A DNA stretch of 64,000 nucleotides from the human T2T-CHM13v2.0 reference genome, Homo sapiens. The notes below the pieces were generated by a model. That model was given only the letters and a program-made list of their open reading frames with translations, had not been told where the DNA came from and did no database searches. The translations under genes were made by a program, and so were the position numbers. Below, one piece after another: positions 1 to 64,000 of the stretch (positions are counted from its first letter, which is position 1; each line of letters begins with the position of its first letter). Where the stretch lies: the NCBI RefSeq assembly GCF_009914755.1, contig NC_060947.1, one strand, 5' to 3'.

Positions 1-1602
1 AGCTTCGTTCTTTTTGCTTAAGATTGTCTTGGCTATACAGGCTCCTTTTTGGTTACATATGAAATTTAAAGTAGGTTTTTCTAATTCTGTGAAAAAATTC
101 AATGGTAGCTTGATGAGAATGGCATTAAATCTATAAATTACTTTGGGCACTAAGGTCATTTTCACAATATTGATTCTTCATATCCACGAGCATTGAAGGT
201 TTTTCCATTTCTTTGTGTCCTCTTTTATTTCGTTCAGCAGTGGTTTGTAGTGCTCTTTGAAGCGGTCCTTCACACTCCTTGTAAGTTGTATTCCTAGGTA
301 TTTTATTCTCTTTGTAGCAATTGTGAATGGCAGTTGACTCATGATTTGGCTCTCTGTTTGTCTGTTACTGGTGGATAGGAACGCTTGTGATTTTTGCACG
401 TTAATTTTGTATCCTGAGACTTTGCTGAAGTTGCTTACTAGCTTAAGGAGATTTGGGGCTGAGATGATGGGGTTTTCTAAATATATAATCATGTCATCTG
501 CAAGCAGAGACAATTTGACTTCCTCTCTTCCTATTAGAATATGCTTTATTTCTTTCTCTTGCCTGATTGCCCTGGCCAGAACTTCCAATACTATGTTGAA
601 TAGGAGTGGTGAGAAGACATCCTTGTCTTCTGTCAGTTTTCAAAGGGAATGTTTCCAGCTTTTGCCAATTCAGTATGATACTGGCTGTGGGTTTGTCATA
701 AATAGCTCTTTTTATTTTGAGATATGTTCTATCAATACCTAGTTTATTGAGTGTTTTTAGTGTGAAGGGGTGTTGAATTGTTTTGAAGGCCTTTTCTGCA
801 TCTATTGATATAATCATGTGGTTTTTGTCATTGGTTATTTTTATGTGATGGATTACATTTATTAATTTCTGTATGTTGACCCAGCCTTGCATCCCAGGGA
901 TGAAGCCGACTTGATCGTGGTGGATCAGCTTTTTGATGTGCTGCTGGATTAGTTGGCCAGCATTTTACTGAGGATTTTCACATCAATGTTCATCAGGGCT
1001 ATTGGCCTGAAATTGTTTTTTTCACTGTGTCTCTGCCAGGTTTTGGTATCAGGATGATGCTGGCTTCATAAAATCAGTTAGGGAGGTTTCTCTCTTTTTC
1101 TATTGCTTAGAATAGTTTCAGAAGGAAATTCCTCTTTGTTCCTCTGGCAGAATTTGGCTGTGAATCCGTCTAGTCCTAGGCTTTTTTTGTTTGTTAGGCT
1201 ATTAATCACTGTCTCAATTTCAGAACTTGTAATTGGACTCTTCAGGGATTTGACTTCTCATTGGTTTAGTCTGTGGAGGGGGTATGTCTAGGAATTTCTC
1301 CATGTCTTCTAGATTTTCTAGTTTATTTGCAGAGAGGTGTATTTGATTCTTCTCCATTTTCTTCTCTATTAGTCTGGCTAACAGTCTATTTTGTTAGTCT
1401 TTTCAAAAAACCAGTTCCTGGATTCATTGATTTTTTGAAGAGTTTTTCGTGTCTCTATCTCCTTCAGTTCTACTCTGATCTTAGTTATTTTTTGTCCTAA
1501 TGCTAGCTTTTGAATTTGTTTGCACTTGCTTCTCTAGTTCTTTTAATTGTGATGTTAGGGTGTCAATTTTAGATCTTTCCCGCTTTCTGATATGGGCACT
1601 TA

Positions 1603-2940
<1,338 letters not shown>

Positions 2941-5632
2941 TTAGTTTAAAGTCTGTTTTATCAGAGACTAGGATTGCAACCCCTGCCTTTTTTTTTCTGT
3001 CCATTTGCTTGGTAAACATTCCTGCATCCCTTTATTTTGAGCCTATGTGCATCTTTGCACGTGAGATGGGTCTCCTGAATACAGCACACTGATGGGTCTT
3101 CACTCTTTATCTAATTTGCCAGGCTGTGTCTTTTCATTGGGGCATTTAGCCCATTTGCATTTAAAATTAATAGTGTTATGTGTGAATTTGATCCTGTCAC
3201 CATGATGCTAGCTGGTTATTTTGCACATTAGTTGATGCAGTTTCTTCAGTGTCGTTGGTTCTTATTTTGGTATGTTTTTGCAGTGGTGGGTAACAAATTT
3301 TCCTTTCCATATTTAGTGCTTCCTTCAGGATCTCTTTTAAGGCAGGCCTGGTGGTGACAAAAATCCCTCAGCATTTGCTTTTCTGTAAAGGATTTTATTT
3401 CTCCTTCACTTATGAAGCTTAGTTGGCTGGATATGAAATTCTGGGTTGAAAATTCTTTTCTTTAAGAATGTTGAATATTGGTTCCCACTCTCTTCTGGCT
3501 TGTAGGGTTTCTGCCAAGAGATCCGCTGTTAGTCTGATGGGCTTTCCTTTGTGAGTACCCTGACCTTTCTCTCTGGTTGCCCTAAACATTTTTTCCTTCA
3601 TTTCAGTCTCAGTGAATCTGACAATTATGTGTCCTGGGGTTGCTTTTCTCAAGGAGTAGCTTAGTGGTGTTCTCTGTATTTCTTGAATTTGAATGTTGAC
3701 CTATCTTGCTAAATTGGGGAAGCTCTCTTGGATAATATCCTAAATTGTGTCTTCCAACTTGGTTCTATTCTCCCTGTCACTTTCAGGTACACCAATCAAT
3801 CATAGATTTGGTCTTTTCACATAGTCCCACATTTCTTGGAGGCTTTATTCCTTCGTTTTCTTTCTTTTTCTTCTGATCTTGTCTTTATGCTTTATTTCAT
3901 TTAGTTGATCTTTAATCTCTAATATCTTTTCTTCCACTTGATTGATTCAGCTACTGATACCTGTGTATGCTTCACAAAGTTCTCGTGCTGTGTTTTTCAG
4001 CTCCATCAGGCCATTTAAGTTCTTCTCTAAACTGGTTATTCTAGTTAACTGTTCCTGTAACCTTTTATCAAGGTTCTTAGCTTCCTTGCATTGGGTTACA
4101 GCATGCTCCTCTAGCTCAGAGGAGTTTGTTATTATGCACCTTCTGAGGCTTACTTCTGTCAATTCATCAATCTCATTCATTCTCCATCCAGTTTTGTTCC
4201 CTTGCTGGAGAGGAGTTGTAATACTTTGAAGCAGGGGCATTCTGGTTTTTGGAATTTTCAGCATTTTTGTGGTGGTTTTTCCTCATCTTCATGGATTTAT
4301 CTACCTTTGATCTTTGATGCTGAAAACCTTTGGATTGGGTTTTTGTGTGTGCGTCCTTTTTGTTGATGTTGATGTTATTGCCTTCTGTTTGTTAGTTTTC
4401 CTTCTAACAGTCAGGCCCTTCTTCTGCAGGTCTGCTGGAACTTGCTCGAGGTCCACTCTAGACCCTGTTTGCCTAGGTATCACCAGCAGAGTCTGCAGAA
4501 CAGCAAAGATTGCTGCCTGCTCCTTTCTATGGAAGCTTCATCCCAGGATGGCACCCACCTGATGCCAGCCAGAGCTCTCCAGTTTGAAGTGTCTGTCAAC
4601 CTCTGCTGGGAAATGTCTCCCAGTCAGGAGGCATGGGGTCAGGGACTCACTTGAGGAGGCAGTCTTTCCCTTAGCAGAGCTCGAGCACTGTGCTGGGAGA
4701 TTCACTGCTCTCTTCAGAGCTGGCAGGAAGGGATGTTTAAGTCTGCTGAAGCTGTGCCCATCAGCCACCCTTTCCCCCAGGTGCTCTCTCCTAGGGAGAT
4801 GGGAGTTTTATCTATAAACCCCTGACTGGGGCTGCTGTCTTTCTTTCAGAAATGCTCTGACCAGATAGGAGAAATCTAGAAAGGCAGTCTCACTACAGTG
4901 GCTTTGCCAGGCTGGAGTGGGTTCTGCCCAATCCGAACTTCCTGGCAGCTTTGTTTACACTGTGAGGGGAAAACTGCCTAGTCAAGCCTCAGTAATGGCA
5001 TATGCCCCTCCCCTCACCAAGCTGAAGCATACCATGTTTACTTCAGACTGCCGTGCTGGCAGCGAGAATTTCAAGCCAGTGGATCTTAGCTTGCTGGGCT
5101 TTTTGTGGGTGGGACCCACTAAGCTAGGCCACTTGGCTCCCTGGCTTCAGCCCCCTTTCGAGGAGAGTGAACTGTTCTGTCTTGCTGGTGTTCCAGGCCC
5201 CACTGTGGTATGAAAAAAAATTTCTGCAGCTAGCTCAGGGTCTGCCCAAATGGCTGCCCAGTTTTGTTCCTGAAACCCAGGGACTTGGTGGTGTAGACAT
5301 CCGGGGGAATCTCCTGGTCTGCAGGTTGAAAAACCATGGGAAATGTGTAGTATCTGGGCCAGATATAACCGTGCCTCACAGCACAGTCCCTCATGGCTTC
5401 CCTTGGGTAGGGGAGGGAGTTTCCTGACCCCTTGCACTTCCTGGGTGAGGCGACACCCCATCCTGCTTCTGCTTACCCTCCATGGGCTGCACCCACTGTC
5501 TAATCAGTCCCAAAGAGATGAGCTGGGTACCTCAATTGGAAATGCAGAAATCATGTACCTTCTGTGTTGGTCTCACTGGGAGTTGCAGATTGGAGTAGTT
5601 CCTATTTGGCCATCTTGCCAGTTCCCCCCTTT

Positions 5633-6100
5633 TCTGTTATTTTAAATAGAATTGTTTTCTTAATTTCTTTTTCAGATTGTTCCTTGTTAGTGCATAGAAA
5701 TGCAGCTAATTTTTTTATGTTCGTTTTCTATCGTACAACACTGCCAAATTCATTTATTAGTTCTAATAGTTTTTAGGGTAGCATCTTTAGTGTTTTCTAC
5801 ATAAGATTATGTAATTTGTGAACAGAGATAATATTACTTTTTCTATATGATTTGATTGCAATTCTTTCTTTCTTTCTTGCCTATTTGCTCTAGCTAGGAA
5901 AACCAGTACCATGTAAACAGAAGTGGCTAGAGTGAACATCCTTACCTTACTCCTGATCTTACAGGAAAAATTTCAGCTTCATCATTCAGTGTGTTAGTTG
6001 TAAGCTTTTCCTATTTGGCTTTTATGGTGTTGAAGTAATTTCCTTCTATTTTTAGTCTGTTGAATGTTTCTATCATAAAAACTGTTAAATTTTGTCAAAT
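5633..6100 (-). mobile_element. Old L1M ORF2 fragment (inverted 5' part)
   Basis: Antisense L1 RT-region sequence (gtaatttgtgaacagagataat; catccttaccttactcctgatctt). Confidence 0.75.
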
Positions 6101-7230
6101 CCATATCAAAATCCCAAAGACATGTTTTGCACACACACACAAAAATCTTAAAATTTATATAAAACCACAAAAGAGTGAAGAGCCAAAAGACCCTTAAGAA
6201 AGAACAAACTTGGAAGCCTCACAATTCCTAATTTCAACACATATTACAAAACTACAGTAATCAAAACATTGCAGTACTGGCATAAAAATGGACACATGAA
6301 TCAACGGAATAGAACAGAAAGCCCAGAAACAAATCAATGCATACATATGGTCAGCTGATCTTTGACAAGGGTGCTAGTTATACACAATAGGAAGAAAAAG
6401 CTAGCTTTTTCTACAAATGGAACTGGGAAAACTTGATTTCTAAATGCAAAAAAAAAAATGAAATTATACCCTAGTACCACACACACAAATCAATTCAAAA
6501 TGGATTAAAAATTTAAACATAAGACCCAAAACTATAAAACTCTTAGAAGAAAACACAGGAAGAAAGCTTCATGCCATTGATCTTAGCAATTATTTCATAG
6601 CTACGACACCAAAAGCAAAGGCAAGAGAAGCAAAAATAGATCAGTGAGACTGCATAAAATAAAAAGCTTCTACACTGCAAAAGAGAAAATCAGCAAGTTG
6701 AAATGGCAACCTTTAAACCAGAGAAAATATTTGCAAATCATATATCTGATAATGGGTTAATCTTCAGAATACATAAGAAACTTTTATAACCCAATAACTG
6801 TGTGTGTGCATGTGTGTGTGTCTGTCTGTCTGTCTGTGTACAGCTCTTTAAAAGAAGGAAATTCTGTTATTTTGTCAACATGAATAAACCTGGAACATAT
6901 TAAGCTAAATAAAATAATTCAGGCACAGAAAGATAAATACTGCATGATTCCACTTATATGGTGTACCTAAAGTAATTAAAGTAATAGAAGCAGAAAGTAA
7001 AATGGTGTTAGTCAGAGACTGGGAGGAGAGAAAAATGAGGAGCTGCTCTTCAAGGGGTATAAAGTTTCACCACTTTACTTTCTAAAATATAAAAGAACTT
7101 CCTAGAATAAAAAAGTTCTAAAGGTTTGCTGTACAATATTGTGTTTACACTTTACAATAGTGTACACCTGAAAGTTTGTGAAGAGAGTAGAGATTATGTG
7201 TGTTTTTTACCACAATATTTAAAAAAAAAT
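6101..7230 (+). mobile_element. Old L1M (MA/MB-like) ORF2 end and 3'UTR
   Basis: Sense L1 motifs (cagtactggcataaaaatggacac; atctttgacaagggtgc; atttgcaaatcatatatctgataa) and an L1M 3' end ending ccacaatatttaaaaaaaaa. Confidence 0.8.
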
Positions 7231-8491
7231 TTTGCCAAGCCATATGGAGAAATGTTATATATATGTTTAAATATATTTATGTTTAAATATATATTTAAAC
7301 ATGAATTATTTAATTGCTACTGAGGCAGAATAAATTTTAATAGGTTTTTTAGATACTAATATTTCTTCTCTGAATTGTATCCTTATATCATTTGCTCTTG
7401 TTTCTAATGGAGTTAATTGTATTACTTTTATTGTCATTGTAATACTAATATATGCTGATTTTTAAGTTTTTGGAAAACAAATAATTATTGAAAAACTAAA
7501 ATCACCCTAATGCTTTATCCTTAAATTAGCCTACCATTGTATCCTTAATGTCTATGATTATATCTCTAATTCTAGATATTTAATAAATATTTTATGTAAT
7601 TCTCAACATAGTGTATACTTTCCAGGAATTTTTTTATATCTACCTATATATTTTCATAGGGTTGTAATCATAGTAGATAACAGTGGGCTGTATACTTTTT
7701 ATATTTAGCACACTATAAATGTTCTCTTATTTTTTAAATGATTTGTCATAAATATTTTTCTAAATAGACTTTTTTGTGATTTGTAGAATAATTTATGAGT
7801 TTCATTTAAAACTTAAAAAACCTAGAACACTAAAACTAAAAGAAAATAATCTATATTTTCTCAACGTATAGATAACTATTTGAAGTATTTTTCCTAAATA
7901 ATAACATGAATGTTATATATTTAACGTGATTAGAACCACACTATTTATATGGTTATATATATGGAGATTTTTAATTTTTTTGAGTACATAGTAAGTATAT
8001 GTATTTATGGGGCCCATAAGATATTTTGATGTAGGCATACAATATGTGACAATCACATCAGGTTAAATGGGGTATCTATCACTTCAAGTATTTATCATTT
8101 CTTTGTGTATTAACATTTCAATTATACCCTTTTAGTTACTTTAAAATAGGAAATAAATTATTGTTGACTGCAGTCACCCTGTTGTGCTGTCAAATACTAG
8201 GTCTTCTTTATTTTATTTAAATATATTTCTGTACCCATTAACCATCCCCACATCTCCCACCACCACACTACTCTTTTTAGCCTCTGGTAACCTTCATTCT
8301 TCTGTCTTCATAAGTTCAATTGTTTTAATTTTTAGTTCCCCCAAAATAAGTGAAAATACGTGAAGTCTGTCTTTCTTTTCCTAGTTTATTTCACTTAACA
8401 TGATGTCCTACTATTCCATCCATGTTGTTACAAATAAAAATGTCATTCTTTTTGTATGGCTGAATAATACTCCATTTTGTATTTATAAAAC

Positions 8492-8702
8492 TTTTTTTTA
8501 TTATTATACTTTAAGTTTTAGGGTACATGTGCACATTGTGCAGGTTAGCTACATATGTATACATGTGCCATGCTGGTGCACTGCACCCACTAACTCGTCA
8601 TCTAGCATTAGGTATATCTCCCAATGAGTTCATGTCCTTTGTAGGGACATGGATGAAATTGGAAAACATCATTCTCAGTAAACTATCGCAAGAACAAAAA
8701 AC
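8492..8702 (-). mobile_element. Tiny 5'-inverted L1PA2-like insertion (about 210 bp)
   Basis: 8492-8626 is the antisense L1PA 3' terminus (cactaactcgtcatctagcattaggtatatctcccaatg). 8624-8702 is sense L1 (atgagttcatgtcctttgtagggacatggatgaaattgg). Confidence 0.88.
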
Positions 8703-11700
8703 ATTTTCTTTATCCATTCATTTGTTGATGGAAATTTAGGTTTCTTCTAATTCTTAACTGCTGTGAATAGTGCTGCAGTAAACAAGAGAGTGCAGTTATC
8801 TTTTCATCATACTGTTTTCTCTTAATTTGGGTAAATACACAGTTGTGGCATTACTAAATGATATAGTTGTTCTATCTTTAGGTTTTGTGAAGAAATTCCA
8901 TATTATTCTCAATAGTGGCTGTACTAATTTACATTCTGACCAACAGTGTAAGAGGATTCCCTTTTCTGCATATCCTCAATAGCATATGTTATTGTCTGCC
9001 TTTTGGTTAAAAAAGTGATTTTTACTTAGGTGAGATTAACATTTAATTGTAGTTTTGATTTGCATTTCACTAATGATAAATGTTTAGTACCTTTATATAT
9101 ACCTGATTGCAATCTGTATATTTTCTTTTGAGAAATGTCTATTCAGATATTTTTCTCATTTTTTAATTGGATTATTTGACTTCTTCTATTGAGTTGTTTG
9201 AACTTCTTATATATTCTGGTTATTAATCCCTTGTAACATGGGTAGTTTGCTAATACTTTCTTTCATTTTGTGGACTGTCTCTTCACTTTGTTGATTGTGT
9301 CCTTTGCTATACGGAAGACTTTTAACTTGATTTGATCAAATTTGTCCACTTTTACTTAGGTTGCCCATGTCTGTGGTGTATTTCTTAATAAATATTTGTA
9401 CAGACCAATGTCCTGAAGAGTTTCCCCAATGCTTTCTTGTAGTCTTATAGTTTTAGGTATTAGGTTTATGTATGTCTTCATTTTGATTTGACTTTTGTAT
9501 ATGGCAAGAAACAGGGGTCTAGTTTTATTCTTTTGCATATGGATATCCAGTTTTCCAGGCACCAATTATTGAAGAAACTGTCTTTTCCCCAATGTATGTT
9601 CTCGGTAACTTTGTTGAAAATGAGTTCACTGTAGATGTATGGATTTGTTCTGAGTTCTCTATTTTGTTTCATTTGTCTATGTGTCTGTTTTTATGCCAGT
9701 ACTCTACTGTTTTGATGACAATCGCTGTGTAGTTTAAAGTCTTGTAATGTGATTGCTTCCATTTTGGTTTGTTGTTGTTGTTGTTGTTGTTGTTGTTGCT
9801 CAATTTTGGGTCTTTTGTAGTTTCATATAAATTTAAATTTTTTTTTAATTTTTGTGAAGAATGTTGTTGGTATATTGACAGAGATTGTATTGAATATGTA
9901 GATCGCTTTGGGTAGTGTGGACATTTTGGCAACATTGATTTTTCCAATGTATGAACATAGAATATGTTTCCATTATTTCGTACCCTCTTAAATTTCTTTC
10001 ATCGGTGTTTTATAGTATTCATTTTAAAAAACTTTCACTAGTTCGGGAAAGTTTATTACTAAATATTTCATTTTTTGTAGCTATTATAATTGTGAATACT
10101 TTTGATTTCTTGTTCAAATTGTTTGCTGTTGGCATATACTGTTACTTTTTGTATGTTGATTTTGTATTTTTCAAATTTACTTAGTGTATCAGTTCTAATA
10201 CTTTTTGGTGAAGTTTTTAGGTTTTTTTTCAAATATAAGATGATATCATCTGCAAACAAGGATAATTTGAATTCTTCATTTTAAATTTAGATGACTTTTA
10301 TTTCTTTCTCTTTCCTTATTGTTCCAGGTAGGACTTTCAGAGCTATGTTGAATAACAGTGGTGAAAACGGGCATCTTTGTCTTCTTCTAGGTCTTACAGA
10401 AAAGGCTTTTAGTTATTGCCTATTCAGTATGGTACTAGCTATGGGTCTGTTGTATATGGCTTTTATTGTGTTATGGCATGCTCTGCCTTTACCCATTTTT
10501 TCAGGGTTTTGAAGGGATGCTGAATTTTATCAAATGCTCTTTCAGCATCAACTGAAATAGCCATATGGTTTTTGTCCTTCATCCAAATGACATAAAGTAA
10601 CACACTAATTGATTTGCATATGTTGAACCATGCTTGGATTCCCGGGATAAATTTCATTTGAACATAATAAATAATCTTTTTAATGTGTTGCTGAAATCGG
10701 TTTGCTAGTATTTTGTTGAGAAAATTTGCATTAATATTTATCAGTTTTATTTTTTGATGTGTCATTTTTTGCTTTCGTATCAGGGTAATACTGGCCTCAT
10801 AGTATGAGTTTTGAAGTATCTACTTCTCTGTTTTTTGGAACACTTTAAATAGAATCGGTATAAGTTCTTCTTTAAATGTTTGGTTGAATTCAGCAGTGAA
10901 GCCAATGGGTCTTAGGCTTCTGTCTAGTCAGTGACTTCTTATTATGGCTTCCATCTCATTACTTGTTATTGGTCTGTTCAGGTTTTTGAATTGCTTCATG
11001 GTTCAATATTGGCAGGTTGTATGCATCTGGAAATTTATCCATTTCTTCTAGGTTTTCCAATTTGTTGCCATATAGTTACTTATAGTAGTCTCAATCCTCT
11101 GAATTTCTGCAATATCAGGTGTAATGTCTCCTTTTCCATCTCTGATCTTAGTGAATTTGGTCTGCTCTCTTTTTTTCTTATTCTTCCTATAGGTTGCTAA
11201 ATTTTCTTTATTCCAAAACCAAACTTTTTATTTCATTGATCTTTTGTATTTTTTGTTTAAATTTTATTTATTTCTGCTCTGATCATTATAATTTCTTTTC
11301 TGTCCACTAATTTTGAGTTTGCTTGGCTTTTGCTTTTTTAGTTTATTCAAATACATCATTATGTTTTTTACTTGAAGGTTTCTACTTTTTTATATAGGCA
11401 CTTATTGATATAAAGTATACTGTTAGTACTGCTTTCTTTGTATTCCATAGGATTTGGTATGTTGTGTTTCCATTTTCATTTGTTTTAAAAGACTTTCTAA
11501 TTTTCTTAGTAATTTATTCTTTGATGCACTGGTCCTTCAAGAGCATATTGTTTATGTGTTTGTTTAATTTCCAGTGTTCCTCTTATTATTTATTTCTAGA
11601 TTTATTTTATTTTGGTCAGAGAAGATAGTTGATATTCAATTATTTTAATGTTTTAAGGTTTGTTTTGTGGCCTAACATATGCTCTACTTTTGAGTATGAT

Positions 11701-12122
11701 TCATGTGCTGAGAAGATACATGTGTTTTCTGCAGCCATTGGATAAAATGTTCTATAAATATCTATTAGATCACTAGGCCTATAGTGCAGATTAGGTCTGA
11801 TACCTCTTTGTTGATTTTCTGTCTGGAAGGACTCTCCAATGCTAAAAGTGGGGTGTTGACGTCTCCAGCTATTGCTGTATTGGAGTCTATCTCTCTTTTT
11901 AGTTATAATATTTGCTTTTTAGATCTGAGTGCTCCAGTGTTGGGTAAATATATATTCACAATTGTTATGTTCTCTTGCTGAATTTACCCCTTTATTATTA
12001 TATAATGACAGTCTTTGTCTTGTTTTATAGGTTTTGTCTCAAAATTTATTTTATCTTATATAAGTATAGCTACTCTCTGTCTTTTTTTTAAATTTCTATT
12101 TGCATGAAATATCTTTTTCTGT

Positions 12123-12178
12123 CCTACCTTGGCCTCCCAAAGTGCTGGGATTACAGGCGAGAGCCACTGTGCCCAGTC
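12123..12178 (-). mobile_element. Alu 5'-end fragment
   Basis: ccttggcctcccaaagtgctgggattacaggcgagagccactgtgcccag. Confidence 0.85.
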
Positions 12179-14849
12179 TTGACTGTGTATTTTCAAATAG
12201 TCTGTATTCAAGCTCACTAGTTGTTTCTTCTGCTTAATAGCAATTCTGCTATTAACACTCTGATACAGTCTTCAGTATGTCAATTGAATTTTCCAGCTCC
12301 ATATTTTCTGTTTGAGTTTAATTATTTCAAAGTCTTTATTAAATTTATATGATAGGATTATAAATTCCTTTTCTGTGTTATCTTGAATTTTTTGAGTTCC
12401 CTCAAAATAGATATTTTGAATTCTCTATCTGAAAAGTCACATATCTCTGTCTCTTCAGGATTGGTCCCTGGTGTTTTATTTAGTTCATTTGGTGAGGTCA
12501 AGGTTTTCCTGGTTGATCTTGATGCTTATGAATGTTTGTCAATGTCTGGGAATTAAATAGGTATTTATTGTAGTCTTCAGAGCCTGGCCTTATTTGTACC
12601 TGTTTTACTTGGGAAGTCTTTTCAAGTATCCAAAGGAAATTGAGTATTACAATCTAAATCTTTGGTCACTTCAACTGTATATCCATTAGTGGGCACCCCA
12701 AGTTCACTAACACTGTGACTCTTGCAGACTTACAGTTGTACTGCCGTGGTGTTCTTGAGTAAGATCTGAGAGAATTTCCTGGGTTAACAGGCAGACTCTT
12801 GTCCTCTTCTTTGGGATGAAAATCAGGAGACTGTCACCCAAACAAATGGAATCTCTCTCTCTATGTTGAGCTGCCTGGAGCTGGGAAAATGGTGAAACAA
12901 GCACTCTTGCAGCCACCACCACTAGGACTGCTCTGGGCCAGACCCAAAGCTATCACAGTAGTGGGTCTCACCCAGGGCCCATGGTGACCACTGCCTGGCT
13001 ACCCCTCATGTTCACTTAATGTATAATGGCTCCTAAATCAGCAGGTGGCTAATCCAGCCAAGTTTGTATCCTTCCTTTTAGGGGGGCAAACTCCCTTCTG
13101 GCCCAGAAATACCATCTGGGAGCCAGGAACCTGAAGTTGGAAACCTTAGGAATCTGCTTGGTGCTGTACTCTACCACTGCTGAGCTGGCACCCAAGCCAT
13201 AAAACAAAGTACTTCCTATTCCTTTCTCTCCTTTTGTCCTACAGGAGGGGTCTCTCCCCATGGTCACCACCACCCTAGGCCCACATCAGGTAATACTAGT
13301 CTGCTGCTGATGTTCACTCAAGGTCCTAAAGCTCTTCATTCACCTTGTGGCAAATACTGCCAGGCCTCTGTCTCTACCTTAAGGGCAGCAAGCTCCCATC
13401 TGGCCCAGGAAAGACTTAGACATGCCATCCATGAGCCTAGGCCTGGAATCAGGTTCTCCAGGAGACTAGGTGCTCTACCCTACTGTGGATGAGCTGGTGC
13501 CCAAACTTTAAGAAAGAAATACCCTTTACTCTTTTTTCTTCTTTCCTCAAGCAGAAGTAGTGTCTTCCTGTGGCCCCCAAACAGCTGGAAACATGCTGGG
13601 TCACACCTGAAGTCAGCATGGCCCTGTCTCATCCAAGGCTCAAAGCAGGGACTCCCTGGGAGCTGCTTACGTTTATTCAAAGCCCAAGGACTCTTTAGTT
13701 GGCAAATTATAAATCCTGCCAGGACTGGGTTCTTCCCTTCAAGGCAGCAGGCTTCCCTGTCACCCAGGATGTGTCTAGAAATGTCATCTGGAAACTAGGG
13801 CCTGAAATTAGGGACTCGGGACAGAGCCTGTTGCCCCGTCCAATTATGGCTGAGCTGGTATCCAAGTTGCAAGACAAAGTCTTCTTCACTCTCTCCTCTC
13901 CTCTGCTGAAGCAGGAGTTTCTCTTGGAGCTGTGATCTGTGCTTCCTGGGGTTAGGGGAGGGGTGATGCATGCACTTCTTTGTCTGCCCTTGCTAGTGTC
14001 TCCCTAGTTGGCATGTACTCCATGTCTACTGGCTCTGAGCCCAGCAAAATACCAGAACTTGCCCAAGTATTGCAGTACTTGTGGCCTAGACTGCCTTTCA
14101 AGTTTATGTAGGACCCTAGAGCACATTAGCCCATGGTGGTGAGGCTAGCCGAAACTCAGGTTTCAACCACTGGAATGGATGATTCCACTCTGGCTAGTGC
14201 TGATCTAAATGTTCCCTCTGTGGGTGCTGGATGATTTCTACCCTGTGTTGCTTTCTGCTGTGACAGGGCAGCAAAGAGTTCCAATGCAAAGACCCATAAT
14301 CACTGTGCTGTCTCCACCAAGCACACAGATTCCCTCTCCTTGTCACATGGTTGCTGCCAGGGGATGGGGCAAGAGTGGTGTCTGCAATTCAAGGCTGTCT
14401 TTTCTACGCTTTTCAGTGCTTTTTTCTTTAACATGATGTTAAAACCAGGTATTGCCCGATTTTTCCTTCTTATGAAGGTGCTTTTTGTGGATAGTTGTTG
14501 AATCTGGTGTTCCTGCAGCTGAGGTTGATCACTGGAGGGCTAAATTTGGTCATCTTGCTTCACCACCTCCTCCTTAGCCACCTGTCAATTTTTAAATTAT
14601 TCCCATATGACTTTATTTAAACATTACTTGAGTAGTTTAATCCTTCATTTCACCATTCTCTTGCTGTTGGACATTTAGTTTTATTCCATTATGTCGCTAT
14701 TATTTAAAATATGATAAATTTTTAATGCAAAGATATTTTACTGGATTAAGGATTCCACTTGCAGGATGGTGCCACTAAAAACCTTGAAGACCCTTCCCAG
14801 CAAAACGATTGTAAGTTGTAAAAATTACAAAATAAAGAACCCTAAAGTT

Positions 14850-16400
14850 GATTGTTGTAATGACTATACATAAAAGGTGCAAATATATTGAAAACCATCG
14901 AATTCTACACTTTAATGGGTAAATTTGATATCTAAATTATATCTCAATAAAGCCAGTTGCCAAAAACAATTTATTCATGAATGTTAATTGGAACATTATA
15001 TGTAATAGCCAAAAGTGGACCAGCCCAACAGATAAATAAAATATCCTACATCTACATAATGGAACATTATTCAGCTATAAAAACTGAAATTTTGGGATGG
15101 GCATGGTGACTCATGCCTGTAATCCCAGCACTTTGGGAGGCTGAAGCAGTTGGATCACCTGAGGTCAGGAGTTCGAGACCAGCCTGGCCAACATGGCAAA
15201 ACCCTGTCTCTACTAAAAATACAAATATTAACTGAGCATGGTGGCACACGCCTGTAATCCCAGCTACTAGTAGGACTGAGGCAAAAGGATTGCTTGAGCC
15301 TGGGAAACAGAGCGAGACTCCATCCCCCACCCCCAAAAAAAGAAATTTTAATATATGTTGTAAAATTGATGAATCTCAGAAACATTATGTTTAGTAAAAA
15401 AAAAGCCAGACACAAAATACCACTTATTGTATGATTCCATTGACATAAAATATCCCATAAAGGCAAATCTAGGGACACAGATTAAATGCAAATGAAATCT
15501 AGGTATCTTATTGGGAATAGGAAAATGTTCTACGATGTGATTAGGGTGATGTGAATAGGCTTTGACACTATGTAACTTTTCTAAAAATTATTGTCCAAAC
15601 TATATAAAGAATACACAAATATTAAAACTAAATAATAGAGACAAATAACACAATTTAAAATGGGCAAAGGATCCATGTAGATATTGTCCAAGAAGATATA
15701 CAAAGAGGTACTACTTTATACCCACTGAGACAGCTGATATCCAAAGACTGACAATAACAAATGCTGGTGCGGATGCTGTGAAATAGAAATTCTCATTCAT
15801 TGCTGGTACAATGGTGCAACCAATTTGAAACAGTACTGCAGTCTTTCAAAATGTTAAACATAGAGTTACCTTATAACACAGCAATTCCACTTCTAGGTAT
15901 AAACTCAAGAGAAATAAAAACACATGTCAGACAAAAATTTAAAAAAGAATGTTTATACCAACATTATCCATAGTAAACAAAAAGTAGAAACAGCTCAAAT
16001 TTCCATCAGCCAGTGAATGGATAAACAACTTGTAGTATATCCATACAGTGGAATAAGAAACAAAGTAATGATCTGTGCTACAACATGGATGAAATAAAAA
16101 AAACATTTTGCTAAGTGAAAAAAGCAAAACACAAAAGTTTATATACTGTATGATTGCACGTATAAGAAATCCTAGAAAAGGAAAAGCTATGGAAAAGCTA
16201 TGGAGACAGACAGCCAATGATTAGTCGTTATTGGGCACTGGTGAAGAAAAAGATTGACTGTAAATAGAAAAGAACTTTTGGGGTGTTTTAAATCTGGTTA
16301 TGGTGGTGGTTGCACAATTATATATATTTACCAGAACTCATTAATATATACATAAAATAAGTGGGTTTATTGTTTGTAAATTATACCTCAATACAGTTGT
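14850..16400 (+). mobile_element. Old L1M (MB/MC/ME-like) 3' fragments
   Basis: Diverged L1M 3'UTR motifs (gcaattccacttctaggtata; aaattatacctcaata; atggatgaa...tgctaagtgaaa). Confidence 0.65.
15095..15341 (+). mobile_element. AluS with an internal deletion in the right arm
   Basis: Alu left arm is intact; the right arm jumps from cttgagcctggga to aacagagcgagactcc. Confidence 0.9.
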
Positions 16401-17212
16401 AAAACAAAAGTTTGTGGTCATAATATGAAATTATTTTTGTAGTGTTGTTACACAGGATTTATAACCTAAAAGGTTTAGGGATTTTTCCAGATTAAAAGAC
16501 ACCAAGAAGATATGACAGGTATTTGAAATATATGATCATGAAAAGTATAAAGAAACTGTTATCAATATTATTTTCAGGTCAATTCAAAAAAATAAAATAC
16601 CATTGGTAATATAAAGTGTTAAATGTCCTAAAGTTGAAAACTGAACTGTGCTTATTATATAATTGACTGCCCCTGTTTTTGAAAATAATAAAATTATTTA
16701 AAAGTTACTATGAAGTATGTAACTTAACCTCAAATGGTTCAGCAAAGATAGATAGATGATAGACAAAGAGAGAGATATAGCAATATGTAAATAGAGAGTA
16801 ATAAACAAATGTGGCAAGCTCTTAATCAGTCTGAACAAAGAGAATATAGGAGTTATTTGTACTATTCTGGCATCTTTTCTATAATATTTACATTACTTAT
16901 AAATAATAATAAATAAAAAGTGTATGAAAATGGAATGTGTAATGACAAACTGGAAAAGGTCTTACAATAGAGAATTTATGTTGAGAAAGCACAATTGCTA
17001 AAAATGCATGGAAATGCTTAATCTCACTGTTAATTAAAGATATGCAAATTAAAACAAAGAACATGAATTTATTTTTACCAAACACACAAAGATATTTTAA
17101 AAATAATAATCACGAATGCCAGCAAGGATAAAATGATCACATTCATACACCAATGGTGGAAGTAAATAGTTAATTGTTTCGAAATATACATTCCATAAAG
17201 ATGGGAATTTTT

Positions 17213-17298
17213 GTTTATTTTGTCCACTTCTATATCTCTAGGGGTTACAGCAGTTCCTAGCAAGTGACAGGGACTCCATAAATATTTGTTGAATAAAT
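17213..17298 (+). mobile_element. L2 3' end fragment
   Basis: cagttcctagcaagtgacagggactccataaatatttgttgaataaat. Confidence 0.55.
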
Positions 17299-18240
17299 TA
17301 ATAGTTTTTTCACAAGTCAACGGATCAAGTAAAAAAATAAGAATAAAAAGGACTTCAATAAAATAATTAACAACCCTGGTTTAATAGCTACATGGAGATC
17401 TTGGTACTAAATAAAAAGAATGCAAATTGTTTTCATACAAACATGATATAGTCATAAAAATAACTATGAATTAGGCAACAAAAAATGTATGTGTATGTGT
17501 GCATTATGTATCTGTGTATGAATGCATAGAAAAACATAAAAATACACATTGAACTATTGAACAATCAATACTGCTTGCCTGGATGGGGGTATGGAGAAAT
17601 GGGTTTGGTGAAGGAGAAACTTTCTTTTATGATTTATTCCCTAGCTTTATATTTTTCTGAATTATTTGAATTTTTTAGAAGAAGCATGTTTCCATGTATA
17701 ATTGTACAATTAGAAGCACAAACAAGAAAATAGAGGAACACAAAAAGAGCCAGAAGGAAATATACCAATATTTCATAATAATGAGATTTGAGATCATTGA
17801 TAATTTTTGTCTTCTTGTTTTCTTTTTGCTTTTATATATTGTCCAATGTTCCAACAATAACCATGTATTACTTAAAAACATTTCCATAAAGTGTATAATG
17901 GATTACAACATGTTAACCATTCCATTATATGAGGAAGTTAATGAGCCTTTATTTTCCTCACTCATTGTTAAATCACTTTCTCGTCACTATGAGGAAAATA
18001 GAAACTACTAGAAATATGTTTAAAAAGAAATATTCTGCAATCACATGGAACAAGTGGTGAAACATTACTGGAGAATATAAAGAAGTTAAATCAATAAAAG
18101 AACAAGCTACATTCTTGAATCAGAAAACTAATTATTTGGAAGATGTTACTTCTCAAATTAATATATAGATTTCAAACAACGTGAGTTTTAAAAATCCTTA
18201 ATGAGGGAAGGGTTGGAAAAGTAATTCAAAATTTAATCTG

Positions 18241-18283
18241 GCATTCCAGCCTGGGTGACAGAGGGAGACTCTCTCTCAAAAAC
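18241..18283 (+). mobile_element. Alu 3' fragment
   Basis: gcattccagcctgggtgacagagggagactctctctcaaaaa. Confidence 0.75.
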
Positions 18284-18744
18284 AATTTTTTTTTATCTGG
18301 ACAAATATAAATAGTAACAATAATTTACAAAAATGATAGATATGCATTATCTTAAAAATTTTAACTGAATTATTTTAAAGGATATTAAGAAAAGTATTTA
18401 TTGAGATACAGAGGGTCATAATATTAATTTAATTAAAAATTAGAAAGCAAAATCAGACAAAACATATAATTTTAACCTCAAAATGTCCCACCAAAACACC
18501 AGCATAGAATGGGGAGACATATCAAAATTTTAATAGTGGTAGCCTCTGAATGTTGCTATCTCTTTTACAACATTTCTGAAATTTCTAATTTTTTAAATGA
18601 GATGTATTATGTTTATTATGGCAAAAAATTATCTTTTAAAACTCCCAACAGAAAAATGAACAATAGAAATAAAAATATAAATTAGAGGGGAAAAAAGCCA
18701 ATAAAAACGTGTAAAGGTAAATTCAACCCAACAATTTTAAAATA

Positions 18745-18914
18745 CTTTTATTTATTTATTTATTTATTTTTTATTATACTTTAAGTTCTAGGGTACATGT
18801 GCACAAGGCGCAGGTTTGTTACATAGGTATACATGTGCCATGTTGGTTTGCTGCACCCATCAACTCGTCATTTTCATTAGGTATTTCTCCTAATGCAATC
18901 CCATCCCCAGCCCT
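18745..18914 (-). mobile_element. L1PA 3'-end fragment
   Basis: ttattatactttaagttctagggtacatgtgcacaaggcgcaggtttgttacatagg. Confidence 0.88.
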
Positions 18915-19474
18915 TAAAAGACCATTTTTTTTAAAAAAATTAATCTTTTTCATCTCACAATTTGGCAAACACATTTTAACAGCATATTTTTCAACGTAGG
19001 TTTCCAGCATTCAAGACAGCAGAAATACACCCACTCCTTTTTCATTCTTTTCTTTTTCTTTTCTTTTTTTTTTTTTAACACAAAGGGTGGAGGAGGACTT
19101 TTTTTTGTTTGTTTCTTTGTTTTTTGGCGGGGGGGGGGGGGGCGGGGATGCTCTGCTGCCATCTACAGAAAAGTATGTAAAAAGCAACTAAGAAATTATT
19201 TCCTTAACCAAAGTCCACTGCAGCAGATATGCCCCAAATAAACAAGAAGTTGAAAATACTTGATATTTCTCTTGAGACTTTGGTTTCTCTGTAGCTACAG
19301 AAATAAAATGGAGGAAGCGGGTCAGAGGAAGATGGCTGAATAGAAGCCTCCACCATTCATCCACACTGATGGAACATCAAATTTAAAAACTGTCTACACA
19401 AAAATACACGTTCATAACAACAAAAATATCAGGTCCGAGCTCGGCCACAGTAGGATAGAGCACCAAGAGGTGGA

Positions 19475-19773
19475 AGCCGGACACAGTGACTCACTCTTGT
19501 AATTTCAGCACATTACGAGGCCGATCTGGGCAGATCAATTGAGCTTAGGAGTTAGAGACCAGCCTGGGCAACAGGGTGAAACCCTGTCTCTACAAAAAAT
19601 ATAAAAATTAGCCAGGCATGGTGGCACATGCCTGTAGTCCCAACTACTCATGAGGCTGAGGTGCGAGTATCATCTGAGCCTGGGGATTTTGAGGCTATGG
19701 TGAGCCATAATTGTGTCACTTCACTTCAGCCTGAGTGACAGAATGAGGCCCTATCTCAAAAAAAAAAAAAAAA
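19475..19773 (+). mobile_element. AluJ-like SINE
   Basis: Diverged dimeric Alu (attgagcttaggagttagagaccagcctgggcaac) with A tail. Confidence 0.88.
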
Positions 19774-21690
19774 GAGGGCCCTCCTCATCCCAAATTCCAG
19801 GACTTCACTCTTAAACTGCATTTCTAGACCTGCTCTGGGACAAAGAAGAGCCCACTGCCCTGAAGGGTAAGTCCCAAGGCTGGTAGCATTCACCATGAGG
19901 TCACTGAAGAGTTCTTGGGCCTTAAGTAAACATTGGTGGTAGCCTGGCAGTACTCTCCATGGGCCTGTGGTGGTGACAGCTATGAGGAGAGGCTCCTCTG
20001 TCTGTGCAAAAAAAAAAAAAGGGAAAGTGAGAAGGACTTTATCTCATGGTTTGAGTGCCAGGTTAGCCACAGTAGAATAGAGCACCAGATTAATTTCTAA
20101 GGTTTTTGACTCAAGGCCTTGGCTCCCAGTCCGCATCTTAGGACCCAGTAGAGGCCTGGGAGAACTCACTACCTTGAAAAGAAAAACACAAACCTGGGTG
20201 TCCTCATCACCTACTCATTGTAGAGGTCCGGAGCCTTGAGCAAACATAAGCGGTAGCCTGGCAGTGGCTACAGCAGGCCTTGGGCAAGTGCAATACTGGC
20301 TTCAGTTCTGACCCAGTGTTTTCCTACTGGTGGTGGCCACAGATATGCTTGTGTCACCCCTCACCCAACTCCAAATAGCTCAGCAGAGAGAGAAACACAC
20401 TACATTTGTTTGGAAGAAAGTAAGGGATGAGAACAAAAGTCTCTGCCTGATACTCCAGAAAATTCTTCCAGATCTTATGGAAGACCACCAAAGTGATACC
20501 TCTACAAGTCTGCAAAAACCACAGTGTTACTGGGCTTGGGCTTGCCCCTAATGCAGATACATCTTAGATCACAACATCCAAGTCCCTTCAAATACCTGGC
20601 AAACCTTCCCAAGAAGGATGGTACAAAGAAACCCAGTTAGGTATAAGAAATACCTAACTCTTCAATGCCCAGACACAGATGAATATCTACAAGCATCAAG
20701 ATTATCCAGGAAAACATTACTTCACCAAATCAATCAAATACAGCACTGGAGACCAGTCCTAAAGAAATAGGGTTATGTGACTTTTCAGACAGAGTAATCA
20801 AAACAGCTGTTTTGAGAGAATTCAAATAAATTCAAGATAACACAGAGAAGAAAATGTAAAAAAGAAATTGAAATAGTAAAAAACATATTCTGGAGTTGAA
20901 AAACGCAAATGAGAAAGAATGCATCAGAATTTCTTAAGAGAATTCGTCAAGCAGAAGAAAGAATTAGTGAGCTTGAAGACAGGCCATTTAAAAATACACA
21001 GTCAGAGGAGGCAAAGAAAAAAGAATTAAAAAAAATAAAGCATGCCTACAGAATCTAGTAAATAACCCCCAAACAGCAAATCTAAGAGTCATTGGCCTTA
21101 AAAAGGAGGTAGAGGAGATAAGAGTAGAGCGTTTATTCAAAGGGATATCAGAGAACTTCCTAAACCTAGAGAAAGATATCAATATTCAAGTACAAGAAGG
21201 TTATAAACACCAAGAAGATTTAATCCAAAGAAGACTACCAAAGGCATTTAATAATCAAACTCCCAAAGGTTAAAAGTAAGAAAGAATCATAAAAGCAATA
21301 CGAGAAAAGAAACAAATAAGATGAAATGGAGCTCCAATACATCTGACAGCAGACTTTTCAGAGGAAATCTTACAGGACAGGAGATAGTGGCATTACATAC
21401 TTGAAGGGCTAAAGGAAAAAACCCTTATATTCTTGAATAGTATATCTGGCAAAAATGACCTTCAAACATGAAGGACAAATAAAGACTTTTCCAGACAAAC
21501 AAAAGCTGAGGGATTTCATCAATATCAGAACTACCCTACAAGAAATGCTGAAAGGAGTTATTTAGTGAGAAAGAAAAGGCCATTGGTGAGAAAAAAAGAA
21601 ATAATCTGAAGATATAAAACTCACTGATAACAGTAAGTACACAGAAAAACACAGAATATTGTAACACTGTAATTGTGGCATGCGAACTCA

Positions 21691-23519
<1,829 letters not shown>

Positions 23520-23632
23520 CTAAAAAATGAACCAATTGAAATAATAACTATAACTTTACAAAACATAATACAAAAAGATAGAAAAGAAACAACAAAAAGT
23601 TAAAAAGCATGGGGATTAAGTTAAAGTGTAGA

Positions 23633-23977
23633 GTTTTTTATTTTACTTTAAGTTCTGGGATACATATGCAGAATGTGAAGGTTTGTTTCATAGTTATACA
23701 TGTGCCATGATGGTTTGCTGCACCCATCAACCCATCATCTAGGTTTCAAGCCCCACATGCATTAGGTATTCAACCTAATGCTCTCCCTCCCCTTGCCCTC
23801 CACCCCTCGACAGGCCCCGGTGAATGATGTTCCCCTCCTTGTGTCCATGTATTCTCATTTTTCAACTCCCACTTATGAGTGAGAACATGTGGTGTTTGGT
23901 TTTCTGTTCCTGTGTTAGTTTGCTGAGAATGATGGCTTTCAACTTCATCCGTCTCCCTGCAAAGGACATGAACTCAT
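23633..23977 (-). mobile_element. L1PA (about PA7/8) 3'UTR fragment
   Basis: tactttaagttctgggatacatatgcagaatg...caaaggacatgaactca. Confidence 0.88.
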
Positions 23978-25769
23978 AAAATTTAGTTTTTATTAGTTGC
24001 ATTTTCACATGTTTATGTGTTTGTTTATGCAATTATTGCAAATTTTTATCAGTTTTTATAAATTGGTTTTAAGATAACATTTGGAAGCCTTATGATAAAC
24101 TATAATAATAATATAAAAAAACATACAAGGAAACCCAAAAAATAAAAAGAAATAAATTAAATCATACCATCAGAGAAAATCACCTTTACTTAAAGGAAGA
24201 CAGAAAGGAAGAAAAAGAAGATCACAAAGCAACCAGAAAATAAATAACAAAATGGCAGGAGTAGGTTCTTACTTATTATTAATAACGTTGGAGGTCAATG
24301 GACTAAACTCTCCAGTCAAAAGACATAGATGCCTTAACGGATTTTAAAAAAACACTCAACAATCTGTTGCCTACAGGAAAAACACTTTACCTGTGAAGAC
24401 ACACACAGACTTAAAAAAATAGAAAAACATATTTCATGCCAATAGAAACAAACAGAGAGTAGGAGTAGCTATACTTATATCAGACAAAATAGATTTCATG
24501 ATGAAAATTATAAGAAGAGATTAAAGAGATAATAATACCCATAACATTATCACTATATAATGATGAAAGGGTCAATTCAGCAACAGGATGTAGCAATTGT
24601 AAATATATGCACACCCAACACTCAAGTACCCAGATATATAATGCAAATGTGATTAGAGCTAAAGAAAGAGATTAACCCCAATACAATCATAGCTGGAGAC
24701 TTCATCACCTCACTTTCACCTTTGGACAGATCTGTCAAACAGAAAAACAGAGATATCAGATTGAATCTGCACTATATACTAAAAGGACCTAATAGATATT
24801 TACAGAACTTTTCACTCAACAGCCATAGAATACACATTATTCTCTTCAACACACGAATTATTCTTAAAGACAGACCGTATATTAGCTCACAAAACATGTC
24901 TTAAAACATTCAAAAAACTTTCAATAAAATCAAAAGTCTTCTCTGACAATGATGAAATAAAACTAAAAATAAAAAAGAAGACGAATTTTGAAAAAGATAC
25001 AAACAAATGGAAATTAAACAGTATTCTGAATGACCAGTGGGTCGGTGAAAAAATTAAGAAGGAAATTGAAAATTTTCTTGAAGCAAATAATAATGGAAAC
25101 ACAACATATCAAAACCTATGGGATACAGTGAAAGCAGTACAAAGAGGGAAGCTCCTATATAAAAAATTTTGAAAAACTTGAAATAAACAGCCTAATACAT
25201 CTTAAAGAATTAGAAAGGCAAGAGCAATCCAAACCCAAAATTGTAGAAGAAAAGAAATAATAATAAAGATAAGAGCAAAAATAAAATATAAATGAAGAAA
25301 ACAATAGAAAAAATCAATGAAAGAAAAAGTTGATTTTTTGAAACGTTAAACAAAATTGACAAAACTATAGCCACACTAAGAAAGAAAGAGAGAAGACGAA
25401 GAAATAAAATTGGAGATAAAACGGAGACATTACAACTGATACTCCAGCAATTCAAAGGACCATTAGTGGCTTCTATGAGCAACTATATTCCAATAAATTG
25501 GAAAATCTAGAGGATATTGATAAATACATAGGCACATACAACATACCAAGATCGAACCATGAATAAATTCAAAACCTGAACAAACCAATAACAAGTATCG
25601 AGAGAAAAGCCATAATAAAATGTCTCTCAGCAAAGAAAGTCTGGGATTCCATGGATTCACTGCTAAATTCTACCATACATTTAAAGAAGAAATTATACCA
25701 ATCCTACTCAAACTATTCTGAAAAATAGAGAAGGGACTACTTTCAAATTAATTCTATGAGGCCAGTGTT

Positions 25770-26096
25770 GTGGTTTTGTGTGTGTGTTGTTTTTGTTTGT
25801 TTGTTTGTTTGTTTTGAGACGCAGTCTTGCTCTGTCACCCATGCTGGAGTGCAATGGTGCGATCTCAGCTCACTGCAACATCTGCCTCCCAGGTCAAGCG
25901 ATTGTACTGCCTCAGCCTCCCCAGTAGCTGGAATTACAGGTGCACACCACCATGCCCAGCGAATTTTTCTATTTTTAGTAAAGACAGTGTTTTGCCATGT
26001 TGGCCAGGCTGGTTTCGAACTCTGACCTCTCAGCTGATCCCCCACCTAGGCCTCCCAAAGTGCTGGGATTATGGGAGTGATCCACTGCACCCGGCA
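25770..26096 (-). mobile_element. AluS SINE with (TTTG)n tail
   Basis: Antisense Alu flanked by ggccagtgtt / ggccagtatt. Confidence 0.9.
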
Positions 26097-28844
26097 AAGG
26101 CCAGTATTACTGTGATACCAAAACCAAGAAAAGACACATAATAAAAAGAAAACTACAGGCTAATATTACTGATGAATATTGATACAAAAAAATCCTCAAC
26201 AAAATACTAGCAAACTGAATTCAACAGCACATTAAAATGATTATTTATTATTACTGAGTGAGATGTATCCCAAGAATGCAAGCATGGTTCAACATACGCA
26301 AATCAATCAATGTGATATATCATGTCAGCCTAATGAAGGACAAAATTCATGGGATCATTTCAATTGATGCTGAAAGAGCATCAGCATCCCTTTATGATTT
26401 AAAAAACCCTCAGAAAACTGGGTATAGATGGAACGTGCCATAATAAAATAAAAACCATCTATAACAGACTATTATCATACTGAATGGGCAATAACTGAAA
26501 GCCTTTCCTGTAAGATCTAGAACAAGACAAGAATGACCACTTTAACCACTATTATTTACCACAGTACTGGAAGTCTCAGCTAGAGCAATCAGACAAGAGA
26601 AAGAAATAAAAGGCATCCAAATTGAAATGGAAGAAGTCAAAATATCCTCGTTTGCAGATGATATGATCTTATATTTGAAGAAACCTAAAGACTCCACCAA
26701 AAAGTAATCGTTCTGGTCCACAAACTCAGTAATGTTGCAGGATACAAAATCAACATATAAAAATCAGTAGCATTCCTATATGCCAACAGCAAACAATCTG
26801 AGTAAGAAATCAAGAAAAATTTACATTTACAATAGCTACAGAAAAAATTAGATACCTAGCAATAAACTTAACCAAAGAATTAAAAGTTTTCTATATTGAA
26901 AACTATAAAACACTGATGAAAGAAATTGAAGAGAATACAAAATAATAGAAAAAATATTCTATTCTTTATGTAATGGAAAAATCAATGTTGCCAAAATGTT
27001 CATACTACTCAAAGCAATCCACAGAGTCAGTGCAATCTCTATCAAAATACCAATGGCATTCTTCATAGATATAAAACAAAATAATTCTAAAATTTATATG
27101 AAACCATAAAAGACTTAGAATAGCCAAAGCAATTTTGACCAATCCTGAGCAAAAAGAACAAAACTGAAGGAATTACATTTCCTGACTTCAAATTATACTT
27201 CAAATTAACTTCAAATTAAACCATAACAGTATGTTACTGTCATAAAAACAGACACATAGACAAATGGAACAGAATATAGAACTCAGAAACAAATTTGTAC
27301 ATCTACAGTGAACTCATTTTCAATGAAGTTGCCAAGAACATACGTTGGGAAAAGAACAGTTTCTTCAATAATTAGTGCTGAGAAAACTGAATATCTATAT
27401 GTAGAAGAATAAAACTACACCCCTATCTCTCACCATATACAAAAATCAAATCCCAATGCATTGAAGACATAAATCTAAGACCTCAAACTATGAAAATATA
27501 CAAGAAAATACTGAGGAAGCTCTTAATGACATTGACCTGGGCAAAGATTTCTTGAATAGTACCCCACAAGCACACACAACCAAAGCAGAAATGAACAAAT
27601 AGAATCACACCAAGTTGAAAAGATTCTGCACGATGAGGCAAACAATCAACGAATTGAAAAGACAACCTTCAGAATGGGAGAAAATATTTGCAATCTACCC
27701 ATCTTACAAGGGATTAATAATGATAACATATAAGAAGCTAAAACAATTCTACAGAAAAAAATTAATAATCTGATTTTAAAATGGGCAAAAGATCTGAATA
27801 GGCATTTTTCAAACAAAGACATACAAATGGCAAACAAGTATATGAAAATGTGCTCAACATCATTAATCATCAGAGAAATGCAAATGAATCCTACAATGAG
27901 ATGCCACCTCACTCCAGTTAAAAAATGGCTTTCATCTAAAAGACAGGACAATAATAAATGCTGGTGAAGATATGCAGAAGAAAGAACCCTCATATACCAT
28001 TGGTGGGAATGTAAATTAATATATCCCCTATAGAGAAACACTTCGGAGGTTCCCAGAGCTATAATATAATCTAGGAATCCCAGTGCTATGTATATACCCA
28101 AAAGAAAGAAAGTTTGTTTATCAAAGGGATATCTACACTCCCATTTTTATTGGAGCATTATTTACAATACCCAAGATTTGGAAGCAACATAAGTGTTCAT
28201 AAATTTAAAAATTTGGTACATATAAACAATTCAGCCATGAAAAAGAAGGAGATTCTGTCATTTGCAACAACATGGATAGAACTGGAGGACATTATGTTAA
28301 ATAAAATAAGTCAGGAACAGAAAAAGAAACTTCACATGTTCTCACTTATTTGTTGGAGCTAAAAATTGAAACAATTGAACTCATGGAGATAGAAAATGGA
28401 TGGTTACTAGTGGCTGGGAAGGGTGTTTGGGTTGTGCAGCTGAAGTGGGGATGATTAATGGATACAAAAAGTAGTTAGAAAGAATAAATAAGACCTAGTA
28501 TTTTATAGCAAAACAGAGTGACTATGGTCAATAATAATTTAATTGTACATTTTAAAATAACTGAAAGAGTATAATTGGATATTTGTAACACAAAGGATAA
28601 ATTATTGAGGTAATAACCTATTTCTGCTGATGTTATTGTTACATATTGCATGCCTGTATCAAAATATTTCATGTGTCTCATAAATATATACACTTACTAT
28701 GTACCTACAAAAATTAAAAATAGAAACATTTAAAAATAAAATAAAATGGAGATGGTGAGGTAGGAGGTCTTAGACCTACATTGCAAATATTCAGTTCTCA
28801 AATTAATGCAGGATGGGTATTGATAAAAGTAGGAACAAGTCCAT

Positions 28845-30400
28845 AAAGAATATAAATCACCCCCTAGGCCATAAAACAAACTTCAATAATTTTAAAAGAA
28901 TTGAAATTATACAGAGTACATTGTCTAATCAGAATGGAATAAAACTAGAAAACAACAGATAGACAAAAAGAAAATCCCTGAGCACTTGGAAAATAGACAA
29001 CACACTTACAAATAGACATTTGATCCAATGGATCAAATAAAAAAATCTAAAAGGAAACAAAATATAAGTACAACTGAATGAAAATATAGATGCAACATAT
29101 CAAAATATATGGGATTCAGCTAAAGTCATTCTGAGAAGACAATTTACAGCACTAAATTCTTATATCAGTAAATAAGAAAGTTCTCAAATCTATAATCTCA
29201 GTGTCTAACTCCAGAAACTGGAAAATCAAGAGCACAATAAACACAAAGAAAGCAGAAGAAAGCAAATAAAGAGCAGAAATTTATAAAATTGAAAACAGAC
29301 TTAGCTGTAAAAAGATATGAAATACTGTCATTTGCAGCAACAGGGATAGAATTGAAGGTCATTATGTTACGTGAAATAAGCCAGGTGCAAAAAGAGAAAT
29401 GTCACATGTTTTTTTCTTATATGTGGGAGCTAAAAGATGTGTATCTCATGGGGATAGAGAGTAGAATGGTCATTACCAGAGGCTAGGAAGGGACGGACGG
29501 AAGAACAGATGAAGAGAAGTTGTTTAATGGGTTCAAAAATACAGTTACATAGAAGGAATATGTTCTGGTATTCAATTATATGGTAGGGAAAATATAGTTA
29601 ACAAGAATTTATCATATATTTCAAAATAGCTAGAAGAGAAGAATTGTAATGTTTCCAACAGAAAAGAAAAAGATAAATGTTTGAGTTGATGAATATTGCA
29701 GTTATCCAGATTTGATCATTAACACATTGTCTACAGGTTTCAAAATATCACATGTACTCCCAAAATACATACATCTATTATATGTCAATAAAAAGAAAAT
29801 ATAAAGAAAATCCATTTTAAAAGGCTACTGCTTCAAAAAGATGGTTTATATTTATAAATCTATTGCAAGACTGAAAAAAATTAAAAGAGAAAAGATAAAT
29901 TACCTTAGACATAATACAAAGGATATCACTATAGATATCACTATAGAACCATTATAAAGATAATAGAGGTAATACTATGATTAATTTTACACACAAAACT
30001 TGATAATTGAAAACAAATGAAATAATTCCTCAAAAACCACAAACCATAAAACTCAATAAAGATGAAACAGACAACTTGAATAGTTCAAAGAGTTAAAGGT
30101 AACCATTTCTCATGAAAACCATGTCTCACTAAATAGAGAATATTAATAAAGAGATAGAAAGTATAAAAAAGGAACCAAAAGGAAATTCTGGAACTTAAAA
30201 GTAGAGTAATTAAAATGAAAAGTACACTAGATGGCCTCAACAGTGGATTTGAGCCCCAGAACATGAATGAACCTTGAAACCCTTATGCTAAGTGAAAGAA
30301 ACAAGACATAAAAGGAAACAGCTTATAAGAGTCTATTTATATTATACATTCAGAAAAAAGCAAGTCCGTAGAGGCAGAAAGCAGACTGGTGGTTGATGGG
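28845..30400 (+). mobile_element. Old L1M fragments, with an L1MA 3' end at about 29300-29800
   Basis: ORF2 EN-region sequence (caacatatcaaaatatatgggattcagctaaag) followed by an L1MA 3'UTR (tgtcatttgcagcaacagggatagaattgaagg). Confidence 0.7.
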
Positions 30401-30432
30401 GGGTAGGGACAAAGAAGAATGAAGAATGACTA

Positions 30433-30866
30433 TGATATGAATTGGGTGTTTTGTCTCCTCCAAATCTCACATTGAAATGTGACCTCTAATGTTGGAGGAT
30501 CATGGGGAATCAATGTTTGAAACATGGGGGTGGATCCCCCATGAATGACTTACTGCCATCTCCTTGGTAAGGAGTGAGTTCTTGCTGTTAGTTCACATGA
30601 GATCTGGCTGTTTAAGAGTGTCTGACACCTCACCCTTCTCTTTCTTGCCCCCTCTCTCTTGTTCCTTCTCTTGCTATATGATGTTCTGGCTCTCCCTTCA
30701 CCTTCTGCCATGATTGTAATCTTCCTGAGTCCCTCATCAGAAGCTGAGGAGATGTTGGTGCCATGCTTGAACAGCCTGCAGAACTGTGAGTCAAAATAAA
30801 CCTCATTTCTTCATAAATCACCCAGCCTCAGGTATTGCCCTATAGCAATGCAAATAAACTAATACA
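30433..30866 (+). mobile_element. MST (MaLR) solo LTR
   Basis: TG...CA termini; ccaaatctcacattgaaatgtgacc; ccttctgccatgattgtaa; aataaacctc...ctaataca. Confidence 0.85.
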
Positions 30867-30869
30867 GAA

Positions 30870-32260
30870 TACTAATGGGTATTGGATTTCTTTTAGTGGT
30901 GATAAAAGTTTCTGAAATTAGATAGTGGTAATAGAAGCACAACCTTGTAAATATGCTAAACAGTCTACTGAATTGTATACTTTAAAATGGTGAATTCTAT
31001 AGTATGTGAATAATATCTCAATAAAAGAGAAATATCACTACTGAAATAGCTGGCATAAAATTAGTGATAACATATGTTGATGATGATGTGGAGAACTGGA
31101 TCCCTCATACATTACTAGTTGGAATGTAAAATGCCCCAGTAATTCGTGAAAATTATTTGGCAATTTCGTATAAAACTAAATACATGACAACTGTATGACC
31201 CAACAATTGCACTATGGGGCATTTATTTTGAAGACAAGAAAACGTTTTTCCCCACAAAAACCTGTACACAAATGTTTAGAGCAACTCTATTCCTAAGAGC
31301 CCCAAACTGGAAACAACACAGATTGCTTCAATGAGTGAATGCTTTTTTTAAAAAAAGCTATGGTACACATACCACGGAACACTAACCACCAACAAAAAGA
31401 ATAAACTATTGATATAACCAACTTGGTTGAATCTCAAGGCTATTATGCTAAGTGAAAAAATCAACTTCTAGTGTTACATACTGATATGGTTTAGCTCTGT
31501 GTCCCCACCCAAATCTCACCTTGAGTTGTAATAATCCCCATGTGTCAAGGTCGGGACCAGGTGGAGATAATTAAATCATGGAGGTGGCTTCCCCCATGCT
31601 GTTCTCATGATAGTGAGTGAGTTATCACGAGATCTGATGGGTTTATAAGGGGCTTCCCCCTTTGCTCGGCACTCATTCTGTCTCCTGCTGCCCTCTGAAG
31701 AGGTGCCTTCCACCATGATTGTAAGTTTCCTGAGCCCTCCCCAAAACTGTGGGTCAATTACACCTCTTTCTTTTATAAATTACCCAGTCTTGGGTATGTC
31801 CTTATAGCAGCATGAAAATGGACTAATACACATACTGTATAACTCCATTTATATAACACAATTGACATGTCAAATTTATAGAGACGGTGAAGAGATTTGT
31901 TGCTGCCAAGGGTTAGGGACAGGGGCAGGAAGCAAAAGGAATGGAGGCAATTGTGGTTATAAAAGGTCAACACTTGGGGAGTCTTTGTGGTGATGGAACT
32001 GTTCTATATCTTGACTATGGTGGTGAATTCACAAGCCTACATATGATAAAATTGTGACAAATATATACACATTCACAAATGAGTACTATACAAATATAAT
32101 TAGAGAAATCTGAATTAGATTAGTGGATTACATTAACACCAGTTTGCTGGTTGTGATATTGTACCATAGCTTTGGAAGATGTAATCATTAGGGAAATCTG
32201 GATAAAGAATACATGTGCTCATAAAACTGCGTATGAATCTACAATTGTCTCAAAATTTAA
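30870..32260 (+). mobile_element. Old L1M (MC/MD/ME-like) 3' fragments around THE1
   Basis: Diverged L1M 3'UTR motifs (ggtgatggaactgttctatatcttgactatggtgg; gaatctacaattgtctcaaaat). Confidence 0.6.
31482..31830 (+). mobile_element. THE1 (MaLR) solo LTR
   Basis: tgatatggtttagctctgtgtccccacccaaatctc...gactaataca with a 5-bp TSD CATAC on both sides. Confidence 0.93.
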
Positions 32261-32841
32261 AAATTGTAGAAAAATTATGCATAACTTAAGATATTCCTAA
32301 GCAAGTCAGGAAATCTATAATTCACTGGAGAAAAAAATGATACATTCAACTCCATAAAATTAATAATTTTAAATGGCAAAATATTCAACCCAATTTTTAA
32401 AATATACAAGGGGTATCAATTGTCCATTCACAGATTAACAAATTCAAAACGCCCAGGAAGCATATAAAAAAGTGCTCATTCTCACTAATAGAGGAATATG
32501 AATTAAAGCTAAACTCAGATGTTCTTTCTAACCCTTATTATTGGCAAAAAGTTTCAAGTGTGATAATATTTAGCTCTGAAGGTAAGGTGGGGCTTGGTGA
32601 AAATGAGTATTGTTACATCTCTGTGTATGTATATGTAAATAATCTGGTAATGTTAAATATTAAAACTATAAATACTCTTCCACATAGCAACCCTATGACT
32701 TGGAATTTATCACAAAAAATGAAGAATGTTTATTGTAACATTATGAGTAGAGGCAAAAACAAAAAAGGTAGAAACAAAGTGAATGTTAATAAATGGGGAA
32801 ATGATTGAATTAAATAGAGGAATAGCCATACCATGGAGTAT

Positions 32842-33032
32842 TTTTTGTGGCTATATGTTGACTTTGAGTAATTGCTAAGAGAGCAAAGCAAGTCATGGAC
32901 ACAGCTCAGGTTATAATAATAGCTTATAAGAATTTTGTGGCTATTAAAAAGAGTGAATACTCTTATCAGTTGACTTTGAGGAAATTCTAAGAGAGTAAAG
33001 GAAGTCATGGACACAGCTCAGATTATACTAAT
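32842..33032. repeat. Diverged two-copy tandem duplication, period 112 bp
   Basis: gtcatggacacagctcag at 32892 and 33004; gttgactttgag at 32857 and 32969. Confidence 0.85.
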
Positions 33033-33269
33033 GGTAACCTGGAACTTCCTGAAGACAGAAAGCAGTAGCAGAACATTTGTAATTTCTTGGCTCATAGACC
33101 AAATGAAAAGCTTCAAGTACAGAATAACTCTGGCTTGCACAAGTTGGTTTAGCAACACATACTCATATTCCTACTTTCCTAGAAATTGGTTCTCACCCAC
33201 AGATAATTATAAGGCATAATTTAGCATGTTTATAAGAGATGCCACTCTGCTGGTGTTGGACTTCCTGTG

Positions 33270-33460
33270 GCAGATTTGGGGAAATCAATTTACTAGCTGG
33301 GTAGCCCTGGGCTAGATATTTAACCTCTCCCTCATGTATAACATAGGGACAATAGCAGTACCTATCTCATAGGGTTCTTCTGAAGATTAAATGAGTTAAT
33401 ATGTGCAACATGCTTAGAATTGTGCCTGAGACAAAGCAAGCGCTAAATAAATATTGATGT
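33270..33460 (+). mobile_element. MIR SINE
   Basis: MIR core tacctatctcatagggttcttctgaagattaaatgagttaatatgtg...cttagaattgtgcctg. Confidence 0.8.
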
Positions 33461-34769
33461 CTTTTTTATTATCATTTCCACCAAGATGATTAAAATCGGC
33501 TTTTTACTCAATCTCCTTCCTTTTGGAAGGAAGCCTCTCCTTCCTTCAGTCTCTGGTCTTATCTGGTAGGGTCTATGTAATGAGGATAATATTGTTAAGG
33601 GGAAAGACAGCAGCAGTTACAGATTCCAGGGGAGACCCTGGACACCTAGTCCAAAGGCCTGCTTGGTTATTCTTCTTTGTCTGATTGTCTATTTAATGGA
33701 TATCCCTTCCCTTCTATTTCCTATGAGATTTCTAATGTGTTTGGTGTAATAGGAGAAAGAAAGTGTCCTGACAGTGAAGGATCAAGAGGTCTAGTTCCAA
33801 TTCAACAAACATATGGACTGACGAAGAGAAAGATAGCACAAATTACCTGTAACATAATTTCTAAAGCAGAGAGGGAATTGGGGGTTTAGGAAAGTCTAGC
33901 AGAAGTGAAGTCTACAGCTTTAAAAATTTTCCCCATGTTGCTGATCTCCTAAGCAACCATAACCCCTTCACTCTGGGATGTATTATAAGATTGGTATAGT
34001 GGTTTCAAGGATGGAATTGGGAAAAATTCTTGTGATACAAGTCTGACTATTCCTGGTTGGTCTACGTAGGCAAGTTTGCTCTTTGAATGTGTACAGACAC
34101 TAACATTTTCTCTCCCTCCTTATTCATCTTAGTCTTGCCCCTTACCAATATCCTGATATAGGGACTTAAAGTATAACAGATAAAACACAAATTTCCTAGC
34201 CTTTGAAAACTAAAAAAATTGTTTTCTACAGATATGTGAAGTGCTCTAGAACTGAAGGCTCTATTAATCATTCTAGACAGTGTTGACTATTGCCTTTGTT
34301 AAAATTTTAATGATTTAATAAAAAAGCATTATTCTATTACTGTTTAATTTGTCCTTTTAAAAAATTACTTCTGAGATTAAGCATTTTCTTCCACTGTTTA
34401 TTGTCTATTTGGCTGTCTTTTTAATTGAAATGCCTACTTTTATCTTTAATCTATTTTTCTCTTAGGGTTTTTATGGTCTAATAAAATTTATTACCTCCTC
34501 CACATTAAACTAACATATCTTTATTGTTGAGAATTTGAAAAATTCTCCAGTGCAGAAGCTAGAGTGAAAAATAACTCATGATCACTCACTATTATTATTT
34601 TGGTGGATTTCTATGGTGTTTTCCAATATGACTTTCTCTATTGGCATGTAGTTCAGATAATTACACATACATGTACCCACATACATAATGAAATGGTGGC
34701 CATATTTTATAGATTTCTATGTGATGTTTTGAATTAATGAACATTTTTTCATCTCTTAAAAAATTCTTC

Positions 34770-35790
34770 CAGAACATACCTCAACATAGTAAAAGCCATG
34801 CATATATGGCAATCCAATAGCAAACATAATACTGACTGGCAAAAATTTGAAAGAATTCCCCCTCAGAACTAGAACATGACAAGGATGCCCACTTTCATCA
34901 CTTCTACTTAACATAGTACTGGAAGTCCTAGCCAGAGCAATCAGACAAGAGAAAGAAATAAAGGGCATCCAAATAGGAAGGGAGGAAGTCAAACTATCTC
35001 TGATTGCTGATAATATGATTGTATACCTAGAAAACCCTACAGACTCCTCCAAAAGACTTTTATATTTGATAAATGAATTTGATAAAATCTCAGGTTAAGA
35101 AATCAATATACACAAATCTGCAGCACTGCTATGCACCAACAATGACCAAGCTGAGAATCAAATGAAGAACTAAATCCCTTTCATAATAGCTGCAAAAAAA
35201 GTACCTAGGAATATACTTAACCAAGGAGGTGAAAGATCTCTACAGAGACAACTATTACCTGAAACACTAATGAAAGAAATCATAGATGACACAAACAAAT
35301 AGAAATATATCCAACGCTCATGGCTCATGAATTGAAATAATCAATATTGTAAAAACGACCATACTGTCCAAAACAACCTACAGATTAAACGCAATATCTA
35401 TCAACATACCAACATTATTATTCACAGAATTAGAAAAGATCAATCCTAAAATTTATATGGAATCAGAAAAAAGCACAAACAGCCAAAGCAAACCTAAGCA
35501 AAAAGATCAAATCTGGAGGCATCGCATTACCTTATTTTACAAAGCATACAAAAACATAAATTGAGGAAACAACACCCTATTATATAAATGGTGCTGTGAA
35601 AACTGGATAACCACATGTAGAAGAATGAAACTCAATCCCCACATCTCACCATATACAAAAATCAACTAAAGATATACAAAACATGTAAATCTAAGACCTG
35701 AAACCATTAAAATTATAGAAGAAAACCTAGGAAAAACTCTCTTGAATATTTGCCTAGGCAAAAAATTTATGATTAAGACCTCAAAAGCAA
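34770..35790 (+). mobile_element. L1PB ORF2 fragment, 5' part
   Basis: Sense ORF2 (ggaagtcctagccagagcaatcagacaagagaaag), interrupted at the TSD AAGACCTCAAAAGCAA (35775-35790). Confidence 0.85.
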
Positions 35791-38700
35791 GAGGATCCAG
35801 GATGGCTGATTGTAAACAGCTGTGGTACGTGGCCCTCAGGGAAAGGAATAAAAGGAGTGAGTGAATTTAGCACCTTCAACTGATATATCCGAGTTCTTGC
35901 ATTGGGACTGACTAGGCAAACAGCTCGACCCATGGAGAGCAAAGAGAAGCAGGGTGGGGTGATGGTCCACCCAGGAGCAGCATAGAGCCAAGGGAACCCT
36001 CAACCCCAGCCAAGGGAAGTGGTGAGTAACTGAGCGATCCCACCCGAGAAACCACACTTCTCCCATGGATCTTTGCAACCCACAGATCAGGAGATCCCCT
36101 TGTGAGCCCACACAACCAGTGCCTTGGGTCCAATACATGGAGCTGTGCAGAGTCTTGCCAAAATGGCCAGTCGGGCACACAGAGAAACCCAAAAGTTTTG
36201 CATACACCAGCCCCAGGATCCATGACAATGTGGGAGATCTATCCATGCATGTTCCCGGGAAGGGGTCTAGATCTAGGGAGCCAAGTGACATTGTTCTTCG
36301 GTCACCTCATGAGTTGAGACTCACTGGCTTGGAATTCCAGCCAGTCGGTGGCAGCAGGCTGGAATCTGCCTGAGTTGGGACCAGGTTCCTGGGGGGAAGG
36401 GCAGTCGCCATCTCTGCAGTTCAGTAGACTCAGTCGTTTCAGCCCACCTGCTTTGAAGAATACAGGAAGTCTAGACAAAGAGGTGTCCCCCCAGCACAGC
36501 ACAGCTGCCTTGCCAGATTGTGGCTAGACTGCTTCTTTAAACGGGACCCTAATCCATCCCTCCCCAGTGGGCGAGACCTCCCTGCAGGGGCTTCAGCCAC
36601 TCTAGCAAGGGTTCTAGAGACAGAACTCTGAGCTCTAGTGAAGAGGAGCAGCCACAACTCTGTGGTTCAGTAGACTCAGCCATTTCAGTCTGCCAGCTTT
36701 GGAAAATACACACGGTCTGGATGAGGAACGGTCCCACCCAATGCAATGCATCTGCTCTACCAAAGGGCAGCCAGACTGCTTCTTTGGAGAGGTTCCTGAT
36801 TCTGTTTCTCCTGGCTGGGTAAGACCTACCAGCAGGGGTCTCCAGCACATTCTACAGGAGAGTTCAGGCCAGGAACAGGTCAGTTATCCTCTAGGTTTGA
36901 GCTGCCAGAAGAAGAAGCAGGCTGCTATCTTTGCTGTTATCTTTGCCTTCACTGGTGATAGCAAGCTGTTATGTTTGCATTCACTGGTGATACCTCTGGG
37001 TATGAGAAACACTGAAGCAAGTAGGGTCTGAAGCAGACCTCAAGCAAACCACAGCAGCCTTATGGAAGAGGGGCCTGACTGCTAAAAGAAAACCAAACAA
37101 ATAGAAAACAACAACTGCAACAACATCAACAAAAAAGACCTCACAAAAACCTCATTCAAAGGTCAGCAACCTCAAGGATCAAAGGTAGAGAAGCCTACAA
37201 ATATGAGAATCAATGCAAAAAAGCTGAAAGTGCAAAAAGCCAGAGGGCCTCTTCTCCTCCAAATGACTGCAACACCTCTCTAGCAAGGGCACAGAACTGG
37301 GCTCAGGCTGAGATAGCTGAATTGAAAGAAGTAAGCTTCAGAAAGTGGGTAATAATAAATTTTGCTGAGCTAAAGGAGCATGTTGTAATCCAGTGCAAAG
37401 AAGCTAAGAATCATAATAAAACAATGCCAGAATGGATAGTCAGAATAGCCAATATAGAGAGGAACATAACTGACCCGGTGGAGCTGAAAAACACATCACG
37501 AGAACTTGACAATGCAATCACAAGTATTATTAGCAGAACAGACCAAGTGGAGATAAGAATCTTAGAGCTTGAAGACTATCTTTCTGAAATAAGGCAGGCA
37601 AACAAAGAATACAGTAAAAAGAATAAAAAGGAATGAACAAAACCTCCGAGAATTATGGGATTATGTAAAGAGACTGAACCTACAACTGATTGGAGTACCT
37701 AAAACAGATGAGGAGAATGGAACTAAGTTGAAAAACATACTTTAGGATTTCATCCTGGAGAAATTCCCCAACCTAGCAAGACAGGCCAACATTCAAATTC
37801 AGGAAATGCAGAGAACACCACTAAGATACTCCACGAGAAAATCAGCTGCAAGACTCATAATAATCAGATTCTCCAAGGTCGAAATGTAAGTAAAAATGTT
37901 AAGCCAGAGAGAAAGGCCAGGTCACCTAAAAAGGGAAGCCCATCAGACTAACAGAGGATCTCTCAGTGGAAACCCTACAAGTCAGAAGAAATTGGGGGCC
38001 AATATTTAACATTCTTAAAGAAAAGAATTTTCAACCCAGAATTTGACATCCTGCCAAACTAAGCCTCATAAGTGAAGGAGAAATGAGATTATTTTCAGAC
38101 AAGCAAATGCTGAGGGAATTTATCACCACCAGGCCTGCCTTGCAAGTGTTCCTGAATGAACCACTAAATATTGAAAGAAAAATATCATTACCAGCCACAA
38201 CATAAACATGCTGAAGTATACAGACCAGTGATACTATGAAGCAACCACATAAACAAGTCTGCAAAATAATTGGCTAACATCATGATGACAGGATTACATT
38301 CACACATAACAATACTAACCTTAAATGTAAACGGGCTAAATGCCCCAATAAAAAGACAAAGGATGGCAAGCTGAATAAAGACACACATAGGCTCAAAATA
38401 AAGGGATGGAGAAAAATTTACCAAGAAAATGGAAAACAGAAAAAAGCAGGGGCCACAATCCTAGTTTCTGAACAAAATTCTTCAAACCAACAAAGGTCAA
38501 AAATGACAAAGAAGGGCATTATATAATGGTAACAAGTTCAATTCAACAAGAAGAGCTAACGATCCTAAATATATATGTACCCAATACAGGAGCACTCAGA
38601 TTAATAAACCAAGTTCTTAGAGACCTAGAAAGAGACTTAGATTTCCACAAAATAATAGTGGGAGACGTCAACATTCCACTGTCAGTAAGAGACAGATCAT

Positions 38701-39682
38701 CATGACAGAAAATTAACAAAGATATTCAGGACCTGAACGCAGCTCTGGATCAAGTGGACCTGATAAATATCTACATAACTCTCCACCCCAAAACAACAGA
38801 ATACATATTATTCTCATCACCACATGGCACTAATTCTAAAATTGACCACATAATTGGAAGTAAAACACTCCTTAGCAAATGCAAAAGAATGGAAATCATA
38901 ACAAACTCTTTATCAGACCACAGCACAATCAAATTAGAACTCAAGATTAAGAAACTCACTCAAAACCACTAATCTACATGGAAATTAAGCAACCTGCTTC
39001 TGATTGACTCCTGGGTAAATAATAAAAATCAAAAAGTTCTTTGAAACCAATGAGAACAAAGAGACAACATACCAGAATCTCTGGAATGCAGCTAATGCAG
39101 TGTTAAGAGGAAAATTTATAGCACTAAATGCCCACATCAAAAAGCTAGAAAGATCTCAAGTTAACAGCCTGACATAACAACTAAAAGAAATAGAGTACCT
39201 AGAGCAAACACACCCCAAAGCTAGCAGAAGACAAGAAATAACCAAGATCAGAGTGGAACTGAAGAAGATAGAGACATAAAAACCCCTTCAAAAAATCAAC
39301 AAATACAGGAGTTTTTTAAAAAATTAATAAAATAGATAGACCACTAGCTAGACTAATAAAGAAGAAAAGAGAAAAATCAAACAAAAACCATCAGAAATGA
39401 TAAGGGGTTTATCACCACTGACCCTGCAGAAATACTAACAACCACCTGAAAATACTATAAAAACCTCTATGCACATAAACTAGAAAATCTGGAAAAAAAA
39501 TCATTAAATTCCTGGACTCATACACCCTCCCAAGACTAAATCAGAGATAAATTGAATCCCTGAATAGACAAATAACTAGTTCTGAAATTGAGGCAGTAAT
39601 AAATAGCCTACCAACCAAAAAAAGCCCAGGACCAACAGATTCATAGCTGAATTGTACCAGAGGTACAAAGAAGAGCTGGTAC

Positions 39683-40399
39683 TGAGAGACAGGACTAGCT
39701 AGATTTCCTAGGCCAACTAAGAATTCGTATGCCTTGCTGGAAAAGGTGACCACACCTACCTTTAAGCATGGGGCCTGTAACTCAGCTCACACCCAACCCG
39801 TCAGGTAGTAAAGAGGTCTCACTAAAATACAAATTAGGCCAATGCACGAGGTAAAGAAATAGTCAAATCATATATCACCTGAGAGCACAGGGGGAGGGAC
39901 AATGATCGGAATATAAACTCAGGCATTGGACCAGGGAGGAGCAACCCCCTTTTGGTCCCTTCCCATTTTATGGGAGCTCTCTTCACTCTATTTAAATCCT
40001 GCAACTGCACACTCTTCTGGTCCGTGTTTTTTTATGGGTCGAGCTGAGCTTTCACTCACCATCCACCACTGCTGTTTGCTGCCATCACAGACCCACGGCT
40101 GACTTCCACCCCTCCAGATCCAGCAGGGTGTCCACTGCACTTCTGATCCAGCCAGACAGTGCCCATTGCTGCTCCCAATTGGGCTAGAGGCTCGCCATTG
40201 TTCCTGAGCAGGCTAAGTGCCTGGGGTTCATCCTAATCGAGCTGAATAGAGCTGTAACATTCACCGCATGGCCCAAGATTCCATTCCTTGGAATCCATAA
40301 GGCCAAGAACCCCGGGTTAGAGAACAAGAGGCTTGCTGCCATCTTGGAAGCAGCCCACCACCATCTTGGGAGCTCTAAGAACAAGGACCCCTGGTAACA
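39683..40399 (+). mobile_element. LTR17 (HERV-W/HERV17) solo LTR
   Basis: tgagagacaggactagctagatttcctaggcc...aagaacaaggacccctggtaaca with a 4-bp TSD GTAC on both sides. Confidence 0.92.
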
Positions 40400-41225
40400 G
40401 TACCATTTCTACTGAAACTATTCCAAAAATTTGAAGAGGAACAACTCCCTAACTCATTCTATGAGGCCAGCATCAGCCTGATATGAAAACTTGGCATAGA
40501 TACAACAAAAAAAGGAAACTTCAGGCCAATATCCTTGATGCATATCAATGCAAAAATCCTCAGTAAAATATTGGCAAACTGAATCCAGTAGCACATCAAG
40601 GAGCTTATTCACGACCATCAAGTTGGCTTCATCCCGGGATGCAAGACTGGTTCAACATACACAAATCAATAAGCACAATTCATCACATAAGCAGAACTAA
40701 AGACAAGACCACCTGATTATCTCAATAGATGCAGAAAAAGCTTTCAATAAAATTCAACCTCCTTTCATGTTAAAAACTCTCAACAAACTAGGTATTGATG
40801 GAAATATATCTCAAAATCATAAGAACTATTTATGACAAATCCACAGCCAATATCATACTGAATGGGCAAAAGCTGGAAGCATTCTCCTTGAAAACCAGCA
40901 GAAGAGAAGGATGTCCTCTCTCACCACTCCTACTCAACATAGTATTGGAAGTTCTGGCCAAAGCAATCAGGGAAGAGAAAAGAATAAGGGGTATTCAAAT
41001 AAGAAGAGAGGAAGTCAAATTGCCTTTCTTTGCAGACGACATGATCCTATATCTAGAAAAACCCATCATCTCATCCTGAAAGATTCTTAAGCTGATAAGC
41101 ATCTTCAGGATACAAAATAAATGTGCAAAATTCACTAGCATTCTTATACATCAACAATAGGCAAGCAGACAACCAAATCCTAAATGAACTATCATTCACA
41201 ATTGCTACAAAAAGAATAAAATACC

Positions 41226-41526
41226 GGCTGTAGTCAGGGGCTCACTCCTTTAATCCCAGCACTTTGGGAGGCCCAGGTGGGTGGATTGTGAGGTCTGGAG
41301 TTCAAGACCAGCCAGGCCAAGATGGTGAAACCCATCTCTACTAAAAACACACACACAAAATTACCAGGCATGGTGGCGTGCACCTGTAATATCAGCTACT
41401 AGGGGGGTGAGGCAGAGAATTGTTAGAACCCAGGAGGTGGAGGTTGCAGTAAGCCGAGATCGCGGCACTGCGCTCCAGCCTGGGCAACAGACTGAGACTC
41501 TGTCAAAAAAAAAAAAGAAAGAAAGA
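41226..41526 (+). mobile_element. AluS SINE inside L1 ORF2
   Basis: Dimeric Alu flanked by the TSD AAAGAATAAAATACC. Confidence 0.9.
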
Positions 41527-43300
41527 AAGAATAAAATACCAAGGAATATATTTGACAGTTGAAGTGAAGGACCTCTTCAAGAACCACAAACCACTGCTCA
41601 AATAAGTCAGAGAGGACACAAACAAATAGAAAATATTCCATGCTCATGAGTAGGAAGAATCAATATTGTGAAAATGGCCATACTGCCCAAAGTAATTTAT
41701 AGATTCAATGCCATTTCCATTGAGCTACCACTGACATTCTTGACAGAATTAGAAAAAACTTTTTTAAAATTTATATGGAACCAAAAAAGAGTCTGAATAG
41801 CTATAAACAATTCTAAGCAAAAAGAACAAAGCTGGAGGCATCACACTACCTGACTTCAAACTATTCTATAAGGCTACAGTAACTAAAACAGCATGGTACT
41901 GGTACAAGAACAGACAGACAGACCAATGGAACAGAATGGAGAACTCAGAAATAAGACTGCACACCTACAACCATCTGTTCTTTGACAAACCTGACAAAAG
42001 CAATGGAGGAAATATTGCCTATTTAATAAATGGTGCTGGGAGAACTAGCTAGCCATATGCAGAAAATTTAAACTGGACCCCTTCCTTACATCATATACAT
42101 AAATTAACTCAAGATAGATTAAAGACTTAGATGTAAAACACAAAACTATAAAAAACCTAGAAGAAAATCTAGGCAATACCATTCAGGACATAGGAACAAG
42201 CAAAGATTTCATAATAAAAATGCCAAAAGCAATTGTAACAAAAGCAAAAATTGGCAAATGAGATCTAATTAAACTAAAGAACTGCTGCACAGCAAAAGAA
42301 ACTGTCATCAGAAAGAACAGACAGCCTACAGAATGGAAGAAAATTTGTGCAATCTATGCACCTGACCAAGGTCTAATATCCAGAGTCTACAAGGAACTTA
42401 AACAAATTTACAAAGAAAAAAATTAAAAAGTGGGCAAAGGACATGAACAGACACTTCTCAAAACATACATGTGGCCAAGAATCGTGGAAAAAAAGCTCAA
42501 CATCACTGATCATTAGAGAAATGCAAGTCAAAAATGAGATACCATCTCATGCCAGTCAGAATGGTGACTATTAAAAAGTCAAAAGCAACAGATGCTGGCG
42601 AGGTTGTGGAGAAAAAGGAACACTTTTACACTGTTGGTGGGAGCGTAAAGTAGTTCAACCATTGGGGAAGACAGAGTGTGGCAATTCCTCAAAGACAGAG
42701 AGGCAGAAATACCATTTGACCCAGCAATATCATTACTAGCTATATACCCAAATGAATATAAATCATTCTATTACAAAGATACATGTGCACGTATGTTTAT
42801 TGCAGCACTATTCACAAGAGTAATACATGGAATCAACCCCATTGCCCATCAGTGATAGACTGGATAAAGAAAATGTGCTACATATATACACCATGGAATA
42901 CTATGCATCCATAAAAAGGAAGGAGATCATGTCCTTTGCAGTGACATGGATGGAATTGGAAGTCACTATCCCCAGCAAACTAATCCTGGAACAGAAAACC
43001 AAACACTGTATGTTTTCATTTTTAAGTGGGAGCTGAATGATGAGAACACGTGGACACATGGGTTGGGGGGAAATACACATCTGGTCTGTCAGAGGGGGTG
43101 TGAAGGGAGGGAGAGCATCAGGAAGAATAGCTAATGGATGCTGGGCTTAATACCTAGGTGATGGGATGATCTTTGCAGCAAACCACTGTGGCACACGTTT
43201 ACCTATGTAACAAACCTGCACATAAGGCACATGTACCCCTAAACTTAAAATAAAAGTTGAAGGTAAAAAGAAAAGAGAAACAAAAAGACCCCAAAAGCAA

Positions 43301-44353
43301 ATGCAACAAAAAGAAAAATAAATAAATGGGACCTAAATTAAACTAAAAACTTTTGCACTACAAAAGAAATAATCATCAGAGTAAACAGACAACCCACTGA
43401 ATAGCAGAAAATATTTGCAAACTATGCATCCAACAAAGGACTGATATCTAAAATCCACAAGGAACCCACACAAATCAGCAAGAAAAAAAAAACCCAAATA
43501 ATCCCATCAAAAAGTGGGCAAATGACACAAATAGACACTTCTATAAAGAAGATATACAAATCACCAATAAACATATAAAAATGTTCAACATCAGTAATCA
43601 TCAGGGAAATGCAAATTAAAATCACAATTAGATACCACTTTACCCTAGGTACACTGAATATTACTAAAAAGTCAACAAACAATAGCTGTTGGCATGGATA
43701 TGGTGAAAAGTGAACACTTTTACACTGTTGGTGGGGACGGAAATAGAGGTTGTTAGTACAACGTCTATGGAAAATAGTACGGAGATTTCTCAAAGAACTA
43801 AAAGTAGATCTAACATTCGATCCAGCAATCCCACTACTGGGTATCTATCCAAAAGAAAAGAAGTCATTATATCAAAAAGACACTTGCACATGTATGTTTA
43901 TCACAGCACAAATCACAATTGAAAACATATGGAACCAACCTAAGTGCCCATTAACTGATGAGTGAATAAAGAAAATGTGGTATGTATACACACACACAAA
44001 CACACAGACGATGGAATACTACTCAACCATAAAAAAAATGTATTTTCAGCAACATGGATGGAGCTGGAGGCCATTATTCTGAATGAAGTAACTCAGGAAT
44101 GGAAAGCCAAATACCTTATGTTCTCAATTATAAGTGGATACTAAGCTATGGGTATGCAAAGGCAGACAGAGTAGTATAATGGACACTGGAGACTCAGAAG
44201 CAGAGAGGGTGGGAAGGTGTGGGGAATAAAAAGCTACATATTGGGTACAATGTACACTACTCAGATGTTAGGTGCACTAAAATCAGACTTCACCACTATA
44301 CAATTCATCCTTGTAACCAAAAACCACTTGTGCCCCAAAAGCTATTGAAATAA
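43301..44353 (+). mobile_element. L1PB ORF2 end and 3'UTR (continuation of 34770-35790)
   Basis: Resumes atgcaacaaaa and ends ...aaaaccacttgtgccccaaaagctattgaaataa, an L1PB-type terminus. Confidence 0.88.
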
Positions 44354-44635
44354 TATATATTTATACATAATAAAATTCAAAAATTATCCCAGAACAGTAT
44401 TTCTAAAGGTTGCCAAATAATTCACCTGCCAAAGATCCATATCTTATCATTTATTTACTCACTGTCTTATCACACATTTAGCTCTTCGTATTTCATTACC
44501 ATTAATAAAGTACAATGACTATCATCTTTGTACATAATGATTTGGGAATGTACGTTAGTTGGTAAGATTATACAATAAGGATATCAATTTTGTATCATGT
44601 ATATTGTAAAGTTTTCCAACTTTATCATTGTCTGT

Positions 44636-44951
44636 TTATTTATTTATTTATTTATTTATTTATATTTTTGAGACGGAGTCTTGCTATGTCACCCAGACTG
44701 GAGAGAAGTGGCGCGATCTCGGCTCACTGCAAGCTCTGCCTCCTGGGTTCACGCCATTCTGCTGCCTCAGCCTCCCCAGCAGCTGGGACTACAGGCGCAC
44801 ACCGTCAAGCCCGGCTATTTTTTTTGTATTTTTAGTAGAGACGGGGTTTCACCGTGTTAGCCAGGATGGTCTCGTTCTCCTGACCTCATGATCCGCTCGC
44901 CTCGGCCTCCCAAAGTGCTGGGATTACAGGCGTGAGCCACCGCCCCGGGCT
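44636..44951 (-). mobile_element. AluY SINE with (TTTA)n tail
   Basis: gcaagctctgcctcctgggttcacgccattc; caccgtgttagccaggatggtctcg. Confidence 0.92.
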
Positions 44952-45193
44952 GATTGTCTTTTTAAAATAAAACTTACCGAAAAGGTAATATATTTCATGT
45001 ATCAAAAACCAAATAGAAGAAGCATAAAGTATCTATTCCAGCTTAATCTCCCATCTCCCCAGTTCCCACCTTCTCCACCCACACAGTTAACTATTTTTAT
45101 TCATTTCTTCTGTAAACTTTGTGTGTGTTTACATAAGGAGATAGCCCCCACCCACTTTTTCATATAATTTGTAGCATACAATATACACTTTTT

Positions 45194-45521
<328 letters not shown>

Positions 45522-46215
45522 ACAATATACACTTTTTAAGTCACTTAAAATATATCTCACTGGTCTTTCCATGTCAGTACATTGAACACTTCCTTGTTAT
45601 TTTTTGTAGCTTCATTGTATGGTTGTACCATAATTTATTTAATGTGTTGCTCTGATGATAGACATTAAGGTTTTGCTCTTACAAACAATGCTTCAGTAAA
45701 CAACCTGGCACATATTTTTTTAAAATATATACAAATACCGGCATGTCTGTGGGATAAATTTCCAGAGGTTAATTTGTTTTGTTAGAGCCTTATGCATTCA
45801 TAAGTTGATAGACGCCCTAAATTGCCTTCAACATGTGTGCCAAATTATACTGTCACCAACAATGTGTCAAAATTTCCCATAGCCTTGCTAACAGTATTTT
45901 ATCAATTTTTTGGGTGAATTTTTTTGTAATTACAATTGGTGAAAAAATAGTCACATATCTTTGATTTTTAGTAATGGGTTTCCAGCTTAAAATGGTCTTT
46001 AATAAGCAGTACTTGATGTTGCCTTTCTTGGCTTCTGACTAATATACAAAAGAAGATCCAGAAGAGGAGGAAAGCTTGCAGTAACTCTGAAAAGTAAGAC
46101 TGAGAATGAACCCATTGCCAGAATATATGAAACATTCCCATAAATTCTAAATTGAGTGATGTAGTACCCAATTATTGAATACTCACTATATGTGGAGGAA
46201 CGTATATCTGTCTGT

Positions 46216-46217
<2 letters not shown>

Positions 46218-46256
<39 letters not shown>
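46218..46256. repeat. (CA)n microsatellite, about 19 units
   Basis: Read directly from the sequence. Confidence 0.95.
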
Positions 46257-46257
<1 letters not shown>

Positions 46258-46264
46258 CATCATT

Positions 46265-46430
46265 TCTCCCTTGGAACTCTTCATAATGATCCTGTGAGGA
46301 TGTGAAATTATGAGCCATATTTGACAAGTGAAGAAACTTTGTCTTGGAAAACTGAAGTGACTGACTTGCCTAAGGCCATGTAATAAGAGGCACATCTGAG
46401 GTTCAAACACAGGCATGCCAGACTCCAAAC
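46265..46430 (-). mobile_element. MIR fragment
   Basis: ctcttcataatgatcctgtgagg...aagtgactgacttgcctaaggcc...ggttcaaacacaggcatgccagactccaaa. Confidence 0.7.
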
Positions 46431-46754
46431 TATAATAGAACTCTTTTCAGTATTTCACATGCTTTATCCCTCTCACACTTTGATTCCTGGCTCAGCAACA
46501 GAAAAGTTATACCAGTCAGAAAATTTGCCATCTCCCTCAAAACTTTATTAGCACTGATATCTGAGGTAGTTCAAAACACCTTTCCTTTTTCTATTCCTTC
46601 CCACAGATAGTATCTTCCTTTCTATGTCAATAAAGAAACTAGAACTTGGAAACTCAAAGTGTATGTGCAAGATAGGAGGCTAGATGTAGAAGTGACAATA
46701 GGGTTGCAGCTGGCAGCCCATTGCATTCTGGCAAGTGGAGAAGATAACCCAATA

Positions 46755-46920
46755 TAATAATAATGGTTAATATAGATTGAGCTTTTACAGTGGTCAGGGA
46801 CTTCGCTAAGTGTTTTCCAGGCATTAGTTTATTACAGCAGATTCTTGGGGTAGGTAATATTATTATTCCCTCATTCTAGATGAGGAAATGGAAGCTTGAA
46901 TAAGTGAAATTACTTGCTGG
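46755..46920 (-). mobile_element. MIR fragment
   Basis: ggtaggtaatattattattccctcattctagatgaggaaatggaagct. Confidence 0.6.
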
Positions 46921-48434
46921 GATGTTTGTAAAAAGATCTTTGCTCTGGAAGTCAGGAGGCTTCTGTGATACTGCTGCTAGTTTACTTTATAATTTTGTAT
47001 AAGTGGCTGTCCCTTTCCTTGCTTCAGTGTCTGAACCTGGAATTTTTTATGCGGTTTTTGAGACTCTAAGTTCATTGGGGTGGAATTTGGAAGGGTGGTC
47101 AAGCATGAATAGGACTAGAAGGGAACACAAATATTTTTTGCTCAAGACATTAGTCTCAGCTGTACCTCCATATGTCTTTTCCCTGCTTTACCCCTTCCTA
47201 CTTGTTCTCTTGCTCATGGCACTCATTCTCTTCCCTAGTTGTAGATTTAAGTTAAGTCCAGTAGGAACTTGACACACTCAGAAAATGGATGAAAACCCAA
47301 GGGGATGCTACTTTTGGGACCATTGTCTGAGCTTTTTTGGGTTACTGCCACCTGTCACAGTTTAAGAGATGTGGAGAGCCACTCATGGCTGTCAGAGGCT
47401 GTGTCAAGGAAACAATATTCTGGTAATGATTTTTATTTACCATGAGGGTTTGGTTTCCTCTTCTGGTGTCTACTTGGACTTCCCTAAGAATTAGTTACCT
47501 TGGTTCTTGGGCTTGGCATCAGCCCACAGAGCATGGAGCCAATCAAGTACCATAAGTCCTGCAGAGATTTAAATTTCCTGGTGGCAGCATTTCTGGCACA
47601 GGCTTATGTTTTCCTATGGTTACTTAAGCCCTTTATTAATGCACTCTGAGTTTCTCTCATGGTTTGGCTCCTCAAGAAGTCAGGCAGTAGCGTTCAAGGT
47701 ACGGGGAAGGTATCAGGTCAAGACAGAAATATTTGGCAGCTTTAGGGATTTTCTGTTTCCACTCTTAAGGTGTGCCCTGAATAAGAGCTGTAGAAGAGTC
47801 ATCTGGGGCTGACTTCTTTGAGGCCCCAAAGAGTCTGGCCTGGGCTTCAAGGAATCTGAGTCCTAGGGTATGCTCAGCCACGAACTCCCTGGGTGACCTT
47901 AGGCAGACAAATTCATTTCCCTGAATCTCTGTTTCCTCAAACATCTTCCATCTCAAACATTCTATAATTCATGAAAGCTGAATAGTACTGGAAATTCTTC
48001 TGCTCAGTATGATAATGATTTGAGCAGAGAAATGAACAGGCTGGGTAAAGTGTGACCTTCCCAGGGTACATAAAATGTTTTTCCAATTAAATGAACATTT
48101 CCTAAATCAGTTCCCAATTAGTGGAGCCAGTGTGTGTTAGCCTTGTGATGGGGCTGCATAAATAGCAATTCAGAATCCAGGAAGAAAGTGGCCAATAGGC
48201 CCACTCTGCTTCTTACCTGTCATAGCAAAAAAGGAGTATGGTGCTCAGAGCCGATCATCACATTTTAGAGAGGACACCATGAGGCTGGAGCTATTTCAGG
48301 GCCGTAGCTAAGGTGATGAGGGAACTCTGAACTGTGTCATATGAGGAAGAGCAGAATGGCCTGGGGATAAGTAACCAAGAGAAGACCTCCAGCAACATCT
48401 TGGCCCCTGGTTTTGGCTCCTATGGGGAAGAGGG

Positions 48435-48877
48435 TGTATTAGTTTGTTTTCTGTTGCCTATCAAAGAATGCCTGAAACTGGATAATTTATAAAGAGAAGG
48501 AATTTATCTCCTACAATTATAGAGGCTGAGAAGTCCAAGTTTGGGGGCTGTATCTGGTGAGGGCCTTCTTGCTGGTGGGGACTCTCTGCAGAGTCCTGAG
48601 GTAGCATTAATAAAGGGCATAAGGAACTCCAGAAAAACATCACATGGTGAGAGGGCTGAGTGTGCTTGCTCAGGTCTCTCATCCTCTTCTTATAAAGCTA
48701 CCAGGTCCACTGCCATGACGATCCATTAATCCATTAATCCATGAATGGATTGATCCATACATAAGGGCAAAGCCCTCATAACCCAAACACTTCTTAAAGG
48801 CCCTATCTTTCCATACTGCCACATTGAAGATTAAGGTATAACACATACAATTTTGGGGACACATTCAAACCATAACA
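48435..48877 (-). mobile_element. MST (MSTC/D-like MaLR) solo LTR
   Basis: tgtattagtttgttttctgttgcc...ttttggggacacattcaaaccataaca. Confidence 0.85.
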
Positions 48878-50097
48878 GAGGTGTGTTGTGGGGAAAATGG
48901 AGTGACTTCAAACCTGACCCAATAGCTATACTGCAGGTTCAGTAAATAGATGCTACCAAGGGACAGATTTCACACCAAAGTTCAGGAAAAATTTCAGAGT
49001 AAAATCAGTTTTATGTGGAATTAGATGGTTATAGATCTATAAACCAGAAGAAGATAATCTGAATTTCAGCTGGAGGAAATTTTGGACAAAAGCCTGGATC
49101 TGTTTAAGGGCACGGTCCTTGCACTGTTTGACCTCTAGGGAGAAATACAACTGAATTTGTACAAATGATGGGTGCACCAGGTAGCAGATGAGAGTGTTTT
49201 GACAAAGTGAGCTACTTAACCATGTATGGGAGTGCTAATGCATCTCTCTCTTAAGTATGTGTGAAAGCCCTAATGAAACTTCAATAAATACTCCTGAGAC
49301 TTCATTGGGAGAATAGAGATGGAGGTCTTGAAATATTGCATGGGAGTGAAATAAGAGAGATATTACATTTTCAGGGACCTCTCCAAAATTCCAATAATAT
49401 AAACTTTTATGTTTAACTTATGGGTTTAATTAATCTCCACATCTCAAATATCATTAATTCTGGAATAGAGCAAGGCATGTCACTTTACAGTTAATACAAA
49501 AGTGCCTGTCAAATCACATCAAATAGAAAATCCCAAATTATTGTGTCTCAGTGATATTCAGCATTGTTATGACATACAATAATCCCTCAGGCTACTTAGG
49601 TAGTCCTTTCACCAGAAATACATATCACAAGCATGTCCTTGTGGATCTTATTTAGTGTGGCTGCCATTAGTTTTGTGTCCAACACATAAAACCTATGTGT
49701 GACCTTTCCAGCCTAGATGAATAGAACACTTACTGACATATTGCTGATCTGCTTGACTTCTATGAAAGGCCTTCTTGGGAGACTCTGGAGTTTTTAGTTG
49801 AGCTGTTCTACACATGGGCCTGGGTTTTGCCCATGTTCACCTCAGCTTTCCTCTAAGCAGAACATAATGATCACAGTTTCCACATAGGGAATACCCTGGG
49901 GAAGGAACACATCTTCTAGGACCTGGGACTCAGGATACTGAGACAGACTCTTCACTCAGATGCCTAGAACATAGGAGATGGCAAACTTAACAGGCTGAAA
50001 TAAGGCAGCCTACATTTTTTGGTATAACCTCGTTCTTCATCTGTTAAAACTTCTTTAGGCTGCAGTGACCAAATGTATGGTCATTGACCTGCAGGCC

Positions 50098-50397
50098 TGT
50101 ATTAGACAGTTCAGGCTGCTATAACAAAGCAAAGTGGGTGGTTTATAAGAAACAGACATTTATTTCTCACAGTTCTGGAGGCTAGAAGTCCAAGACCAGT
50201 GTTTTGATGAAGATCCTCTTTCAGGTTGCAGAGTGCTGATTTCTCATTGTATACTCACATGGTTGAAAGAGAGAGAGCATGCCACCCTCATGACCTAAAT
50301 TTACCTCCCAAAGACTCCACCTACAAATGCCGTTAGACTGAGAATTAGATTTTAGCATATAAATGTTGATGGAATATAAAAATTCAGTCCAAAACAA
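50098..50397 (-). mobile_element. MLT1-type MaLR LTR, internally deleted
   Basis: tgtattag...atttatttctcacagttctggaggctagaagtccaagacc...aaaattcagtcc. Confidence 0.75.
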
Positions 50398-51589
50398 AAC
50401 CTCCCCAAAGTATTGCTGCTGAGTCACTTAGAAAACCTTTGTCTGAGTTCACCTTTTTTATTCTTTTTGCAAACTGGGTAGTAATTTGGAATGTTGTAGA
50501 GAGATGCATATTAGTTCTTGCCCAGAGCTAAGGTGTGAGATGGATCGCCCAAACTAAAAGAAGAATTTAGAATAAAAGCAAGATGCTCAAGTACTTCAAG
50601 TTCATGAGCCACATATTTCAGAAGAAAAATTGCAAGGTAATTCCAATACAAAGTGAAATCTACACCACATGTGAATCAGGAGACATGCAGCTAAATTCCA
50701 GAACGAGTTTAATGATGATGGAGGGCAAGGCAAAGATAAGCTGTACCTTGACTGATTAGGCTGATAAATCAGGCTTGTCTTGAATAACAAAGCTAAAGGA
50801 CAGAAAATGAGAAAGAAACATACCTGAAGTGATTTAAAGCCAGGATGTGATATAAAACTATTTACATACACGTATTGCTAAACTGAATAGGAGACACTTC
50901 CCAGGTAGTAAAAGGGTGGAGAAGAAAGTATTTATAAGTCAAATGACCTCTTTGTTTTTGATACAGTAGTTGGTGCCTACTAGGACTTGCTCTGGATATA
51001 AATAAATAAGAAGGCAAAAATTGAGAGGGTTGAGTCAAGCTGATCAGGCTAGAGAAAGATGCAAGAAAAGTTTCACAGATTCTCATTAATACAAGACATG
51101 TAAGATGAAAATAAACAAAGATAATCATTTTTGTGAAAAGACTCAGTAGATAACCTCACAGCTTCTTTTTCCGGCAGAGAATATGGATGTGCTAGGATTG
51201 AAGGCACTTGTCATCACCAATCTAATGGGCTCAACTGGGACAAGTGATTGCATTTTTCTTCTCAAATGGTGGGCTACATAACAAGAATTTAGCATTAGAC
51301 AGGTATGCCAGTGTTGCTGCTAGTGGAAAGTGCACCAATATACATGCTACTCCAGGATAAGGTTGGCAGATATGCTTTGGTCAAACACTGGCATGCACAA
51401 GGGACGAACAAACAAACGTAGACAGCCGTCATATCTTGCCATCAAGAACAAGATTTAAGAAAAGACCTGTGGCCGTGGTCATGTATGATGTAGCTCAATC
51501 ACCCCAGAAACAGAAGATGTTATTAAAAGTATAAGCTGATTCCAGTTTGGCTCTGGCAGAGTGAGGGCAGAAGAGAGGACAACATGTTG

Positions 51590-52270
51590 GAGGGGAAGCC
51601 AGAGAGTTAACCAGAGATTAAATCCTGTTGGCTCTTACCGGACAAGGACTGGGCTTTTACTCTGAGTGAGATCAGAAGCCATTGCTGGGCTGGGACCGGA
51701 GGAGATACACAGCTCACAAAACACATCAATACAGAGAATTCAAACTTCTGAAAAACATATTGGATGAAGAAATGAAGTCCAAATTAAAATGAGGAAGTCC
51801 AGTCAGATGACGAACTTGAACACAAAGAGCAAGCCATTGAGCACTAGTTGGCCACAGATGTGGATTTAAGTTTTCTAGCTGCCAAAATGTAAAGAGGGAA
51901 ACACGATCCTCTGCAGGACTCAACAGTATCCCTGAGATCGAATCTGACAAACTGCTCAGAAGGGGCACCTATGCTTTTCCCTGAGATGAATGTCTCCCAT
52001 CGTCAGATGTCAGATTCTGGATCTATTTTGACAAGAGAGCTCAAAGGATTTCTTCACAGATGGAAATGAGGGGTGAGTAAAACAGTGGCGTGAAGGATCA
52101 CCCTCAAGTCTATAGCATGAACAATTGGAAGGATAAGAGTGGCCTTAACTGTGAGGGGTGGGGCGAGGGGGGACGCTGCAGTGGGAGGAGGTTTCTAGGG
52201 GAAGATGGGAGAGTTCCATTTTTGACTTGTTAATTTGGGTTGACTCTCAGGCAATTTTCTCAGCGAATTA
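51590..52270 (-). mobile_element. L2 fragments (mirrored at about 61500-62180)
   Basis: gggcttttactctgagtgagatcagaagccattg; ggatctattttga...gagttccatttttgacttgttaatttg. Confidence 0.6.
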
Positions 52271-53557
52271 GAAAGGAAGGTCAGAGGCTGAATGTGAGGA
52301 GTCGGGAGGCAGTGTTGGAGGCTTGCAGAGAGAAAATAAGTTGTGAAATAGAAGGGTGAACGGAGACGAAGGCTTGAGAGAAATGAGTAGTTGGAAGATT
52401 TGGACTACAAACCTGGCAGAAAGATGTTTTGGTTTAAATGGATAGGGACCCTGGGTGTTTCCAGATCAGACAATGTTCATTCTTTATGATCCAGCCAGAA
52501 AACTGTGGCTTTTGCTAGCCTTTCCCACCTCTGAACACAGGTTTCCCCTTGCTGGTGAGGGTGGCGTGGAGAGATCCGAGTGAGGAAATAAGTTGTCAGT
52601 GTTTACGCTTATTTCTTCAGTCATGCTGAAGAGGCGGATAGGCCTAATACATAATAGGATAGAACACAATCCACCCGGACTTCCGCCTTATGCACAACTG
52701 CACTTTCAGTTTTGCTCAGAGAGATAGAGCTCACACAATTAGGTAATTGGGCCCAAATCTGAAAGTGAGAAACAGGCCAGAAAGGACACTCAGAGGATGA
52801 AAAGGGAAACCAGTAAGCCCCACTGTTTTATACACCGTTGTCATCATGGTTTTAACTTCATGCTGAGACATAGAATTCCTTAAACTATCACAGCCCTGGT
52901 CACTTGTGCCAATTCTACAAGGCCTCCAAAACCGCATAGGAGATACTGCACCGTGGGCCCATTCCAAACACTTATTCAGAATTAAAATTCCACTGGCTTT
53001 CCATTGATAGCACTAGAGGTCTGTCTGTGACACGCTGCTCCATTACAGCAAAGCAAAGCCCCATAATGACCTAATCCAGAAGGATAAGATCCCAGGACCC
53101 ATAGAACAAGGAGGCCAGAGGGAAGGCAGGCCACAAAGAAGAAGGAAACCAGACTTCCCCATCCCTCTGGGCTCCTGGGGGGGTCAGTGGAAAAAGGCCT
53201 TTAACCTAAGTGCTCAAGGCCCTAACCTAACAGCTTTTGTTTTTCACGCTGGAGCGCTGGCACTTCCTGACCCCGCTTAGTCCTTCTATTAGAATTTTGT
53301 ACTCTGATGCTAGTTTTCAGAGTATAGGAGCAACTGCAGGGAATGAAGCAGCAGACCTATCAATATTTTGTGGTGATCTAAGTCTCTGTTAATAAGCCTG
53401 AGACAAGGCAAAACCAGGAAGAAGCCTTGACCCTTATCAAGGTCATCAAAGCCATACAGGACCCTTCCTAATGTCTTCAACTGTCATTTTTGAAAGAAGC
53501 CGAGTCTGACCACCAAGTATAAATGGGTATAACATCCACCGCATTTCTTTGTCATAT

Positions 53558-54076
53558 TGTTACAGGAAAGGGGTCTTGATCCAGACCCCAAGAGAGGGTT
53601 CTTGGATCTCGCGCAAGAAATAATTCAGGGCGAGTTCACAGTGCAAAGCAAAAGCAAGTTTATTGAGAAAGCACAGTGGTGAAAGGGCAGCTACTCCATA
53701 GACAGAGTAGGACGTTCCCAAAAGTAAGAGGAGGAATGCGTCCACCCTAGGTACAATGCTTGTTATATGAGGAGATGTGCTCTGCTACAAGGGTTTGTGA
53801 TAGAGGATTAATTTTCTTAATTACTATGTTTTGCAAGAATCAGTGTTGTTATCTTTAAGGCAAAATTAGGAATGCCTTTCTTCTCCAGATATCGGAATAT
53901 CTGGACACTCCCAAGTCTGGGTCTGTTTAGTAAACGTTATTAATTTGTTCCCTTAACCGTAAACATCTAGAGGCTGGGAATACCTAACTTTCTGGGAATG
54001 CAGCCCAGCAAGCCTCAGCTTCATTTTCCTAGCCCTCACTCGGAATGGAGTCGCTCTGGTTCAAACGCCTCTGACA
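53558..54076 (-). mobile_element. MER41-family (ERV1) solo LTR, left-arm copy
   Basis: Reverse complement of 59698-60216; TSD ATAT. Confidence 0.85.
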
Positions 54077-54084
54077 ATATCACC

Positions 54085-54235
54085 CCGTTTTATTTTCTAT
54101 CACTTACCACTATCTGAAATTAAGTAGATAATTTGTTTACTCTCTGTCCCCACCCACTAGAATGAGAACGCGGCCCTTGCATCCTTACGTGTGTCTGGCA
54201 TATAAGGGGTGCTCAATGATTATTTGTTTCATGGA
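54085..54235 (+). mobile_element. L2 3' end (mirrored at about 59540-59690)
   Basis: cacttaccactatctgaaat...cactagaatg...gtctggcatataaggggtgctcaatgattatttgtt. Confidence 0.6.
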
Positions 54236-54339
54236 GGAACAGATTTATGGATGGCTGGGTGGATGACGATCTTAGAAGGGGTTCCAGGGCTAGCTGGCTT
54301 TCTGTTTCTCCCACTCAAGCACCCAAGCCCTGACCCACA

Positions 54340-55100
54340 AAGTAAAGGAACAGGCGAAACTTCTCGCCAAATAGCTTCAAGGCAGAAACTACGCAGCTGG
54401 CTTGGGAATTCCGTACAACGCGAACGCGCATGCACAGGCAGGACTGAGCGTGTCCATCTTCGCATTACTCCCGGAGATGACTCTCGGAAACGGTCCGAGG
54501 ACTAACGTCTTTCTCTTCCTCGCCCTCATTCCTCCCAGTAACGTCCGCTACAAAAGAAACCGTGCACAAAATAAACTCGGGCGGCGGGTAGAAAGGAGAC
54601 AGCCGAATTCCCTACACCCATGATCAACACGCCCACACCTCCCATCAGGCACGGCGCTCCCGCCTCCCCGAAGAGGCGGTGGAAAGTGGTGGTGGGGGGG
54701 GTGCTGGGGGAGGGCTGGCGGGGGGAGGGCCGGGGGAAGGAGCGGGGCGGGAACGTCCTTTTGCTACTGCTATGGCTTCCGGGGCAGCACTTCGGCAGAC
54801 CGCCCGCCTCCCAGTTGCAAATCGACTTCCGGGGCACCCCCACCGGCTGCCCGGTGGGTTCTCTGCTCGAACTTCTGGCGCTTTTCCCTTCCCGTTTATC
54901 TTGTTCAGGTCCCTCAGTGGACTGCTCCAGATCTAAAGAGCAGAAATTGGGCCGCAAAGAGAACGTCCTCCCAGACTTTCTCCGTCGCGGTGAAATTATG
55001 CCCGTTTGGTGGCAGTATGTATTCACAGATGCGTGCAGCTCTGCTCTTACCCCGCCCTTCGCGTTTAGAAAAAAAGCGCCGTTCCTCAGAGTCAAAACAA
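54340..55100. promoter_or_regulatory. CpG island / promoter-like element, left-arm copy
   Basis: GC- and CpG-rich against an AT-rich background. Contains ACTTCCGG (ETS), CGCGCATGCACA (NRF1-like), TCTCGCCAAA (E2F-like), GC boxes and G-runs. Confidence 0.8.
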
Positions 55101-55295
55101 AGTTTCTTTCCGCTGTAGAGGCACAGCTTTTAGGGTGGCCTACTAACTCCCGCTTTTTCTTTTCTGAAATCTCTGTGCCAATCTGATGGACAGAAGAGCG
55201 ACAAAAAATATTTTTAACGTGAGATTCTTTGTTGACTAGCCTGCTTGTAAACTTTCTGACATATGCCTTTTTTTTTTTTTTTTTTTCCATAGGGC

Positions 55296-55495
55296 TGTGA
55301 ACCCCTGATATCTGAGAGGTGTCTCAGTCAATTTAGAAAGTTTATTTTGCCAACGTTAAGGACCCGCCCATGACAGCCTCAGGAGGTCCTGACGACATGT
55401 GCCCAAGGTGGTCAGGGCACAGCCTGCTTCCATACATTTTAGTGAGACATGAAACATCAATCATTTTATGTAAGATGTAAAGTGGTTCGGTCGGG
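55296..55495 (-). mobile_element. MER4-type LTR 3' portion, left-arm copy
   Basis: tgtgaacccctgatatctgagaggtgtctcagtcaatttagaaagtttattttgcc...cacagcctg. Confidence 0.8.
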
Positions 55496-56493
55496 GAAGG
55501 ATCTTGTGCTGTGAGAGGATTTGACCTTGGCGTGTGTAATGGTAGATGAGAGCTACAAAATTACAAGTGGCTGAAGACAGTTTACAGGAAATGGTCATAG
55601 CTGCCCCCCTCTTTTTTCCCCTCTTAGGAAGTTATTGTTTAGGATCCGAATTCTAATTTGGAGATGCATTCTACAGTGTCTTCTCCATTGCTTTTCCTCC
55701 CCAAATTAATCTTGTTGTTTTGTGTGTGCATCTGCGTGAAGAGCTGTACTGTTGTTTTCATAGATACATGAGAGACTGTTTCCTGACCTCCAAAGGGAAA
55801 GGGCATTTTGCTCTTCCCAGCAGAAAGGCACCCCTGGGTGACTTGGAGCCCAGTGGGAGTGTCTGGGGGTGTTGACCCCCGTGACAACCAGCAGCCCTAC
55901 AGGGAACCTACAACAAAATAGTTTTAAAAAGCTCATCCAGGAAATGCCTATTAGAGCTGATCACTTTGCTTTGACCCTCCCATAGGTGCTAGACCTCCAG
56001 AGAGAGAAAATGAGACACATAAGGTGGAAATTACTCTGTGGTGACACACTGTGGAGTCCTGCCCACAACCCGGATACTTGGACCCACTCCACTGAAACCT
56101 TAGGCCACAGCTAAGTTCCTTCCTTCAAAAAATAAATCTAAGAAAGAGGAAAAACAGGAATGACCTCCTTTCAGGCACTCTGTTGGTTTTATGGCGCCTC
56201 TTCTTGCGAATGTTTGTGTAAAATTGACATACTGTGGTCCTTTTCTGCACAATTACGGCAAGGAAAATTCAGATCGCAAAGGTCCACCTGTGAGTATAAA
56301 GTTCCTAAGTTCTCTGTGTATGGCTCTGCTTTCTTTTTTGCCTGCATTAAGTCTGCTGTTACATTTCTACTGAGATAAAATCCACCATTTGCATCCATCC
56401 ATTTCATTTTGTTATTGTTTTTGTAAACCAATGAGTTTGTATTAATATCTCATGACTAGAGTTCTGAAGTAAAAGCTATAGGATTTTTGGTTG

Positions 56494-57184
56494 TGTGGCA
56501 GGGCAGGTCTCACAGCTGAACAGGGAGGCCTCCTTAACAACTGTTTCAGCACTGACTGGTTAAATATTAAAAGCTGAAAGAGCCAGTGCCCTTATACAAA
56601 GGCTGGGATTTAACAAAAGCCCACCAAGAGTTTTGCCTATGTCCTCCTGGGCCTTGAAGCATGACAAGATAAAGGAATTCTTAACAGGACCCCTTTGGGA
56701 TTAAACAAGTTTTTATTGGAGGTCTGAAGAAACTCCCCAGACCTCCACAAACAAGTTTTACTGGTGGTCTAAAGGAACTTCTAAAACCTCTATGGATTTA
56801 CAGCAGACAAGATAAGGGTAATCACCCCAAGCACCTGGACCCATCTAGATTAAGTAAATTTACTGAGGCTCCAGAGGAAGGTCTTCAAAACTGAGAACTT
56901 AGTTGTAGATTAAAAGAAGTTAATAACTTATGTCTTTAGATGAATGCAAAGTTATATGTAAACATATAGCTTAAAAGGTATATAAGCTTTGGAAAACTTT
57001 GTAATTTTGAGTTGGTCTGACGACAGTCTCTCCACAGGGAGAAGGCCTCGAAAATATTGGCAGACCAAGTAAAAATTACAAAGTTTTCTGAGCTTATATA
57101 AACTCTCTTCTTTCCCAGTTCATCTGCATCTCATTACCGGGTAGCAGGAATAAGTAGGCTGACCCTCAGTTTGGACCGGGAACA
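56494..57184 (+). mobile_element. MER39-like solo LTR
   Basis: tgtggcagggcaggtctcac...gagccagtgcccttatacaaaggctggg...ccctcagtttggaccgggaaca; imperfect TSD GTTG/GCTG. Confidence 0.8.
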
Positions 57185-57436
57185 GCTGTGTAAGTGTGTA
57201 TGTGTGTGTTTATATGTATGTACACGTATTTTGTTGTGTTTTGGGCCACAAGGTACCACACTGGCTTAACAAGTACTCATAAATTAATTAGCCCAAATGC
57301 TTTTCATCTTTATATGACTTAAGTAAAATCTGTCATATGCTTGCTTAAAAATTATTGGTAAACTAATAACAGAAATTTCTTAAAAATTGCCAGCATACAT
57401 TTTTGCATTTATTAATCAAGCAATTTCATACTTATC

Positions 57437-57823
57437 AAAATGTGGCACATATACACCATGGAATACCATGCAACCATAAAAAATGATGAGTTCATGTCCT
57501 TTGTAGGGACATGGATGAAATTGGAAATCATCATTCTCAGTAAACTATCGCAAGGACAAAAAACCAAACACCGCATGTTCTCACTCATAGATGGGAATTG
57601 AACAATGAGAACACATGGACACAGGAAGGGGAACATCACACTCTGGGGACTGTTGTGGGGTGGGGGAAGGGGGGAGGGGGGAGGGACAGCATTAGGAGAT
57701 ATACCTAATGCTAAATGACGAGTTAATGGGTGCAGCACACCAGCATGGCACATGTATACACATATGTAACTAACCTGCACATTGTGCACATGTACCCTGA
57801 ACCTTTAATAATTAAAAAAAAAA
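57437..57823 (+). mobile_element. 5'-truncated L1PA2/3 3' end
   Basis: aaaatgtggcacatatacaccatggaata...ctaatgctaaatgacgagttaatgggtgcagcacacc followed by an A tail. Confidence 0.92.
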
Positions 57824-58195
57824 TTTGGCATGCGGGTTACAAAACTATAAATCCGGCAAAAACAGAATTTTTGCTTGTATAATTTTTGATAAAAAAATTA
57901 ATATTGGATTAATGAAAATCGCTAAATATCCAATTATTCAGTAAAATAACCATATATTTAATCTTAAGGCTTTTACTTAGGTAAACACCTGAAATTCACA
58001 GGCTATAAAATGGTTGAAAAGGAAATAAAATGACTATCGCAGTTTCATAAATAATCTAGGTAAACTATTAGAAAAAGTAGGTAAATGTAATGAGATAAAT
58101 GCTTTTAGACAAAACTTGTTATAATTTAGATTCTGAAGTTATAGTAAGATAAGTTATGACATTAACTGGGTATTTTTCAATTTAAAAAATATGGA

Positions 58196-58479
58196 AAGCT
58201 AATCAGAAACTCGAATGCAACCAGTGTGTCTTTATCTACCTATGACCTTCCTAGTCACCTCACCAATTCAAGTTGTCCCACCTTTAGAGACCGAACCAGT
58301 ATACATCTTACATATTGATGTTTCATGTCTCCCTAAAATGTATGGAAGCAGGCTGTGCCCTGACCACCTTGGGCACGTGTCGTCAGGACCTCCTCAGGCT
58401 GTCATGGGCGCGTCCTTAACGTTGGCAAAATAAACTTTCTAAATTGACTGAGACACCTCTCAGATATCAGGGGTTCACA
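58196..58479 (+). mobile_element. MER4-type LTR 3' portion, right copy
   Basis: Ends ggcaaAATAAActttctaaattgactgagacacctctcagatatcaggggttcaca. Confidence 0.8.
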
Positions 58480-58673
58480 GCCCTATGGAAAAAAAAAAAA
58501 AAAAAAGGCATATGTCAGAAAGTTTACAAGCAGGCTAGTCAACAAAGAATCTCACGTTAAAAATATTTTTTGTCGCTCTTCTGTCCATCAGATTGGCACA
58601 GAGATTTCAGAAAAGAAAAAGCGGGAGTTAGTAGGCCACCCTAAAAGCTGTGCCTCTACAGCGGAAAGAAACT

Positions 58674-59434
58674 TTGTTTTGACTCTGAGGAACGGCGCTT
58701 TTTTTCTAAACGCGAAGGGCGGGGTAAGAGCAGAGCTGCACGCATCTGTGAATACATACTGCCACCAAACGGGCATAATTTCACCGCGACGGAGAAAATC
58801 TGGGAGGACGTTCTCTTTGCGGCCCAATTTCTGCTCTTTAGATCTGGAGCAGTCCACTGAGGGACCTGAACAAGATAAACGGGAAGGGAAAAGCGCCAGA
58901 AGTTCGAGCAGAGAACCCACCGGGCAGCCGGTGGGGGTGCCCCGGAAGTCGATTTGCAACTGGGAGGCGGGCGGTCTGCCGAAGTGCTGCCCCGGAAGCC
59001 ATAGCAGTAGCAGAAGGACGTTCCCGCCCCGCTCCTTCCCCCGGCCCTCCCCCCGCCAGCCCTCCCCCAGCACCCCCCCCACCACCACTTTCCACCGCCT
59101 CTTCGGGGAGGCGGGAGCGCCGTGCCTGATGGGAGGTGTGGGCGTGTTGATCATGGGTGTAGGGAATTCGGCTGTCTCCTTTCTACCCGCCGCCCGAGTT
59201 TATTTTGTGCACGGTTTCTTTTGTAGCGGACGTTACTGGGAGGAATGAGGGCGAGGAAGAGAAAGACGTTAGTCCTCGGACCGTTTCCGAGAGTCATCTC
59301 CGGGAGTAATGCGAAGATGGACACGCTCAGTCCTGCCTGTGCATGCGCGTTCGCGTTGTACGGAATTCCCAAGCCAGCTGCGTAGTTTCTGCCTTGAAGC
59401 TATTTGGCGAGAAGTTTCGCCTGTTCCTTTACTT
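58674..59434. promoter_or_regulatory. CpG island / promoter-like element, right-arm copy
   Basis: Mirror of 54340-55100: CCGGAAGT at about 58942, CCGGAAGC at about 58992, TGTGCATGCGCG at about 59338 and TTTGGCGAGA at about 59403. Confidence 0.8.
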
Positions 59435-59697
59435 TGTGGGTCAGGGCTTGGGTGCTTGAGTGGGAGAAACAGAAAGCCAGCTAGCCCTGGAACCCCTTCT
59501 AAGATCGTCATCCACCCAGCCATCCATAAATCTGTTCCTCCATGAAACAAATAATCATTGAGCACCCCTTATATGCCAGACACACGTAAGGATGCAAGGG
59601 CCGCGTTCTCATTCTAGTGGGTGGGGACAGAGAGTAAACAAATTATCTACTTAATTTCAGATAGTGGTAAGTGATAGAAAATAAAACGGGGTGATAT

Positions 59698-60216
59698 TGT
59701 CAGAGGCGTTTGAACCAGAGCGACTCCATTCCGAGTGAGGGCTAGGAAAATGAAGCTGAGGCTTGCTGGGCTGCATTCCCAGAAAGTTAGGTATTCCCAG
59801 CCTCTAGATGTTTACGGTTAAGGGAACAAATTAATAACGTTTACTAAACAGACCCAGACTTGGGAGTGTCCAGATATTCCGATATCTGGAGAAGAAAGGC
59901 ATTCCTAATTTTGCCTTAAAGATAACAACACTGATTCTTGCAAAACATAGTAATTAAGAAAATTAATCCTCTATCACAAACCCTTGTAGCAGAGCACATC
60001 TCCTCATATAACAAGCATTGTACCTAGGGTGGACGCATTCCTCCTCTTACTTTTGGGAACGTCCTACTCTGTCTATGGAGTAGCTGCCCTTTCACCACTG
60101 TGCTTTCTCAATAAACTTGCTTTTGCTTTGCACTGTGAACTCGCCCTGAATTATTTCTTGCGCGAGATCCAAGAACCCTCTCTTGGGGTCTGGATCAAGA
60201 CCCCTTTCCTGTAACA
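59698..60216 (+). mobile_element. MER41-family (MER41C/D-like) solo LTR, right-arm copy
   Basis: tgtcagaggcgtttgaaccagagcgactcc...gagatccaagaaccctctcttggggtctggatcaagacccctttcctgtaaca; TSD ATAT at 59694-59697 and 60217-60220. Confidence 0.85.
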
Positions 60217-62683
60217 ATATGACAAAGAAATGCGGTGGATGTTATACCCATTTATATTTGGTGGTCAGACTCGGCTTCTTTCAAAAATGACAGTTGAAGA
60301 CATTAGGAAGGGTCCTGTATGGCTTTGATGACCTTGATAAGGGTCAAGGCTTCTTCCTGGTTTTGCCTTGTCTCAGGCTTATTAACAGAGACTTAGATCA
60401 CCACAAAATATTGATAGGTCTGCTGCTTCATTCCCTGCAGTTGCTCCTATACTCTGAAAACTAGCATCAGAGTACAAAATTCTAATAGAAGGACTAAGCG
60501 GGGTCAGGAAGTGCCAGCGCTCCAGCGTGAAAAACAAAAGCTGTTAGGTTAGGGCCTTGAGCACTTAGGTTAAAGGCCTTTTTCCACTGACCCCCCCAGG
60601 AGCCCAGAGGGATGGGGAAGTCTGGTTTCCTTCTTCTTTGTGGCCTGCCTTCCCTCTGGCCTCCTTGTTCTATGGGTCCTGGGATCTTATCCTTCTGGAT
60701 TAGGTCATTATGGGGCTTTGCTTTGCTGTAATGGAGCAGCGTGTCACAGACAGACCTCTAGTGCTATCAATGGAAAGCCAGTGGAATTTTAATTCTGAAT
60801 AAGTGTTTGGAATGGGCCCACGGTGCAGTATCTCCTATGCGGTTTTGGAGGCCTTGTAGAATTGGCACAAGTGACCAGGGCTGTGATAGTTTAAGGAATT
60901 CTATGTCTCAGCATGAAGTTAAAACCATGATGACAACGGTGTATAAAACAGTGGGGCTTACTGGTTTCCCTTTTCATCCTCTGAGTGTCCTTTCTGGCCT
61001 GTTTCTCACTTTCAGATTTGGGCCCAATTACCTAATTGTGTGAGCTCTATCTCTCTGAGCAAAACTGAAAGTGCAGTTGTGCATAAGGCGGAAGTCCGGG
61101 TGGATTGTGTTCTATCCTATTATGTATTAGGCCTATCCGCCTCTTCAGCATGACTGAAGAAATAAGCGTAAACACTGACAACTTATTTCCTCACTCGGAT
61201 CTCTCCACGCCACCCTCACCAGCAAGGGGAAACCTGTGTTCAGAGGTGGGAAAGGCTAGCAAAAGCCACAGTTTTCTGGCTGGATCATAAAGAATGAACA
61301 TTGTCTGATCTGGAAACACCCAGGGTCCCTATCCATTTAAACCAAAACATCTTTCTGCCAGGTTTGTAGTCCAAATCTTCCAACTACTCATTTCTCTCAA
61401 GCCTTCGTCTCCGTTCACCCTTCTATTTCACAACTTATTTTCTCTCTGCAAGCCTCCAACACTGCCTCCCGACTCCTCACATTCAGCCTCTGACCTTCCT
61501 TTCTAATTCGCTGAGAAAATTGCCTGAGAGTCAACCCAAATTAACAAGTCAAAAATGGAACTCTCCCATCTTCCCCTAGAAACCTCCTCCCACTGCAGCG
61601 TCCCCCCTCGCCCCACCCCTCACAGTTAAGGCCACTCTTATCCTTCCAATTGTTCATGCTATAGACTTGAGGGTGATCCTTCACGCCACTGTTTTACTCA
61701 CCCCTCATTTCCATCTGTGAAGAAATCCTTTGAGCTCTCTTGTCAAAATAGATCCAGAATCTGACATCTGACGATGGGAGACATTCATCTCAGGGAAAAG
61801 CATAGGTGCCCCTTCTGAGCAGTTTGTCAGATTCGATCTCAGGGATACTGTTGAGTCCTGCAGAGGATCGTGTTTCCCTCTTTACATTTTGGCAGCTAGA
61901 AAACTTAAATCCACATCTGTGGCCAACTAGTGCTCAATGGCTTGCTCTTTGTGTTCAAGTTCGTCATCTGACTGGACTTCCTCATTTTAATTTGGACTTC
62001 ATTTCTTCATCCAATATGTTTTTCAGAAGTTTGAATTCTCTGTATTGATGTGTTTTGTGAGCTGTGTATCTCCTCCGGTCCCAGCCCAGCAATGGCTTCT
62101 GATCTCACTCAGAGTAAAAGCCCAGTCCTTGTCCGGTAAGAGCCAACAGGATTTAATCTCTGGTTAACTCTCTGGCTTCCCCTCCAACATGTTGTCCTCT
62201 CTTCTGCCCTCACTCTGCCAGAGCCAAACTGGAATCAGCTTATACTTTTAATAACATCTTCTGTTTCTGGGGTGATTGAGCTACATCATACATGACCACG
62301 GCCACAGGTCTTTTCTTAAATCTTGTTCTTGATGGCAAGATATGACGGCTGTCTACGTTTGTTTGTTCGTCCCTTGTGCATGCCAGTGTTTGACCAAAGC
62401 ATATCTGCCAACCTTATCCTGGAGTAGCATGTATATTGGTGCACTTTCCACTAGCAGCAACACTGGCATACCTGTCTAATGCTAAATTCTTGTTATGTAG
62501 CCCACCATTTGAGAAGAAAAATGCAATCACTTGTCCCAGTTGAGCCCATTAGATTGGTGATGACAAGTGCCTTTCATCTTAGCATATTTATATTGCCTGC
62601 TGGAAAAAAAAATGTGTTAAACTACCTACCGGTAGCCATTCATCTCTGCTTTTCTCTTTGCATCTGATTCCAACACACTTTCA

Positions 62684-63419
62684 TGTTACATGTAGTTAGA
62701 CACACATGAGAGGGGCAGGAGAGTCCTTTTCCCCAACACCCACCGGGAATGTCACGTGATCGGGTGATGGTTCAACAATTATCACATTGCCTGTCTAAAA
62801 ATGGTACTTTGGCACCTGGAGTCAGGGAGAGATAATCTCCTGCTCATCTACAGCTGTTAACATTAACGTGGTTAACTGAATGCCAGGTAGAAACAAAAAG
62901 AGCTTCCAATAAAATCAAGTATTGTGGGACTGAGCTCAAGCATTGTGGGAGTGAGCTCAAGCATGTGAATTAAGACACAAAATGACGGAGTATGACCTTC
63001 CTATTGACACTTCACCAGAAAAGTGAAGAAAGCCTCAGGCGGGAATCCATACAACTTCCTAAACCCACTGTGCATGCTCACCTCCCAAGGGTAAGGAGGG
63101 TACTGTGCATGGGGCAGCACAGTACCCATGGGAAGAATCATGGGAAATGAGCCAGTCTATGAAGTTCCAGGATCAAGGTTAAACACCACACTTGAGCTTC
63201 ATATGCCCGCTTGGGCCTCTTCCAAGTGTACTTTCTTTTATGTTCTAAACGCTTTTTAAATAAATTTCCACTCCTGCTCTGAAACTTGCCTCGGTCTCTT
63301 TTTCTGCCTTCTGCCTCTCAGTGGAATTCTTTCTTCTGAGAAGGCAAGAATTAAGGTTGCTGCAGACCCGTGTCTGGATTCGCTGCTGGTGGTAGCTCAG
63401 ATACCTTACCCCGGTCACA
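62684..63419 (+). mobile_element. MER50-like solo LTR
   Basis: TG...CA ends with TSD TTCA; catgagaggggcaggagag; gaggcaagaatt-like 3' region followed by gttgctgcagacccg. Confidence 0.75.
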
Positions 63420-63593
63420 TTCACAGTCCCTTTCTCCCGACTAACCCGTTTTGACTGTTTACTCCCTATTTGTAATATCTCCAGCAACCTAATCTGGGTT
63501 TTAGAAATGGAGTATTAAATATACCAATGGCTATATTTTCAGGGGCATTGTGACATTTCTAAGACATCACTATCTTGAAAAATCCAGCCTATT

Positions 63594-64000
63594 GACACCA
63601 CACGTCTACAACTATCTGATCTTCGACAAACCTGACAAAAACAAGCTATGAGGAAACAATTCCCTATTTAATAAATAAAAATAAAAAGGAATAAAAAGCG
63701 TTTAGAACAAAAATCTAGGAAAACTGGCTAGCCATATGCAGAAAACAGAAACTGGACCCCTTCCTTATACCTTACACAAAAATTAACTCAAGATGGATTA
63801 AACCCTTAAAGGTAAAAGTTAAAACCATAAAAACCCTAGAAACATACCTAGGCAATACCATTCAGGACACAGGCAAGGGCAAATACTTTATGACTAAAAT
63901 GCCAAAAGCAATTGCAACAAAAGCCAAAATTGACAAATGGAATATAATTAAACTAAACAACTTCTGCACAGCAAAAGAAACTGCCATCAGAGTGCACAGG
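63594..64000 (+). mobile_element. L1PA ORF2 fragment running off the window end
   Basis: tacaactatctgatcttcgacaaacctgacaaaaacaagc; aactggacccc; aggcaataccattcaggaca. Confidence 0.9.

What the first reader, a model, noticed from the sequence alone, without database searches (positions are those of the whole stretch)
51140..51200. Diverged homology beyond the outer arm edge suggests an old palindrome maintained by gene conversion
Outside the identical block, left TTTTTCCGGCAGAGAATATGGATGTGCTAGGATTG|AAGGCAC still aligns to the reverse complement of 62574-62610 (TTTTTCCAGCAGGCAATATAAATATGCTAAGATGA|AAGGCAC) at about 70% identity. A recent duplication would end abruptly in unrelated sequence. A step from about 100% to about 70% implies an ancient duplication whose core is continually homogenised.
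Basis: partly seen in the sequence, partly recalled or inferred. Interest (0 to 1): 0.7.

Follow-up and report, generated by a model that had tools for sequence, protein, structure and literature searches.

The report
Old X inverted repeat, frayed edge
Two nearly identical 4.3-kb mirror-image copies on the human X chromosome, already known to flip the DNA between them (inversion HsInv0403), end in a 38-base stretch that is only 74% alike; this is likely a leftover of a duplication tens of millions of years old whose core is likely kept identical by gene conversion, an ordinary process for X-chromosome repeats.

Summary
Beyond the 99.9% identical core, 51163-51200 matches the reverse complement of 62574-62611 at 28 of 38 bases (0 of 200,000 null draws); 8 of 10 differences are transitions. 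Nothing further aligns, even with the flanking LTR removed. No third copy or repeat was found at the edge. The locus is the catalogued inversion HsInv0403: arm sizes and three restriction-site contexts match. It is polymorphic in human, chimpanzee and gorilla, and a published table shows what is most likely its spacer in opposite orientations in rhesus and green monkey. So the repeat is likely at least 25 million years old, yet its core differs at 3 of 4,067 bases. An LTR inside the arms is the most GC-shifted of 21 copies; an LTR cut by the inner edge is GC-shifted inside the arm and AT-shifted in the spacer, as GC-biased conversion predicts. A sibling X repeat (HsInv0393) has a similar frayed edge, so the feature is not special. 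The step alone dates poorly (13-43% divergence). Known locus, known mechanism; the open point is an old palindrome with no annotated gene, only twin CpG islands.

The parts
51163..51200 (+). Outer diverged zone, left copy (38 bp, 74% to the right copy)
62574..62611 (-). Outer diverged zone, right copy
51201..55363 (+). Left arm, homogenised core (3 substitutions and one poly-T length difference)
58412..62573 (-). Right arm, homogenised core
55364..55492 (+). Inner graded zone, left (6 substitutions in 123 columns plus a 6-bp indel)
58289..58411 (-). Inner graded zone, right
55493..58288 (.). Spacer (2,796 bp), the segment that inverts (HsInv0403); holds the HindIII and KpnI assay sites at 56984 and 57252
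53558..54076 (.). Solo LTR relic with a 4-bp target duplication, identical in both arms (right copy about 59698-60216); GC-shifted. The name MER41C comes from the Aguado footnote; matching it to this element is from recall
58190..58487 (+). LTR relic cut by the inner arm edge: 58289-58487 is in the arm (copy at about 55288-55492), 58190-58288 in the spacer only. The name MER4A comes from the Aguado footnote; matching is from recall
54300..55150 (.). CpG island (GC 57%, CpG o/e 0.83), present in both arms (right copy about 58625-59475), no third copy found
51537..52149 (.). Two pieces of an old dispersed repeat inside the arm (L2 by recall and by the Aguado footnote); does not reach the edge zone
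62684..63419 (.).
57437..57819 (+). L1 3' fragment in the spacer, 383 bp, imperfect 11-bp target duplication (L1 by recall)

Best explanation
The 38-base zone is likely the unconverted outer end of an old inverted duplication (the repeat pair of inversion HsInv0403), whose 4.2-kb core is likely kept identical by repeated arm-to-arm gene conversion. Shown: the arms, the step, the locus identity, and the GC excess of arm-resident LTRs. Taken from papers: the spacer occurs in both orientations in humans, chimpanzees and gorillas. Inferred: the arms recombine with each other; non-crossovers copy one arm onto the other with a GC bias, and crossovers flip the spacer. Tracts rarely cover the last tens of bases next to unrelated flank, so mismatches built up there and then blocked further conversion, fixing the edge. 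The repeat is likely at least as old as the ape-Old World monkey split. The inner 200 bases overlap a simian-age LTR, so that edge was set or moved inward after the LTR inserted.
For: Step and its significance. 8 of 10 differences are transitions (p 0.003 against one third), which points to common descent rather than chance. Locus identity. Both orientations in chimpanzee and gorilla. Row chrX_inv66 of Table S7 in PMC11092980: human 0, chimpanzee 1, gorilla 0, orangutan 1, rhesus 1, green monkey 0; the other 5 of 11 species NA. The core has 3 differences in 4,067 bases against about 33 expected at 0.8% divergence; published human-chimpanzee X-arm divergence is 0.87%. The LTR in both arms has a net GC gain of +15.6 bases over 20 dispersed copies (0 of 20 as high, z 2.6) and +9.95 without CpG-prone columns (0 of 20, z 2.2). 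The LTR cut by the inner edge has +8.1 in the arm (0 of 28 as high) and -4.7 in the spacer (26 of 28 higher). The outer arm has GC 45.3% and CpG o/e 0.27 against 38.1% and 0.07 in the flank. The sibling X repeat has a comparable outer zone.
Against: No non-human sequence could be aligned here, so clustering of arms by species is untested. The zone is 38 bases. Against the 13.7% pairwise distance of dispersed LTR copies, 10 of 38 gives p 0.03, but 8 of 36 (dropping the two edge-defining mismatches) gives p 0.11, so an age older than the LTRs is not shown. The GC shift of the inner LTR weakens without CpG columns (4 of 28 as high, z 1.3), and that LTR lies beside a CpG island, so low methylation could explain part of it. 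The comparison copies were the best hits of about 3,100 candidates each, not a random sample. Matching chrX_inv66 to this spacer rests on its length (2,834 against 2,796) and a recalled hg38 position of PBDC1. Orientation in reference assemblies can be wrong between near-identical repeats. Rhesus was undetermined in the other study. Seven of nine strong/weak differences are GC on the left copy; this is not significant (p 0.18) but the model does not predict it.
Confidence: 0.72

Rival explanations
1. The duplication junction formed between two separate, older copies of one repeat family; the 38 bases are leftover similarity between those copies and say nothing about the age of the palindrome.
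For: This happens: the outer edge of the chr5 control repeat runs into about 170 bases of Alu-against-Alu similarity. The arms contain old repeats (L2, L4, MamGyp). A transition excess is expected here too. From recall, the zone looked like an L2 motif.
Against: Four genome searches covering the edge found only the two arms there (the last at E 10). nhmmer of both edges against 284 kb of held sequence gave no hit. A profile from 16 dispersed hits of the arm's old repeat matched 51647-52149 but not the zone, and direct alignments were reached by 94 and 47 of 1,000 nulls. These searches are weak for very old, short repeats.
Confidence: 0.1
2. The zone was copied with the arm but mutated in a burst at formation (error-prone synthesis or deamination of single-stranded DNA at the junction), so it was shut out of conversion from the start and its divergence is not a clock.
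For: 6 of 10 differences are left G against right A, within 28 bases; 7 of the 11 left-copy Gs differ. Clustered mutations near rearrangement junctions are established knowledge (recalled, not read here).
Against: The direction bias is not significant (6 of 7, p 0.125). By eye there is no clear sequence-context preference. The sibling X repeat's zone has mixed substitutions and gaps. This rival does not remove the need for conversion in the core.
Confidence: 0.1
3. The zone is what remains visible of a longer, much older homology, kept recognisable by selection on a splice acceptor (pyrimidine tract then CAG) used by a non-coding transcript entering the arm.
For: Both copies start with a pyrimidine tract followed by CAG, and a donor-like site lies near 51300 (print-out).
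Against: No gene is annotated in the window (hub table). No Rfam hit in 49000-64000. No transcript data were available here. 26% divergence is not what a constrained site shows.
Confidence: 0.05
4. A recent, human- or hominin-specific duplication with a chance or microhomeology match at its end, and no long-term conversion.
For: Arms are 99.9% identical in the core, which alone would fit a young copy.
Against: Both orientations occur in chimpanzees and gorillas. The zone is far beyond chance and transition-rich. The inner zone differs at 6 of 123 sites. Arm LTRs are GC-shifted.
Confidence: 0.03

Closest known systems
HsInv0403 (InvFEST; Aguado et al. 2014, PMC3961182; Giner-Delgado et al. 2019, PMC6748972)
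   Same: It is this locus: arms 4,331 and 4,323 bp, HindIII contexts at 46892 and 56984 (10.09 kb apart against 10.1 kb published), KpnI contexts at 23063 and 57252, 2,796-bp inverted region. Listed as recurrent, both orientations in human, chimpanzee and gorilla.
   Different: The passages and tables I read treat the inversion, not the age of the arms, the diverged edge or GC-biased conversion in the arms.
Large primate X palindromes P1-P26 (Jackson et al. 2021, PMC8327919 and PMC8981503)
   Same: Over 99% arm identity, GC-rich arms, spacer inversions, shifting inner boundary; gene conversion is the accepted mechanism.
   Different: Arms here are 4.3 kb, under their 8-kb cut-off. All 12 palindromes they found conserved to macaque hold a protein-coding gene; none is annotated here.
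FLNA-EMD inverted repeat (HsInv0389; Caceres et al. 2007, seen only as cited in PMC8327919 and PMC9731477)
   Same: Recurrent inversion flanked by homogenised inverted repeats on the X.
   Different: That one has repeats in 15 further mammals and genes in the spacer; depth beyond catarrhines is untested here.
HsInv0393 repeat (ARMCX6 region, X:100.04 Mb)
   Same: 4.7-kb arms at 99.6%, GC-rich arms (54.5% against 45-49% flank), a diverged outer zone of about 66-77 bases (0 of 1,500 nulls).
   Different: Its inner edge is abrupt, and it has a gene at the breakpoints.
Saccharomyces flip/flop region (Salzberg et al. 2022, PMC9731477)
   Same: [quoted passage not shown]
   Different: Yeast; the arms carry sporulation genes; shown by cross-species trees.

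Membership tests
HsInv0403 inverted repeats | Arm sizes 4,331 and 4,323 bp | tested here: met
   4,330 and 4,323 bp
HsInv0403 inverted repeats | Published restriction-site contexts and fragment length | tested here: met
   HindIII A and B/C and KpnI A and B/C contexts found; A to B is 10,092 bp. The D sites were not found in the window and were not looked for outside it
Large X palindromes (P1-P26) | Arms longer than 8 kb | tested here: not met
   4.3 kb (definition)
Large X palindromes (P1-P26) | Arm identity above 99% | tested here: met
   99.4% overall, 3 substitutions in 4,067 core bases
Conserved, gene-converted X palindromes | Within-species arm divergence below between-species divergence | not testable with these tools
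   No non-human primate genome is held; inferred from published orientation data only
Conserved, gene-converted X palindromes | GC excess in arms from GC-biased conversion | tested here: met
   45.3% against 38.1%; arm LTR highest of 21 copies with and without CpG columns; second LTR significant only with CpG columns
Conserved, gene-converted X palindromes | Protein-coding gene in arms or spacer | tested here: inconclusive
   None annotated (hub table). Six ATG ORFs of 68-254 aa overlap 50500-55600; they were not searched against protein databases
Conserved, gene-converted X palindromes | Spacer inverted between or within species | not testable with these tools
   Reported in print; one haplotype only in the window
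Repeat-mediated (Alu-Alu type) duplication junction | Both flanks lie in copies of one dispersed repeat at the junction | tested here: inconclusive
   No repeat found at the edge, but no Dfam library was on hand and very old repeats may be missed

The most novel reading that the evidence does not exclude
This is a pre-simian, perhaps early-placental, mini-palindrome with no protein-coding gene, kept for its twin CpG-island promoters. Conversion copied a whole 519-bp LTR insertion from one arm to the other and pushed the inner edge into a later LTR. The 26% divergence of the outer zone, about twice that between dispersed simian-age LTR copies, records the true age, and such frayed edges are a general single-genome clock for homogenised repeats.
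Probability: 0.25. Interest if true: 0.55.

Novelty: new member of a known kind. Interest (0 to 1): 0.25.

Why it matters
It adds a small, apparently gene-free case to the list of X inverted repeats that stay identical while flipping their spacer. Published work ties long-lived X palindromes to protein-coding genes (all 12 conserved ones in PMC8327919), so an old one with only duplicated CpG islands would test whether selection on proteins is needed or whether conversion, or a non-coding promoter, is enough. It also shows that 99.9% identity understates the age of such duplications, and that arm-resident repeats can reveal conversion from one genome. The locus and mechanism are known, and the frayed edge is shared with a sibling repeat, so the surprise is modest.

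Tried and rejected
Longer homology with the right-flank LTR removed: none. Chance: rejected. Third copy or paralogue of the edge, outer arm or CpG island: none found; nothing matched the PBDC1 side within 124 kb. Zone as an L2 piece, an idea from recall: not supported, though the profile was crude. Structured RNA: 0 Rfam hits in 49000-64000. APOBEC-like burst: direction bias not significant. Controls: two other repeats were examined, X:100.04 Mb and chr5:181.66 Mb. Both have a diverged zone at one edge or more, but the chr5 outer zone is two Alus and its inner zone is about 500 bases at 75-95%. Three further X repeats (HsInv0389, 0396, 0397) were planned and not examined. A GC test of the right-flank LTR as an outside control was not run. 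Caceres 2007 and a paper on the Xq28 haemophilia repeats (id from recall) were not held. The supplement of PMC7605249 could not be searched, and 6 of 18 supplements of PMC6748972 were not searched; they may hold macaque orientation or repeat data. Earlier scan findings were not available.

Full report
Observation. The window holds an inverted repeat with arms at 51163-55492 and 58289-62611, 99.4% identical over 4,330 columns, around a 2,796-base spacer. From 51201 to 55267 the arms differ at 3 of 4,067 bases. Just outside, 51163-51200 matches the reverse complement of 62574-62611 at 28 of 38 bases in register. The binomial p is 1.8e-9, and 0 of 200,000 random real-sequence partners reached the score in either direction; a gapped version gave 0 of 1,500. 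Eight of the ten differences are transitions (p 0.003 against one third). The similarity starts at 51163, not 51140: 51141-51160 matches at 3 of 20, and a gapped extension is marginal (54 of 1,500). Removing the right-flank LTR (62684-63419, 4-base target duplication) reveals nothing more: 86 of 300 nulls score as high. BLAST against 124 kb of contiguous sequence finds no flank-to-flank match.

Identity. This is HsInv0403. Table S1 of Aguado et al. 2014 (PMC3961182; I read passages, section 6 and that supplement) gives arms of 4,331 and 4,323 bp. Its HindIII contexts occur at 46892 and 56984, 10,092 bases apart against 10.1 kb published, and its KpnI contexts at 23063 and 57252. The paper reports both orientations in humans, chimpanzees and gorillas, and lists L2, L4, MER41C, MER4A and MamGyp pieces in the arms. 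Supplementary Data 6 of Giner-Delgado et al. 2019 (PMC6748972; supplements only) lists it as recurrent, O1+O2 in chimpanzee and gorilla, O1 in orangutan, undetermined in rhesus. Table S7 of PMC11092980 (passages and supplement rows) has chrX_inv66, hg38 76,146,128-76,148,962, 2,834 bp in human and 2,414 bp in rhesus. Its states are human 0, chimpanzee 1, gorilla 0, orangutan 1, rhesus 1, green monkey 0, and NA for the other 5 of 11 species, including both New World monkeys. I match this row to the spacer by its length and by a recalled hg38 position of PBDC1. The 383-base L1 piece in the human spacer would account for most of the length gap to rhesus. Opposite orientations in two Old World monkeys imply that the arms existed before the ape-monkey split; this is an inference.

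Is the zone a common repeat? Four genome searches covering the edge found only the two arms there. The tool warns that this does not prove rarity. An old repeat inside the arm (51537-52149; L2 by recall) was used to build a profile from 16 dispersed hits. It did not match the zone, and direct alignments of the two zone copies were reached by 94 and 47 of 1,000 nulls. No Dfam library was on hand, so this rival is lowered, not excluded.

Evidence for conversion from this genome alone. I compared LTR relics in the arms with dispersed copies, pair by pair. The solo LTR at 53558-54076 is identical in both arms and 10.8% from 20 dispersed copies, which are 11.2% from each other. It has a net gain of 15.6 G or C bases over them (dispersed mean 0, SD 6.1; 0 of 20 as high), and 9.95 when CpG-prone columns are left out (0 of 20). 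A second LTR relic (58190-58487) is cut by the inner edge: all 28 dispersed copies align on into the spacer on the right, while on the left 18 of 28 stop at about 55492-55500 and 10 run on only to 55519-55587. Its arm part gains 8.1 (0 of 28 as high) and its spacer part loses 4.7 (26 of 28 higher). Without CpG columns the arm part falls to +3.5 (4 of 28 as high), so this second test is weaker. The outer arm has GC 45.3% and CpG o/e 0.27 against 38.1% and 0.07 in an equal length of flank. This is the pattern Jackson et al. report for X palindromes (PMC8981503, passages). Caveats: the copies were the best hits of about 3,100 candidates each, and a CpG island lies between the two LTRs. With no conversion since the chimpanzee split, about 33 core differences are expected at 0.8% divergence; 3 are seen (0.87% published in PMC8327919).

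Dating. The zone's divergence is 26%, interval 13-43%. Dispersed copies of the second LTR differ by 13.7% (378 pairs). MER41 subtypes entered in a common ancestor of simians, dated there at 43 million years or more (PMC11905727, passages). Ten of 38 exceeds 13.7% at p 0.03, but 8 of 36, without the two mismatches that define the edge, gives p 0.11. So the zone fits an age near or beyond the LTRs, and does not prove an older one. The inner zone differs at 6 of 123 sites, far less than the outer (Fisher p 0.0005). The inner edge is therefore younger or still partly converted, in line with reports that inner boundaries move.

Controls. The HsInv0393 repeat (X:100.04 Mb, 4.7-kb arms, 99.6%) has a diverged outer zone of 66-77 bases (0 of 1,500 nulls) and an abrupt inner edge (462 of 1,500). 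A chr5 repeat (HsInv0278) has about 500 bases at 75-95% at its inner end and an outer zone that is Alu against Alu. So 2 of 2 controls examined have frayed edges, one of them partly for the rival's reason. Three more X repeats were not examined.

Mechanism. Shown: arms, step, locus, GC excess. From papers: recurrent flipping in apes. Inferred: the arms recombine; non-crossovers homogenise them with a GC bias and crossovers invert the spacer, as proposed for FLNA-EMD and the yeast flip/flop region (PMC9731477, passages). The terminal bases beside unrelated flank are rarely included in a tract, diverge, and then block conversion. I put this at 0.72. Rivals: two old repeat copies at the junction (0.10), a mutation burst at formation (0.10; 6 left-G/right-A changes, p 0.125), a selected splice acceptor (0.05), a recent duplication (0.03).

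Function. No gene is annotated and Rfam gives no hit. Each arm holds a CpG island with no third copy found; RefSeq lists enhancers at 55461-55995 and 58319-59137. All 12 X palindromes conserved to macaque in PMC8327919 contain a protein-coding gene; this one would be an exception, though its arms are under that study's 8-kb cut-off.

Novelty. HsInv0403 is named in 3 held papers, 2 listed (the 2026 preprint mentions it once). Searches for palindrome boundaries, duplicate edges and PBDC1 with inversion and passages of PMC8327919, PMC8981503, PMC3723533, PMC13629690 and preprint 10.1101/501981 showed no description of this edge or of conversion in these arms. Most subscription papers are not in the library, and some supplements could not be searched. 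Verdict: a real but ordinary feature of a known locus, a new member of a known kind. Interest 0.25.

Noticed in passing
window 54300-55150 and about 58625-59475: Identical CpG islands in both arms with no annotated gene and no third copy found; likely twin promoters (untested).
   Followed up: partly
window 51161-51176 and near 51300: Pyrimidine tract followed by CAG at the start of the diverged zone in both copies, and a donor-like site about 125 bases inside the arm; could be a non-coding exon.
   Followed up: no
window 51163-51200: Six of ten differences are left G against right A; 7 of 9 strong/weak differences are GC on the left; not significant.
   Followed up: yes
window 55493-58288: The spacer looks like internal sequence of an old endogenous retrovirus (from recall, not tested) with only part of one LTR; the duplication edge cuts that LTR.
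   Followed up: partly
window 57437-57819: 383-base L1 3' fragment with an imperfect 11-base target duplication; its size roughly equals the human-rhesus spacer length gap.
   Followed up: partly
window 56979-57100: 122-base imperfect self-inverted stretch (70%) in the spacer.
   Followed up: no
window 297-4472 with 37017-41225, and 7967-13449 with 19794-28721: Long, old inverted matches at 66-81% identity, probably separate L1 relics.
   Followed up: no
window 44501-45500: A second CpG-rich patch (o/e 0.85 and 0.53) about 6 kb left of the repeat.
   Followed up: no
L079:1585-1665 with L080 (X:100.04 Mb): The HsInv0393 repeat has its own diverged outer zone of 66-77 bases that ends at an AATAAA-like motif in both copies.
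   Followed up: partly
L081-L083 (chr5:181.655-181.665 Mb): The HsInv0278 repeat has a near-identical 2.3-kb core, a graded inner zone of about 500 bases and an Alu-against-Alu outer junction.
   Followed up: partly

What the first reader, a model, noticed from the sequence alone, without database searches (positions are those of the whole stretch)
51201..62573. 4.26-kb near-perfect inverted repeat around a 2.85-kb spacer: candidate flip-flop inversion
The arms 51201-55461 and 58314-62573 are reverse complements. In the core I found only a few differences by eye (53517 G vs 60257 T, 54761 T vs 59013 G, 54976 C vs 58798 A, and T19 vs A18 in a homopolymer); this was not an exhaustive comparison. 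Established knowledge is that such high-identity inverted repeats mediate recurrent NAHR inversion of the spacer and are enriched on the X. From unverified recollection, the geometry resembles the polymorphic inversion HsInv0403 near PBDC1 at Xq13.3, so it may already be catalogued.
Basis: partly seen in the sequence, partly recalled or inferred. Interest (0 to 1): 0.8.

Follow-up and report, generated by a model that had tools for sequence, protein, structure and literature searches.

The report
Known X-linked flip-flop inversion HsInv0403
This is a real pair of nearly identical 4.3-kb inverted repeats around a 2.8-kb spacer upstream of PBDC1, and it is the already catalogued and experimentally validated human inversion polymorphism HsInv0403, so it is ordinary rather than new.

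Summary
The arms 51163-55492 and 58289-62611 are reverse complements. A 4163-bp core (51201-55363 / 58412-62573) differs by 3 substitutions and one homopolymer base. The non-homologous spacer is 2796 bp.

Aguado et al. 2014 (PMC3961182) list HsInv0403 on chrX with IRs of 4331/4323 bp, breakpoint intervals of 4164/4162 bp and an inverted region of 2796 bp. Their HindIII-site 26-mers and iPCR primers map exactly. An in-silico iPCR on the assembled sequence gives their Std fragments and products (10.1/8.2 kb; 364/225 bp). An in-silico flipped version gives their Inv values (9.9/8.4 kb; 350/239 bp). So this haplotype carries the Std/O1 orientation.

The two papers report both orientations in humans (O2 0.475 globally), chimpanzees and gorillas. 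They also report SNPs shared between orientations, no gene affected, and no selection or eQTL signal.

The mechanism is intrachromatid NAHR between the arms, with gene conversion keeping them alike.

Additions made here: each arm holds a CpG island, the inner boundary lies inside an LTR-like repeat, and the arm core has only two copies genome-wide.

Novelty: already known.

The parts
51163..55492 (.). Left arm, full extent of homology (published IR1, 4331 bp in hg18)
   Evidence: Aguado Table S1 row
51201..55363 (.). Left arm near-identical core (published breakpoint interval BP1, 4164 bp): 3 substitutions and 1 homopolymer indel against the right core
   Evidence: for 4164/4162
55493..58288 (.). 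Non-homologous spacer, 2796 bp; the segment that is always flipped. It holds the single HindIII site used in the published assays (56984-56989)
   Evidence: '2796' in Aguado Table 3 passage
58289..62611 (.). Right arm, full extent of homology (published IR2, 4323 bp)
58412..62573 (.). Right arm near-identical core (published BP2, 4162 bp)
54400..55199 (.). CpG island in the left arm (200-bp bins with GC 0.49-0.69 and CpG observed/expected 0.61-1.29)
   Evidence: unique to the two arms in the genome
58600..59399 (.). Mirror CpG island in the right arm
55295..55500 (-). LTR-like interspersed repeat, truncated copy (about 200 of about 300 bp) that ends at the inner boundary of the left arm
   Evidence: sequence
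58192..58480 (+). The same LTR-like repeat, longer copy (about 290-300 bp) running about 100 bp past the arm boundary into the spacer
   Evidence: sequence
55268..55286 (.). T19 homopolymer (A18 at 58489-58506 in the right arm); the only indel in the core
46892..46897 (.). HindIII site A of the published iPCR assay (primer A1 at 47070-47089 on the minus strand). Site D lies outside the window, at window-equivalent 65197
56818..57141 (.). Published primers B1 (56818, +) and C1 (57122-57141, -) flanking the spacer HindIII site. Their arrangement gives the AB and CD (Std/O1) products

Best explanation
The feature is the catalogued human polymorphic inversion HsInv0403 at Xq13.3, about 20 kb upstream of PBDC1. 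Two 4.3-kb inverted copies of a mostly unique intergenic segment flank a 2.8-kb spacer. Homologous recombination between the two arms within one chromatid (NAHR) flips the spacer together with whatever part of the arms lies inside the crossover point. No DNA is gained or lost. The arms are long relative to the spacer (published IR/inversion ratio about 1.4) and nearly identical, so the flip happens repeatedly and both orientations are common. Non-crossover outcomes of the same pairing (gene conversion) keep the 4.16-kb cores almost identical, while the arm edges have diverged. The haplotype in this window carries the Std/O1 orientation, the same as hg18. No gene is involved and no functional effect is known. 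Shown here: the structure, the identity with the published locus, and the orientation of this haplotype. Taken from papers: both orientations in three species, allele frequencies, shared SNPs. Inferred: NAHR as the mechanism, and gene conversion.
For: Structure.

Identity with HsInv0403: Aguado et al. 2014 Table 1 passage and Table S1 row give chrX hg18 IRs 75278068-75282398 (4331) and 75285195-75289517 (4323), and BP intervals of 4164/4162. The window gives 4330/4323 and 4163-4164/4162. The gap between IRs is 2796 bp, equal to the '2796' for the inverted region in their Table 3 passage. One constant offset maps all eight hg18 coordinates onto window features within 1-2 bp.

Oligos: 11 of 12 published oligos map exactly once in the window plus the next 4 kb: 3 HindIII-site 26-mers, 6 of 7 primers, and 2 MLPA probe target parts. 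The ape-only primer D3 was not found.

In-silico HindIII iPCR: the assembled sequence gives AB 10092 bp / 364-bp product and CD 8213 bp / 225 bp. The flipped sequence gives AC 9893 / 350 and BD 8412 / 239. The published values are 10.1, 8.2, 9.9 and 8.4 kb and 364, 225, 350 and 239 bp (Fig. 3 legend).

Polymorphism, from papers: iPCR genotypes of 9 people include Std/Std, Std/Inv and Inv/Inv. Inv frequency is 0.26 with 14/14 consistent transmissions. Chimpanzee and gorilla are both Std/Inv. Giner-Delgado et al. 2019 source data give class NAHR, 546/551 genotyped, 0 errors in 116 checks, global O2 0.475, chimpanzee 0.46, gorilla 0.33, 4 of 10 variants shared and 0 fixed between orientations, ancestral state 'ND (Recurrent)'.

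Gene conversion: 3 substitutions in 4163 bp of core, against 6 substitutions and a 6-bp indel in the inner 129 bp and 10 in the outer 38 bp.
Against: Only one haplotype is available to me, so I saw neither the opposite orientation nor any crossover product; polymorphism rests on the two papers. [quoted passage not shown] Giner-Delgado's recurrence-event count for it is NA. Recurrence within humans is therefore inferred mainly from shared variants and from polymorphism in three species, not counted. IR1 is 4330 bp here against 4331 published, and the BP gap is 3047 against 3048. These are 1-bp differences that I attribute to indel variation without having tested it.
Confidence: 0.95

Rival explanations
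1. A single old inversion event, kept as a trans-species polymorphism or spread by long gene-conversion tracts, rather than repeated NAHR flipping.
For: Aguado et al. leave a long gene-conversion tract open for this locus. No recurrence events could be counted for it (NA in Giner-Delgado source data). Maximum r2 with a neighbouring variant is fairly high for a NAHR inversion (0.64).
Against: Both orientations segregate at intermediate frequency in humans, chimpanzees and gorillas. Balancing-selection tests (NCD1, NCD2) are 'None'. Between orientations, 0 variants are fixed and 4 of 10 are shared. The arms offer 4.16 kb of 99.9% identical substrate 2.8 kb apart.
Confidence: 0.04
2. A small functional X palindrome kept by selection: the duplicated CpG islands drive an unannotated transcript pair (for example testis-biased), and the flip is a by-product.
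For: Each arm carries an approximately 800-bp CpG island found nowhere else in the genome. The hub's RefSeq annotation places enhancer features at 58319-59137 and 55461-55995. Large X palindromes are reported to be preserved through their genes (Jackson et al. 2021 passages).
Against: No gene is annotated (hub annotation). None of 20 stop-to-stop frames of at least 70 aa in the left arm and spacer hits Pfam at E <= 0.1 (3 of the 23 frames listed were not submitted). No Rfam family matches. The 265-aa open frame in the island overlaps long frames on both strands, as expected for 60-69% GC, and has no relative elsewhere in the genome. HsInv0403 has no row in the LCL or GTEx eQTL tables of Giner-Delgado et al.. 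The arms are half the length of the smallest palindrome in the Jackson set (8 kb).
Confidence: 0.05
3. Assembly artefact, or two independent insertions of one transposable element in opposite orientation.
For: None beyond the general difficulty of assembling near-identical repeats.
Against: hg18 has the same structure to within 1 bp, and the structure was confirmed by iPCR at both breakpoints in people. The arm core is present only twice in the genome, with only short internal TE fragments having other copies. The paper describes the IRs as unique sequence plus parts of several TEs.
Confidence: 0.005

Closest known systems
HsInv0403 (InvFEST identifier; Aguado et al. 2014 PLoS Genet, PMC3961182; Giner-Delgado et al. 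2019 Nat Commun, PMC6748972)
   Same: Same locus. IR lengths, breakpoint intervals, spacer length, restriction map, primer sites and product sizes all match.
   Different: Nothing of substance differs. This haplotype has the Std/O1 orientation, whereas the paper notes that hg19 shows the opposite one. There are 1-bp length differences.
Other small X-linked NAHR inversions in the same studies, e.g. HsInv0393 (4.7-kb IRs, ARMCX6) and HsInv0389 (FLNA-EMD, 11.3-kb IRs)
   Same: Inverted near-identical repeats; polymorphic in humans and apes; SNPs shared between orientations.
   Different: Those involve genes at or inside the breakpoints. HsInv0403 has none (Table 2 passage: 'no', 'no').
Large X-chromosome palindromes P1-P26 (Jackson et al. 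2021, PMC8327919; Warburton et al. 2004, recalled)
   Same: Arm-to-arm identity above 99%; spacer inversion by intrachromatid NAHR; instability around the inner arm and spacer.
   Different: Arms are 4.3 kb against 8-140 kb. No protein-coding gene lies in the arms or spacer, whereas 21 of 26 palindromes have arm genes.
Inversion 'toggling' loci of Porubsky et al. (preprint 10.1101/2021.12.20.472354)
   Same: Same concept: recurrent NAHR flips between inverted repeats, strongly enriched on the X.
   Different: Those loci are typically hundreds of kb and flanked by large SDs. I found no mention of this locus in the main text.

Membership tests
HsInv0403 (specific catalogued inversion) | Inverted repeats of 4331 and 4323 bp separated by 2796 bp on chrX, with breakpoint intervals of 4164/4162 bp | tested here: met
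   Window: 51163-55492 (4330), 58289-62611 (4323), gap 2796, cores 4163-4164/4162
HsInv0403 (specific catalogued inversion) | Published HindIII-site sequences and iPCR/MLPA oligos map uniquely and give the published fragment and product sizes | tested here: met
   11 of 12 oligos found once. AB 10092/364, CD 8213/225, AC 9893/350, BD 8412/239 against 10.1/8.2/9.9/8.4 kb and 364/225/350/239 bp
HsInv0403 (specific catalogued inversion) | Genomic position at Xq13.3 upstream of PBDC1 (hg18 chrX:75.28 Mb) | tested here: inconclusive
   The hub annotation places the window at chrX:74.52 Mb of T2T-CHM13 with PBDC1 19.8 kb after the right arm. No hg18 or GRCh38 sequence or liftover is at hand, so the position agrees only through the oligo and length matches
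NAHR-mediated recurrent (toggling) inversion | Flanking inverted repeats of more than 90% identity | tested here: met
   99.42% over 4327 columns; core about 99.9%
NAHR-mediated recurrent (toggling) inversion | Both orientations present in the population | not testable with these tools
   Only one haplotype is held. Reported in print: 9-person iPCR panel with all three genotypes; O2 0.475 in 546 genotyped people
NAHR-mediated recurrent (toggling) inversion | Independent origins: variants shared between orientations, polymorphism in other apes | not testable with these tools
   Reported: 4 of 10 variants shared and 0 fixed; chimpanzee 0.46, gorilla 0.33. The authors note a gene-conversion alternative
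Large X-chromosome palindromes (Jackson 2021 set) | Arms of at least 8 kb | tested here: not met
   Arms are 4.3 kb; the smallest arm in the set is 8 kb
Large X-chromosome palindromes (Jackson 2021 set) | Protein-coding, often testis-biased, gene family in the arms or spacer | tested here: not met
   No gene annotated (hub). 0 of 20 frames hit Pfam; no Rfam hit. Expression could not be tested
Segmental duplication (at least 1 kb and at least 90% identity; definition recalled) | Two copies of at least 1 kb at 90% identity or more that are not simply a high-copy repeat | tested here: met
   Two copies only, genome-wide. [quoted passage not shown]

The most novel reading that the evidence does not exclude
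The locus may keep a readable fossil of how the inverted duplication arose. The inner arm boundary cuts an LTR-like repeat that continues only on the right side, which would make the left arm the derived copy. The outer 38 bp show a strand-biased cluster: 7 of the 10 mismatches are G on the left against A on the right. That cluster could be a scar of error-prone or deaminated single-stranded DNA at the original junction. A separate possibility is that the two arm CpG islands, together with the split enhancer annotation, make the flip a regulatory toggle near PBDC1.
Probability: 0.08. Interest if true: 0.3.

Novelty: already known. Interest (0 to 1): 0.1.

Why it matters
It matters little as a discovery. 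The inversion has been catalogued, validated by iPCR and iMLPA, and genotyped in hundreds of people and in apes since 2014-2019. No gene, expression or selection effect has been reported for it.

It is a clean textbook case of a small, gene-free, recurrently flipping X-linked inverted repeat. It is useful as a positive control for inversion callers.

It is also a reminder that reference assemblies differ in orientation here. This haplotype is Std/O1, and the paper says hg19 is the opposite. That difference can split lifted-over annotations.

Tried and rejected
- **Coding potential.** Five ATG-started ORFs of at least 80 aa and 23 stop-to-stop frames of at least 70 aa were listed. 20 of the 23 were scanned against Pfam, with 0 hits at E <= 0.1. 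The 3 not sent were short frames overlapping the CpG island (54548-54763, 54914-55129, 55657-55875). The 265-aa frame has no match in the genome outside the two arms, apart from one weak out-of-frame self hit. A coding gene is rejected.
- **Structured RNA.** 0 Rfam matches at gathering score in 50000-64000.
- **Alu at the inner boundary.** I first took the repeat next to the T19 run for an Alu. It has no other copy in the window, and its sequence ends like an LTR, with an AATAAA signal and a terminal CA. The LTR reading is my own. The family names MER41C and MER4A come from the paper's footnote, not from a repeat library.
- **Repeat-mediated outer boundary.** The left flank is unique. On the right, an old repeat starts about 70 bp beyond the arm end. 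Nothing is shared, so there is no evidence for this.
- **Literature linking PBDC1 with an inversion.** None of the 15 listed papers holds 'PBDC1'. Only 3 papers in the library hold 'HsInv0403' in the main text.
- **Porubsky preprint.** The main text has no Xq13 or chrX-7x call; its supplements are closed.
Full report
**Observation.**
- The repeat finder reports one inverted pair in 48000-64000: 51163-55285 against 58489-62611, 4123 nt without gaps.
- blastn of the left half against the right half gives a single alignment, 51166-55492 against 62608-58289. It spans 4327 columns at 99.42%, with 18 mismatches, 2 gap openings and E = 0.
- A global alignment lists every difference. From 51201 to 55363 (4163 bp) there are only three substitutions (53517/60257, 54761/59013, 54976/58798) and one base of length difference in a homopolymer. 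The homopolymer is T19 at 55268-55286 against A18 at 58489-58506 (read).
- Homology then passes a 6-bp indel (55461-55466) and ends at 55492/58289.
- Outward it continues for 38 more bases (51163-51200) with 10 mismatches.
- The strictly non-homologous spacer is 55493-58288, 2796 bp.
- In the whole window, this is the only one of 4 inverted pairs of at least 300 nt that exceeds 82% complementarity.
- In the 3.1-Gb assembly the arm core exists exactly twice. A 2-kb probe (52000-54000) and a 1.16-kb probe (54300-55460) each find the two arms full-length. All other rows cover only a short interspersed repeat at one end of the probe.

**What it is.**

Aguado et al. 2014 (PMC3961182; I read passages and supplementary table rows, not the whole text) list HsInv0403 on chrX. 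In hg18 the breakpoint intervals are 75278106-75282269 and 75285318-75289479. The IRs are described as 'TEs/SDs', 4.3/4.3 kb, and the entry is marked validated.
- Their Table S1 row gives IRs 75278068-75282398 (4331 bp) and 75285195-75289517 (4323 bp). It names HindIII as the enzyme, with fragments of 10.1, 8.2, 9.9 and 8.4 kb.
- Their Table 3 passage gives 2796 bp for the inverted region.
- Giner-Delgado et al. 2019 source data repeat 3048, 4164/4162 and 4331/4323.
- The window gives 4330 and 4323 for the arms, 2796 for the gap, 4163-4164 and 4162 for the cores, and 3047 between them.
- One constant offset maps all eight hg18 coordinates to window features within 1-2 bp.

**Test with the published oligos.**
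- In the window alone, 7 of 10 oligos mapped. The three D-side ones were missing, as expected if site D lies beyond base 64000.
- I fetched the next 4 kb of the same contig. After that, 11 of 12 oligos mapped exactly once. Only D3, a primer designed for non-human primates, was not found.
- HindIII sites lie at 46892, 56984 and 65197.
- An in-silico digest, self-ligation and PCR on the assembled sequence gives AB = 10092 bp with a 364-bp product, and CD = 8213 bp with a 225-bp product.
- The same procedure on a copy flipped between mirror points inside the cores gives AC = 9893 bp / 350 bp and BD = 8412 bp / 239 bp.
- The published values are 10.1, 8.2, 9.9 and 8.4 kb and 364, 225, 350 and 239 bp (Fig. 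3 legend).
- The locus is therefore HsInv0403, and this haplotype carries the Std (= O1, hg18) orientation. The O1 'DC' MLPA probe halves of Giner-Delgado et al. map in the corresponding arrangement.
- The paper notes that hg19 shows the opposite orientation.

**What is in print about it.**

From Aguado et al. (passages and table rows):
- In nine people, iPCR gave Std/Std, Std/Inv and Inv/Inv genotypes.
- In their larger panel the Inv frequency was 0.26 (69 chromosomes), heterozygosity was 0.30, and 14 of 14 transmissions were consistent.
- No gene lies at the breakpoints or inside the inversion.
- Chimpanzees and gorillas are both Std/Inv, and the ancestral state is 'Unknown'.
- A high proportion of SNPs inside the inversion is shared between orientations. 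[quoted passage not shown]

From Giner-Delgado et al. (supplementary rows):
- Class NAHR, with an IR/inversion ratio of 1.42.
- 546 of 551 samples were genotyped by iMLPA, with 0 errors in 116 checks.
- Global O2 frequency is 0.475, with group values of 0.65, 0.748, 0.221 and 0.328. I did not see the column labels. From the table layout and sample totals I infer Africa, East Asia, Europe and South Asia.
- Maximum r2 with a neighbouring variant is 0.64.
- 4 of 10 variants are shared and 0 are fixed between orientations.
- Chimpanzee frequency is 0.46 and gorilla 0.33. Orangutan is O1.
- The ancestral state is 'ND (Recurrent)', and the recurrence-event count is NA.
- FST and NCD tests are 'None'.
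- HsInv0403 has no occurrence in the LCL or GTEx eQTL files.
- Files 13-18 of that paper's supplements were not searched.

A 2026 preprint still uses the inversion as a benchmark for imputation.

**Mechanism.** Jackson et al. 2021 state that NAHR between palindrome arms within one chromatid inverts the spacer (passage). The Porubsky et al. preprint describes recurrent 'toggling' between inverted repeats and a strong X enrichment (passages).

Here the substrate is 4.16 kb at about 99.9% identity, 2.8-3.0 kb apart.

The identity profile is 3 substitutions in 4163 bp of core. That compares with 6 substitutions plus a 6-bp indel in the inner 129 bp, and 10 in the outer 38 bp. This is what arm-to-arm gene conversion confined to the core would produce. 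Both orientations segregate in human, chimpanzee and gorilla, so the repeats predate their split. Unconverted arms would then be expected to differ at dozens of sites. This last step is inference from general knowledge of ape divergence, not a computation made here.

**Anatomy added here.**
- **CpG islands.** Each arm carries an approximately 800-bp CpG island near its inner end, at 54400-55199 and 58600-59399. The 200-bp bins have GC 0.49-0.69 and observed/expected CpG 0.61-1.29. The islands are unique to the two arms.
- **Inner boundary.** It lies inside an approximately 300-bp interspersed repeat that reads like the 3' part of an LTR. Against six genomic copies, the left-arm copy stops at 55488-55500 in 6 of 6 primary hits. 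The right-arm copy runs on to 58192-58200 in 4 of 6 and to 58267-58272 in 2 of 6. There are two possible readings. Either the right arm plus spacer is the parental context and the left arm is the derived copy, or a later deletion trimmed the left inner edge. Jackson et al. report such instability around spacers.
- **Outer boundary.** It is not in a shared repeat. Seven of its 10 mismatches are G on the left against A on the right.
- **No gene or RNA.** No coding or RNA gene emerges: 0 of 20 frames hit Pfam, there are 0 Rfam hits, and the CpG-island frame has no paralogue.
- **Split enhancer annotation.** The hub's RefSeq line gives 'enhancer 55461-55995,58319-59137'. If the spacer is flipped, these two intervals become adjacent to within about 5 bp. 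That is what a lift-over of one contiguous element from a reference with the opposite orientation would give. This is inference only. I could not see the record or GRCh38.

**Comparison and verdict.** The feature is a member of the catalogued inversion HsInv0403; all testable defining features are met. It works like the larger X palindromes and toggling inversions, but it does not qualify as one of the Jackson palindromes, because its arms are 4.3 kb against a minimum of 8 kb and no gene is present.

Nothing here is new beyond small descriptive details: the orientation of this haplotype, the arm CpG islands, and the LTR-embedded boundary. Novelty is 'already known', and interest is low.

**Limits.** I had no second human haplotype, no ape genome, no GRCh38, no InvFEST database and no repeat library. 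bioRxiv supplements are closed. Orientation polymorphism, recurrence and TE family names therefore rest on the cited papers.

Noticed in passing
window 54400-55199 and 58600-59399: Each arm holds an approximately 800-bp CpG island (GC up to 0.69, CpG observed/expected up to 1.29) close to its inner end. The sequence occurs nowhere else in the genome. No gene is annotated there, and long open frames on both strands look compositional.
   Followed up: partly
window 55295-55500 and 58192-58480: The inner boundary of the inverted repeat falls inside an approximately 300-bp LTR-like interspersed repeat. The right copy continues about 100 bp into the spacer, and the left copy stops at the boundary. 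This suggests either that the left arm is the derived copy or that a later deletion trimmed the left inner edge.
   Followed up: partly
window 51163-51200 vs 62574-62611: The outermost 38 bp of homology carry 10 mismatches, 7 of them G (left) against A (reverse complement of right). The next 2316 bp carry none. This is a strand-biased cluster at the outer junction. Its direction cannot be told without an outgroup.
   Followed up: no
window 55461-55995 and 58319-59137 (hub annotation): The two RefSeq enhancer intervals become contiguous, to within about 5 bp, if the spacer is flipped. This fits one feature lifted over from a reference carrying the opposite orientation. It is inference only.
   Followed up: no
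window 56703-56790: A 45-bp unit repeated 1.9 times (79% matches) lies about 100-180 bp to the left of the centre of symmetry of the spacer.
   Followed up: no
window 53555-54000 (mirror 59774-60219): An approximately 445-bp interspersed repeat inside the arms has many genomic copies at 87-91% identity. It is presumably one of the LTR families named in the paper's footnote.
   Followed up: no
window 57412-57804, minus strand: A 130-aa stop-to-stop frame lies in the masked spacer repeat 57344-57909. It has no Pfam hit. From recall, its translation resembles frames seen in LINE-1 3' ends.
   Followed up: no

What the first reader, a model, noticed from the sequence alone, without database searches (positions are those of the whole stretch)
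54340..59434. Twin orphan CpG islands in mirror orientation with no recognisable gene
The only CpG-rich non-repeat DNA in the window sits inside the arms (54340-55100 and 58674-59434) and carries housekeeping-promoter motifs (ETS/GABP, NRF1-like, E2F-like, GC boxes). CpG retention implies germline hypomethylation. X palindromes usually preserve testis genes, but here the preserved cargo appears purely regulatory or non-coding. Because the copies are mirrored, any directional promoter fires both ways. Outward firing gives two lncRNAs with identical 5' ends, while inward firing gives convergent transcription across the ERV spacer. Read-through of both arms would fold into a roughly 4-kb dsRNA hairpin, a potential ADAR or endo-siRNA/piRNA substrate. 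Multi-mapping would hide this in standard pipelines.
Basis: inference. Interest (0 to 1): 0.75.

Follow-up and report, generated by a model that had tools for sequence, protein, structure and literature searches.

The report
Twin CpG islands inside inversion HsInv0403
Two near-identical, mirror-image CpG islands really do sit in the arms of a small X-chromosome palindrome upstream of PBDC1, but that palindrome is an already published, gene-free, recurrently flipping human inversion, and the islands look like one ordinary promoter-type island that was duplicated.

Summary
Arms 51166-55492 and 58289-62608 are 99.42% identical over 4327 bp. Each carries one island of 761 bp, GC 0.58, CpG o/e 0.89 and 57 CpGs, against about 5.4 CpGs expected at background. 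The island has only these two copies in the genome. The palindrome is not new. It is inversion HsInv0403 (Aguado 2014; Giner-Delgado 2019), with 4.3-kb repeats at 99.4% identity. It is polymorphic in human, chimpanzee and gorilla and is listed as gene-free. The passages and tables I read do not mention the islands. Motifs fit a TATA-less promoter: two ETS cores, one NRF1 half-site, four GC boxes and a G4 tract. No E2F site matched my two patterns. No ORF has a Pfam hit (0 of 24), and there is no Rfam or tRNA hit. My best reading is one old, germline-unmethylated orphan island, duplicated and homogenised by arm-to-arm conversion, acting as a promoter or enhancer. The 4-kb hairpin idea fails geometrically: an island-initiated RNA could form a stem of only about 0.7 kb. 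An untested lead is that the Xi superloop anchor 'x75' and the mouse Pbdc1 escape domain map here. Expression and methylation could not be checked.

The parts
51166..55492 (.). Left arm of the palindrome; BP1 inverted repeat of HsInv0403.
   Evidence: blastn 99.42% over 4327 bp to the right arm. The core 51201-55267 has 3 differences; the inner edge 55268-55492 has 6 substitutions and 2 indels. Size and identity match the published 4,331/4,323 bp and 99.4%.
58289..62608 (.). Right arm of the palindrome; BP2 inverted repeat of HsInv0403.
55493..58288 (.). Spacer, the segment that flips in HsInv0403. This assembly carries orientation O1.
   Evidence: GC 0.39, CpG o/e 0.21. The iMLPA probe halves place C at 56985-57017 (+), D at L003:1172-1197 (+) and A at 46895-46928 (+). 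The only HindIII site in the palindrome is at 56984.
54340..55100 (.). Left CpG island (54251-55150 by the sliding scan).
   Evidence: 761 bp, GC 0.58, o/e 0.89, 57 CpGs. Only two copies in the genome.
58674..59434 (.). Right CpG island (58651-59500 by the sliding scan); mirror copy, the one nearer PBDC1.
   Evidence: Overlaps the RefSeq 'enhancer' interval 58319-59137 (hub table).
54776..54832 (-). Two ETS cores (CCGGAAG on the minus strand) 50 bp apart. Mirror copies at 58942-58998 (+).
   Evidence: 2 found vs 0.26 expected; mirror copies checked.
54426..54433 (.). NRF1-type half-site GCGCATGC. Mirror copy at 59341-59348.
   Evidence: 1 found vs 0.02 expected.
54694..54751 (+). G-quadruplex-type G-run tract with GC boxes. 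Mirror copy at 59023-59080 on the minus strand.
   Evidence: Regex hits; TRF rows at 54688-54742.
53555..54080 (+). Interspersed repeat of about 520 bp, solo-LTR-like, ending 170 bp from the island. Probably the MER41C that the inversion papers list in the repeats. Mirror copy at 59694-60219.
   Evidence: 87-90% identity to the scored copies genome-wide. The TE list is in Aguado footnote 8 and Giner-Delgado SD1. Which listed TE sits here is my inference.
54104..54112 (-). Best 5' splice-site match near the island (GTG|GTAAGT), pointing outward. Mirror copy at 59662-59670 (+).
   Evidence: Score 5.6 with a donor matrix recalled from memory. It is the only site >=5 within 2 kb in either direction; the window background is 0.195 per kb per strand. 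Weak evidence.
55461..55995 (.). RefSeq 'enhancer' interval at the left end of the spacer.
   Evidence: Hub table. I infer that it is half of one GRCh38 element of about 1.35 kb that the inversion splits, the other half being 58319-59137.
58319..59137 (.). RefSeq 'enhancer' interval covering the inner right arm and the inner 464 bp of the right island.
   Evidence: Hub table. Its mirror image (54637-55456) abuts 55461, by arithmetic on the coordinates.
56494..57185 (.). Interspersed repeat in the spacer that reads like a solo LTR (starts TGTG, ends ACA).
   Evidence: 79-89% identity to many loci; sequence. The family was not determined.
57437..57825 (+). L1 3' end with poly(A) in the spacer.
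   Evidence: 92-95% identity to many loci; sequence. The L1 label is from recall.

Best explanation
The two islands are copies of one ancestral orphan CpG island: a TATA-less, ETS/NRF1/SP1-type promoter-like element.

Shown: the island lies in the 4.3-kb inverted repeats of the recurrent inversion HsInv0403, about 23 and 27 kb upstream of PBDC1.

Inferred: the island predates the duplication and has been kept unmethylated in the germline. Arm-to-arm gene conversion now keeps the two copies almost identical.

Inferred: each copy works as a promoter and/or promoter-like enhancer. Because the copies are mirrored, outward firing would give two RNAs with identical 5' parts, one heading towards PBDC1 and one away. 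Inward firing would give convergent transcription over the spacer.

Shown or near-shown: the inversion does not move or turn the islands. It flips only the spacer, which carries part of a RefSeq-annotated enhancer, between the PBDC1-distal and PBDC1-proximal island.
For: - The island meets both common CpG-island definitions against CpG-depleted flanks.
- It is unique apart from its mirror copy (2 of 2 genome matches). It resembles nothing else in 94 kb, including the PBDC1 promoter (best E 0.27). So it is not a young copy of another promoter or of a transposon.
- The rest of the arm has o/e 0.27, so arm-wide conversion did not create the CpG richness.
- Motif content is above shuffle expectation, and a G4 tract is present.
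- Core arm identity is 3 differences in 4067 bp, against 6 substitutions and 2 indels in the 225-bp inner edge. This is the pattern expected from ongoing conversion of an older duplication.
- The repeats exist and flip in human, chimpanzee and gorilla.
- A RefSeq 'enhancer' interval covers the inner half of the right island (hub table).
- There is no coding or structured-RNA alternative: 0 of 24 ORFs of >=70 aa hit Pfam; 0 Rfam; 0 tRNA.
Against: - I have no direct evidence of transcription, open chromatin or methylation state.
- RefSeq annotates no transcript. I could not look at GENCODE, FANTOM or CHESS.
- The motif evidence is modest: 2 ETS cores and 1 half-site.
- The inversion papers' eQTL tables (files 3 and 4) contain no row for HsInv0403, and their selection tests read 'None'. 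So no functional effect of spacer orientation has been reported.
- The direction of firing is undetermined. The only hint is one strong outward 5' splice site, which has about a 13% chance of occurring by background.
- I do not know which assay underlies the RefSeq enhancer.
Confidence: 0.55

Rival explanations
1. The islands are a relic or germline-only element. They would be the promoter of a gene or lncRNA that has died, or one active only in germ cells or the early embryo. CpGs survive because the DNA is unmethylated in the germline, but there is no present somatic function.
For: No annotated transcript (hub table). No ORF family hit (0 of 24). The inversion has no reported eQTL or selection signal. 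CpG retention reports only on the germline state (inference).
Against: A RefSeq enhancer interval overlaps the right island (hub table). The ETS/NRF1/SP1 content is typical of broadly active promoters (that typing is recalled knowledge).
Confidence: 0.2
2. The islands have an architectural role on the inactive X. The twin islands, or the palindrome, would be the sequence basis of the 'x75' superloop anchor. They may also be the human positional counterpart of the mouse lncRNA promoter 5530601H04Rik in the Pbdc1 escape domain.
For: One paper places X75 at 75.35 M, alongside DXZ4 at 115 M and FIRRE at 130.85 M (passage). Those values match hg19 by my recall. Using the published hg18 breakpoints plus a recalled offset of about 83 kb, the palindrome lies at about 75.361-75.373 Mb in hg19. 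X75 is called a repetitive, CTCF-binding locus and a lncRNA locus (passages). In mouse, a lncRNA lies head-to-head 9.7 kb upstream of Pbdc1 and both escape X inactivation (passages).
Against: The islands have no good CTCF motif: the best score is 9.0 of a possible 29.5 bits. No tandem repeat lies in or near the palindrome. The bin size and exact x75 coordinates are unknown to me, because Darrow 2016 and Rao 2014 are not held. Other candidates lie within or just outside a 50-kb bin: the PBDC1 promoter island at 82151-82900, and CTCF-like sites at 80135 (13.8 bits) and 92048 (16.8 bits). Human CXorf26/PBDC1 scored 0/9 for escape in the table of PMC4143967.
Confidence: 0.12
3. The CpG richness is a by-product of GC-biased gene conversion between the arms, and the islands are not regulatory elements.
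For: Arm GC outside the island (0.45) is somewhat above the flanks (0.40-0.41) and the spacer (0.39).
Against: CpG o/e outside the island within the same arm is 0.27, no higher than the right flank (0.31). The enrichment is confined to about 0.8 kb with sharp edges. TpG and CpA are not in excess inside the island (0.82 and 0.93) but are in excess outside it.
Confidence: 0.03
4. One reading: read-through across both arms yields a long hairpin that feeds ADAR, endo-siRNA or piRNA pathways.
For: The arms are 99.4% complementary. Convergent inward firing of both islands would give intermolecular duplex over the spacer and inner arms (inference).
Against: An island-initiated RNA contains only about 0.7 kb of arm before the spacer, so the intramolecular stem would be about 0.7 kb, not 4 kb (coordinates). 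There are six AATAAA/ATTAAA hexamers on the + strand between 56131 and 58024. No expression data are available.
Confidence: 0.05

Closest known systems
HsInv0403, a recurrent NAHR inversion on Xq13.3 (Aguado et al. 2014, PMC3961182; Giner-Delgado et al. 2019, PMC6748972)
   Same: It is the same locus. The hg18 breakpoints are 75278106-75282269 and 75285318-75289479. The repeats are 4,331/4,323 bp at 99.4%, described as unique sequence plus L2, L4, MamGyp, MER41C and MER4A. My measurement is 4327 bp at 99.42%. Three of the paper's iMLPA probe halves map exactly where the design predicts.
   Different: The papers list 'no' genes in the repeats or the inverted region. In the Aguado main text the words CpG, promoter and regulatory occur 0 times. 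The twin-island content is therefore not described in what I read: passages, Table 1/2 rows, and supplement files 1-12 and 14 by term search.
int22h repeats of F8 in Xq28: a CpG island with the F8A/F8B promoter inside inverted repeats that mediate recurrent inversion (recalled; the review PMC3211038 was seen only in a search listing)
   Same: An X-linked inverted repeat whose copies each carry a CpG island, and whose recombination flips the intervening DNA.
   Different: The int22h islands drive annotated genes, and the inversion there is pathogenic. Here no gene is annotated, the inverted segment is 3 kb, and the inversion is a common polymorphism.
Orphan CpG islands (Illingworth et al. 2010; recalled, not read here)
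   Same: A CpG island away from any annotated TSS, with promoter-type sequence.
   Different: Membership in the functional sense (unmethylated, H3K4me3, initiation) was not testable here. What is unusual is the mirrored duplicate kept identical by conversion.
Large X-chromosome palindromes with testis genes (Warburton et al. 2004; Jackson et al. 2021; recalled, not read here)
   Same: Arms more than 99% identical with a short spacer, arm-to-arm conversion and spacer inversion.
   Different: The arms are 4.3 kb, below the 8-kb cut-off those catalogues use by my recall. There is no protein-coding cargo.
Mouse Pbdc1 / 5530601H04Rik escape domain (Reinius et al. 2010, PMC3091755; Fang et al. 2025, PMC11874400; passages read)
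   Same: A non-coding promoter lies some kilobases upstream of Pbdc1, head-to-head with it, in a region that forms an x75-Dxz4 contact on the inactive X in mouse.
   Different: Sequence homology was not tested, because no mouse DNA is available here. Reinius reports that cross-species BLAST found a human homologue only for the coding gene. Human PBDC1 scored as subject to inactivation (0/9).

Membership tests
CpG island (Gardiner-Garden & Frommer; Takai & Jones criteria, recalled) | Length >=200 bp (or >=500), GC >=50% (or >=55%), CpG o/e >=0.6 (or >=0.65). | tested here: met
   761 bp, GC 0.58, o/e 0.89 for each copy.
Orphan CpG island | No annotated TSS at the island. | tested here: met
   The RefSeq table from the hub shows no gene in the window. 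GENCODE and FANTOM were not available to me.
Orphan CpG island | Unmethylated, with H3K4me3 and transcription initiation in some tissue. | not testable with these tools
   No epigenomic or expression data are reachable.
HsInv0403 inverted repeats | Position, repeat length and identity, spacer size and diagnostic HindIII/probe layout as published. | tested here: met
Large X palindromes (arms >8 kb, testis-expressed genes) | Arm length above 8 kb. | tested here: not met
   The arms are 4.3 kb.
Large X palindromes (arms >8 kb, testis-expressed genes) | Protein-coding gene in the arms. | tested here: not met
   0 of 24 ORFs of >=70 aa have a Pfam match. Aguado Table 2 lists no genes.
Housekeeping-type CpG-island promoter | ETS, NRF1 and SP1 sites, and no TATA box. 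| tested here: met
   2 ETS, 1 NRF1 half-site, 4 GGGCGG, 0 TATAWAW. These are consensus matches only.
Housekeeping-type CpG-island promoter | A mapped transcription start site. | not testable with these tools
   No CAGE or RNA data.
Xi superloop anchor (DXZ4/FIRRE/ICCE type) | Tandem array of CTCF motifs. | tested here: not met
   The best CTCF score in the islands is 9.0 of 29.5 bits (matrix recalled). There is no tandem array in 50000-64000 beyond short G-runs.
Endogenous retrovirus (the 'ERV spacer') | gag/pol/env coding remnants between LTRs. | tested here: not met
   None of the 24 ORFs of >=70 aa scanned (left flank edge, left arm, spacer and start of the right arm, 50862-58433) hit Pfam. 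Only LTR-like and L1 fragments were seen.

The most novel reading that the evidence does not exclude
The twin islands are the human, ape-duplicated counterpart of the escape-domain lncRNA promoter that sits upstream of mouse Pbdc1. Together with the palindrome they would form the euchromatic 'x75' anchor that loops to DXZ4 on the inactive X. The common HsInv0403 inversion would then flip an enhancer-bearing spacer between the two promoters, giving a natural orientation switch inside a superloop anchor.
Probability: 0.12. Interest if true: 0.65.

Novelty: new member of a known kind. Interest (0 to 1): 0.35.

Why it matters
The palindrome is already catalogued as a gene-free recurrent inversion. 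What is added here is that its repeats are not inert: each holds a promoter-type CpG island, and a RefSeq enhancer interval overlaps one of them.

If the islands are active, HsInv0403 is a common human polymorphism (inverted-allele frequency 0.26 in Aguado Table 2) that re-orients an enhancer-bearing spacer between two identical promoters next to PBDC1. Short-read pipelines would miss any signal there because reads multi-map.

If the islands also underlie the x75 contact point of the inactive X, a so-far uncharacterised superloop anchor would become testable with a precise target.

If they are silent, this is simply one more orphan island duplicated in a small inverted repeat.

Tried and rejected
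- The bacterial promoter/terminator scan is not applicable to human DNA and was ignored.
- Rfam at gathering thresholds gave 0 hits over 50000-64000. ARAGORN gave 0. There is no small-RNA explanation.
- Pfam on the 24 stop-to-stop ORFs of >=70 aa in 50862-58433 gave 0 hits. The long open frames in the island are what GC-rich DNA gives by chance.
- The island is not a paralogue of another promoter. Only the two copies exist in the genome. A word-7 blastn against 94 kb including the PBDC1 promoter gave nothing better than E 0.27.
- I first recalled the 520-bp repeat at 53555-54080 as LTR12. The inversion papers list MER41C and MER4A in the repeats, so I dropped my label.
- A pair of CTCF-like motifs at 36338 (17.5 bits) and 36826 (16.4 bits), with a 246-bp diverged direct repeat, looked like an x75 candidate. 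The sequence reads as an old L1 5' end running into ORF1 (recall), so I rate it low.
- The exact x75 coordinates could not be obtained. Darrow 2016 and Rao 2014 are not held, and the Barutcu supplement is unreadable.
- Literature searches that found nothing on the islands:
  - PBDC1 + palindrome: 0 papers.
  - PBDC1 + inverted repeats + inversion: 0 papers.
  - PBDC1 + CpG island + lncRNA + upstream: 6 papers, 4 listed, all on mouse escape or Firre by title.
  - 'palindrome arms' + CpG island + X chromosome: 3 papers, none on this locus by title.
  - HsInv0403: 3 papers.
- Splice-site and poly(A) counting to find the firing direction gave only a weak outward hint.

Full report
**1. The observation**

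The window holds a near-perfect palindrome. The repeat finder reports arms 51163-55285 / 58489-62611 (4123 nt) continuing as 55269-55461 / 58314-58506. blastn joins them as 51166-55492 against 62608-58289: 99.422% over 4327 bp, with 18 mismatches and 2 gaps.

A base-by-base walk places the differences as follows:
- 9 mismatches lie in the outermost 35 bp.
- 6 substitutions plus 2 indels lie in the innermost 225 bp (55268-55492).
- Only 3 differences lie in the 4067-bp core: 53517/60257, 54761/59013 and 54976/58798.

Each arm carries one CpG island. That compares with 5.4 CpGs expected at background.

The other three CpG-rich segments in the window fall inside repeats masked in the hub's list. 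So the islands are the only non-repeat CpG-rich DNA in the window. The next island is the PBDC1 promoter at window-equivalent 82151-82900.

**2. What surrounds the islands**

CpG o/e by segment:

| Segment | CpG o/e |
|---|---|
| Arm outside the island | 0.27 |
| 520-bp repeat next to the island | 0.45 |
| Spacer | 0.21 |
| Left flank | 0.07 |

The CpG richness is therefore local, not a property of the arms.

A genome-wide search with the 851-bp island finds only itself and its mirror copy (2 matches).

A search with the whole arm returns 47 matches (40 of 5486 first-look candidates scored). Apart from the two arms, these fall on one interspersed repeat of about 520 bp at 53555-54080 (87-90% identity) and on a piece at 55296-55488.

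The spacer search returns 81 matches. Apart from the self-match and one weak hit near the spacer's right end, they fall on two blocks: 56494-57185 (79-89%) and 57437-57825 (92-95%). By eye these are an LTR-like element and an L1 3' end with poly(A). The L1 label is from recall.

None of the 24 ORFs of >=70 aa in 50862-58433 hits Pfam. Rfam gives 0 hits and ARAGORN gives 0. 'No recognisable gene' holds. 'ERV spacer' holds only in the sense of LTR-type debris.

**3. Identity of the palindrome**

A literature search led to Aguado et al. 2014 (PMC3961182; I read passages and table rows). Table 1 lists HsInv0403 with these features:
- Breakpoints chrX:75278106-75282269 and 75285318-75289479 (hg18).
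- Repeats of 4.3/4.3 kb.
- Validated by inverse PCR.

Table 2 gives an inverted-allele frequency of 0.26, 'no' genes in the repeats or the inverted region, and both orientations in chimpanzee and gorilla.

Footnote 8 says the repeats contain unique sequence plus parts of L2, L4, MER41C, MER4A and MamGyp.

Giner-Delgado et al. 2019 (PMC6748972; I searched supplement files by term and read file 5 part 2) adds:
- Repeats of 4,331/4,323 bp at 99.4%, an inverted segment of 3048 bp, origin 'Recurrent'.
- Orientation O1 in hg18 and O2 in hg19 and hg38.
- O1+O2 in chimpanzee and gorilla, and O1 in orangutan.

These numbers match my measurements.

The paper's iMLPA probes confirm identity and orientation. 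The C half maps to 56985-57017 (+) at the only HindIII site of the palindrome. The D half maps to L003:1172-1197 (+), just right of the right arm. The A half maps to 46895-46928 (+). The HindIII fragment 56985-65197 therefore gives the 'O1 DC' junction. This assembly carries O1, opposite to GRCh38.

**4. A consequence for the RefSeq 'enhancer'**

The hub lists an enhancer as 55461-55995,58319-59137. The mirror image of 58319-59137 is 54637-55456, which abuts 55461.

In the O2 orientation of GRCh38 the two pieces would be contiguous (535 + 819 = 1354 bp). I therefore infer a single GRCh38 element that runs from the inner half of one island across the arm edge into the spacer. It would have been split when projected onto an O1 assembly. 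I could not see which assay underlies it.

**5. Promoter features**

Counts inside the island against 300 dinucleotide shuffles:

| Motif | Found | Expected |
|---|---|---|
| CCGGAAG (ETS core) | 2 | 0.26 |
| GCGCATGC (NRF1 half-site) | 1 | 0.02 |
| GGGCGG (GC box) | 4 | 1.16 |
| TATAWAW | 0 | 0.02 |
| TTTSSCGC / TTSGCGC (E2F) | 0 | 0.18 / 0.27 |

The two ETS cores are 50 bp apart in the same orientation. A G-quadruplex-type tract lies at 54694-54751. All motifs are mirrored in the right arm.

This fits a TATA-less CpG-island promoter, but these are consensus matches only.

Direction is unresolved. With a donor-site matrix recalled from memory, the only site scoring >=5 within 2 kb is outward at 54107 (minus strand, GTG|GTAAGT), with its mirror at 59667 (+). 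The window background is 0.195 such sites per kb per strand. The + strand of the spacer has six AATAAA/ATTAAA hexamers.

**6. Mechanism**

I read the islands as one old island that has been duplicated.
- The core of the arms is homogenised (0.07% difference), while the inner edge has drifted (6 substitutions in 225 bp).
- The repeats are shared by human, chimpanzee and gorilla.
- This argues for a duplication older than the human-gorilla split, kept uniform by conversion (inference).
- CpG retention next to decayed flanks argues for germline hypomethylation (inference).

Recombination happens within identical arms, so the inversion leaves both islands where they are. It turns only the spacer. 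In effect the whole palindrome is reflected relative to PBDC1.

An RNA starting at the ETS pair (about 54800) contains only about 0.7 kb of arm before the spacer. Convergent inward firing could still give intermolecular duplex.

**7. A lead I could not close**

One paper gives the inactive-X superloop anchor X75 at 75.35 M, beside DXZ4 at 115 M and FIRRE at 130.85 M (passage). It labels these hg38, but by my recall they are hg19 values.

From the published hg18 breakpoints and a recalled hg18-to-hg19 offset of about 83 kb, the palindrome lies at about 75.361-75.373 Mb in hg19. The HG19 tag-SNP positions listed for the inversion (75355728 and 75391374) agree with that neighbourhood.

Other papers call X75 a repetitive CTCF-binding locus and a lncRNA locus (passages).

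In mouse the syntenic region contacts Dxz4. Pbdc1 with the lncRNA 5530601H04Rik, head-to-head and 9.7 kb apart, forms an escape domain (passages).

Against the link:
- The islands lack a good CTCF motif (best 9.0 of 29.5 bits).
- No tandem array is present.
- Other candidates lie nearby.
- Human CXorf26 scored 0/9 for escape.
- The original x75 description was not available.

**8. Verdict**

The palindrome is already known. Its island content is undescribed in the texts I could read, and it is a new member of a known kind: an orphan, promoter-type CpG island inside an inverted repeat, as at int22h. Function remains inferred.

Supplements I could not read may bear on these claims. They are Giner-Delgado files 13 and 15-18, the Barutcu supplement, and all bioRxiv supplements.

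Noticed in passing
window 55493-58288 with 46892-46928, 56984-57017 and L003:1172-1197: This assembly carries the O1 orientation of HsInv0403, opposite to GRCh37/38 (O2). Annotation projected from GRCh38 across the spacer may therefore be split or misplaced. The two-interval RefSeq enhancer looks like such a case.
   Followed up: yes
window about 39000-64000 and beyond to about 90000: The inactive-X superloop anchor 'x75' (75.35 M; hg19 by my recall) falls in or next to this window, upstream of PBDC1. Its sequence basis is not identified in anything I could read.
   Followed up: partly
window 36338-36356 and 36826-36844 (+), with 36409-36492 / 36655-36738: Two same-strand CTCF-like motifs (17.5 and 16.4 bits) lie 488 bp apart within a diverged 246-bp direct repeat (84 nt, 73% identity). 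The surrounding sequence reads like an old L1 5' end running into ORF1 (recall).
   Followed up: partly
window 52540-52558 (-) and 61216-61234 (+): A weak CTCF-like motif (10.2 bits) occurs in each arm, so the pair points outward in divergent orientation.
   Followed up: no
window 53555-54080 and 59694-60219: A solo-LTR-like repeat of about 520 bp (probably the MER41C listed by the inversion papers) ends 170 bp from each island, oriented towards it. MER41 LTRs are known interferon-responsive enhancers (recalled), so the islands may sit beside an inducible element.
   Followed up: no
window-equivalent 80135 (+) and 92048 (-), in L004 and L005: CTCF-like motifs of 13.8 and 16.8 bits bracket PBDC1 in convergent orientation (promoter island at 82151-82900; gene 82393-87646 per the hub).
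   Followed up: no
window 51166-51200 / 62574-62608: The outer 35 bp of the blastn arm alignment carry 9 mismatches. The true outer boundary of homology is close to 51201/62573, and the alignment edge is fuzzy.
   Followed up: no
whole window: AAGCTT occurs 11 times against 33.9 +/- 6.4 in dinucleotide shuffles. This is probably a general property of human DNA rather than of this locus.
   Followed up: no
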